A stretch of 50,674 bases of DNA, the filler included, from Catajapyx aquilonaris (lineage: Eukaryota): the NCBI GenBank assembly GCA_000934665.2. It is 2 parts of 2 records of this genome, joined end to end, with 100 filler letters (N's around TTAATTAATTAA, not from the genome) between each part and the next. Parts side by side here need not be neighbours in the genome. Positions count along the whole stretch, not along the records: positions 1 to 25,287 come from JYFJ02005397.1; 1 more part is not named here. The stretch is one strand, 5' to 3'. A program made the translations under genes and the position numbers. Under the pieces are notes generated by a model, which had not been told where the DNA came from, searched no databases, and saw only the letters and a program-made list of their open reading frames with translations. Positions 1 through 50,674 of this stretch are shown piece after piece (the first letter of the stretch is position 1; the number at the start of each line of letters is the position of its first letter).

Positions 1-96
1 AGCTGCGCCTCTGGCGGCCAGACCTTACATCACACTCACACCCCGCTAGAGGGAAAACGGCCCCAGTTTTGCCACCATACCCTGTTTATCCATCTT

Positions 97-1100
97 GGTT
101 GAGACTCAGTGGATCATACCGTATCACCACTAATGACGACAAAGGGTTCAGGCGATCTGAACTGAGCTTGATCCATGTTACACCGGATGATACAGGACTA
201 TACAAGTGCAACCCGTCCTCAAACAATGTGTTTTCTCTACGAGTCCTCAAAGGTGAGCTGTACCAGACATATGTATTATGATTTCACATGCTTCTAACAT
301 TGTGTTTCAGTTGGTGATATTGCCTACGAAGGACCCAACGCTGTCCGTGAAGGTGATAACACCTACATCTATTGCTACCTGGACAGACAACCACAGTGGA
401 CCAAGGATGGTGTTGCGGTTGATCCATCAGATAAAGGGACCACCACAATGCTAGGAGGAGGAATCCGGGCCCATGTTAAGATTTTAGGGGTACGTGCCAA
501 AGATGCCGGTGTGTACAAGTGTATCAATTCTCCAAAGGACCACCAACTACTTGTCCTCAATGGTGAGCCACATTCCTCTCATTTATAAGTAGGAAAACTA
601 TATCCTTTGTTCTTCAGCAAATGCAGCAATAGCCGATTACACGAATGAAGTACATCTGGTTCCAGACACAGAAGTGTTCCTGCCATGCCGATCAAGCATA
701 TACACACAGGTAATCAGATGGTGAGTTATTTAACTGATATGATAACCCGATGGCATATGACATGTGAATGACCCCGCAGGTATTTCAACGGCCAATTGAT
801 CCCTGAAAACTACAATTTGACCCCTGAGGAGAATGGTCTCCTGGTGCAAAAAGCTGAATGCAAACATGTGGGGACATACATGTGTACGGCCAAGAATCTG
901 TACGTACCTGAGTTGCCTCCAACAATGAACAAGACTATGGAAATCCTGCGTAAGTAATTTGGAAATAAAACTTATGCATATTGTGACAACACCTAATTAC
1001 AGCCTCTGCTACATGCGGATCATGCTCCATACACTTCACCACAACATCACTTTTGCTCCTGGCTGTGGGCTGGGTTGGTAGGATGCTGCTGGATATGTAG
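97..1100 (+). CDS. GPI-anchored 3-Ig-domain cell-surface protein, paralogue 1 (5'-truncated or interrupted; possibly a pseudogene)
   Basis: Exons ~97-252, 311-562, 618-720, 780-949, 1003-1100, with GT-AG introns in consistent phase. Ig motifs DTGLYKC, DAGVYKC, HVGTYMC and a hydrophobic C-terminal tail (SIHFTTTSLLLLAVGWVGRMLLDM*). Homology to paralogue 2 stops abruptly at ~97, inside the Ig1 exon. Confidence 0.8.
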
Positions 1101-1118
1101 AGCAGAAGAAGAAAGCAC

Positions 1119-1279
1119 ATGCAGTCCCAAGGAGAAACACCCTAACTTCAAAACTAGTAAGGGTGAAGATCGCGTGCATGCCCTGCACTAATACCCTCTG
1201 AGTCAGGGGGGATTAGTGCAGGGCGTGCATGCGACTTTCACCCTTACTAGTTTTGAAGATAGGATAGGACTGCAGACAT
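1119..1279. repeat. Long palindrome (foldback MITE-like) in the 3'UTR of Ig paralogue 1
   Basis: Arms cttcaaaactagtaagggtgaa...ccctctga / tcagggggg...ttcacccttactagttttgaag, centred at ~1201. Homologous to 3757-3931. Confidence 0.85.
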
Positions 1280-1838
1280 TAGGAGGGAAAAATTACTCAG
1301 AGATAATACTCATTATCTGTATCACCTTATAAGTGTTCATCATATTTTTTGTCGCTGTACAATAGAAACGGGCATGACCAGCGGAAAGGGACTTAAGGGC
1401 CTGAAGTGCACAACAATGTTTAAACATTTTCTCAGCCGACATTAGCCAATTTGTACCAATGACTTAAAGTTGCAGACTTAATATTATAGCCTGCAGGATG
1501 TTTCATAATGACAAACATTAAGGTTAACTCATGTTTACCAGAGGATCGCTTAAAACAGCATCATTTGGTTGATATTTTCGATCTTGCCTTGATGTCTCTA
1601 TTTTCTGTAAATCTTTCTTTGGAATAAAAACAATTATCTCTTTCGAATTACAAGACTTATTCATATACGATGACAATGTAATGAATAATATTCATATTAG
1701 CATTTCTCGCTTAATTTTTACGACATGAGACATGACAAACGTAAACTTCAAGGCCAGCCACCAGTAGATATATATTGAGTTCTACTTGGGCGGTGTCCAA
1801 AAGTTACGTCACACTGAATTATTCCTGGTCTAGACCAC

Positions 1839-1844
1839 TATAAG
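1839..1844 (+). promoter_or_regulatory. Putative TATA box of Ig paralogue 2
   Basis: TATAAG lies ~70 nt upstream of the ATG at 1911. Confidence 0.4.
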
Positions 1845-1910
1845 CTCCCTGGGTAGTATCCGAGCAGCCCTACCACAACACAAGGTACAGTACGCACTAC
1901 GCAGTCACCA

Positions 1911-3738
1911 ATGAAGTCTCGGTGCTTGTTAGTCATCTCACTTCTAGTAATCGGATGCATCGTCTCTACTCAAGGTATGTGTATTTCGATTGTCCTGTAT
2001 GTCCAAATGAGCTCTCGAAGAGATGTCCTCTTTTTAGACTCATGTATACATGAGCAAGTCATATCGTGTATTCCAGGAACAGCGGTGGAGTATGCTGGTG
2101 ACCAATATGTTTACGAAGGCAACTCAGTCACTATCGAGTGTGCGTTGAAGGGACAAGAACCCATCGTGTGGTCCAGAAATGGGTTGAGACTCACTGGATC
2201 ATACCGTATCAACACTAATGACTTAAACACAGGGTTCAGGCAATCTAAACTGAGCTTGACGGATGTCACACCGGAACAGACTGGACTTTACAAGTGCAAT
2301 CCCTCTTCCAACAACGTGTTTTCTCTCCGAGTCATCAATGGTGAGCTGTACCAGACACATAATAAGGCGGCAGGGCTTGTCCGCAAGCCCTGCCGCCTAT
2401 TGTACTGTGACCGCCACGTTCCGATTGGTCCCCGCCTATTGTTACCTCGAAGCTTCCGATTGGCCTCCGTTCAGCGCATGCGCAATGGGTGGTGGAACTC
2501 CTCAGTTGCATGTTGGAGGGCGAGGAGTCAACATCGCCGCTCCCGTAATTCGAACGTGACCCCGACCCCTCCCCGCTGCTCCAACGACCTACCCTGTCCC
2601 CTCAGCTCTACCACCCATTGCGCATGCGTGTCAACACTGGCATTACTGCTAGTTAGAAGTGGGACGAAAATTCAACCCAATATCAATATCAATGTCTCGC
2701 CCGTGGTCTCGCCAACCAATATACCCGACTTTTTCTAGAAGGCAAATTAAAAATCTATGGTAAATTTTATTATTTTGATAGACCAATGATTAACAACCAG
2801 GTCTACACCGCAGGTGGCAGACCTAGAAAAAAGCGAGCGAATCGAGTGGTTTTCTAGGCCTGCGCCTTGGGAAAATGTGAGCGAAGCGAGGGTTTTTCTA
2901 GTACGTATATTATGATTTCACCTGCTTCTAACATTGCATTTCAGTTGGTGAAATTACCTACGAAGGACCCAACGCTGTCCGTGAAGGTGATATCACCTAT
3001 ATCTATTGCTATCTGGCCAGACAACCACAGTGGACCAAGGATGGCGTTACACACTATCCATCATTTAAAGGGACCACCACAAAGCTAGGAGGAGGAATCC
3101 TGGCCCATGTTAAGATTTTCGGGGTGCGTGCCAAAGATGCCGGTGTGTACAGGTGTATGAATTCTCCAAAGGCGCACCAACTACTTGTCCTCAATGGTGA
3201 GTCTTATTCCTCTCATTTATAAGTAGGAAAACTATGTCCTCTGTTCTCCAGCAAATGCAGCAATAGCCAACTACACGAATGAAGTACAGCTGGTTCCAGA
3301 CGAGGAACTGTTCTTGCCATGCCAATCAAGCATTTACGAAGAGATAACAGCATGGTGAGTTATCTGCTTCTAAGCGATGAACCTGTGACCTGTTAATGAC
3401 CCCTGCAGGTACATCAATGGCCAGAAGATCTCTGACAACAAGGACGGGTACGTCATTACCCCTGAGCAGAATGGTCTGCTGGTGCATAAGGCTGAATGCA
3501 AACACGTGGGGACATACACGTGTACTGCCAAGAACACACTCGTGCCTGAGCTGCCTCCAACAATGAACAAGACCATGGAAGTCCTGCGTAAGTCATTTGG
3601 AAATAAAGCTGATTCATATTGTGACAACATCTAATTACAGCCTCTGCTACATGTGGATCATGCTCCATACACTTCACCACAACATCACTTTTGCTCCTGG
3701 TTGTGGGCTGGGTTGGGAAGATGTTGCTGGATATGTAG
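1911..3738 (+). CDS. GPI-anchored 3-Ig-domain cell-surface protein, paralogue 2 (complete)
   Basis: Exons 1911-1974 (signal peptide MKSRCLLVISLLVIGCIVSTQG), 2077-2340 (Ig1), 2945-3196 (Ig2), 3252-3354 and 3409-3587 (Ig3), 3641-3738 (GPI-signal-like tail). All junctions are GT-AG and in phase. Exon sizes 252, 103 and 98 nt match paralogue 1. Confidence 0.9.
2361..2901 (+). mobile_element. Non-autonomous Helitron/Helentron-like insertion in an intron
   Basis: About 540 bp absent from the matching 58-nt intron of paralogue 1. 5' hairpin aggcggcagggcttg-tccg-caagccctgccgcct. 3' end gagcgaagcgagggtttttCTAG followed by T. No target-site duplication seen. A related fragment lies at 25088-25287. Confidence 0.65.
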
Positions 3739-3756
3739 AGCAGAAGAAGAAAGCAT

Positions 3757-3931
3757 ATATCTGCCGTCCCAAGGTGAAAGACCCTAACTTCAAAACTAGT
3801 AAGGGTGAAGGTCCCGTGCATGCCCTGCACTAATCCCCTCTGAGTCAGGGGGGATTGGTGCAGAGTGTGCATGCGACTTTCACCCTTACTAGTTTTGAAG
3901 ATAGGATGTTTCTCCTTGGGACGGCAGATAT
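3757..3931. repeat. ~175-bp palindrome (foldback MITE-like) in the 3'UTR of Ig paralogue 2
   Basis: Termini atatctgccgtcccaagg ... ccttgggacggcagatat. The arms pair along their whole length around a centre at ~3844. Confidence 0.9.
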
Positions 3932-4319
3932 GAGGAAGGAAAAATTACTCGGAGATCATACTCATGTTCTGTATCACCTTATAAGTGTTCATCATATTTG
4001 TTGCTGTACAATAGAAACGGAGATGACCAGCGGAGAGGGACTTAAGGACCTTTCTCAGCCAATTTGTGCCAATGACTTAAAGATGCAAACTTAATATTCT
4101 AACATGCAGGATGTTTCATAATGACAAACATTTAGGTTAACTCATGAGGATCACTCCAAACAGAAATGTGATTTGGTTGATATTTTTGATCATCCTTATT
4201 ATGATGTCTATATTTTTTATGTGACTCTAGTGTTTTCAACTAATAATAACTCCATCTATCCAGCTAAGCATCGTTTTACTGATTGACACTTATTGTTAGC
4301 ACATACTTGTACATTCCCA

Positions 4320-5085
4320 TTACCCAGTTGTCTGAACGCACACTGCTACAGGAACACACTGGACCCTGCTAAAGCTAAAAAAGCTAAACCGTCTTGTGTT
4401 AAACTGATTGTTGCATGTGGAAGAACGGACGACACACTGGAACCCGACCTGGCATGGTGTAGCACATGTCGGGTTTGGATCAGCACACACTGCAGACGCT
4501 GGACAAGGAGGGGTCGAGCACCCATTGGTCTGGTTCAGGTAGCACCTCTGGGGTGCTTGGCAAACCACGTTCTGACATGGACTGCTACTGAGGACGCATC
4601 TTGGGGTCGGAAGGCATGGATGGCACGTGCAGTTGTTGGACTCACAGTCAGATGAGCCACATGTCTGACCCACTTCGCATGTTATTGGACTGTTGGCACA
4701 TGGATTATAGAGACGAGATCTGCATTCTGGGGCAGGAAGACACGTTGTATTGGTCCCACATTGGGCAGGATCCACCATGTAGCATTTTTGACCCCGAGGA
4801 CATTGCATCTGCGCACATGTTGTTGCTGCGCAGGTGTTGTTGACGCAGCAGGGAGTGTCCTAAACACAAAGATATTCAGTGTAAGTAACTGTTTTGAGAC
4901 AAAAATATACTCACATATCCTGGACGAAACCTGCTTCCACGTTGGTGACTGTCTCCAGAATACCCGCCTCCGGAATACCCGCCTCCGGAGCGATAGCCTG
5001 GACCATACCCGTCTCGACGATAGGCAAAAAGTCCAACCAGTGTCGACAACAGAAGGATGCAAACGATTGTAGTAGATGAAGCCAT
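4320..5085 (-). CDS. Secreted Gly/Tyr-rich plus cysteine-rich repeat protein (follistatin-N-like C-x-C repeats), ~236 aa
   Basis: Exon 5085-4915 encodes a signal peptide (MASSTTIVCILLLSTLVGLFA), an RR dibasic site and GGGYS repeats. A phase-0 GT-AG intron follows (4914-4860). Exon 4859-4320 has repeated Cys modules (CPRGQKCYMV, CEVGQTC, CQAPQRCYL, CQVGFQCVV). TATA-like TATATAA at ~5170-5176 on the minus strand. Confidence 0.8.
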
Positions 5086-5725
5086 CTGAAAATTATCAAA
5101 GTGTCCTCTGGTTATGATGACTCTTGCAGATCTTGCCTCTATGATACTTGCCTGGAAAGCCCACACTGTTATATAGGCTACTCCAGCTTTATTAGTCCAA
5201 ATAACACCACATGTTATTTGTTATTGTAACTTGTTTAGCACTGTCACACACGTCACATATGTCAGACCCTATAAGACAGGTGTGACACACTGTACATGAC
5301 ATATGTGACACATGTGTATGATATGTCAGGATACACGACATTGCGCGAGTAATAAAGCACTGAGTTGGTGACCCCTTTGGTTGTGACCTCGTACGCCAAT
5401 TTTATGGGCCAATAACACTTTTAACTGCAATAAAGAGTTTGTAGACGTACCGTAGTGTGTTTAGGTTAGGCACACCGTAGACGTAGCTCTTCAATAGTGG
5501 CATTATACCCCATGATGCCCTATATAAGGGTTCATGTTAATTCTGTTGAATTGTGATAGAAACCAGGTGTCTCACAACTTGGCCAATCATCGATAATTAT
5601 ATACCGTACAGTGTTGAAATTACAACACTGCTGTAAAAATGTTACAAACAGTAAACAAAAATGTGTTCGAATTTTTAAATATGTTTACCACTATTAGAAA
5701 AGCCACGTGGCAATGTGGCACATAC

Positions 5726-5853
5726 TATATTATAATACTCTATATAATTACACTCTACATAATTATACTCTATATAATTATTCTATATATAATTATACTC
5801 TACATAATTACTCTATATAATTATACTCTACATAATATGATTACTCTATAATA
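5726..5853. repeat. AT-rich minisatellite, ~15-bp unit (tatataattatactc)
   Basis: About 8 imperfect tandem units. They produce the spurious periodic YIIIL ORF. Confidence 0.85.
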
Positions 5854-6130
5854 ATTGCGTATAATGTGTAATAAAAAGTGAACACTACACTTTTACTATA
5901 CAGAAAGGTCAGTGCTAAAATTAGTTCTTGTTTTAACACTGCACGCAAGATTGTTTCCAGAAACCATGCGCATGATCACATGTCATCTTGAGTGTGACCA
6001 TGCATGCCCATAGCTCGATTGGAAGCCCTTATTACGTAGCTCCTCCCACGATTACGTAATGTTGATTTTTTTTTTCCAACACACCTACGTGCATGAAACT
6101 GGTATTTTTTTCCGCAGTACTCTACCAGCC

Positions 6131-7702
6131 ATGGACTCCTGCTGGTCACTCTCACTTCTCCTGATCGCGTTGACCGCGTGCCAAGGTCAGTCTATTCACC
6201 TTAAGAAAAATCGTTACTTCAGGTGTACCACACCTGACTAATCACTCATTATTTGGAAAAACACCGTATCTTCACGAACAGGCATAATAGAGGCTACTAA
6301 TAGATCGTACCGTACCTATGCATTGTGAAGGTCATGTTGAAATCAGGCAAGGTCTCTACTTTATTTCCTGTACACACATATATGACTGTACAGTACAGTA
6401 CATCCGAATTTTCAATTTAAATGGCCAATGATGTCACCTGACCAAGGTCACCGTGTGGGTAGTATTACTTCATGGGTGATGTACCACTGAGTAATTTCCA
6501 GGGCGTGACGTTGAGTACACTGGTCCGAAATACGTAGCCGTGGGTGATGACATCCGGATACACTGTACTGGTGCGGACTACCAGTCCATCTCTTGGACCA
6601 GGGATGGTCTGGCCATTGGGACAGGAGGACAGGTCACGAAGGACACCCTGTACAACGGGGAAGGGTCATCAGATTTGACCATCCCAAGAGCCAGACCTCA
6701 ACATTCAGGGGTGTACAAGTGTTCGGCTGACTCATACGATGGACATGAGGTTCGGGTACTTGATGGTTCTGAGGTGGTGTACGACGGACCCAACTTTGTG
6801 AACGAGGGACAGCCGGCCGCCTTGTCCTGCTACGTGACAGCGTATGACAGCCCCCGATGGGTCAAAGAGGGTCATGTCGTGGACGCAGGTGAACTTGAGA
6901 GAAAGGTACTGCAGAACGGTGCACAGGTGTTCACACTCAAGATATACCGAACCAGACCTGGAGATGCGGGTATTTACAAGTGCGTCAACACCTCTCCAAA
7001 CAGACACGTACTGCATGTCATAGATGGTGAGTTACATCTTATTTTATTCGTTCCGTACCGTACACTATTTATTACTAGATGACATCACCATTGCCAAGAG
7101 GAAGACACAACTGGTACCGGGCATGAAGTTGTTCCTACCATGCGAGCCGGACATCGAACACCCACGAATGATCTGGTAAATAATATAGCGTGTTCCACTT
7201 ATCCTATCCGACACATCGATCGTTACATTCAGGTCATTCCCCCTCGTACTTCCAAGTAAAACTGGTACCATGGGTACGAAACAGTACACTTCCTCCTTAT
7301 TATGACCATCATCATATATGACACCGAGACATCTTCAGTGTTTGTCCCACATGTGTCCATCACATGACAATTTCAGGTCACGCAATGGCCAGGTGTTGAC
7401 CCCGAGTGAGGAAGAGGGCTACGAGCTTCAGAGAGACAACGATGGTCTTCTGATTACCAACGCTGAATGCAAACATGCTGGGAACTACACATGTAACCGA
7501 GACTCCGGATCGGTATACTACCCTGGAAACACGCGGAAGTCCATCCAAGTCCTCTGTAAGTCACAACGTGTTTCCATACATTTCCATATAATTAATTACA
7601 TGTTTATTTACAGCGTACGAAACATGTGGAGCTGCATCCATTTACGTCACGACTACGTCATTATTGGTCCTTGTTTGTGGTGTATGGTTGGGTCAGATAT
7701 AA
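6131..7702 (+). CDS. GPI-anchored 3-Ig-domain cell-surface protein, paralogue 3 (diverged)
   Basis: Exons 6131-6185 (signal peptide), 6502-7026 (Ig1 and Ig2 in one exon; HSGVYKC, DAGIYKC), 7079-7175, 7377-7555 (AECKHAGNYTC), 7614-7702 (TCGAASIYVTTTSLLVLVCGVWLGQI*). Same architecture as paralogue 2. Confidence 0.88.
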
Positions 7703-7806
7703 CAAGATATGTAACGACAAAGTTCAAATGCAAACTAGTGACAACGAGGGTACAACTACTCGTGTTATCAGACCAAAAAGATCTCCGCACAAGAAGGTCT
7801 TTAGAG

Positions 7807-7958
7807 CAAGGGGCTAGCAACTCCCTGGAACCGGTGTACACTGGCCAAGGAACCGGATGGAACCGGCATGGAACCGGATGGAACCGGCATGGAACCGGTT
7901 GGAACCTCCAGGTTCCAGGATCTGGTGTACACTTTTTTGGGGAGTTGCTAACCCCTTG
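7807..7958. mobile_element. hAT-type MITE
   Basis: Terminal inverted repeats caaggggctagcaactccc / gggagttgctaaccccttg. Exact 8-bp target-site duplication ctttagag (7799-7806 and 7959-7966). Internal ggaaccgg(c)at tandem repeats. Confidence 0.9.
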
Positions 7959-8240
7959 CTTTAGAGACAATACGTATGATATTCCTGGCTCTCACGCACA
8001 TTCCAATTTTTTTATACTTTCTAATTTTAATGTAATACAAATTCCAAAAATAAATAACAATAAATAACAATGCATTAGTTTTATTTTCTTGCTGCTCCGG
8101 AAACGGGGGAGGGGTACCGGCAACAATGACCTGAACTGGCAATGGCATGTGGGAATTTCAGCAAAGCGAGCAAGTTCTCGTGTTGTCCGTCTTGCGATGG
8201 AATTGAGGGCGGCCTTTCAGGTAAGTGTTTCGACCAAGCT

Positions 8241-8376
8241 GGGTTCACACGGCCGTCTTTGTCGTTGCTTACGGATCATTGTTGCAGGGGTTTCGCCAAT
8301 CGGAAAATAAGGAGGGAAGATGATGGAGCTGATTAGCGTTTTACAACCCAAATGACAACGACGGCCGTGTGAACCC
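8241..8376. mobile_element. Inverted-repeat element (Harbinger-like MITE remnant)
   Basis: gggttcacacggccgtctttgtcgtt (8241-8266) pairs with aatgacaacgacggccgtgtgaaccc (8351-8376). The same gggttcacacgg end recurs at 8741. Confidence 0.6.
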
Positions 8377-8476
8377 TCGAGACAACAACGACATCGACAC
8401 CCTGATTAATCTGCAACAACCCACTGAGCAGAAACCCGCGAGTGCAACGACATCGCTGAAAGACATCAACCTGGAG

Positions 8477-9533
8477 ATGGAGAACCTCGAACCTTCATCC
8501 CGTCGGTCGTCGCAGTCGACCCAGACGTCCTTGTCGTCCCTCTTCCGCCAGTGGCAGTGGCCGTGGACGAGACTGGCCAGTTTGACCCCTCTGGACAGGC
8601 TGTCCATCGTGTCCACCCTCTTCGCAGTGGCCTCCTTCGCGCACCTGGCCACGGACATCATCTTCCTTCTGATCGGACGACTTCCATCCCAGTTCCTCAT
8701 CAAAACCACGCATATAGTTATTGTAAGGTCATCACCAACAGGGTTCACACGGGAGACGTTACGGGGCTGGCGTTACGGTCGTGACGGTGCGTTCAGCCAA
8801 TCCCCTGCGCTTTCCAAGCACTCCAACCAATGGGGAGCGCCGGATGGACATGCCAATGAGGAGCAAGCTCCCCCCATTGGCTGGAGTGCTTGGAAAGCGC
8901 AGGGGATTGGCCGAAAATAGTGAGGGACTGTCCCTATTGGCTAAAAGGCTGCTCTGATCGTGTGTTTGTCCAGGTAAATGTGTTCACAACAATGTCCCGT
9001 CTCCTGGACCGCACCGTCAGCTCCTGAACATGTCCCTTATGAACCCAGGTTTAAGGACATCCACTTTGCAGGGTCTGCACATAATGATGATTTTCATCAG
9101 TACCGCGGCGTACGTCATGAAATGTGCAGTGCAGGACGCAGGACCTCTAGCCCAGACTGCGTTGGGTACCACTGGTCTGTATACACCTCTTTTCAGTATC
9201 TATGGGGCATCTATTCATAGTGTGTGGGTGTTTCTGATAACTGATCACAACTACAAACAAGTTTCCAGGCTAAGTTAGTAAATATTTGACCACTTGGGAG
9301 TTCAGCGAGGTGCTTATGCACTGAGGTTGACCACTGTTCCTCCATTTCCAGCGGTCCTTCTGGTGCTGTTGATTCTCCGCAATGCCATGGAGTATTACAT
9401 GCTGCCATACCGCCCCATGATATATGGGCTGAATTACCCCGAAGTAAAGAAGTGGGTACCGCCAGAGCAGCCAGACCCAGAGGACCACAGTTTAGATTGG
9501 TCTGCGGAAGAGAACCTGCACAGACCACCATGA
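8477..9533 (+). CDS. Uncharacterised small multi-pass (about 4 TM) membrane protein
   Basis: Exons 8477-8722, 9072-9273 and 9352-9533 join in phase (0, then 1) through GT-AG introns. Hydrophobic segments: LSIVSTLFAVASFAHLATDIIFLLI, GLHIMMIFISTAAYVM, LFSIYGASIHSVWVFLI, VLLVLLIL. The start codon is uncertain because the frame is open back to 8333. Confidence 0.6.
8792..8915. repeat. Intronic inverted repeat (~47-bp arms), probably part of a MITE starting at ~8741
   Basis: ttcagccaatcccctgcgctttccaagcactccaaccaatggggagc pairs with gctccccc(c)attggctggagtgcttggaaagcgcaggggattggccgaa. Confidence 0.8.
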
Positions 9534-10018
9534 GGTGGAGGAGCACCTTTACAGTCCTCTTACCTGGCAGGTCAGTCATAATCTTGGCAGGGTTGGTCCT
9601 CTGCTGCTGGGTTACCCCAGCCTCAGGGGCCTCCAAAGGTCCTCTGTGGTGCTACCAGTGCTGCGGAAATGGGTCCTCCGAATGCAATGACGTGAACTGG
9701 CCCTATGTCAAGTCAGCGACGAAACTGGCCTACAGGAGACCCTGCCCAGGAGCAATGGCCTTTTGCGCCAAGAAGGTCGTGTCAATCAATGGACAAGGTC
9801 AGCTGACCACCAGAGCCTGCCACTATGGGATCAGCCCCAGTGCCAACCAGGAAGGGGGGTGCACCAGGGTGCAGGCGTCCGGACAGGCGACGGTGGACAG
9901 CTGCATCTGTCCGGGTTACCTCTGCAACGGAGGGTCGTCCAGAAAGGCCCAATCAATAATTGCTGTTCCCACATTTACATTGCTTTACAGTTTATTGTTA
10001 GCTTGCATGGACCGGTAA
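9530..10018 (+). CDS. Ly6/uPAR three-finger protein (quiver/sleepless-like), GPI-anchored, intronless
   Basis: Signal peptide, LWCYQC start motif, Cys spacing ending CICPGYLCN, and a hydrophobic C-terminal tail. The ATG is in a ccaccATG context. AATAAA at 10017-10022. Confidence 0.85.
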   Translation: MRWRSTFTVLLPGRSVIILAGLVLCCWVTPASGASKGPLWCYQCCGNGSSECNDVNWPYVKSATKLAYRRPCPGAMAFCAKKVVSINGQGQLTTRACHYGISPSANQEGGCTRVQASGQATVDSCICPGYLCNGGSSRKAQSIIAVPTFTLLYSLLLACMDR

Positions 10019-10225
10019 TAAAAACTGGGTCATGCTGGTGCATAATTTGTTGCGAGTTACTACTGATGGATATAATAACTGTGAACAGAAATCAGCAGGA
10101 TACATATAATACTTCCAAAAGCCTTGCAAACCATTTCAATAATCTTTAATAGAACATGCACATATACACAGGAATGAAGTTGTTGTCATGGCTCTCTTTG
10201 ATTCGCTGCCTGGTCTGCCATGCAG

Positions 10226-11571
10226 TCACTTCTTCCGGAATTGCTTCATAAACAGGACCATTGCTGCAAAATTATGTAGAAGTTTATGAAGACAATGAAA
10301 ATTACTAATGACATGTCTGTTGGTCTGGTCATGACCATTTATGAGCTGCATAAGACTTCAAAATGTTAATTGCAATAAAATTTAGACTTAGAAGGCCTAT
10401 ATTATGTACCTTTTAGGCCATACTACATGTGACTCAAATTTAAAATAAGTTCAGGAAATCCTATTCTTGTAATGTACTGCTCCCTCATTGATACGCGAAC
10501 AGCATAAAGGAATACACACCTATAAAAGTGGAGGTGACGATGACAAGGACCATCCAGAGCCAGCACCTGCAGGCTCTCCTGTTGTGTTCCTGCAGCCTCT
10601 CACTCTCTACCTGCAGGCGCCCAGAATTGGCATCTGCAAGTGCACTACTCTGCTCCAGGACTTTGGTGTCACCCTGAACTATCCCCTGGGCCACCCTGCT
10701 TTGTTCTTTGAGATTGCGTGTCAAGCTCAGCATGTGGTCTGCTATCTTCTCCTGCATGGCTTGATGGTACCGCATCAGAGCATCCATGTCCTCCACGCCT
10801 CCGCTATTGCCATCTGGACGGCGTTGTCGCAACACCCCATCTTCTGCAGGAGGATCAGATGAAAATATATTACAACATGATCAAAACAAAATTTTAATGA
10901 TTGAGAGAAATATGATAACCATTCTCAGGGCCCAGTAGCTCCTCCCGCAAATTCTTCTCTGCTCTGACAGTAGTTCTGTGATGCAACTCTTTGGTCGCAG
11001 TCTCTGGGACAGCAGATGGAACGGGTGTCAGTATCTGGGCAGCTACCACTCTTTCAGCTGCTGTCGGCTATTGAAATAAGAAATATTGTCAAAATGAAGC
11101 CAGATCAATCTCCCATCACGAGGCTTTTCAACAGCACCAAGATTGGTGGATGGAAACTTACAAGTTTGGCCGTGGCAAGAATTCCTTTCAGAAATGTTAT
11201 TTTGCGGCCATATTCAATCACAGTGTCTCGCTTTGGTGGGCTGAAATGGTCAGCAATGTCAAATAGCAATGCAAAAGGTCACTACTACAATCTCGATGCT
11301 TACTTAGGACTCCTCTGAAGATCAGAAAGCATATCCTCCAGGGAAGTAACATACTGGAAATTAATGAACCTCCATGAGAATCCTAACTCCAAATTAAAAC
11401 CAGTACCCTTCTGACCTTGTCCAACCTCCACTCCTCCCCTTGGCTTGATTCCTTCTCGGCAGCCAGCTCCTCACACCGTGTCAGAAGGCGGCGGAAGTTG
11501 ACCTCCAACCGCGAGCGATGCTGCTGCTGCTGCGTTGGGGCCCTCCCTTCGCCTGAACTGTCGCTGTCCAT
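10226..11571 (-). CDS. USE1: Vesicle transport protein USE1 (ER SNARE)
   Basis: Exons 11571-11416, 11353-11304, 11240-11162, 11067-10920, 10843-10520, 10263-10226. Motifs SRLEVNFRRLLTRCE...EWRLDKYVTSLEDML and QEKIADHMLSLTRNLKEQS, with a C-terminal TM anchor ending ...FIAMVLFMKQFRKK*. Confidence 0.93.
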
Positions 11572-11859
11572 GGTCACCAGCTAGTCATCTCAGAAGTACT
11601 GAAAGAGGACCACGCACCATTACCATCATTCTGTACTAAAGTATGTCTACGGATACACCGACATGCTCTGCACCGTTGCATAATAACTGCATATCTAGTG
11701 GGCACCAACAGTACTCACCACTGCACTGGTGGCAATTCCAGCTTCAATATCCATCAGCATGACTCTCAAATAATTAAAAAATGCCAACCATACCAAATGG
11801 AATGGATCCAATCGCCATCATGCACTACCAGCATCACCAGTTGACACTATCCAGCGACG

Positions 11860-11945
11860 GAGGTGCGCGTGCGCCACCTGCCTCTCTAGGCTCTGATTGG
11901 TCCTTTTTTTCACTTCCCCTCCTCTGATTGGTCCTTTCCTCAGTT
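11860..11945. promoter_or_regulatory. Probable bidirectional promoter between USE1 and the GOLM-like gene
   Basis: The two ATGs are head-to-head ~500 bp apart. Two ctctgattggtcc (CCAAT box) copies at ~11891 and ~11922. Confidence 0.55.
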
Positions 11946-12067
11946 TCTCGTGAGCTGTCTGCTGTGAGGTCGGCCATGTTTGTTCTGTTGTTGTGAAGTG
12001 AAGGGTGTTGGTCACTGGGCTGTTGTTCGGTCGGGTTGTTCGAGAGAGACGGGAGCAGACGGGGCAG

Positions 12068-15000
12068 ATGGGTACGTGGGAGCTGCCGTCCTCATCAGCG
12101 ATGCGCGGCAACCACTACTACAGCGGGAGGTGCCCGCCCTTCCTGGTCGCAGGCTTGGTCCTGGCCTGCGTCTTGCTCCTCTACAACTACTGGTCGCTGT
12201 CCCTGCAGAACTATGAGCTGGTTAAGCAAGTGGAGCTGCTGCAAGAAGAGCTCAAGCTCGTGTAAGGGTGTCACGATGGGTACATCCTGAGGTCACTGTT
12301 TAACCACGGTTGCCTCTTTGACAGGTCGGGGAGGCAGGTGGAGTGCGAGAGGCAGCACGAGGCCCTGCATACCAGGCTGAGGGATGCGGAGGACGAGATG
12401 GGGAAGCTGCAGGTGATGGCCAACAAGAGGGACGAGGAGGTCAAGGAGGCCAGCAGGCAGGTGCAGAAGAAGGAGGGGGACGTCTCCTCCCTCAAGAACG
12501 ACCTAGAGAACGTCAGGCAGGAGGCGCAGAACTGCAGGGAGGAAATCGTAAGGGTTCTTGGTTTGTGCATGGTGGACATTTCGCAGGCTCATCCGGAGTG
12601 GTATTCCACACCTCCATTGCGTGGTTCTAAAGGCCGGTACCCACGTACAAGTTTTCTCGCATACGAGGAGCCAACTGCACATGCCCGGATACGAGGAATG
12701 AGGAAATGTTGAAAATTTTCAACTTTAATCCCCTTTTCGAGGGACAAGAGGGGTCCTGAGGCGACAAAGAGTCCATCTCGACGTACAAGATTTCTCGCGC
12801 AAGAGGACTGGCATGGGAGGAACTTGCACGTTGATACCGGCCTTAAGGCCCTTGCCACACTAGGTGGAATTTCCGTCGCAGTCCGCTCAAAAAAATCAAA
12901 CACATTGTAGTAAACAGGATTCCGTTAAACGGAAAAACCGTCGTGTGTGTCTCATCCCGACGGAATCCCGTTTACTACCCTGTGTTTTATTTTTTTGAGC
13001 GGACCGCGATGAAAATTCAGCCTAGTGTGGCAAGGGCCTAAGAATCTGTCTTAAGATTGGAATTCATTATTTACTAAATTCCTCGAGGTTTAGTGCAACA
13101 GCAGCACATTTTTAATGCATTCATTGCACAAGCCAGAGTGCTAGGAATTTTTAGTTCCACCGTTATCACAATATGTGCATGACGTCACTATGAACATCCT
13201 GGTGGCGACTGAAGATAGCAGAGCCTGGCTCCATTTTTATTTTATTGTTTGATAACTGAATGCCATTTGCCAATGCACTTAAAATGGCCTGCATATTTTT
13301 TCCCTCGTCAAGCCTGTGAATGTGTTTTCAAAGCATAACATATGCAAATCTAAAAATTATAATTGCAGAAAGGTTTTTTTCTTTTAATGTAATGTTGTAT
13401 TGCATTTCTCGGTAGGTCAATAGCCCTTAGAAAATGGTATTTCCCATTTGTCACTTTTGGCTCATTAATTTTCACACAGAAAAACATGGAGACAAGTGTG
13501 GCAACGAAGGACGAACTGATCGCCAAACTTCAGAGCAACACTGAGAAGTTCATGAAGGAGAAGCACAATTCTGTGAAAGAAGCCAAGGAAAAGGAGAAGC
13601 AGCTCTTGGCCGTCATTGAGCAGGTGAGGACTTATCCGAATTGGCCGCATTACGTAAACCGGTGTTTTACTCAGTTGTTGTCTTCCAATATTTGCAGCTG
13701 AAAGAAGATAAGCAGAATCAGGATTTGCAGAGTGGAAACCTTGGTGAGTTGAATGAGTCGCATGTTTTATTTTTTGGAGGAATGGTTCAAATGTAGGGAA
13801 CGGATCAGCATGAGTCTTTTGATTAGAGAAATCTTTGCTTGTATGCTTTTACAGTGATGAATAATTTTTCCAGACTTGTTACGTAGGGTTTCTGCCTGAA
13901 TTTTTCTAACCAGCTGCCATACATTTTTGCAATCCATTTTTTACTGGAGGTTTTAACAGTTGTTAACAGCATTTAATTGCTAACGTGCATTTGGTTTGCA
14001 CTGTTTTTGTCACTGGCCAGGTGCAATTTTTGGCGACAGTACTGCTATCTAAAGCAATTGAAATAGCATGCAATCTCTTGTCATTTTGCACGAAATTATC
14101 CTATTGTGTGGGGTACAATGGGTTGTATCAATCAGTCAGTAAGGCTTGCCAAGATGTAACAGGGCAAGTAAGATAAAATAACTTTTCAAGTAAGGTTTTA
14201 GCTAATAATCAAAGTTAGCCATCTGATTAGCTGATGGGAAGTCTGTTGATTACGTAATTAATCTTGCACTAAATACGTTCGCTTGTAACGCTGTATATAT
14301 GTCTCCTACTTGCTTCAAAGACAAAGTAACGGCCAATTTTCACATTGTCACTGAGGGTGTTTATGCCTTGAACGTAACAAGTATAAACTAGCCATGACGC
14401 AGCACTTGCGACAATAGCTACACTAGGCATAATCACTTGTACAAAATGCCACTCTAGCACTATGCAACTTAATGTTTGTGACATTAATTCTGTGTTTGTC
14501 CTACGCAGTTAAAATAAAAGGGAGAGTCAAGAGGTAAGTTGAATTTTTATTCACTCAGAATCAGTAGGCTAACTGCATGTGTGACGATATGTTGTACACA
14601 TACGATGTCTACCTGTTACGGTGCATATGCATTATTTACACAAGGACATTTGTCTCGCAATGCATGAATTGTCAGCACTCATTTATGGATACGCACCTCA
14701 CTATGCAACACCACTCAAAAGTGTTCTGTACCTTAAGTCTTCAGTGGCGAGCCGTGCTGTTACGAGAGAAATGTCTGCGGATAAATAATGGTTGTGTAAG
14801 TATGTGTATAGCAAATTTTTACACGTGCAGTGAAGGTACTGAGTGAAGAAAAAATTATACTTCGGTACTCTCCCTTTTCACTGTTAGACTGTAGATGTAA
14901 TTGGTCATGCACAGGTTTCCAACAAATACGTGACCTTGTTTTTTTTTACAATACCAGTATTAATGGACAGCAAAGGAGCCAAAAATTGCACACGGAGACC

Positions 15001-16824
15001 GTAATTCAAATGGTGTGAAACTGTACCGCAGCAGTTGCACATTTATTTATTTCTCACTCTGGACCCCTTAATTTTTCTAACTCTGCACTCGCCTGGCAAA
15101 CCCCAAACTTCTAGTCGCTAATGGTCAGGAGATGAACTCTCCCCTGGAGTCCCTGCTGCCTGTCTCCCCCATCCCCGGTAGGAGGGGCAGCTCCACTGGG
15201 AAAGTTCTCAAGCACGTGTACGTTCAGAGCAAAGGCCTGAAGGGCATGAAGTGGCACGAGGACTTGCCCATACTAGTCCTTGACCCCCCTGGCGTGCCCA
15301 GGCCACCTCCAAGGTTCAGTGTGGCAGACCTGGCAGGTGGGTCATCTACCCGTCTTTTTTTGGGCCGTGTTTTGATAGGTAACATTGCAATTGCTTGTGG
15401 CTTACGACCTTGGACGTTACGGACAAGAAGTGATTCGGTGCATAAGTTCTGTTAGGTTCTACAACTGTTACTGTTGCTAAAAAATATATCGCGGCCACTC
15501 GATTGCAATGTTACAGTGGGCTGGCTTGATATGGAAGCCCCGAAGGGCCTTACTGATTGTTTTGCGCATTTTGGCTGAATTTATATGCATAATGCATTGT
15601 AATTACTAATTAGAAATGATTTGGCAACTGCATCACAAAATATTTTTAAATCAACATGAGTTCTTAGGGGCTTCCGTAGACTGCGGACCTTGGAATGCTT
15701 CATTGGGAATTTAACATTGGGGATCCGAAGTAACAGTTAATAAAAATATTCTGCCGTGTATGGCAAAGTGGTGAAATATTCCAAGAAGTTCCCAAACTGC
15801 CATGAAATGTTTGTTTCGTCACTTCATTGCTGTGTCAAACTAAGGTTATTTTGCTGCCTGAAATCTGGACTCTTCTTGATCACTATGCAGCTAATGGTGG
15901 TTTGGAATTTATTATCTGGGTTGTTCGCCTTGTGGTTGAGAACCTGACACTTGTAGCCATACTCTTGCATGGCTGGGTCCTAATGGGCTGCCTGCTGTTA
16001 GACCTTATTCACACTGCACTAAACAGCGCATGAAGGATGCATGAACTGATGTGAATCTGGCCTAAGACGTAGGTTTACGCTGCTCTATCGCATGCTTTGC
16101 TCTTACGACTTTTCAACAGATTGAAGAACTTGTTTGCAAAAACTCACCGAGTCCATCAACTTTTTGAATGCAATATAAAGAGGAGGGATGGACTCGGAGG
16201 AGCATTTTGTCAAAAGAGAGCTCTTCAGGTGAAGGCTGTTGTGTCATGGCCTCATTTTCTTACTTGCGGTATCAGCAGGAAAGCAGGGTGGTGGCCCTGG
16301 CGACAAACCAGTAACAAGCGACCCCAAGGCCAAAGCCCAGCTGGACGCAGCCGAGGACAGGGAGAGGCAGCACAAGCTGGTTCTGGAGAGGCCGGGGAAG
16401 AAGGAGGAAGCAGCTCCAGGGGAGAAGAAGACAGAGAAAGACGCAGTGCTGGAGGTCCCCAAACAACAGAAAAGTGGGTGTTACATTTCGGATCAGCTAA
16501 TTTCCACTGTTGATGTGTTCCGTTTATCTAGCTCCAGATAACAACCTAGACACCATGGAAGATGACATTGATCCATCGAGGTTGGGTGAGGATGCAGACC
16601 AGAACGGGGATGGATCTTTGGACGAAATTCAAGGAGCAGGAGCTGCTGCGGGACAAGGGGCTGCAGGACCTGGGGCCGATCCAGGGGCAGGAGTGGTGCC
16701 TGCACCTGTCGAGGGAGCTGGAGTGGGGCCTGCCCCAGGAGTGCTCTCGGCAGCAGACAAGGACGCACTGGACGTGATGGCTCGGAATTTGGAGAACCAG
16801 CAGGAGCCCAACAATGAACCCTAA
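12068..16824 (+). CDS. GOLM1/2: Golgi membrane protein GOLM1/GOLM2(CASC4)-like type II membrane coiled-coil protein
   Basis: N-terminal GRCPPFLVAGLVLACVLLLYNYW signature followed by coiled coil and an acidic C-terminus. Exons 12068-12261, 12325-12547, 13480-13623, 13698-13743, 15115-15336, 16279-16473 and 16532-16824 join in phase. Confidence 0.8.
12632..12842. mobile_element. PIF/Harbinger-like MITE (older)
   Basis: Imperfect terminal inverted repeats ggccggtacccacgtacaagttttctcgcat / atgggaggaacttgcacgttgataccggcc in a TAA/TTA context. Absent from the duplicated intron at ~24855. Confidence 0.65.
12847..13038. mobile_element. PIF/Harbinger-like MITE
   Basis: Perfect 18-bp terminal inverted repeats ggcccttgccacactagg / cctagtgtggcaagggcc, with extended internal symmetry. 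TAA target-site duplication at 12844-12846 and 13039-13041. Confidence 0.9.
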
Positions 16825-18805
16825 GGCTTGGGGAGATGTAGTGGCACTGACTGGACCGTAGGTGTTGATTGTGACTGAGTGTAACCGCCAGTGACTTGCT
16901 ACTCTGGGGGTTCGATAATGGTGAAACACAAGATTGTTCCTGTCATCAATTTTTAGAAGTGATCAGAGCTTGGCTCGCAAGAGGCGGACGGAACTGATCG
17001 AGCGTTAGAACTATTTGGGCTGGAGGAGATTGACGCTGATGTTTTTTATATCATGCATTTCTTTGGACACTGTTATGAATTATTGACATTCTTTGACTTT
17101 CAGGTGCTATTGTCTTGATCAGCAGCGACAAATAAGTTTTACAGTGAGCCTCTCAATTGTGTATCTATTTGCTCAATGGCTAGATGGCAGTGTAATGGCC
17201 TTTTTACACGATTCCTCTGCTAGCAAATGAGCCTGTGGTGTTTCATGGACAGCATGCTGCATGGACGAGCTTCTGTTTTGCTAGCCGCGACCTCGTGCAA
17301 ACGGGCTTTGACCGCTTTCATGTGCCATTTGGTCGGATGGATATGAGTTAGCATGACCTTGCCATCCGGTGACTGGAAAGCCTGAAACATTTGCTCCCAT
17401 CATGAATCCGTGATGACGATGGGAACATATGTTCAGTAAGCGGAGGATACCAACAAGTTTAGCTGTGCTCTGCGATTGATTTTAGCGGGAGTTATTAGAT
17501 CATGTGATGGAATAGTGTAATATTGGTGCATGCACAGTAAAATTCCCGGTGTTTTAAAATTCTAGTGTGAATAGGGGAAAATTTGTGGGACTTTTTCATT
17601 AGACATGGTCGAGAGTAACTCCCACTAAAAGTAGTGTCGGAGCATGCCTAGCGTGATCCTTGTTCGTATCGTTTTATGAGACAGTACCTTGAAATTCCAC
17701 ATTATTATTATTAGACACATTGCTCATCTCAGGATTTAATCAGTTTAATTACTTGAGTGTTGCACACATTCGTGTCGGAATGTGGTTTTGGTAGGTGTTA
17801 GTTGCAGCACAAATGGCGTTTTGACCATTTTGTTTTGTACATGAATCTTGAATGTCATAAAAACCAGAGCAAAACTTGGCGATGTGGATGCACGGCACGC
17901 AGCTACTTTGCCGTCGCAGCTGCAGATTTAGCTTCGTTTCCGATGAGCGTTCCAGTAATGTCAATGGCAACTCCCGCTGACGGGGTTATTTAGGTAGCGA
18001 AGTTCGTGTCTCGTAGGTAACATGAACCTCCGACGATGTTCTTCCCCTTTGTTCCTATTCGCTGTACTTACGTTACTTTTTTTCGGGTCGCTTTGCAATA
18101 GACTGGGTATCATGAACGAATCTATATGTATATAAATGACGCTGTACCTATCATTGACCATTTTAGTGTTGGCGAAATAGTACAAGTCGGGTGTGGCAGT
18201 CGTCGTCATGCTTTTTAAAAGTAGCACCTTCCACGCATCGAGTGCGTTTTGCCGTGGCAATGTTTTCCAGCGATCGGAAGGTCGTGGTTTGTATGCTGTT
18301 TTTTTTATCAACGTGTGGAACAGTTTGAAGTGAAATAAAAATGTGACCTGTTGAATCCGTCTTTGGATTTACCGCATCCAGCATTTGCACCGTTGTCGTA
18401 CGTCGCCGTACTTATGAGCAGTTGTTGATTGTTTGCAAATATGGTAACAATGAGAGGGTCTAACCTGCTCAGTATAGCAGCAATTCGAAGGTACATTTTT
18501 ATTTAATTTTATTTAATTCAAATGTGTACTACTGATGATACCATCGATGCTGGTGCTATTCCCTATCTTCATCGGCATATTTCCGCCATGTTGGTAATTT
18601 TTTCAGAGTGAGCTACATTTTGGGCTAGTTTTCCCCGAAAATATTCTTTCCAATGGACCTCTTCAGCTGCAGAATTTAAGAGGAGGATCTACTGGCCACC
18701 TGAGGTCCGAAGTGGCAATATTACATCTGAAGTAAGTGGGGCTTGCCAAAGGGTTACAACGCTGTACAACTCCGCTCTTATTGTTCCCAGGCAGACCTTT
18801 ACCAA

Positions 18806-21485
18806 ATGGCAGACTCGATGGTTCCTGTCTGTAGCACCCAGGACTTCAATGCCCAGTGGGCGGAGATCACCCCTGAGTTCTTCGAGTGCGTCAAAGGTAA
18901 GACGACATGTCGTATGTCGCAAAAGGTTTGATCCCTCCGTTTCCTTACAGAAATGGAACTGGGTGAGCTCCTCCACGACAGCATGTTTGGATTGTTCGAG
19001 GCCATGTCGGCCATTGAGATGATGGACCCGAAGATGGATGCTGGGATGGTCTGCAACCGGGGGAAGAAGAGGGCCCTCACCTTCGACCAGGCGGTGAAGG
19101 TGGGTCAAAGGCGCAGGAGGCACCGGGCAGTATGTACCGTTCATATTATTACAGGAGGGCAAGTTAAAACTGGATAAGCTGACTCCGGCTGAGCAGATGG
19201 CAGTGATTGACACCACCTTCGCATGCCTGGTGACCTGGCTGGAAGGTCACTCCCTGGCTCAAACAGTATTCACCAACCTCTACCTCCACCGACCCCATGA
19301 AGTCAAAGACCACCTTGTAAATGCTTTCAGCATATGCATACTCAAGCTGATAGACACCATCAAGGAATATGTCAACAGGTCAGTTTTAATTGTTGTAAAA
19401 TTCCGGAAGTGTACGAGTTGGGGACATCCACAGGGCGTCCGTGTTCGAGGAAGAGGACTTCCAGCCAGTTGTGTATGGATTCAGACTGGCAGTGGAAATC
19501 AGCGACCAAAAGGCAGTTGCCATGTTGCGGGAGGTGGAAGATGAGCTGCAGCGGAAGTGTAGATCCACCAGGGCCAGACCAGGAGAGAAGGAAGGGGAGA
19601 GGGACCCAGCCCTGGAGCAGGCCCATAGGAGCGCTTCAGGCCTCCACGCTCGATTGAGGTTCCTCCGCCTGCTATACCAGGTCAGTCGCATCGTTGGCAC
19701 TGTTGGGCAATCCTTGACGTCATCTGTGTTTGCAGGCCCTGCTGTGCTTTGGCCGGCGCGACCCTTCAAGTCTGACCGAGTGCCAGCGTTTCTTGTCTGG
19801 CTGCAAAGAGGCCCTGGCAATGGTGGCAAAGGAAGGGGTCATGGAGGCCAGCTGTGGAGAGGATGGCTCGGAATCTGTCCTAGGCTTTGAACCAATGGTG
19901 AACCAGAGGCTGCTTCCCCCAACCTTTCCCAGGTACACTCGTCTCAAGTCCAGGAAGGAGGCTTTTCTTTACCTGGAGCAGCTGCTGGTCAGGCTGCAGC
20001 ATGCGTGTCGGGTGGCCAACTGCGCCTCATTTCACTCAGCCATGGTGAGACTGGCATTCACTGGATTTTAATAGCCTGAACTTGACGTATTTCTCACTTC
20101 CTGTGCAGGATTTCTTTCTGGAGTTTTCCCAGCAGTCCCCATGCGTCTTGTCCCGCTCAGTCCTGCAGCTGCTGTACCTTCCGCCATGCAACCGTGTCCT
20201 GGGCGCCAATCCCCTGACGGAAGTCCTGAAGGACTCGGCACGGTCCTTCATATGCCCCCCTGTACTGGCCTCCAAGTCGCCACTCATGTCCAACCCGCAG
20301 GCTCGGGAATACTTGGAGACGTTCATGAGCCACTGTGCCAGGCCGTTCGTGGCACTGCTGCAGATCTGCGGACACAACAGGGCTAGGCAGAGGGACAAGT
20401 TGGCTCACATTCTGGAGGAGTTTGCTAATCTTCAAGATGAGGTTAGCTCCATTAGGTTCTGGGAAGGCAGCGTCCACATGGCATCTGACACTTATACACC
20501 ACTTCTACTCTACAGGCTGAGCGGGTGGATGCCTACCTGCACAACCTAGGCATGAAGTCAGACTCCCCAAGGTCCCACTTGGCCTGCTTTGGCACCTGGA
20601 TCCTCTACCACACCCTTAGAGTGATGGTTCGTTACCTGCTGAGTGGGTTCGAACTGGAACTGTATTCCCCGCACGAATTTAGATATGTTTATTGGTACCT
20701 GTACGAGTTCCTGTATGGTTGGCTGGCATCTTCCTGCAGTAGGGCAGATGGCATTCTGGCAGAGCAGGAGGCACTGGCTGACATGGGAAGTGGAGGGGGT
20801 GGTGGGAGTGGAGGGGGCCGAAGCGGAGGAGGAAGAGGAGCCAAAGGTCGAGCCAAGGCCAGGAAGAAGAAGGGGGCCAGACCCATATCCAGGGACGTGG
20901 CGCTCTCACAGGCACTGCAAGCCTTCTCAGGTTGGTAATTGGACCCATGTATTGCATTAATACGTCTACACAGAACATCCCTTCTTAGGTGCTTACTACA
21001 AGGCGATGACAGCCTTGCATGTGGATGGGCGGATTCTTCGTCCAAACCCCGAGTTTGATAATGAGCAGGTGCGCTACGAGCACCGTTTCTCGCCATTCAG
21101 CTCCGTGCGGACTCCCCCACTGGTTCATTATTCACAGTACTTAGAAATGACCGCACTAGTCCAGGAGGGTGGCATCATGCCCACTGCTGCCTCTCTTTAT
21201 GTATCAGCATGCAGGCTGTTCCACCAAACGAGAACCCTGCTCGAAATGGTGCAGCCTCCAGACGATGAGGTCAGTCTCACAGTTGCCTCATTAACCTGCA
21301 ATTTCTTCCTGCATAAGTCGGATAATAACACGCTTTATCTGCAGGTTCACGCCCTTCTTAAGATCACCAAGACCAATTTTGTAGTGATGAAGCTTCTTGC
21401 TGGGGGACACAAGAAGGACCAGATCCTGCCACCAGAATTTGATTTCTCTCTACATTTGCACTTTCCCATTATTAAGCTTGTGTGA
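18806..21485 (+). CDS. NAA35: N-alpha-acetyltransferase 35, NatC auxiliary subunit (Mak10)
   Basis: Exons 18806-18896, 18951-19099, 19155-19378, 19434-19680, 19736-20044, 20109-20441, 20516-20930, 20989-21269, 21345-21485. Motifs [93 protein letters not shown]. Confidence 0.97.
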
Positions 21486-21803
21486 ATTTTTTGTACGTAA
21501 AAAAACAAGTGGTGAGCCGCAAGTGTTGTTATTCAGTTGGTTTTTCAACGAAATCTGTGTGTATGTCGAAAGTGCGCTGGATTAAAAATCTCCTGAGATA
21601 GTGTCAGTCATCATTTTCTATGTTCATGTTATGATCCGTTTAATTATAAATTGACACTACACGTCCGCACATGCTGGTCCGCATGTGTGGACGACAGTCG
21701 AGCAATCATAAATGGCACATGTAAGTTGCTAGATGACGAATGTTTGTGGAAAGGTGACCATGGTTGCAACAATTCTAATTTGTATACTGTATTCCCCATT
21801 ATC

Positions 21804-22736
21804 ATGTCCGGACAGCCAGGCAATGTTGGCTCAACATATCAGTTTGGATGCAAAGCCATCGCTACCGGTTCGACAGGCCAGTCTGTGAACCATCACGCAA
21901 TGCAGGTCAGGGGCGCATCTAGCCAAATTATATTTTGTAATTTGTATGTTGTTCATAATCGTGAGCTGTACTATTGAATTTACCATCAGGTCTATGGTGG
22001 CTATCAATTTGGTGCAACCCCCACATTTTTCAATGCTCTAAATACAACCCAATCAAAAATGCAAGTGGGTTTTCCCACTACCACAAACCAGTTTGGAGTC
22101 TCAGCTCGTAAGTCCGCAGCAGGCTTCCTTACGACGTTCAACTCTCCAAGTCGACGTGTTACTCTTACGGCAAAGGGTAGTAGCCTGATACAGAGTATAA
22201 TGGCCGAGTACAAATGCATCGCTGCCATGAAGAGGTACGAGACCATGAGCATGGAAGAACTGCGTGTGAAATATTACGCTGCCTTTCGCAAGGTGCTGCC
22301 AGCAGTTTGGTCCCATCCCAGTCACAACCAGACAGGCACTCCAGCACCCCCCAGCATGCCAGTCGTGCAAGTGACGCAGGAGGACAAGTCGCCTTTGGGC
22401 ACCGCCATCTCCCTCTTCGGCCCCTACGTTGCAGGGATAGCCCTTGGCACCAGAGTCCAGTTCAGACCAACCAATAATATAGACGTGGTGGAGAAGAACG
22501 GACAGACCAGCTACATACAGACTCTCCTACAGTGCATCACTACCATGCGAGAGTACGACGGAAAGAGCCTGGAGGAGCTGCGCATGGAGGACTACCATGC
22601 CAACTGCAATGGGAAGCACGACAACTCTAGAGAAGCACCATCCTTCCCGGCAAGTACTGGTGCGTTCCCAGCGACGCATGGCAGTGCAGACACTGCAGCA
22701 GCATCACGATGGCTCCAGTTGTGGGGCATGCCATAG
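21804..22736 (+). CDS. Truncated Nup98-derived protein with two GLEBS (Rae1/Gle2-binding) motifs, ~282 aa
   Basis: Exons 21804-21905 and 21990-22736 (phase 0). A few FG motifs, plus motifs YKCIAAMKRYETMSMEELRVKYY and VQFRPTNNIDVVEKNG...LQCITTMREYDGKSLEELRMEDYHAN. AATAAA at 22808. Confidence 0.75.
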
Positions 22737-23432
22737 GGCATATTCAAACATGACTTTTTAATTTTTGTATTGTTAATTCTTTTGCTTGGACCACCAGTGA
22801 ATACAAAAATAAAGGAGGCCAACTCTACAACAATGCTTGGGTGGAATTTTTGTTGTATGGTACTGCTGCTAGTACGACGAGAATTCCACCCCTTGTTTTT
22901 TCAACTGCTGGCATCAATACGCTGCATATGTGTCGCTATACAGGACGTGTCTTATCGGCATATGTCTTCGACGACCTGGAAAAGACGAGATTTTCAGCAA
23001 TATTTTTATTCACATTTTACTCCCTCCAGGAGGGCCACCCGTCCTTTCTGAAGATCAGCGTTGCCATTGCATGCTTATCGATAAAGCATGCAATGGCAAC
23101 GCTGATCTTCATCGCGGGGAATTCCCTATGCCCGTTTCGGTGGATCTTATCTTATCTACTCCTGCTCCGTCCGCTGTTGTCTGCCGGAATCCCTCCGGGC
23201 ACCCTGGCCTGGCAGCACACGCGGGACAGGAACACGCCGCAGGTACTACACTTGCCATAGAGCTTGCACTTGCCTTACATCTAGATGATCTATGAACCAG
23301 ATCTATCGGGGTCATGTGGCGCCTTATTTCAACTCATTGTGCAAACCATCCCCAAAAGTTACGTGCAACAACTTATGTAGAGGCTTGGAAGAGGTTGTAC
23401 TGTTACGTAATACCATATTTTCTTTCCTCAGC

Positions 23433-24769
23433 ATGTTTGGACAAAACATTACCTTTGGCACGCCAGGAACATCATTCAGCTTTGGACAGACCGCGTCTGC
23501 CAACAAGGCTCCTACATCCATCTTTGGCTCACAGTCTTTTAGCAACCAAACACCGTCCTTGTTTAGCATTGCAGGCACAGCCCCGACGGTGCCACTGTTT
23601 GGATCCACAGCCACTGGATTTGGCCAGGCAAATGTCCCTCGATTTAGGTTTGGGCCTACTGTCACCACTTTCACGGCATCGCCCAACATGTCCCCACAGG
23701 TCAGAGTACTTCCCATTTCTCAAGATTGTCAGGCCTTGCATGTTAATCATTTTGTGGATGTCATTCACCAGGTGTCTGGAGGCAACCTGTTTGGAGCATC
23801 GACCTCCGCAATTGGGCGGCAGACCAAGACTGTGTTTAGACGAGCTGCCCCAGGCACCAGAGGTTTTGGGACTGGCGTAGGGAACACAAGTGGCTTCTTT
23901 GGTGCCCAAAATGCAACCCAGTCGGTGGTAGGCCAACAGCAAGTGCAATCCACAGCGTCCCTCTTTGGGCAGCCATCTGTGGTGACTTCCCCTGGGACGA
24001 CCATCCTCAATGCTTTTGCAGTCAAATTCAATCCACCCACTGGAACAGATACCATGGTGGAAAATGGGCGGTTGCACAATATCAGCACCCGGCATCAGTG
24101 CATCACATGCATGAAGGAGTATTACACCAAGAGCCTGGAGGAGCTGCGGATGGAGGATTACCGTGCCTACTGCAAGGGTCAGCAGGTCCCAGGGCAGGCG
24201 GCCACCATATTCACTCCTGGTGCTGCCCAGGCTGGAGGGGGTTTGTTCGGCATTGGGGCTGTCCCTGGCCCCACCCCAGCCACTGTCAGTACTTCAGGCT
24301 TGTTTGGGGCACCACAGAACAAGTCCATGTTTGGCACTGACCAGACTGGGTTCAGAACAGGCTTTTTCAACAAGGCGCAGAACACTGGCACTGCGCCTGA
24401 GGGATTCTTTGGCTACTGGTCACTCTCCCTGCAGAACTACGAGCTGGTCAAGCAGGTGGAGCTGCTTCAAGAAGAGCTCAAGCTGGTGTAAGGACACAGA
24501 GAGGGCAAAAGGTTACTCAGGTCACTGAACCAAGGTTGCCTTTTGACAGGTCAGGGAGGCAGGTGGAGTGCAAGAGGCAGAACGAGGGCCTGCATACCAG
24601 GCTGAGGGATGTGGAGGACAAGATGGGGAAGCTGCAGGTGATGGCCAACAAGAGGGACGAGGAGGTGAAGGAGGCCAGCAGTCAGGTACAGAAGGAGGGG
24701 GACGTCTCCTCCCTCAAGAACGGCCTAGAGAACACCAGGCAGGAGGCACAGAACTGCAGGGAGGAAATC
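23433..24769 (+). CDS. Chimeric gene: Nup98 N-terminal FG repeats plus GLEBS fused in frame to a GOLM-like coiled coil
   Basis: MFGQ start at 23433. Exons 23433-23699, 23772-24487 (TAA at 24489-24491 if unspliced) and 24550-24769. Canonical GLEBS VKFNPPTGTDTMV...ISTRHQCITCMKEYYTKSLEELRMEDY. From 24414 the sequence matches GOLM 12188 onward (YWSLSLQNYELVKQVELLQEELKLV). Confidence 0.8.
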
Positions 24770-25087
24770 GTAAGGCTTCCTGGTTTGTGCATGGTGGAAA
24801 TTCCTGAGGTTCGTGATCAGCTGGTGTGGTATTCCAGACCTCCGTTGTGTGCTTCTGAGAAATGCACGCTTCTGTTCAAGTCCTAAGATTGGAATTCATT
24901 CATTACTAAATCGCTCAAGATTTAGTGCAACTACAGGGCATTTTTTAATCACTCATTGTATCGTACGAGCCGGAGTGCTATTAATTTTTAGTTCCATATC
25001 ACCATTATTACAATTTGATATGTCGCGCGTGAAGTCACTAGGAGCGTCCTGTTTTGTTGACAACTGAAAATAACACCCTGGCTCCAT
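24413..25087 (+). repeat. Segmental duplication of GOLM-like gene 12187-13234 (exon 1 3' part, intron 1, exon 2, part of intron 2)
   Basis: Colinear match of exons and introns, ending at cctggctccat in both copies. This copy lacks the two MITEs present in the parent. Confidence 0.92.
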
Positions 25088-25287
25088 GCTTGCGGACGGC
25101 CGCCGAGCCCTCTGATTGGTCCGCCCCCGTATTGTCGCCGCCACCTCCTCCCATTGGCCCCCGTCCATTGTTGCTGCGTCGTATCCATGACGCATTGTTA
25201 CCACGACGCCTCCGATTGGCCCCCGTTCCGAGCATGCGCAATGGGTGGGAGAACGCCTCAGTCGCTTGCTGGACGTCAACGAGGACG
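25088..25287 (+). mobile_element. Fragment of the same Helitron-like repeat family as 2361-2901, cut by the gap
   Basis: ccgattggcccccgttccgagcatgcgcaatgggtgggagaacgcctcagt matches ~2456-2506 (ccgattggcctccgttcagcgcatgcgcaatgggtggtggaactcctcagt). Confidence 0.7.
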
Positions 25288-25387
25288 NNNNNNNNNNNNN
25301 NNNNNNNNNNNNNNNNNNNNNNNNNNNNNNNTTAATTAATTAANNNNNNNNNNNNNNNNNNNNNNNNNNNNNNNNNNNNNNNNNNNN
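25288..25387. other. Assembly gap containing an artificial TTAATTAATTAA six-frame stop linker
   Basis: 100-nt block of Ns with a central ttaattaattaa. Confidence 0.95.
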
Positions 25388-25559
25388 ACTCCTCAGCGTC
25401 AGTACTAGGTCCCTGCACACTCGTTTTTCAAGTAAGTATCACAACAGAGCTGTATTTCGCGCCGACCTAAACTCCCCAATTACCCAGTATTTTGTTGCGG
25501 TTGTATAACCCACAATAAGCGCCCAACTCCGCAATTAGTTAAAATTATCGGGCTAATTA

Positions 25560-27117
25560 ATGGACCCTGCCCTGGCCCCAAGTACCGAGAAGGTCAGAAA
25601 AAGTCCCACTGAAACACCACTTCGGACGTCCACCCCAACTGCCACCACTTCGTCGCGTAGTAAAGATCAGCCTCAAAAAAATCTAGTAACTGGTATAATT
25701 TATTTTTGCACTTAGTAATAGTTCTTTGTTGCTATTAATAATGGCTCTCTGCATCTTCATCAGAACCTTAGAAGATCGAATTAACCATATGGGCGATCGC
25801 ATTCAAAACCTAGGCTGGTGGCCTTTGGACTCTGAAGAGCGACGCAAGACCGAGGAGCGAAGGAAGCTGCTGGAGCATATTGAGGAGCTTAGGGTTCAAG
25901 TGAGAGCCAAGTGGAAAGCAGAGGACGAGAAGAATGCCAGAACTAAGAAGGCGGCTGAGAGGAAGCTGAGGGCCGATCAGAAGGACCTGCTGGACCCTAA
26001 GGTCAGGGACCACCTAAATTTGGATAACGTCCAGCTTCCGTCCTGGATTAAGTTGGATCACAGTGTGATTGTTGGAAAGCTGATGAGTGGCCTGAAGTTC
26101 ACCAGGATAAGTCCGACGATTAGGCGAAGACTGAAGGAAGTCATGCTGGGAGAATACTTCCAAGACCTCGTCCGGGGGTTCTTCTGGATGTACTACTTGA
26201 ATCGCGTCATACTGCGCAGGTCACGACAAGTCGTCACGTTGGAAAAGAGGATGCTCAGCTTCCTGGGAGAGAGATTCATGCGTTTCTCGCGGCAGATGAC
26301 GTTGCAGGTCAGCGTCATAAATATTATCGTTGAGAGTGTGGAATGTGTTGGTTGATGATGTGCGATTGTTGTGCAGGAAAGGGACGACCTGATGCTGCTT
26401 CTGTCCCAGTGCGTGTCCAAGGGTGTGTACATAAACTACACCCTTCTCTTTCCGCATAACCTGGGCATATTCGACATCAAATTCCGCAAGCACCTCCTGG
26501 ACATGGTCCAGACAGCCATGATGGGATTGGAGCCATCCGGGTTGGAGCACGAGCATTGGAACCTCCTGTCCTACCTGCCAAGGGAATGCCTGAAGGGAGT
26601 GGGCTTCCTGAGTGAGCATCCGAAGACCTTCAAACAGATGGAACAAAAGGTCCAGTCCGGACCGACTATTTCCATGGAGAGGGTCCCCGAGAAGGATCCC
26701 TGGGAGATGGACAAGTGGAAGAGCAGCGTCATGAAGTCCTCGGCAGGTCAGGACCCTCTGGAACGCGCCTACCTGTCGACCCATCTGGTGGTGAACCAGC
26801 CGGATCCCGGAAAAGTGACCCAGGAGGGCAAGGACCCAGTGTTCAGGATGGCCAGGATAAACGCCGGGGCCCCAACCCTTCTGCTGGACTGCCACATAAG
26901 GGACCTCGGGGTGTTCCTAGGGGTTTGGAAGAAGCATTCCTTGACTCACCCGATAGTGGAAAGGATGGAGGATGAGCCGGAAGACCTCGCGGACTTGGTG
27001 GTCAAGTGCGGAGAGCGGGTGAGGACGGTAGTGAAGGACCAGAAAGAGATGAAAGTTCTCGAGGCCAGCCTGGGCAAACGGCTGCGGAGGTGGAAGGCCG
27101 CCAGGACAGGCCAGTAA
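25560..27117 (+). CDS. FAM227-like protein (FWWh-domain-like)
   Basis: Exons ~25560-25692 (uncertain), ~25772-26307, 26377-27117. The pattern LVRGFFWMYYL...LSFLGERF...RDDLMLLLSQCVSKGVYINYTLLFP....FDIKFRKHLLDMV....GLEP resembles the FAM227 conserved domain. Confidence 0.6.
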
Positions 27118-27454
27118 AGGAGGAGACAGCATCTGCTGCGGCTTCGCTCCATGAATAAGAGGTGGAGAAGTTAGTCAAAAGAAATCAAAGCGACCGGAAG
27201 CTGCAGCAAGATCACGGTTTGGTTCGGACCAACTGAATCAAAAGGACGATGAATATTCAATGTGATTACGCAAGACTGAACATTTGAGCAAATAAAATAC
27301 AGAGCGGACTTTGGTTGTGAAAGATATAGTTTGTGTTCTTTCATTCAGGAGGTGCTGACAGCACGTGTGATGATACCGTATAGGCTTGTGCATTAATTAC
27401 AGTTAAACAGAGCGCTTAACAATCATGCTACCGTAATCTATGAACACGCGAGAA

Positions 27455-27708
27455 AGTCACGCTCATTCATTTTTACAGCTTTATGTACCGTCAATTGGGG
27501 TGAGATTGTGCCAGGTGGGGTGAGATTGTGCCAGGTGGGGTGAGATTGTGCCAGCGCATTTTTGGACAACGGTGCGCTCTACTGGCAGCAAGAAAATTTA
27601 GGCATGTTTCATTACATTGAGGGATGGTGAAGGTTGGCAATGACGAGCGGTAAATCTCACGCCAATTGATGGTACATAAAGCCGTAAAAAATGAATGAAA
27701 GTGTGACT
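27455..27708. mobile_element. Foldback/pogo-Tc1-like MITE with an internal 20-bp tandem repeat
   Basis: About 50-bp inverted arms (tcattcatttttacagctttatgtaccgtcaattggggtgagatt and its reverse complement at ~27652-27698). Three copies of ggggtgagattgtgccaggt. Confidence 0.75.
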
Positions 27709-30353
27709 GTAGTATAGGACAATTTTTCTCTTATTTGTACTGCAGATTCACTTACCGGCAGAGTGATTCTGGGCGGTAAAGCACACAAATTGGAATGTAA
27801 ACAATCATACGTATGCAGCACAACAATTATTCTGGCTTTGTGGCCAAGTTGATCCCCTCATTCTACAGGTGGAGCTTAGCACAACAAGCACGGACCTAGC
27901 CTATATGGAGCTCCAAACGCAGAGGAAGCAATGAATTTTAAACACCCTGATCCATAATTCATGATCGGGTTACGATAATTTCGGGGGGTAATAATTATTA
28001 TGCCTGGACAGATAGTCATGCCTCATTGGCCTCCCAATATGTTCCAGAGGGCATGAGATTGGAAAATTAATTTATGAAATTTTCATCCGAGGTGCTACGC
28101 AGCAACATGTGAATCTGGAAATTTGCCTGTTATGTCACTACAAAATGTTACAGTTCAATGCCACATTACTGCAAAAAGTGGTACAAATTCGCACAAATTT
28201 TTAAATATGTATATTCCCTTGCTATCATTGTCGGACAAGGCGAATCTGAAAGTACAAGGTGCACCAAAGGAAACAACATCGAGTCCATCCTCTCCTATAA
28301 TAATTATGTACAAAGATTTTTTCTGTATAATTTATACAGGAAGTATTTTTTTCTGGGAAGGGAGGAAGGGAGGTGGGAACGACTTTTTTTTGATGCTTCA
28401 TTGTAACAGTTAAAATACAGTACAGGACAGTATTATTATTATTATGGAACAAACGGGAATTGACTGGCAGGATTGTTGAGAAATATTTAATTTTTTATTT
28501 ATAAAAGAAGGATTTTTTTGTGGTATCGGGGGGAGAAAAAAGTCTGCTGCAATGAGGAGGGGGGAAGGGAAGGGAGGAGTTGCAAGCACGTGACATATCC
28601 ACCTGCATCCAATCTTCATTTTGCGAAATTTCATTATTGCCAAATACACAAACGGCGATGACGTCACGTGCAAACGACCTCTCCCTCTTTACAAATCGGT
28701 CCGGACGGGAAGAGTTAAACATTATTATTACTATTATTTTGCAAAAAAATCCGGTGTCCATTTGTTATTGCTTGAAGAAGACGGCGAGCGAGGGGACAAG
28801 CCGGCATATTTTTTGCATAATTTTACAGCATCACAATGTGAATTGCAAAAAAGTGGAAATTGGCATAAAGAGTTTGCATTTCTTTGCGAACAAGAGTTTG
28901 CATCAGTGGGGAGGCGCAGGGGAAGGCTGGAGGGGGGGGGGNACAAAAGCAATTTTTTTATAAATTTTAATTTTCATATTTTTCGGTATTTGTTTCGAGA
29001 GAAAAAAAAGGACTACGTGGAAGATCATGTGTGCTCCCCACTACAATGTATACAAGGTGCGGTTGCAGTCTGCGCAAGATATTCGCGACGGATTTTTTTT
29101 ATTCCTGCGTGGATTGTAACACAGCAATGCTCCACTTGTAACGGGATTTTTTTTTGTTTTGTTTGCGGTGCACTGGTTACAAGCAGTACAATGCTGCAAG
29201 GTTCTGAATAACAACAACAAAAAAGTAATAACAAAAAAAATTCAACTGTGGGTGTGCTAAGGCACGGTAAATTAAGATATTCAGAATAGTAAAACTCGAG
29301 GAGACGCAATGTGACGTCGTGACTCTGATAACAGCACATACCAGAGACGATTGAAACCAGTGCGCGAATAAAAGAGCGCTAAAAGAAGTCACACCAGGAA
29401 CATTCGTGACATGAACTTGTAAACTCCAGCTGCCTGTCCAAAATTTCATGCTGCCAATTTTTTTTTGCACTAACCTAATTTCTAACATGTTATGAGCTGC
29501 CAAAAATATCAAGAAATCGAATCAGTCAGGCGACAATTTTGCGAGTGAGAAAAACTTTCAAGTATTTCCAAGGTTTTCACTCACACAATGTGCTCAGTAC
29601 TCAAACGATCAATTTGAAATTAATATTGGTACAATAAATCATCAATGATCAATCAACTGGGATACAGCTAGGAACCGCTTAGCAACAATGTTCCTGGCGA
29701 AAAACCGCGGAATTTTCAAAACATTACAACAATTTATTATTTATAATATTTTTTGAAATATTGATTTTTTTTTGTTAACACCAAATGAAATGGTGTGAAG
29801 ATGCACCTCAGCAGACAGTGTTTTTTTCTTATCCAGAGAGAGTTAGACTACAATCAAACCCGTAAGTCGCAGTCATTGTCGCGGCGGTTGGTCTCCGAAT
29901 ATTTGGGAGCGAACAAACGGGCTACAACCGTTCCTAGCTGTTCCATTCCGCGCCCAATTCGTGCCCGTTTGTTCGTGCCCAACTTATATACGATGGAGGG
30001 CGTCTCAAACTCGATTTAAATACGGTACTGGTACAATACAAGGACATTATATTCACAAAATTGGTCATTTTTCCTGCTTAACCGCCTGCTTTTTTTTAAA
30101 ATTGTTTCTTTTTTAAATAACTCCCGTTCACAGCCTGTAAGAGATTCTGAATTCTACATTTTTTTCTTTAAATATTCACAACTAGTACCCTACTTAGAAG
30201 GAGAATAAATCTGCGCAAAAAATGGCCATGTATTCTTTTTCCCTTCAATGATGACGAATGGACCTCACTCTTCTCATTACTTTCTTTTCAAAAAAAAAGA
30301 AAAACTAGCAAAGTGCGCTTATGTTATTAGAGATGCTGCCTATAAAACTGGTG

Positions 30354-30384
<31 letters not shown>

Positions 30385-31634
30385 TTATTACAAAAGAATG
30401 GTTTGAAACTTTTGTTTCCGACAAATGGAGGGGGTCGGAAGGATAAGTGGGAATTTTTTTAAAATTACATTATTATTATTACCGTACTTATTACTTACTG
30501 GAGGGGAGGAGGTAACAGGGGGATGGACTAAAAAGCTTATAGGAAAATTCTAGAAAATATTTTGATTCCCAGGAAGAAGTCTCGGAAAAAAAATGTGAAC
30601 GAATAATAAAAAATAAAAAACATTTGAACCCAACTCGTAAAAAAGTGTTTAAGAGAGAGAGAAATCTCGGATATCTCGTTTTGGAAAAAGGCACTTGGAC
30701 CGTCATTTTCTATTGTTGATTATTATTGTTAGGAAAAAGGGGGGATAGGTTTAGGCAACTAATTTATTGTGGGTGCCTTTTCATGGCGTCATTTTTTTTG
30801 TGCAAATTTCGGAAAAAAATTTGGTCCCTACTACAGGCTTACCTCTTTTTTTTTTAAATATACCTGTAATATGTTAGTATTGTTATTATTTTTCTGACCC
30901 AATAATTGCAACATCAGGGAGAGAGGAAGGCAACTTTCGTGAAGGTTTTGATTCTAGTCAAGAGTCCCCCGCCCCAGAGGGGACAGAATATTAATAAATA
31001 AGTATATAGCAAATAAATTAACAATACAAGTAATATTACGAGGGGAGGACTCTAAAAACCTCATCAATTATTGTGACAGCAACAGAGATATGTGAGAAAA
31101 GTACACTGTAAGATCTACAGTGTTGTAACATGTTACAATTCTTGTTTGTTATGAATAAAAGACAGTGCAACCAATTGCGTTAACCTGCAACATGTTACAT
31201 TTTTTTTTTGCATAAAATCACTTAATCCGAGCTCTGAAAGATATGTGGAGAGAACATGAGATATGTCGACTAACTTATTGAGCATGAAAACACAGGATAT
31301 TTTTTTTTCGCTGGGCATATAACTCAGCTCGTTGGGAAAAAAGTAGTTATACCTATGTTTGTATACCAAAAAAAAGAGCAATGAGAGGTAACAATGCGAG
31401 GGGTCACTTTTGAGGAGGGCAAGGGGGGGGAAGTTCAAGGTCAACCAGTGGAGTAGTAATAACATTGACTTGAAGAGGAATATGGTCCACGAGCAGACTA
31501 GAGCGCTCTAAGAGTTCCTAGTAGAGAGGCACTTTTTTGTGGTGGNNNNNNNNNNGGGGGAGGTCAAACAAAGTGGTCAGGAGAAAGAGAGCTAGTTTTT
31601 TTTGTTGGTCACCTCTGTCCGATTAATGGTCGAC

Positions 31635-34600
31635 CTATACGTCCCCTTCCATTGGCGACGGTTGAGATTGCGGTTGATGATGCTGTTGTGGTTGCTGTTG
31701 CTGAGCCATTATGGTCAGCACTGCCATCACCTGCTCCAGCTTCTTGTCCACTGTGGACAACTATGTACACAGGAGCGTTACTATCTGAGGATTAATTAGC
31801 AAATTTTGGGAGGGCAATACCTGTTGCTCCAACCGGTATAACCTGGCACCGATGGTCATCGGCTTGAGGTTCCCGGTCTTATCAATCCCAGCGTAGTAAG
31901 AGCCAGGCTTTCCCAGTGTCTGGTCCAGCCTCCTCTGCAGCTCCTTGATCCGGACCATCATGTTGAGATGCCCCTGGCTGTACTGCTCTATCACGTCTCG
32001 CACGTCGTAGGGCTTGCGCGCCTGCTGGAACTTGCGTCTGGCCACGAAGTACTTGATCTTCCTTATCGCCCTGATCGCGTTCTTGTGAGCATCCGTCAAC
32101 CTGAAAAAATGGCTGCAAGGTCTGTAATATAGTATTTCGGAAGTGGCACATGTTACATACATTGCATTGTTACACCAAACAGAAAGAACCATGAAAATAT
32201 CAAGACACCATACGGAACACAAGCAGAGCTCAAATTATTCACAGCTCAATGACCTTCAGATGTCCAGTGACCTTGATTACTCCCAGTTAAGGGCCAGTGA
32301 CCTTGAAACTTTCTTGTCTTTATTCCAAAAAGAGACACTTACGAGGTGACCCTTTGGGGTTCATCCATGTCGATGTCGATGTCGTCGGACGTGGCTTCGG
32401 TGACGCTGGACGTCTGCGAGGTGAAGAGAGAGCCGCCTCTGCCGTCGCGACGCCCTCGGCTCGGGGTGCCCGCAGACGGAAGGCAGAACAGCTCCACCGA
32501 CGCCGCCTGCTGACGTCTCGACGACAGCGACGCTATTGGAAAAAAAGAAACCACATACCGCCGGGCTGCCATGACAACGAAATTTCGGGTGGGCAACACA
32601 CACACACACAAAACGGCGTCGATCACGACATTCACGAGGTTGCAAAATGGTGATCAGGCTCCAAAAATAGCATTCGCACTAAATAATTGCTTCCCCAAAA
32701 TGAGACTGATCGTATCTCTCACTGTCAGAGTAAATACTCAACTCACTACTACTTGTTAGTATAGGCGCCTTACGTCGAGCTATATACCATTGCGGGTCTC
32801 CCTCCGGGTTATAATATTGACTCCTTGAAATTAATATTTGTTGTCATCATCGGTATGCTACTGCACAGAAAAGTGAAAAAAGTGATATTCTTTTAAAGAA
32901 TCAGCAATGATTGTAAAATGTCAGCCATTTGCAAATACGGCATAAATGACAAATAATTTCCTGCCTGTTCGCAACTAACCCGGTTGTAATGAATGTTTCC
33001 CTTTATTAAAATATGATAATGACAAAATTTATCATCTGCACGACTACTATACAGCAGTTGAATAGCATTTGTCAAAAATTCAAATGAACTGTTGTGCCAC
33101 GATAGCGTCAGCTATGATTGGACTAGAATCTGCATCACTGCCATTCAGATTCTCCGTATAACAAGGTCACATCACGGGTTAATATTTTGGAAAAGGGGCT
33201 TGCTTATTGGATAGGCAGAGAGAGAGAGAGAAAAGGGTTTGGCAATCTCTCCAATAACGCTTTAAAAACGAGAGATGAAGGCGATTGGGCCACTCCGAAT
33301 GAGAGCCTCCCGGGAATGCACAGCTCATTTGGGTTGGAAAGCAAAGGAAATGGGGTTGAATCCCACTGATTCTATAATGTCATTTTGTCAGGAAAGTAGG
33401 TTACTTTCCGGCGCCTGCTAATGGCTCCCCAAGCTACTGGTCAGGAATACATTTTCAACGGATTTTGCCAACCGCAAGTGCTGCCTCTCGTGGGGCCAGA
33501 TTGTGGCCTGGCTCTCAGTCTAAACACTAATCCTTTTCAATCGTTCTCAACTCGCAATTCTGAAAGTACCAAAAGTGAATCAATTTTCGACAGGATCTAC
33601 AAATCTATCTCATTTTAAAAGGCTTTAATAACCGTTGTGTTACTCAGAGTTCAGTAAATCCCAACCATACGTATTTTCCGGATGGGAAAATGATTGTGTA
33701 GATATACTGCACTGTCGATTAATATTTTCATCTTGATCCCCCCCCAGTAAGTGGGGTCAGTTTCCATTCAGTGCTACTAATTATGTGCGTTTCAAAGATT
33801 AAGTAAACTACTGGAGTTAATAGCTAAAGACGTGTAAACTATCTAAAAAAATTTGAGTGAAATTTCCGTTAAGATTTGAGTTGTCAAAAACATACTCAAC
33901 ACATTATCGCAGAATTTTTCCTGTTTGAGTACTGTAACTACGTACATTAGGGTCAAAGTGTTTCTCCAAAGTATTGGCGCAAATCTATATTGGACGGCTT
34001 CAGTTGGACCAAAATTAGCACGGTGTATAAACTGGTGCCGGTCTTAAGATAACTCGTAATGAGCAAGAAGCGTTGACGTCAGTCTCGTAAAACTCGGCCG
34101 TCAAAGTTCCTTTTGTGTCTGTCTTTAAACCGACGCAGCACCACCAGATGTTTGTGTTTAAGTGAGAGGGTGGGATGGGAAGGGGCACGGGGAAAGAACT
34201 TCGAACCCTGTGCAGGGTTATGCTAACTACGCTAATGTGCACTTGATGCGAAAATGGGTTCCAAAACCCCCATGCGAGGGACGTCACGAGGCGAATTCTT
34301 CCTCTCACGTCATCAGGAATGACACACACTGGCTTAGGGAAAAACCCACGTCAGCTCAGCTTCACATGCAACATTTTGATGGGGAAAGAAAAAGTTCGTT
34401 TTAAATTTTTCTAGCGCTAGTCACTTCCATAAACCGAAGTAATATGTGATAGAAACAGCCACATTATGTAGATATTGATGAAACAAAAAGTTTCTTCTAG
34501 TTTTCATTTTAGCCGTGTAGTCCTCAGTCGATATATTGACAGCACTTTTTGTGTAATCAAATCGCCACAATCGTATCAAAACGTGATTACACGTGTTTGT

Positions 34601-37600
34601 TGGAGAGGACTTGAGAGCATAATTATAGTAAAAAGAGTCAACAAAAAGTAGTACTGAATTACAAGCAGCATGATTTGGATCAGCTGAAATATCTGCCAAT
34701 CGAAATGGCCTTATAGCTACGAGGATTATCGAAATATTGAATGATCTAGTGATATGTAATTATTGATGACGTGACAAGAAAGTTTTCACATCCGTCAATA
34801 GTACCTGGAAAATCCGCGCTCTTTGACCTGGAAGGCGAGAGGAAGCGGAGGGCGGAAGATGACTGTGGGTCTGGATGGAGGCTGGTTGGTGGGACAGGGG
34901 GCTGGGGAGGAGGGGGCTGACCTTGCTGGAAAAGGCCGGAAGAGGTGGAGGAGATGGAAGTCAGCCTTTGCAAAACCCTGGACAAACGCCCGGCCGGACC
35001 AGACGCCGCCACCGACGCCGAGGAGGCCTCTCCTCCGACGCCGCCGACGCCTCCTCCACGATCTTCAACATCCACCACAGCATGCAAGCGGCAAAGCAGC
35101 CACACCAATGAGCAACACACGTAGGGAGGACGGGGGAGGTTGGTGGTTTCCAATAATGAAAAACAAAAAAGAGAAACGCACCACATATAGAAACCAAGGA
35201 ACGGAACAAACCAATACCAAACACTGGTCAGGTCATAGCCGGTCAGGTCAGTCCGCTCTGCCGTCAGAAGGACGGCTGTGTTGACCTCAACGGCTACATG
35301 CAATTAGCTACGGGAGGAAAGCTGCCACAGCAACACCTGGGTCACTGACCTTCACCATGTGACGGTCAGTGACCTTGAGCATATGGGGGTGACTGACCTT
35401 TGGCCTCCTCGATGTAGAAGACAACGTCGCCCTCGCTTTCCCTCCGACCCGTGCCTGGTTCCAGAACATTGTTGGGCACCTCCATCCTGCTTTTGGACTT
35501 TCGGCGCTTCAGGACGCTCGCCTTCTTCACCACCTGCGTACAAACCGCGCGTCAGCTCATAGGTGTGCTATTTGATTGTGTGGAGGCAACGGATGAATCC
35601 TCACCCTTCCCAGAGAGGTGATGGACGTCTGCTGAGAGGCGGGAGGGCATGGCTCCTTCAGGTGAATCTTCCACGTGGCCACGCTGTTGAAGGACTTGTC
35701 TGCCGCGTAGCAGCGCCACAGGCACTGGATCAACATGGCCGCCGCGGGGATCTGGCGGTTGAAGTGTTTCTGCCGCTGCTTCTGCTGCACCTTCAGAGCG
35801 AAGCCGGACCCCAAGATGCCCTGGGAAGATGACAAAATATGTCAGTGGAAAAGCACATGTTGATATCATCTTTATAAACAATTAAAATAGTCTTAGAAGA
35901 GAATTGGAACGGCACAAGTTCAATCCTTATAACAATCGGTTTCTTTCAAACATTTTGGCATTTTGGGATTCGATGCTCGTAGAGGGTACTGTACACTTAA
36001 ATTTATCCCTGAACTTTCAGTATTGGTGTATAATTAATTTCATAAAGAATTCCTTCGTGTAATTGCCGTCTGGTGTACTATTGAGCAGAAAGTTTCGGCT
36101 AATGGTATCCGGGAGCTGAATATTTAATGCGAGGGAACAGTGCATCTGGGGTGGCTTCAGAGCATTTCTCTGTGTTATTCTTCGATGATGTGTACTTTAT
36201 ACATGAAATTCTGCTCTTAGTATAGTTCAATAGTAATTATCCACTGGATTTCATTTTATCTGTCTGGGTGAAACTAAAGCTTTCCTTAGAACATCTCATT
36301 CGGAAATTATTCACGCAATTACGCGAAGGTCTTATCCATAAGCAAAGGGAAATCTTACATATCGTTGCTTATCTCAACAATCGATGGGCGCGACTCAACG
36401 GCGACCTTTAAGTAAAGATAGACGTGGGTAGTTTATGACCTCTTAGCATGGGTAACGACGTAGGATCACTTTTTTGTAAGGCATGAGACGCGCCTATTTG
36501 TAAACCGGTAATGAGTTGGGATTAATGCTCGAGTCATAAAAGATCCTCGGTGCTCTCCGTCATACCTCACCGGATATTTCATGCATAATGACCTAACTTC
36601 AGGCGTGTTAACTGCTTATGACCATTATGAATTGTCGCAGAGCACGACACGCGAATATGTGGCAAGTCCCGTTAAATACTGGATGAGGTTCACATCATGT
36701 TTGGCATTTGGAGACAACGATCTCTCCCACTCTGCTGCTGGACATTATGGCGTCGCAGCATCCTGACATTTTCCAAGCCCTGGATGCTGCGAAGCAAAGT
36801 CACCGTGAAATTGCCTTATCAACCCATGTCCGATCCGGACTGATAACTTCAAGTGACTGCGAACTTGGTCCAATCAACATTTTGCGCCTCTAAAAAGGAG
36901 CTGGATAGAGTGTAATGCATGTGATGAGCCGAAATGCACACAGATCTCTGATTCAACAATCTTTTTATAAACAGCTATCGTCGCTCTAACAGTAGTTTGA
37001 TAATCATGGCCTTATTGCCTTAACACTGGCCATATAGTACTTACTGCAGGAAGGGCGAAGAAGGAGATTGCGAAGACACTGAAACAGGAAGCAACGATTT
37101 TGCCCATCCAGGTGCGAGGGACGGTGTCGCCGTAGCCAATGGTGGTCACGGTGATCTGAAAAAAAATCGGTTATTAATGTTGGTGCACAATGGAGGATGT
37201 CCTCATAATGATTAAGACAAAGGAGGCGTTTATGGTTACTCACCACACCCCACCAGAGCGCGTCTGCGTAGCTGGTGAAGTCTGTGGCCCCGGGCGAGTC
37301 CTTCTCCGCCAGGTAGACAAAGTAGCTGGAGAAGATGAGTCCCAGGAAGCCGATGTACAGGGTGGTGATGAGCTCCTGCCGATGGATGAAGACAACTGAG
37401 CCCAGAAGACGCCACGTGCCACCCTGTCGGTCTACGTGAAGCATCCGAAGGATCTGGAGGAAACGGATGCCACGGATCGCAGACGTGGCGAACACTTGTC
37501 CGTTCGAACCCACGGACAGGACCACGATCGAAGCCACAACCACGATCAGGTCTGAAAGAAGACATTAAATGAGTCATAGAATTCATTAATTTTATTTAAA

Positions 37601-40600
37601 AAAATGTAAAAAGTCACTCCATTGCGGCACTGCGTCGCAATAAAAAGCTCCGTCACTCTTGATTTGCGTCGCAGTTCGAGTCAGTTGGCAACAAAGGGAA
37701 CTAGTCTCTGGTGAAAAGCGGGGAATCCCCGAGAGATCAGATTTGGCAGAGGCTTAGCCAACAGTCGGAACAAAGCGAAGTATAAAAAAAGAAGAGAAAA
37801 GAAAGGCTGAAACAAGACTATTCGCAGATCGAAACAAGAGCACAGCTCGCCCTTTTCGCTGTCACGACTCCGAGTTACCCTTTTCTCCCGATGGATCAAG
37901 CCTTTCATTATTCATGCTTGGCTCTCAGAAACACCTTCGAATTACAACTCCTGTTGGACCACACGCTTCTTTTATTTTCAGTACTTTCCGGGGCAGGACC
38001 AGCCATGTCTACCATTAGAAACTATTCAGTTTCAGCCATCTATTTCTGTCATAAGTCGTTACTTTAAATGTTAAAAAATATTGGCTACTAATATTACAGC
38101 AGTGTATTATATACAACGTAGCAAAGTAAAAAAGAAACAATTCAACTATGAAATGGCAACTTTAATCTAAACGTACACAACAATGCATGTAACGTGATAT
38201 GAAGTTTGGTAGCATTGACGATTTGATCCTTTTTGCACCGAACAAAGTGCGAATTAATCCGGAGGGAACAAAAAAAAACCCCGTTAGTTGATGCGAGTGC
38301 TTTCAGATTCACCACATAACAACAATGGTCATGCGTATGGAAGAAATCGATACCGGTTGGTCATACATATGTTGTTTCGTCCTTGTTTCTACACCAGGGC
38401 CATTCCGCATGACCGCGCCTCCGCTTTGGGATATAAGGTAATAAGACCTCCCAAGAATACAGCCAGGACTGCCAACATTCAAAGATTGCAATTACATTTA
38501 GATAAAGGCATGTATATACACACTGCAATTATTGAGGAGACAATATATTATAGCCCATAAGGAAGTTGAATAATCAAAATTTGATTTTCCCTCCGAGGGG
38601 GGCAAAAAATGGTCTGTTATAAAGGTGAGGTGAATATGAGCCTATTGTATCAGGAGTAAAAAATAACACAGGGTCTTGTGGAAGTATGCCGGGACCTGCC
38701 TTTCGAGTCTGTCATAACCGTGGCTGTTACATTCGGAGTCAACTGTATACAAGAAGCTATCCGTGGATGTCCCTGCGTGACCTGCAAAGATGGTCAGCAA
38801 TAAAAGGGGGTCACATATCTATGGCGGTAAATGATGCAACCCAGCAACATACCTACCAACCCAGTGACACACCCGTGAAGGATCGGACCCACCCTCTGCC
38901 CCACGAGTTCCCCCGATTGATGCATGTCAGCAGAGAGGGAACAGGAACGAAGCATGGAGGAGTTATAGGGGGACATGCAAACCGTGGTTGTCACGTAATG
39001 TCCATCCAGAAAGCATAGGCCATGAGGGGCGTCCCTCAAACAAAAGTGAAACCGAGTCGATCGGAGGGGGCCAGCGAGCTTGTTATCGATGCCGACCTTG
39101 GCCAGCCCAACCGATCATTGTTCTTCCTTTTCCGTGCAATTTGGCCAAGGTTTCACAATGACAACAATGGCCTGCTGGGCCGGATGAGGAGTTTGACAGC
39201 CAAAATTGAGGGGGGCCTGGATTGGGCCAATAGAGCCAGGGTAGGTTCAGACGAGACCATTTGACCTGTCATCATTCATGGCATTACGTAACCGTACCGA
39301 TGATGCAGATGGGCTTCCTGATGAATCTGAGTCTCCCCCAGACACCCATGTACTTGGACCTGCATCCCGCTGACCAGAGTCGAACCAGGTACTCCACCCC
39401 AAAGAAGACGACCAAGCATATCTCCATCCAGAAGAGGGTCTCGTTGGCAAAATTGGAGTACTGCTCGATCGTCGAAAGGACGCTGAATATCAGGCATATC
39501 AGCACCACCATGAACCTGGAAGAAAGAGGATACATTTTATATAACAGAAACTGCATCACAAAGTATTGGACCTATAGGGTGGGAAGAACCAAAAATACCG
39601 AGGTAAGACAAAGCATCTTGAAGACCACTTTAGATGATCCTAAAAGGAGTTGTAGTGAGTGCATATTGGCGACAAGCTCATGCAATTATAGCATATTAAA
39701 AAACAACATCCGGTGCTATTTGGCGACGTTGCAAAACCTTGACGAGGTGAACTGTTGGCGCAAACCTTATCAAACTTCGGAGGTTTCTTAACGCGGAGTC
39801 GATCCTGTCTGGAAGCGGTCTCCATAGGCACGTACCCAAAATCAACGGTTCCAAATAATCGCATTGAAATGACAGGTCATATTAAAGGCCTAGTTGGCAT
39901 GACTGACAAAAACAGAAAACGGGGCAACCCTGCGGGTTTCCCTGATGATAGGATTATGGATGCCAGGCCGAGCCTTGATCCGTTTCACTTAATCCTGCCA
40001 ACGATCATAACAGAGCCTGAAAACGCTCCGATAATCCGGGAGGGCCAGCGATTATCACCCATGCAATGCACAATTTGTAACTGGTATTATTCATTGAAAT
40101 GTCGGTCGGAACAATTTTATTTATGAGCGGCTTCAATTTTGACAGATTGTTTATTTTCTACTAGCGGACCCGTTGCCAAATTTTGGCACCACTGCCTGGC
40201 CCTCCCCTCCACTTGGACATAGTACGATAGTCCTCTACCAGTTGGCGCATAGGGTCTCTCTCTCTGCACACTCCTGGCACTCTTAGGAAGAAAGTAGTAC
40301 TACATGCACGTTGGTGATTAGTTACTGCCCGGACAAAGTCCACCAGGGCGCTCATTATGCCCTTTATTTGTTGAACTGGGGAAGTTTTCGTACTTTCCCC
40401 CCAATCATCGGCACGTAGTCCGTCAGCGTGCCAAGTTTCAGCACTCTCAGTAGTCCGGACGTGGGTTTGGTAGCCCGGACATACAGACAAACGTTCTGCT
40501 TTATTATGTAAGAAGGTTAATATTATGACTTATAGTCCCTATGGCCGGGAGTGTGAAAGACCCTCAATGATGTAATTGTTTAAAAGCACGCCTCTATTGT

Positions 40601-43600
40601 TGTCATTGTCGCGCTAACTGGCTGGTTAATGACAACAATGATGACGTTTAAGAAATTCCGGTATTCTGTCCCCTAAACCAATCCCGAGTCTCCTAGTGTC
40701 CCAGTGTAATTACATGGCGACCGCCCTCAATGAACTGATTAAAAGCTTCTCTCCTCTCAGGCTATAGTTTCTCGCGGGGGGGCTAATGAGAATATTCGCG
40801 GTTAGGTGTATCCGCCACCTTGTGACGTCACTGGTCATCAATAACCGGGCAATTTTCTAAGAGCTTGCCCCTCGTTTCCGCACGCGAAACATAGGGAGAA
40901 AAGAAGTGTGTCGGATTTCCGTAATCGCATGCACAAGATAAGCGATCTCGAGTGTTCCAGTGCACTCGATTCCTAATCATCGGTCGGGGGGCAAGCTCTT
41001 AGAAAATTGCCCGGTNGATTATTCATCAAGGAGTTTTGGCGCCAATGGCCTACCAAATGGCCGAGTTTTGGTTTGCAGTTCAAATATCTCCAGGGGCTGG
41101 GGGTGGAAACAGCGTCAAAGTGGGGACACCTCCAGGGGACGACATTGGCACAAACTCTCGGACATTGATCAATTTTCACAAGGTGATTCCAACATGTTGC
41201 GAATAATTGCACGGAGCCATTTGCATCAAATAAAAGTTTAAACATGTATGAATATAAGCAATGTCATATAAAAATCAATACTATAATAAATCAACTAAAT
41301 TAGCCTGAAATTAATTTAACTAAATTCATTTGGAACTCTCGTGCGGAGTTGGGTCATCTTTGGCTTCGCCTCGGGTGGGATTTCCGTTAGACTAACCACC
41401 TGGGGGAACTTATAAAAAATGACCATAGCAACGACATTGGACTCTTTTTGAACATAAAGTATCTAAGCTACTTTTTGTAATGCCTTCACTGCCCCTTTTT
41501 GATTATTTGTGCTAATTTTATATTAAATAAAAGCAAATTGATCGATATGAAGCTGGAAAAAATATATTGCGAATTCCCCTCATGAAGTACTAACATGAAT
41601 AATTACCATGCGAGTAACTGCAACGAAACACTATTTTCCAACAGCCATTGAAGGACTGCGCTGCTTTTCATCCTGTAAAATGATTTTTTTAAAGAGTTCC
41701 CTGGCATAGTTACAGCGTGTCCATTCCTGCCCTTTTATTTGCCTTCCGCCCAATTTGAGACCCGATCGCAAACAAGTTGGGAGCATTTCGCAATGCCCAG
41801 CAGGCGGGTTACGAAATTGCTAAACAGAAAGCCTTCAAATTATTCAGAACAAAAAAGCATGCAAACCATCGGGTATTTTGTGACAGTTGAAATCCAAATG
41901 AAGGGGGTCTTGCCTCTCTTCCTCTCCACTCCATATTTTTGGACATGGTTTGTTGGGAGGGTGGTGGGAGGTGGGTATCCTTTGGCACTTCTATAGTCCC
42001 CACTATAGGCTGTCTATTTATAGCCAGCTCGTGCCGTGTATCGACGCTAACTTTGGTTCTCTCTCGTCTCTCTCAAGGCCCCCATTGATTTTAGCTGGCG
42101 CGCTTTTACTTATATACCTGCGGCACACCTGCGCACGTGCCATTGTGTTGCTGCGGGGACGCCCCTTTTACTCATCCCCCCCTCTCACCCCCCTGCAGGT
42201 AAACACACGTGTAACAATCCCCTCCCGCCGCGGTCAATCGCACTCCGAGCACACAGCTGCTTTCGCCATGGTTGTCAGCTGAAGCTCCTCTGGTCAAAAG
42301 GTAGTCCAAATATGTTGGGAAAGGTTTCCAGACGATGTCGGAAAACGATTAAAATAATTGTATTTAACACCTACAAACAGCTTTGTCAAAAGTGCTAAAT
42401 TCATATTTACAATATATGAAACATTTTCATCTCGGATTCACTTCCCATTGAGAAAGGTCACCTGGGCTGTGAAAAGACTCACTGGTTTCTGAAGGATTCG
42501 TACCGATGATAATGACCTATAGGCTACCTCAAATAGTAACACTAAAGACAATTACTTTAAACGGAGTGTTTAACTAGGGCACGGTTTTTGAATGACGCTT
42601 TTAACAACATGACGTGAGTGGTAGAATTTCTCTTGCAGAGGAGACAAAGTTGCCAGGTCATATATTCCCTGACAATGGCTATAACCAATGCGGTGCATGA
42701 TTAACGAGGTCATTAAGATGTAATCGCGGCAATGTCAAAGGTCGTAGCGAGGCGCTTCTGCTCTATTTCCCCGGTTCTGCTAAACTGCGGTCCGTGTGCG
42801 CCTGTTGCGTGCACGCGTCCGGATTATTATTATTTTTTTGTTTTGTTTTGGCAACCCTGGTTCATACCCTACTTTTTTCTCCCCCCTCAGTCCTGGGCAA
42901 CATGCGTAGCCTGCATGGTTGTAATTGCGGTCAATTAGTGCATCAAAGGCTGTTTTCGGGCCGATAGACTCCGCAACGAAATTTGCTATGTACTAAAGCC
43001 GCCTAATTTGCTACTTTTCCTTCATTTACACGGATGCATAAAGGCGATCATTGGCATCCCCCTGTTGGCCACCTTATCCAAACAACTTAATGGCCATTTT
43101 GCTGCAGGTTTGATTCATATATGACCAACAAGGGTCAAGCTGTAGAATTGGCTCGAGTCTGTGCATTTGTTTGTCCAGGGCTAGTCATCAGCTAGGTGTA
43201 TGTATAGATGCATATTTTTTTAACGAGCCTAGTGCGCACCCACACTCGCGCAAATCCGACACCAACGTTGCCACAGTTACTTCTCATGGGCGAAATTCAC
43301 ACCGTCTAATGTTCGTTCCAGAGCCTTGGCAACGTCGCAAAATTCAGCCATAGTGTTACCCCATCAAGTGTAGTGTTGGAAACAATTTGCTCGAACTGTG
43401 TTGAGCACTCGGTTGCACTAAAAATCATCTGTAGCAGGCCATGAGAGTGGCAGTAGTGTGCGCCATCTATGTGAGGAATATGGTCCTCTATGTACCGAAA
43501 ATTTTCAAGATTGTTCACTTTCGTTGCAGTGTACGTAACCTGACTTCAAGCACGCACAGCCAGGTTGCCTACCCCTGGAATAAAATTTTAGGGTCCCTTA

Positions 43601-46600
43601 CGGTCGGTTAAAACTGTGCGTGACATTTACCACCATTATCTGGTCATAAATGCTGACGACCCCAAGCCGAAAAATCCAATCAAGCACGCTTCACTTTTTT
43701 TTTTGTGCACACTAATTTTTGGGCTATACCTGTTGGTATGGTGGTCTCCCCTCCATCATATACTATATAGGTATATTTCCATCATCGACCCGGCCAACAA
43801 TCCCGACCCCCGCGATTTACAACGTCTACAAACGCCGTCCGACTTGCCCCCCCACACCATTCCCAACCCCCCTGCCCCCCCACACCATATGTACAGAGAG
43901 GGGGGCTATTATCTCCATGCCAACAGGACACGAAAGTCCCAATCAGGCTTTCCCTGGAATTGCTAACGCTTCCTTCTCCATTTACTGGTATTTCGGGCAC
44001 TGAATACATTGCGGCAAGAATGTGTATATGTATGTATGATTCATTACGATTCAGACAATGTTTCTTAGGGTGAATCCATGGGCAAATCTGACGCTCAGTA
44101 TTCGGATGTCATCTGGTCCGTTCTACTTCTACTAGCAAAGAGTAAGCGCGGGTACACCTTACGACTCTTCCATCCCTTTGGAGCTATACCATTAAAATAA
44201 AAATTTACTAGGAAATACGATTATTAAGACTCTGACATATGGGCCAGGAAAGAGAAATGCGCCTCAAAAAGATTAAAAAGATGCCTTTCTTTGACTTTTC
44301 ATGACTTTTTGTAACATAATTCATCAATAACCTTTTTTTGTAATAAAATCTGTAAAAAATAAAAATGCCTCCGTAAAAAATATTTTTATGACTTATTCCC
44401 ATGTCAACGCCTCAATATTATATTTGACAAATGAAAAAAGTAAAAATGTCAATAAAATTGCAGTGGTAACGTCTATAAATCAAACGAAAATGCAAGGTCG
44501 CACGGTGGGTTGCATATGTTCCAGGATATTTTATGCCTTATCTTCATTATAACGAAGCCGTGACATCAAAGATTCCTCTACATGAATTATTGATACTCGC
44601 TGTCCAGACAATCATCCTAGAGTCATTATGGCACACCCTGTAATGACAGGATGTATACCAAAGTTCATACGTCCCGATATAATGAGACAGAAATAATGTG
44701 AGAAAGTAGGTTCGAATAAATCAGGGCAATGCCACTCTTGCGTATGTTCCTAATCGGTTGTTGGTGTGTCCGTTTCCAACCAGCATTTAAACCGATTTTT
44801 ATGTCCCACTTATTAAGACGGACACCCGGAAACCGGTGTGGGGGAATTAGGTTCGCGTGGTAGAAGGCTCATTAGAAAGAGATGGAAAAAAAATAAATAG
44901 ATGATGGCGTGCGGAAGGAGTAAAAAAAAAAAAGAAAGAAAGAACCGAGATTGATGACCTGATTTCGGCAAATGGATCCCTATGGGTGACTGGGTTTGTT
45001 TGGTCGAAGATGACCGGAAATGACCCCCTCCCATTCCAGGACGCTATTTAGCTCGACCGTTAAGTCGGACGACAAGTCTGCAAAAATACCTCACGCACAT
45101 TCGCATAAAGAAATATTCGCAACACTCAGCACACAGATAACGTGTCTGAAAACATATTATTAATGCAACAGGAGTAGGCATAGGTGCAATGGCAACATTG
45201 ACGATGAAGAAATAAATCCAACAATTGAAGAGTAATGTCAGTTCATTGATCTAGGGCAGATAATACATTGCCAACACTTGTAGTAATATACTGTACTACG
45301 AAACAGTCGCAAAATTATAGTAATCTACCTACATATTCCTAATCCTATATTATCCCGCTTATTACTGTACTAAAAATAATTGTGATTTTTTTCTTCAAAA
45401 CTTGATTGGAAATGCTTTACATTTTACTTCTTTATTATCTGAAGCTTCACACTGTATCGTATGTTCTAAAGTACCGGTATGCCATGGTATTATCGATTTT
45501 ATATTACATTTGTCGTACGCTATGAATTTTATACAATATATTGCATGTTAAATTATTTATAGGCTACTGTATTAATATGACATTGCATTCATTTCATGAT
45601 AAATCTTCAAAGTTATTTTTCCAAGAGTTACTTTTGTGAACTCTTACATCAATATATTTTTATTCTTACTGAAGTACCACATATATCTAATGCCCCTCAA
45701 AGTGATGGCGATTTTTAACTAAAACTTTTAGCAACATGACTGCTGACAAAATAATAAAAAAATCACGGCTAGTCTCACACGACGAATCCTATAGACATAA
45801 CAGTAAAAGCAGAATTGGTAATACCCACGTCGCAATCTAGATAATAGTCTCTTCTTAACTATTAATACTCCGCCCTTGCATTTACATATTTATTAAGAGC
45901 GCAATCAATGCGACCGAAGGGCACTGCCAAGCAGCATAACTTTCGTCTCATTCTATGCACATGTCATAGGCTATGCTAACGTGACGTCATCGATAGAAAT
46001 ATCGCAGACCAGTTTATAAAAAAAGCTATTTTGAACCGCACTAGTCGGACATGCGACAGTTATTTTTGAGCAAGGATCATAATGTTAATAGCCAATATTG
46101 ACGTCAAATTGAAGACGAAAAAGAGGGCTCCAAAAGCAAGGACCAGTTCAAATTAAAAGAATTTCCTATTACGTGTTAAGCAAGGGCAAATTCATATAAT
46201 TATTCGCAAATTTTTAATAAGTTTCAGAGCCAGTAGTACAAACACAAATTAAGGCTCATTATGTCTTATTTTGTGTCTGATATAATCGAAAAATTTCCCT
46301 TAATTTCAGGTCTTTTTTGAGTTCAGCATATTCCGAGTGACCTACTGAATATAATGTCAAATGTTAAGTGGCTGTATCGACAACAATGTATGAATTGCGG
46401 ATACAATATACAGTAGATGCCTACAGCGGAGAAGAATTCGATCAGTAGACCGGACGATGTAACTATTTATATTAAACGATGCTGCAAAAATTAGGAACTT
46501 AAATAGAACCCGCGGACATTCCCGCCATTTTTCAAACGATGTGCCATTTTTTAAAAGGCGAGTTAAAAAGTTTAATAGCCATTTTGCATGTACCGACCCC

Positions 46601-47596
46601 AGTATTTTTTTTAAAGAATCTAAGCTTTACAAACATCCTCCATTTCCTGTAACATGACAACTCATTACCGTTACGATCTTATCTCCCCGTTTGGAACCCT
46701 CTTCCTCCACCTCCCCATCCCAACAGCATTACACGCTACGATTTTATCTTTGGTTCAGTAATAAATACATAACCGCTACTGCATTTCGCAGTGACTCACA
46801 TTTGCTCGATTGATGTGATCGGCCCCGTCAAATAGTTTCGTGAACGCTATCGTGACGTCATCGGCCCAAAATTGATCACCTCGTTTAAAACGGTCCGAAC
46901 ATATTTGTAACGTGCACGGTAATTCACCTGTGATTACAGGTTGTTCGCGCTTCTCAAAATCGTTTTCTCGTTTTTTCAGACCGGTTGCGTAATCACTGTC
47001 ATTGAGTTATGAGCTACATGATTCGTTCAAGAGGTTTTAGCCACGAGAGTAAGTCATCAAGTGGGTTCGATGTAACATGTGTGTATTCACTGCTGGTAAA
47101 TCACTCACACTGCGAAGTGGTAGAGGAAGCAGACCCATCCTTCCGGGTGCTCCAGAACTATGTACACCAACTCCTGGAGCGTCTTTCCCTTCTTGAGAGG
47201 GAAGACGTACCTGGCCTTGTAGGCCTGGTCTATTGGAAGCGCTACGAGGTTACCCGAGGTCAGCTGACCACTCCCCTGACCCCCCTGACTTGTCCCGCCA
47301 CTACCACCAACATCTCCTGACCCCTGAGTAACGTCCACATGGGTTCCCTGGTCCTGCTCCGGCGTCCAGTCCACCTTCCCGTTCCTTTCCACCTTTTCCT
47401 CCTCCACCACTTCCTCTTCCACATATTCATCAGTGTCCTCCTCCTCCGCGTATGGTATCCTCTCTCTGCTCAGCACCTTCCTTCTCGGGGTACGCGGCAC
47501 GGACGGAGAGCTGGCAACCCTTCTGTCCTCCTCCGCTGGAGCCAATGGGGAGCGACGGACGCTCAGGACCACGTCATCAGGTCCAGCCGACGTCAT
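31635..47596 (-). CDS. KCNQ: Voltage-gated potassium channel, KQT family (KCNQ1-like)
   Basis: Exons 47596-47109, 39515-39298 (S1-S2, [11 protein letters not shown]), 37551-37244 (S4 [28 protein letters not shown]5), 37155-37045 (pore TTIGYGD, S6 FFALPA), 35820-35605 ([20 protein letters not shown], helix A), 35533-35398, optional 35062-34805, 32532-32343, 32100-31821 ([33 protein letters not shown]), 31760-31635. All join in phase. Confidence 0.95.
40844..41015. mobile_element. MITE-like element with a perfect 28-bp inverted repeat in the KCNQ intron
   Basis: accgggcaattttctaagagcttgcccc (40844-40871) is the exact reverse complement of 40988-41015. Confidence 0.75.
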
Positions 47597-50500
47597 CGCC
47601 CCAGCACTGGACCAATCAGATTAAGCCCACGACCCGTTTACACCGCGTCCCGCTCCAGAACATAAATGCAGTGGGTCTCACCATACAGTACAATATTTGC
47701 CAAAAGAAAACAAACCAAATTGCAAAAAAAAAAGAGAGCATTGGAAAGAGTGCAGCAGAATGCATTCCGCCAATCAGCAGTTGTATTGTTTGCAGGCAGG
47801 TTTTAGTGGGCATCAAAGTTTTAGTGGGGGGTTTGCCTTTTAAAATGCGGATTTACTGGCGTGTGAGGGCATAAGTTGGGAATCAGTCGGCTTTTGTGCA
47901 CAATTATTTCGCGGAAAAAGTTTTGAAATCAAAGAATGAGCCCTACAATAACGACCATTACTGTTGTCGCGAAAAACTACTGGAGATACGCAAATTGGTT
48001 GGACTCCTTGGTGGCTTAATTGGACATGTTGCATAGACTCAAATTAACTGATTATATCGGATTATGTACTGTACGTCTCTATAGTACAAATCAATACGCA
48101 AAATTCTTTACCAATTTATTTTTAATTAACTGAGTGCCTGCATCTGTTGAATTCACGAGGGTAAATTTGCCTGACAAGTGCGTAGCATAACGTACAAACA
48201 GAAAATTTTTCGCACTCAGCTAATAGGTGATGCAGAATTTGGTTCGATAAATTTCATAACCAGCTGGTTCGTGCATATTGATTTCAGAATTATAATATTG
48301 AAAATAACACGAGAAAACATGTTATTTTCATTCAAGCAGTCATTTTGCAAATTAGAAAAATAATCTGCCTCTGTAACAAGTGTAACAGTGCAATATGATA
48401 CTGTACTGTAGATTATGTAAATTAATAAAATTAGTGCATTTCCAGTTGCAAAGAACTTTATATAATTCCTAAAAAACTGGAATGTAATTATCAAACATGA
48501 TGCCACAATCCATGATTCTGGTATAAATTCTTGTAGTCTGGATATATTTGCGGATTTCGCATTAAGTAAAGCGCACAATGTAGTATGTCGACCGTGCGAA
48601 AATACGTATAGTTAATGGATTTTGTAACATATGCATAGCTGCGTGTTTTCGCAAAAAATACCTTCTGTTTCCAGCAAACTGGTGCATATTAGAGTGCAAA
48701 ATTTGCAACCATTTAGTAATCGGGTATGCCCGTCACATATTTTTGTAAATAGAAAACGTGAGAATTTTTCGCTCTGCAAAATATTCCATTGCCACATGTG
48801 ATCTCATTTAATAATTAATTTTTGTACTATATAGTATAGTATTTTGCCTACAGTTTCCGCAACATGTAAATAAGAGTGCTAAAATTCGCAAGCAATCAGT
48901 AGGTGAGTGCATGCGTTAAAGTGAGTTTCGCAAGCTGTGAATATTTACGAAATTATGCGAGTAGGTCTACTTTGTAATTAATGCCAATTAAAAGCAAAAT
49001 TGTAAACCAGAATCTGGAGTCACAAACAGGTGTTTCTGTTCACGGCCTTTGATTTAGGCCGTCTGTAAATGTTACATTCTGTTTCGCGAATCTGTCTGCG
49101 AGGTTGCAAAAAAAATATTATTTTGTACCCGTCATATAAGAGAGGTGTCAAAGACACTATAGGACCGTAAAATTTGATCCGGGCGCAGATACCGTATAAT
49201 ACTGAGGAGTCGAAGACACAAAGTACAACTAACAATGAACAGTGTACAGGGTATTGTACGCCTTGAATACCTATCTGCTTCCAACGCATTGTGTCGTGCC
49301 GCCTTCGCCAACCGCGCGCTCATAAAACATGTGAACAGCGCGAAAATGCTCAATAATGCCCGCAACCCTCTGCATAAAACATAGCTCGCATAAATTCAGC
49401 ATAAGCCTCAGCTCACTCCCCAAAAAATTGGTGTATCTATAGTTTGACCCACTACATTATTTTCTCTTTTTAAAAAAAAAACAGACATGGAGCAGGACAC
49501 GGTGCGTACCTCGTGTTGACCCCTCCATTTTTTTGTCGCGAATAAAAAAATTCGCGAAAACTGCAAAAAAAGTGCGTAAACTCACTGGCACTTCACACGC
49601 ACTGCACGCACGGAGTTTTCGCACTAAGCTTTTAGGTAGCCTGGACGGGGACACACTTTCTGGGCCTCTTACTCCATACGTATGGGCCTTTCATCTACAA
49701 GGTGGGGGGGCACATGGCGAGGGGGGGGGGGNCCCCTTCCTCAACTCCCCCTCCCCATTTCCTTGCCCCCCCTTCCGAAATGCCAATCGAACTCATCGAT
49801 CTGTCTTTTCCTCACACACGCACTTTTCACCTCGCATACGCCGCACGGTTAAGTGTCCGGAAGTTTCCGGAGCAATTTTCCGGGAGGTGCGACGTCATTG
49901 CGGCTTAATCCCTCCCCCTCATGGTTCCTAATTAATAAGACACAGAAAAAAAAACGGAGCCAATTAAGGAGCTTAATGCAGGCAGTTATCAAGGACGTTA
50001 CACGCAGGGAAAGGTGGCAACAACGCCTTTGTGTCAGTTGGCAACCGTGTAAACGCGAAGTCCGCGCATGCGTATTCCTACTGGTAGATCCAGATGTGCA
50101 GCGCAAAGAGCCAGCACATATTCACCCAACATTTAAACCTGATGTTGTGCTTGATGCTCTGTTTCACTTCTGTACATGTCCTTCGTAATTACTTCAGCTT
50201 TTGTATTTTAGAAGAGTCTGACAGTAATTAGAAGTTAGCCCAGTAACGTCAAAAAGTGCAAAGTTTCGCCGGGAAATGCGGCGCAATTTCCTTGCAGTAC
50301 AGTACATCTTCTGTGGGACAAGCCTCCAACTTTTTATTTTTCTATAATAAGGACACTATTTAGGCTGCATAATTCACAACTTTACTGCAAAATATTTGTT
50401 GTAGAAGCCGACCAGGGTAAAGAAATATCTAAAGAAAAATTATTTAGTTAGTTATTTATTTACTTATTTATTTGTTTGTTTCACACACTGCCACTCGAAT

Positions 50501-50674
50501 TTAATCATTAATGTTCAAGTAATGTAATATTGTATATAACTTATTCTTTATTTAATAAAGCATTATTCAATACATTTATCTAATACATATTTCAAGACCT
50601 ATATCTGTCTGTCTCTCTTTTGTGACCTAAACAGATCCATACGGAGGCCTCCACATATGCCCCAGGGGTATCAC

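Follow-up and report, generated by a model that had tools for sequence, protein, structure and literature searches.

The locus analysed here raises the question of whether a small gene of Catajapyx aquilonaris, which carries two Nup98-type GLEBS motifs and hardly any FG repeats, encodes a working partner of Rae1 or is the debris of a duplicated nucleoporin gene. The gene (gene A) lies on the plus strand within a window of 50,674 nucleotides, the whole stretch of DNA that was analysed, in which positions up to 25287 correspond to contig G000:C3155. Two runs of 44 N flanking TTAATTAATTAA at 25288-25387 form a contig-joining spacer, and the DNA past this spacer is not contiguous with the locus. 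The open reading frame starts with an ATG at 21804, ends with a stop at 22736, and encodes 282 aa in two exons, with splicing inferred from the sequence. Exon 1 (21804..21905, 34 codons) and exon 2 (21990..22736, 248 codons plus TAG) are separated by a predicted phase 0 GT-AG intron of 84 nt (21906..21989); among the alternative splice pairs tried, one other gave an open frame (donor 21885, 275 aa). The 3' flank (22736..23019, plus strand) contains an AATAAA at 22808. A spliced open reading frame of about 282 aa with its own AATAAA, as reported in the preliminary description, is thus borne out, the splice itself being a prediction. The protein starts with M-S-G-Q, compared to M-F-G-Q in the parent Nup98, and exon 1 has no significant overall similarity to the parent protein (109 of 500 shuffles scored equally high).

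Both motifs can be assigned to the Nup98 type. The core C-I-x-x-M-x-x-Y-x-x-x-S-x-E-E-L-R is matched twice in gene A (22215-22265 and 22533-22583), and the Pfam profile PF21240 recognises two stretches of exon 2 (E 1.1e-25). GLEBS2 (22452..22610, plus strand) is near-canonical and full length (53 aa), scores 67 bits at 22482-22595, is identical to the parent at 31 of 53 aa without gaps (80% nucleotide identity over 89 nt), and hits, at E about 1e-12, chains 3mmy_B and 4owr_B of the human Nup98 GLEBS. All seven significant matches of the PDB search are Nup98 chains, the eighth being an unrelated weak match (E 0.28). GLEBS1 (about 22128..22292, plus strand) is a diverged copy whose alignment at 22191-22274 (35.4 bits) spans profile positions 11-38. 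It retains the EE pair; KEY is changed to KRY and EDY to KYY, so that acidic residues are now R, K, and Y, and the further invariant residues of the core (H, T, E, K, E, D, N) are not all conserved. Its N-terminal half contains a 2-aa insertion and is scarcely recognisable. A low-complexity linker of 53 aa separates the two motifs. The presence of two diverged copies with a shared core, proposed from the sequence at first sight, is confirmed by the pattern matches and by the suggested search with a Nup98 GLEBS profile, in which both motifs exceed the cut-off of 27 bits used for the genome profile search. GLEBS1 reaches further 5' than first given, to about 22128, and takes in the 2-aa insertion.

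Judged by its predicted protein, gene A is not a canonical Nup98 nucleoporin. Its 282 aa contain 4 FG dipeptides, as opposed to 23 within the first 324 aa of the parent, and the FG density of its flanks is 2.3 per 100 aa compared to 8.4 in the parent, in agreement with the eroded FG sequence noted initially. Ten studied Nup98 FG domains have 6.3-10.3 FG per 100 aa (PMC4283134), and gene A lacks an FG domain of the canonical Nup98 type (~500 aa with ~8 FG per 100 aa). The reading frame ends 41 aa past GLEBS2, and a Pfam scan of exon 2 (E up to 0.1) returned PF21240 alone, with no match to the autoproteolytic (Nucleoporin2) anchor domain.

The parent is the intact Nup98-96 gene on contig G000:C671, whose translated exons contain one GLEBS, the autoproteolytic region, and Nup96. 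Descent of gene A from a Nup98 gene is indicated by the identity of GLEBS2 and by a common intron context. The junction CAG|GTCAG...CAG|GT is found in the same phase in gene A and in parent intron 1 (72 nt), and the residues across it read Q|VYGGYQFGA in gene A and Q|VSGGNLFGA in the parent, with the common pattern Q|V-x-G-G-x-x-F-G-A. The gene A intron and parent intron 1 are probably homologous, and since phase and junction context are common to both genes, gene A is, on this evidence, an old copy of the Nup98 5' end that arose at the DNA level rather than by retroposition. Divergence from the parent is similar in the two motifs, with dS 1.08 and dN 0.33 for GLEBS2 (53 codons) and dS 1.11 and dN 0.31 for the GLEBS1 core (28 codons). 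Three other origins were rejected: an assembly artefact, as the two motifs are merely 62% alike over 89 nt; a retrogene or processed pseudogene, as an intron is present at an apparently homologous position; and an uncollapsed haplotype, as both tandem units described below begin on one contig. The genome profile search scored nine candidates and matched five GLEBS motifs, two in gene A and one each in the neighbouring gene B, on C671, and on G000:C7459; no further full copy of gene A was found among the five matches of a DNA search of its own genome.

Gene A is part of a tandem unit of ~12.2 kb (12187..24412), together with a coiled-coil gene, an NAA35-like gene, and a Nup98 5' end. Direct repeats occur 12.2 kb apart at 91%, the segment 12187-13160 recurs at 24413-24996 (mostly 81-91%), and blocks of 13234-23346 recur collinearly on C671 upstream of the intact Nup98-96 gene. 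The simplest reading of this arrangement is a 12.2-kb tandem duplication with a breakpoint inside Nup98, by which unit 1 would end in the truncated gene B, and we infer a contig join by which unit 2 starts at 24413 and continues onto G000:C671 into the intact Nup98-96 gene. A decayed copy of the gene A 3' flank without the coding region is found at G000:C671:73316-73551 and reads AATAAT in place of AATAAA, while ~800 other bases stand where the gene A coding region would be. As unit 2 retains the 3' flank and not the coding region, gene A is, by this comparison, older than the tandem duplication. Its sister copy from that duplication is, on the same comparison, lost. A PIF1-helicase-like fragment, which we take to be a probable Helitron piece, occupies G000:C671:73537-74022, where the unit-2 coding region would be. 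MITE-like inverted repeats are present within introns of the coiled-coil gene at 12846-13039 and 14561-14842, the first of which is absent from unit 2. The interval separating genes A and B contains, at 23049-23111, an inverted repeat with perfect 28-bp arms and a 7-nt loop, which is not part of the blocks in common with C671.

Further Nup98-derived copies accompany gene A in this genome. Gene B (23433..24412, plus strand) is a separate neighbour gene, derived from the Nup98 5' end as a truncated copy of younger age; it has FG repeats and one GLEBS (24099-24149), which lies 1.5 kb downstream of the gene A motifs and was not mentioned in the preliminary description. Compared to the parent, gene B has dS 0.161 and dN 0.077 over 295 codons (pairwise dN/dS 0.48); its reading frame is open and its indels are, on balance, in frame. 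At the tandem junction (23433-24770 and G000:C671:74635-76757), an in-frame fusion joins gene B to the duplicated GOLM-like coiled-coil gene, whose copy on C671 appears decayed in its later exons. A third mini Nup98-like gene is encoded on the minus strand of G000:C7459 (L009 2617-3261), where the ATG leads directly into one diverged GLEBS, followed by what is probably an intron and by a short exon with few FG. Its motif retains 19 of 26 invariant sites, is saturated at synonymous sites relative to the parent, and has CITTMREY in common with GLEBS2 of gene A; a weak test for longer-length homologues of this motif returned none among three candidates. Moreover, 168 nt of a 361-bp contig (L011 97-264, G000:C18237) correspond to 21991-22158 with one mismatch, beginning one base into exon 2. 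This piece sits in unrelated DNA directly after CAGCGGTTCTCAAA, presumably a hAT-type transposon end, and represents either a transposon capture or a chimeric contig.

The main rival to a functional gene A is a relaxed or recently dead duplicate, that is, a once spare Nup98 fragment now drifting without a present role, which would make it ordinary debris of a repeat-rich gene. Such 5' fragments arise repeatedly in this genome (gene B and the C7459 copy), and the unit-2 sister of gene A has been lost; against drift, the open frame, the GT-AG intron, and the AATAAA persist at dS about 1.1. The pattern of residue conservation argues in the same direction. With 26 invariant positions of the 53-aa motif defined from 39 long single-GLEBS representatives, and 4000 neutral simulations matched for overall identity, GLEBS2 keeps 21/26 invariant versus 10/27 other sites (reached in 3/4000 simulations), GLEBS1 15/26 versus 6/27 (30/4000), and the C7459 motif 19/26 versus 6/27 (4/4000), all with small codon counts and a motif-based detection that is biased toward copies retaining the motif. 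The GLEBS of gene B (1012/4000) is too young to discriminate. The lower synonymous divergence of the GLEBS2 core (pS 0.40 vs. 0.57 for the whole motif) leaves room for gene conversion, which may add to its signal.

Outside the motifs, four segments of the gene A flanks gave no alignment to the parent beyond that of shuffles (49, 51, 88, and 109 of 500 equally high), while neutral substitution at the GLEBS2 distance predicts 59% flank identity, a value that takes account neither of indels nor of the rapid change of FG sequence in the parent itself. Relative to the parent, the invariant-site excess and the non-aligning flanks support the claim of the preliminary description that the GLEBS motifs were selectively retained over their surroundings. 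The FG loss itself is inside the neutral range and gives no signal of adaptation, as a relaxed duplicate would have it, and the high amino acid divergence of gene A is also in line with that explanation. The parent equals the cross-animal consensus at 44 of 53 motif sites, and thus most amino acid changes fall on the gene A branch, where dN/dS is perhaps about 0.5-0.6, suggestive of relaxed constraint.

Frame survival is harder to reconcile with neutrality, even since the young tandem duplication. Of 5000 neutral runs at each distance, 594 preserved an intact reading frame at d=0.08 and 0 did so at d=0.5. Across five duplicated blocks of mostly non-coding DNA (two coding-rich blocks excluded), 27 non-triplet indels occur in 1857 aligned bases; at this rate, about 3-6 neutral frameshifts would be expected by our arithmetic in 846 bases since the tandem duplication, and gene A has none. 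Also compatible with a relaxed duplicate, no orthologue of gene A was found among the 150 best representatives listed, whose BLAST matches all centre on GLEBS, and a weak test for near-length homologues of exon 2 returned 0 of 401 candidates. The ESM Atlas gave no usable match. Overall, gene A has probably been under selection until recently at least, and we consider it likely to be functional still, which leaves a drifting remnant as an unlikely explanation.

If gene A is functional, its GLEBS2 very probably binds Rae1. One Rae1 locus (C396) and a Bub3-like locus (G000:C2228) were detected, which are lower bounds; an intron interrupts the Rae1 motif, and the nearest named relative of the Rae1 exon is that of the mayfly Cloeon dipterum (90%). 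In human Nup98, E201/E202 form salt bridges with R216/R172 of Rae1 (PMC3783196). The Rae1 of this genome retains both arginines (position by offset), and both gene A motifs retain the EE pair. For GLEBS1, we hold binding to Rae1 to be possible and somewhat doubtful. Complex prediction of this motif (exon-2 residues 44-105) with the Rae1 of a close relative (P0158) returned values of 0.00, 0.42, and 0.00 in a comparison whose controls were not folded, and carries no weight for or against binding.

With a near-canonical GLEBS2, no anchor domain, and few FG repeats, gene A would be expected to yield an off-pore Rae1 binder if expressed. NUP98(181-224) alone co-precipitates RAE1 and, when overexpressed, displaces RAE1 from the nuclear envelope and stops the export of poly(A)+ RNA (PMC2133102). 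Such a free GLEBS peptide titrates RAE1 away from the pore, which makes a role as competitor credible in mechanistic terms (PMC2133102). On balance, we favour the interpretation of gene A as a lineage-restricted Nup98 mini-paralogue that would act as a free GLEBS, competing for Rae1 or serving as its off-pore adaptor. The Nup98 5' part (exon 1, intron 1, and part of exon 2) would have been copied as DNA beside its parent, the GLEBS segment would have been doubled, and the FG spacers, released from constraint in a protein without the autoproteolytic anchor domain, would have decayed while selection preserved the frame and the Rae1-contact core. The product would most likely be a soluble protein of low-level or tissue-restricted expression that binds Rae1 via GLEBS2, perhaps weakly also via GLEBS1, and would then compete with pore-anchored Nup98 for Rae1 or create an off-pore Rae1 pool, thereby tuning mRNA export or the mitotic and meiotic roles of Rae1. 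In cell culture, free GLEBS acts as a dominant inhibitor of mRNA export and of Rae1 docking, and a naturally retained GLEBS-only protein would, if true, represent a built-in means of tuning Rae1, a protein also targeted by several viruses.

A more specialised version of this role, in which gene A is a dedicated bivalent decoy or cross-linker that holds two Rae1 molecules and was selected in germline or antiviral conflict, appears rather improbable. The EE pair and the excess of invariant residues in both motifs, spaced by the 53-aa low-complexity linker, speak for it, but 11 of the 26 invariant residues are gone from GLEBS1, charge reversals included, and bivalency is doubtful since three of the losses are acidic core residues. 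Doubling is also a frequent by-product of repeat-rich Nup98 duplications, and the single Rae1 locus offers no co-duplicated partner. Precedent for a germline conflict comes from Sd-RanGAP, a partial duplicate of a nuclear-transport gene that drives segregation distortion in Drosophila (PMC11285756). For an antiviral one, ORF6 peptides occupy the basic groove of Rae1 without touching GLEBS (PMC9376891), and a GLEBS protein alone would therefore not mimic the viral target. Of the bivalent adaptor or competitor originally envisaged, the competitor part is hence credible (PMC2133102) and the bivalent part is weakened by GLEBS1, while the link to viral antagonists is unsupported.

Binding of Bub3, or of Bub3 and Rae1 on separate motifs, with a role in the spindle checkpoint is very improbable. 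The genome does encode a Bub3-like gene on G000:C2228, and GLEBS1 is diverged. Bub3 binds the GLEBS-type motifs of Bub1 and BubR1, whereas the Nup98 GLEBS is Rae1-specific, and both gene A motifs are of the Nup98 type by PF21240 and by their significant PDB matches. Exon 2 gave no Pfam match to the Bub1/Mad3 domains that surround Bub3-type GLEBS. Equally remote is the reading of gene A as a facultative 5' module that is spliced to the adjacent Nup98 copy and gives a Nup98 isoform with additional GLEBS motifs. Before the tandem duplication, gene A stood immediately 5' of Nup98 in the same orientation, and a splice-acceptor-like CAG precedes the Nup98 ATG; against this, gene A ends in an in-frame stop and an AATAAA of its own, and its copy in unit 2, before the intact Nup98-96 gene, is without a coding region.

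The two-motif design is not unique to gene A, and Nup98 derivatives with several GLEBS are common among database proteins. A profile built from the five local motifs matched 1166 representatives, and among the best 150 examined, 36 proteins have two or more GLEBS, with species-specific copies in several animal phyla; this is not a frequency, as ranking by summed score favours multi-motif proteins. In nineteen of these 36 the FG density does not exceed 1.5 per 100 aa, and 18 are no longer than 400 aa, while a Pfam match to the Nup98 autopeptidase was found in one. The 30 of 36 that were looked up include proteins from a wasp, a moth, a tick, a mite, two shrimps, a tardigrade, and a nematode, with further hosts being two sea slugs, an acorn worm, a catfish, a lungfish, and a plant. 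Conversely, 39 of the 40 representatives of at least 1100 aa among the matches listed have a single GLEBS. RING-type Pfam matches (E up to 0.001) occur in 8 of the 36 multi-GLEBS proteins from the best 150 of 1166 (P0011, P0013, P0020, P0027, P0037, P0058, P0083, and P0112), with the RING at the N-terminus in Palaemon XP_068246992.1 and Macrobrachium XP_064088522.1, and at the C-terminus in Dinothrombium RWS07280.1. These GLEBS-plus-RING proteins are possible Rae1-directed ubiquitin ligases.

A GLEBS tree, calculated with a quick method from 62 columns and with 41 of 72 inner branches open, groups motifs by species in Aplysia (98), Choristoneura (99), Paramacrobiotus (97), and Clarias (87). 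GLEBS1 is unplaced, and the joining of GLEBS2 with the C7459 motif (85) involves long branches and is not trusted. As the motifs group by species where the tree resolves, this suggests a repeated independent origin of multi-GLEBS proteins, although some entries may be gene-model or assembly errors. A literature search of titles and abstract beginnings, which included few subscription papers, found no description of two-GLEBS, FG-poor, or RING-fused Nup98 derivatives, and a term search of PMC8645118 gave no mention of Nup98 or Rae1. The wider point is the recurrence, in unrelated animals, of automatically named proteins that carry several GLEBS, are poor in FG, or combine GLEBS with RING. It is a speculative and rather unlikely extension that animals have repeatedly made the Nup98 5' end into small, pore-free, often multivalent GLEBS proteins. 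These would constitute a class, so far undescribed, of endogenous sponges or retargeting adaptors for Rae1, RING-fused in some cases and acting in germline or host-virus conflict, with gene A as a bivalent and the C7459 gene as a monovalent member.

Compared to known systems, gene A has the Nup98-type GLEBS, the EE pair, and the intron-1 context in common with canonical animal Nup98-Nup96 (C671; human GLEBS PDB 3MMY chain B) but differs in its length of 282 aa, its two GLEBS, its 4 FG, and the absence of the autoproteolytic domain and of Nup96. Yeast Nup116, Nup100, and Nup145 are likewise Nup98 paralogues that divide GLEBS and FG functions (PMC4283134), yet they are located at the pore with FG domains of 200-740 residues, and GLEBS is restricted to Nup116. 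Sd-RanGAP of Drosophila melanogaster is, like gene A, a partial duplicate of a nuclear-transport gene, and its product mislocalises (PMC11285756); it is a different protein and an analogy only. Closer in design are the repeated-GLEBS proteins Clarias XP_053334695.1 (245 aa, 2 GLEBS), Aplysia XP_035825401.1, Ixodes EEC05320.1, Microplitis XP_057337105.1 (8 GLEBS), Paramacrobiotus XP_055355736.1, Protopterus XP_043934252.1, and Choristoneura XP_073966190.1. Like gene A, these seven automatically annotated proteins have no Pfam match to the Nup98 autopeptidase and a sub-canonical FG density, whereas their similarity to gene A is centred on GLEBS, so that they are not orthologues, and most retain more FG. 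The competitor model itself has its counterpart in the engineered fragments NUP98(150-224) and NUP98(181-224) (PMC2133102), which likewise present a free GLEBS without a pore anchor; there, one wild-type human motif was artificially overexpressed, whereas in gene A the motif is natural, doubled, and diverged.

Follow-up and report, generated by a model that had tools for sequence, protein, structure and literature searches.

An in-frame chimera of Nup98-type and GOLM2-like gene copies in the genome of Catajapyx aquilonaris

The Drosophila genes jingwei and Sdic are evolutionary chimeric genes that arose by partial duplication or exon shuffling. Chimeric genes of these origins form a known general class, as set out in excerpts of PMC2211543 and PMC3673630. 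The NUP98 fusion oncoproteins undergo phase separation via their FG region, according to an excerpt of PMC8983581. The titles and abstract openings returned by our literature search name no natural germline Nup98 chimera. For human GOLPH2, an excerpt of PMC3226628 states that the coiled coil is sufficient for dimerisation and that Golgi localisation is set by the membrane domain together with the tail.

We found a Nup98-type/GOLM chimera in a 50,674-nucleotide stretch of C. aquilonaris DNA (the window). Its open reading frame (ORF) is stop-free from 23433 to 24487 (351 aa in translation). In the spliced model the open frame has 401 codons (1,203 nt), and about 303 Nup98-type residues are followed by a GOLM-derived C-terminal part of 98 residues (304–401). 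Like the jingwei and Sdic class, the locus combines partial duplicates of two unrelated genes, non-homologous joining, inherited introns and a new ORF. One of its parents is a close neighbour, and the class also covers such joins; what sets it apart is the pairing of a nucleoporin with a Golgi membrane protein as parents, which did not come up in our searches. The DNA chimera itself is very probably real, that is, a germline locus formed at the DNA level and not by the assembler.

The Nup98-type front and its GOLM2-like partner

All exons, introns and splice-site features described in this section lie on the plus strand. The predicted exon 1 (23433–23699) supplies the ATG and 89 codons of an FG-repeat, Nup98-type N-terminus and ends at a donor (CAG|GTCAGA) like the RNA-validated ones; its intron position, Q|V(S/Y)GG, is common to a neighbouring short Nup98-like gene (gene A). 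One base 5' of the ATG lies an acceptor-like, pyrimidine-rich tract ending in CAG (23417–23431), which resembles 13 RNA-validated acceptors and suggests that the start-codon exon may have been copied along with the end of a 5'-UTR intron. The predicted intron 1 (23700–23771, GT..AG) is 72 nt long, inside the 55–256 nt range of 13 RNA-validated introns. It is itself in frame and stop-free, and the ORF is unbroken if it is retained. The Nup98-derived part of exon 2 (23772–24412, 641 nt) encodes FG repeats, a GLEBS motif (about 24045–24161) and more FG repeats, and the GOLM-derived end of the same exon (24413–24487) adds 25 juxtamembrane codons. Intron 2 (24488–24549, GT..AG) separates these from exon 3 (24550–24769), which has 73 codons of a GOLM-type coiled-coil helix and is followed by a conserved donor, ATC|GTAAGG. 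A copy of the second intron of the parent gene (12548–12628 plus 13048–13234 in the parent) occupies 24770–25087, as identified by blastn and alignment; if it is left unspliced, the frame extends 39 codons to a stop at 24884–24886. The splice sites of both chimera introns are consensus-like and resemble those of the 13 RNA-validated introns of neighbouring genes, in line with the initial annotation, which had called them intact.

The Nup98-type identity of the front, also proposed there, is borne out by several comparisons. The Pfam family Nup98_GLEBS (PF21240) matches residues 205–243 with 76.5 bits (cutoff 27; E = 1.6e-21), and an alignment to the GLEBS peptide of 3mmy_B gives E = 1.5e-19. 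Residues 90–274 of human Nup98, GLEBS included, align collinearly with the chimera, and the spliced model carries 15 FG motifs in its 303 Nup98-type residues. The Pfam Nucleoporin_FG score (18.8 bits) is under the cutoff of 32.2; the region aligns to the human Nup98 FG region around GLEBS. The GLEBS motif of the chimera reads AYCKG, with Y for N and C for R relative to the ANRKG of human Nup98 and of an expressed paralogue described below. Pfam found neither the autoproteolytic domain (PF04096) nor the Nup96 domain (PF12110) in the chimera ORF, and both are borne by the full-length Nup98 matches in the database; this absence marks the locus, on domain content, as a Nup98-derived fragment rather than a Nup98 orthologue. 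Searched against protein databases, the ORF had a best near-length match of 57% identity over 31% of the query (48 matches among 4,195 candidates), the best longer matches had 35–47% identity (594 matches), and no protein of the same species was among the database matches. A tblastn search of the window with the chimera matched only the gene A locus and the chimera locus itself, and Rfam gave no matches across the window.

Gene A (exons 21804–21905 and 21990–22733, stop codon 22734–22736, plus strand) was delineated by Pfam, PDB alignment and a gene model. It encodes 282 aa with two GLEBS motifs (two Pfam stretches, E = 1.1e-25) and only 4 FG motifs, and an AATAAA is present at 22808. An open frame of 282 codons and two strong GLEBS motifs, in spite of deep divergence, show that the locus holds what appears to be a maintained short Nup98-derived gene. 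A search of the ESM Atlas with gene A gave no usable match. We rejected a readthrough gene running from gene A into the chimera; candidate splices that link gene A to the acceptor at 23431 do not keep the frame.

The initial annotation had placed an in-frame, mid-exon switch to a copy of a local GOLM-like gene at about 24414, and we locate it at 24413. In a blastn comparison of the window with itself, 12187–12628 corresponds to 24413–24856 (85.9% over 454 nt) and 13048–13234 to 24880–25087 (72%). In the alignment, homology to the GOLM2-like parent begins at CTACTGG; 5' of this point the two loci are unrelated, and no transposon is present at the joint. The first two coding exons of the parent (12068–12261 and 12325–12547, plus strand) are given by spliced RNA contigs without a single differing letter. 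The gene extends to about 18306 and sits 12 kb upstream of the chimera on the same strand. Its N-terminus had 85 matches at E ≤ 0.001, all at the N-termini of the matched proteins, the best being 62% identical, as with insect 'GOLM2-like' proteins. Five of the ten matching clusters that were looked up are named GOLM2, GOLM2-like, GOLM1-like or Golgi membrane protein 1, which upholds the proposed GOLM identity of the partner. The architecture is likewise of the GOLM1/GOLM2 type: a conserved juxtamembrane motif and a coiled coil follow a short cytoplasmic tail and a single N-terminal membrane helix.

The proposal that the junction falls at the end of the membrane helix, with loss of the anchor, agrees with hydropathy. 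The hydrophobic stretch of the parent spans residues 20–46, with 19-residue Kyte-Doolittle windows up to 2.02, and no such window exceeds 1.14 in the chimera. The junction corresponds to parent residue 41, and the GOLM part opens with YW, the final residue pair of the membrane helix. AlphaFold2 models the GOLM-derived exon 3 as one helix of 71 residues (residues 2–72; mean pLDDT 93), and by analogy with human GOLPH2 we infer that this coil may self-associate. The parent intron 12262–12324, confirmed by a spliced RNA contig with the joint 12261|12325, has its 62-nt homologue in intron 2 of the chimera (7 mismatches and 13 gap columns). A retrocopy origin is ruled out because introns are kept in both halves, and the earlier suggestion of a DNA-mediated copy stands, as does that of a single 3-bp in-frame coding deletion: the only coding indel in the GOLM-derived exons relative to the parent is one lost AAG codon. 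We propose that a partial Nup98-type copy, which brought in the start-codon exon, intron 1 (72 nt) and 641 nt of exon 2, became fused, with the frame preserved and the joint within an exon, to a partial copy of the GOLM2-like neighbour.

Read support and the Nup98-type paralogue

Read contigs were compared with positions 9000–25287 of the window. Four DNA-type runs of one sample, but no RNA run, are listed as containing the stretch, and one further run stands under the same species label. The DNA runs X1, X2 and X3 come from one sample in one study, possibly the sample behind the window's own assembly. In all three of them a 439-nt contig (24212–24650) crosses the junction without a differing letter and includes 201 nt of FG-type coding sequence. 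Genomic reads across the junction, whose absence the initial annotation had named as a sign of misassembly, are thus present, and the junction at 24413 is not a scaffolding artefact.

A contig covering 22129–23639 is also identical to the window in the three runs, and the read contigs break between 23639 and 24212. These breaks would fit an assembly in which the junction is real and 23433–24412 was stitched from at least two Nup98-type paralogues, so that the start codon, GLEBS and the junction would not be on one molecule. Two intervals within the gap bear on such a mosaic. At 23808–23861 the sole listed DNA contig (X1) is a paralogous variant that differs from the window by 4 substitutions and 3 small deletions. 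Over 24107–24171, X2 and X3 list only the letters of a paralogue, but X1 has a contig identical to the window (other depth 0 of 25.4). Holes in read contigs of this kind prove nothing, such contigs drop variants, and the flanking contigs are free of mismatches in all three DNA runs, with FG-type sequence on the junction's own contig. We consider a mosaic very improbable. Given the breaks and the interval covered only by a variant, the continuity from front to junction rests on the original assembly.

A separate Nup98-type paralogue elsewhere in the genome, which like gene A is absent from the initial annotation, is expressed and about 93% identical to the chimera: an RNA contig (contig 29) has 21 differing letters on 24075–24394. 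It retains the canonical GLEBS and FG residues that are lost from the chimera, where an FG of the paralogue has become IG. Twelve of the 21 differences account for 7 replacement and 4 synonymous codons, and the X1 variant contig differs from the Nup98 part of the chimera by 4 replacement and 0 synonymous changes. Relative to its paralogues, the Nup98 part shows listed indels of 12 nt (read from a loose end), 3 nt and 1+2 nt, all of which preserve the frame; the one exception is an insertion of 2 nt, listed in a contig with a depth of 3.3. The paralogue contig continues for 117 nt past 24394, where it matches nothing in 9000–25287, a weak hint that the paralogue may not itself be chimeric. The single RNA-type run, X5, has at least 13 joints of the GT..AG or CT..AC kind, leaves introns uncovered and provides spliced contigs for three neighbouring genes. 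No transcript of the chimera itself was seen in this run, which has no contig on 24395–24746 and next to nothing on gene A, and this missing cover carries no weight on expression; the bin depth of 1.51 at the chimera is wholly accounted for by the paralogue contig.

Age, selection and extent of the chimera

The fusion had been described as young, and this did not hold. Chimera and parent differ at 20 of 295 exon positions (6.8%) and at 47 of 321 intron positions (14.6%), and dS in the GOLM-derived exons is 0.206. Judged from this divergence, the fusion event is millions of generations old and not recent. The same exons show 11 synonymous and 9 replacement changes, giving a dN of 0.040 and a dN/dS of 0.19, a pairwise value that includes the parent's branch. 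Insect and mollusc GOLM proteins are 13–30% identical in this exon, too distant to polarise the differences between parent and copy. If all 20 changes were neutral, 9 or fewer replacements would be expected with a probability of 0.0004–0.01. For a neutral copy beside a constrained parent, the balance between synonymous and replacement changes is by estimate only marginally unusual (p about 0.05–0.15, or about 0.04 with the intron rate), and this model is weakly rejected (p about 0.04–0.15). The small number of replacements and the lack of any frameshift in the GOLM exons suggest constraint.

We see an even chance that the frame was kept by selection and that a lineage-specific coding gene, probably of narrow expression, exists here or did so until recently. 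It is also quite possible, although somewhat less than probable, that the chimera is a non-functional relic, dead on arrival or since decaying, and untranscribed. Its frame would then be open by chance, through a partly younger age, or through gene conversion from the functional Nup98-type paralogue, which could preserve the reading frame even if the chimera were under no selection. Constraint on the parent, or an earlier period in which the copy was an independent GOLM gene, would account for the low dN/dS of the GOLM part. A neutral copy beside a constrained parent would be expected to show an exon divergence of about half that of the introns, as seen here, but the first 25 GOLM-derived codons have 7 synonymous and 0 replacement changes, and a single in-frame indel in the 295 exon nt stands against about 19 events (46 gap columns) in 331 nt of intron. 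Twenty random changes would leave the GOLM exons stop-free with a probability of 0.36–0.39, so the open frame there means little. Over the full 1,203 nt, however, stops and frameshifts would be expected at this divergence; if the entire ORF dates back as far as the GOLM copy, the probability of its being open, estimated from stop rate and indel density, is at most about 0.01. The consensus-like splice sites kept in both introns also speak against a relic, whereas the replacement-rich differences from the expressed paralogue, with loss of one canonical FG and of the N and R of ANRKG, speak for it. So does the result that no exon 5' of 23433, no promoter and no 3' end were found within the contig. 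A frameshifting 1-nt deletion in another GOLM-copy fragment would add to this if the fragment belongs to the chimera. Between a lineage-specific coding gene and a decaying relic, the odds are about even.

The contig stops 0.5 kb past exon 3 of the chimera, a limit that does not appear in the initial annotation. Its end is occupied by a high-copy repeat (25087–25287; DNA-run depth 5,500–10,000; loose ends at 25086, 25245 and 25286), followed by an artificial spacer (25288–25387: 44 N, TTAATTAATTAA, 44 N), and the next part is another contig that need not adjoin in the genome. Neither AATAAA nor ATTAAA occurs in 24761–25290, and no downstream chimera exon was found within the contig; the 3' part of the gene would lie past the contig end at 25287. 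It is close to an even call that the chimera is the 5' part of a larger gene, with the remaining GOLM-type exons (equivalents of parent 13.4–16.8 kb) past the contig end. This possibility refines the coding-gene reading, and its probability is not exclusive of it; the product would have nearly the whole GOLM luminal domain instead of 98 residues. The homology of the copy ends exactly where the high-copy repeat starts. DNA contigs of single-copy depth with about 8–10% differences match parent 13769–13886 and 16701–16936, and a DNA joint 13980|16150 in X1, X2 and X3, skipping 2,169 nt, points to a further unassembled GOLM copy. Nothing ties these fragments physically to the chimera, however, and they may belong to a third GOLM copy. 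The last exon of this extra copy lists 4 synonymous and 2 replacement differences, but its 1-nt deletion ends the frame 16 codons early (80 instead of 96 codons). The unbroken contig 17063–22158 suggests that the copy ends just past the stop codon, without the parent 3' UTR.

As a coding gene, the chimera would give a soluble product, without anchor and without the pore-binding autoproteolytic domain, in which a coiled coil for dimerisation joins cohesive FG repeats and a motif that binds Rae1/Gle2. It may bind Rae1, oligomerise and form condensates, with the reservation that its GLEBS bears the Y and C replacements.

Comparison with known systems

With Nup98 and the Nup98-Nup96 precursor the chimera shares a collinear layout that includes the GLEBS, along with what appear to be GLFG-type FG repeats. 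It differs in having neither the rest of the FG domain nor the two C-terminal Pfam domains, and its identity to database Nup98 proteins is 35–47% over most of its length. In its last 98 residues the chimera duplicates the juxtamembrane segment and the first coiled-coil exon of the local GOLM2-like parent, a gene of the kind that encodes the type II Golgi membrane proteins GOLM1 (GP73/GOLPH2) and GOLM2 (CASC4). Unlike these proteins, it has no cytoplasmic tail or membrane helix, the determinants of Golgi localisation in human GOLPH2 in the excerpt of PMC3226628; without them, the coiled coil would be expected in the cytosol or nucleus instead of the Golgi lumen. Among the matches listed, a GOLM-type tail was found on none of 168 Nup98-type proteins and a Nup98-type front on none of 93 GOLM-type proteins. 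Should the chimera be a relic, segmental duplication would have produced it as an ordinary by-product, and its main value would be that of a dated, mid-exon, in-frame case of non-homologous joining between neighbouring genes.

Leukaemic NUP98 fusions, such as NUP98-HOXA9 and NUP98-KDM5A, and the chimera both keep the N-terminal FG/GLEBS part, drop the autoproteolytic domain and Nup96, and are joined in frame to the C-terminal part of another protein. The oncofusions retain a longer Nup98 part than the roughly 303 residues with 15 FG motifs seen here. They are somatic translocations with intronic breakpoints and a chromatin- or DNA-binding partner domain, whereas the chimera is germline, has its joint inside an exon and takes a Golgi-lumen coiled coil as partner. 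We think it unlikely that the chimera and gene A make up a working, lineage-specific family of short, pore-detached Nup98 derivatives. In such a family the chimera would be a germline counterpart of the NUP98 oncofusions, dimerised, forming FG condensates and binding or titrating Rae1/Gle2, and gene A would be a pure Rae1 trap or scaffold; the roles could be germline-specific mRNA export, mitotic control or genetic conflict over nuclear transport. An expressed chimera, together with the double-GLEBS gene A alongside it, would make the Nup98 N-terminus a reusable evolutionary module, and the locus would offer a natural, non-pathological system for effects on Rae1, mRNA export and condensate formation. 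Evolution would then have built and kept the architecture of NUP98 leukaemia: an FG/GLEBS front, no pore anchor and a self-associating partner.

Anatomy of the chimera and its parent

We found that the open reading frame (ORF) starting at 23433 on the + strand runs without a stop to 24487, and that its spliced model (23433-23699, 23772-24487 and 24550-24769) comprises 401 codons and contains 15 FG motifs. It runs collinearly with residues 90-274 of human Nup98. The Gle2/Rae1-binding motif of Nup98 (GLEBS) is recognized by Pfam at residues 205-243 (PF21240, 76.5 bits, E 1.6e-21), and the GLEBS peptide of 3mmy_B aligns to the chimera with E 1.5e-19. When the window is compared with itself by blastn, 12187-12628 matches 24413-24856 at 85.9% identity and 13048-13234 matches 24880-25087 at 72% identity. 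The alignment likewise places the start of homology with the parent, a GOLM2-like gene on the + strand (12068 to about 18306), at 24413. The first coding exon of the parent encodes a hydrophobic stretch at residues 20-46, within which the joint falls at residue 41, and a hydrophobicity scan found no membrane-helix-like stretch in the chimera. For the parent, a spliced RNA contig with no mismatch bears out both intron 12262-12324 and exon 12325-12547; the copy retains a 62-nt GT..AG homologue of this intron, plus the next donor, and its sole coding indel is the loss of one AAG codon. The initial annotation had described a Nup98-type front with FG motifs and a GLEBS, a switch at about 24414 to a copy of the local GOLM-like gene, a junction at the end of the membrane helix with loss of the anchor, retained GOLM introns and a single 3-bp in-frame deletion, all of which are recovered here. 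The anatomy of the chimera is real.

Sequence comparison assigns the parent to the GOLM family. The first 64 residues of its protein have 85 matches at E<=0.001 (the best 62% identical), all aligning at their own N-termini and the closest being cockroach, stick-insect and termite proteins; the alignment displays the conserved tail-helix-juxtamembrane pattern of the family. Five of the ten clusters looked up are named GOLM2, GOLM2-like, GOLM1-like or Golgi membrane protein 1, and the remaining five are PPC89-domain (Timema), hypothetical (Coptotermes), uncharacterized (Babylonia) or nameless (Meganyctiphanes and one Logan protein). The window is animal DNA whose GT..AG introns are short; at least 13 of these (55-256 nt) are spliced out in RNA contigs of three neighbouring genes from X5, a run behaving as RNA. 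The parent lies directly upstream of NAA35 (MAK10) at 18.6-21.5 kb, an exon of which reaches no more than 61% identity with insect proteins, for example those of Hetaerina and Cloeon (269 matches). The protein similarities of both genes point to an arthropod source, probably near the hexapods. Human GOLM1 and MAK10 (NAA35) are presumably adjacent in the genome. This gene order, together with a human GOLM1-MAK10 read-through RNA reported in PMC3875775, suggests that the gene pair is an ancient arrangement that vertebrates share. On the other side of the parent are the USE1 gene (10264-11718, minus strand, six RNA-validated introns), a Quiver/Ly6-type ORF (9290-10018, PF17064) and a direct repeat of about 1.3 kb with 84% identity (97-1604 versus 2182-4216), which contains an inverted piece (1120-1263 versus 3926-3783).

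Gene A, the neighbouring Nup98-like gene on the + strand (21804-21905 and 21990-22733), is compact, its two exons holding 282 codons that encode two GLEBS motifs (Pfam E 1.1e-25, two stretches) and only 4 FG motifs; an AATAAA lies at 22808, 72 nt past the stop. Its intron occupies the same position as the 72-nt intron of the chimera (between Q and V-S/Y-G-G), indicating that the latter was inherited and thus that both loci are DNA-level derivatives of a Nup98-type gene. DNA-level similarity between them is confined to the GLEBS region (80%). The 282-codon frame is open despite this divergence from the chimera, which argues that gene A is maintained. All 25 short GLEBS database proteins scanned, out of 48 matches, have one GLEBS and none has two; gene A may encode a dedicated Rae1/Gle2-binding protein. 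Between gene A and the chimera, in single-copy spacer DNA, two 28-nt arms repeat each other perfectly in inverted orientation around a 7-nt loop (23049-23111). In public assemblies, a 550-aa predicted protein (P0041, 20 member sequences) unites a Nup98 GLEBS with a B-box zinc finger. This protein may be another naturally occurring Nup98-front chimera, unless its gene model was joined wrongly; thus, such chimeras may not be unique.

The junction in reads and an expressed paralogue

The initial annotation had named missing genomic reads across the junction as a sign of misassembly. A contig covering 24212-24650 (439 nt) was obtained with 0 mismatches and 0 gaps in all three DNA runs (X1, X2 and X3) and crosses 24413. 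FG-type sequence makes up 201 nt of it and GOLM-type sequence 238 nt, so the reads themselves contain the joint, and a scaffolding error is ruled out as its origin. The three runs represent one sample of one study, possibly the sample used for the assembly of the window, and the junction reads may also be compatible with an individual-specific rearrangement. Read contigs are interrupted between 23639 and 24212, so the continuity of the start codon and the GLEBS with the joint rests on the original assembly. This break, and the variant contigs that align there, would fit an assembly mosaic, which we regard as very improbable.

An X5 RNA contig of 438 nt aligns to 24075-24394 with 21 differences and then continues for 117 nt unlike the window. 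The X5 RNA contigs of the neighbouring genes show 0 differences over several kb, and DNA contigs of X2 and X3 carry the same variant letters at single-copy depth, while the window's version is found in X1. Judged from these patterns, the contig is therefore a paralogue, not an allele. Twelve of the 21 differences are listed and fall in 11 codons (4 synonymous, 7 replacement); the paralogue shares ANRKG with human Nup98, whereas the chimera has AYCKG. All four listed differences of a second variant contig (X1, 23808-23861) are replacements, one of them FG in the paralogue versus IG in the chimera. The first 30 letters of the paralogue's loose end encode an in-frame 4-codon insertion and then GFFG, indicating that its FG repeats extend at least to the joint point. 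The Nup98-derived part of the chimera looks relaxed.

Divergence, constraint and the 3' end

The fusion had been proposed to be young, but it is not: between parent and copy, 20 of 295 exon positions (6.8%) and 47 of 321 aligned intron positions (14.6%) are mismatched, and the introns show 46 gap columns in addition. For the GOLM exons, dN is 0.040 and dS 0.206 (ratio 0.19); of the 20 changes, 11 are synonymous and 9 are replacements, and all 7 in the first 25 codons are synonymous. Under an all-neutral null, the probability of nine or fewer replacements among 20 is 0.0004-0.01. The fair null is a constrained parent with a neutral copy, which predicts about 60% replacements; 9 of 20 are observed, or 11 of 26 when six listed differences of an additional last-exon fragment are included, and the estimated p is about 0.05-0.15. 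When the intron rate is taken as the neutral rate, about 16 replacements are expected versus 9 observed (p about 0.04). Indels, with one in-frame event in exons versus about 19 events in introns, point the same way if exon and intron indel rates are equal. The GOLM-derived exons look constrained.

The copy tracks the parent intron after exon 3 up to 25087, where a repeat with a depth of 5,500-10,000 begins. One contig extends to 25287 and is followed by an artificial spacer (25288-25387; 44 N, TTAATTAATTAA, 44 N) of the six-frame-stop type that strings contigs together, so the sequence beyond need not adjoin the chimera's contig; the FWWh-domain ORFs at 25699-27117 lie there and need not be its neighbours. 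The repeat at 25087-25245, which ends both the copy homology and the contig, and another at 12630-12929, which has an inverted joint between 12690 and 12753 and is missing from the copy, are short high-copy sequences (depth in thousands in the DNA runs) and probably small transposons. Parent 13769-13886 and 16701-16936 are matched by DNA contigs of single-copy depth that differ by 8-10%, and a DNA joint of 13980 to 16150, skipping 2,169 nt, occurs in all three DNA runs; therefore, a further unassembled stretch of GOLM copy exists. Most simply, this stretch would be the continuation of the chimera past the contig end; possibly, the fragments belong to a third GOLM copy. In their last exon, four listed differences are synonymous and two are replacements, and the loss of 1 nt near the exon's end truncates the frame from 96 codons to 80. 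Without splicing after exon 3, the frame of the chimera extends 39 codons into the intron, and no AATAAA or ATTAAA was found in 24761-25290. We give about an even chance to a maintained coding gene with narrow expression; that the chimera is a relic has a real chance, though one short of even.

Origin, predicted product and known fusions

The joint is free of transposon sequence, and its two sides share at most a single base, which suggests that non-homologous joining linked two partial duplicates lying on one strand. The predicted product lacks a signal and an anchor, as well as the autoproteolytic pore-binding domain and Nup96. We rejected the chimera as a Nup98 orthologue because it lacks the latter two, and as a GOLM protein because it lacks the anchor. 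If translated, it would begin with about 300 residues of FG repeats that include the GLEBS, after which at least 98 residues would derive from the juxtamembrane and coiled-coil regions of GOLM; the stretch encoded by the third exon (73 residues) is modelled as a single helix (pLDDT 93). For human GOLPH2, PMC3226628 reports that the coiled coil is enough for dimerisation and that the membrane domain and tail determine Golgi localisation. By analogy, the product may be a soluble, dimerising FG/GLEBS protein, with Rae1 binding, self-association and condensate formation as putative activities. No protein with a Nup98 front and a GOLM tail was found among 168 Nup98-type and 93 GOLM-type matches, nor was a natural germline Nup98 chimera found in the accessible parts of the literature. 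In architecture the chimera resembles the NUP98 oncofusions, and the way it arose matches known evolutionary chimeric genes.
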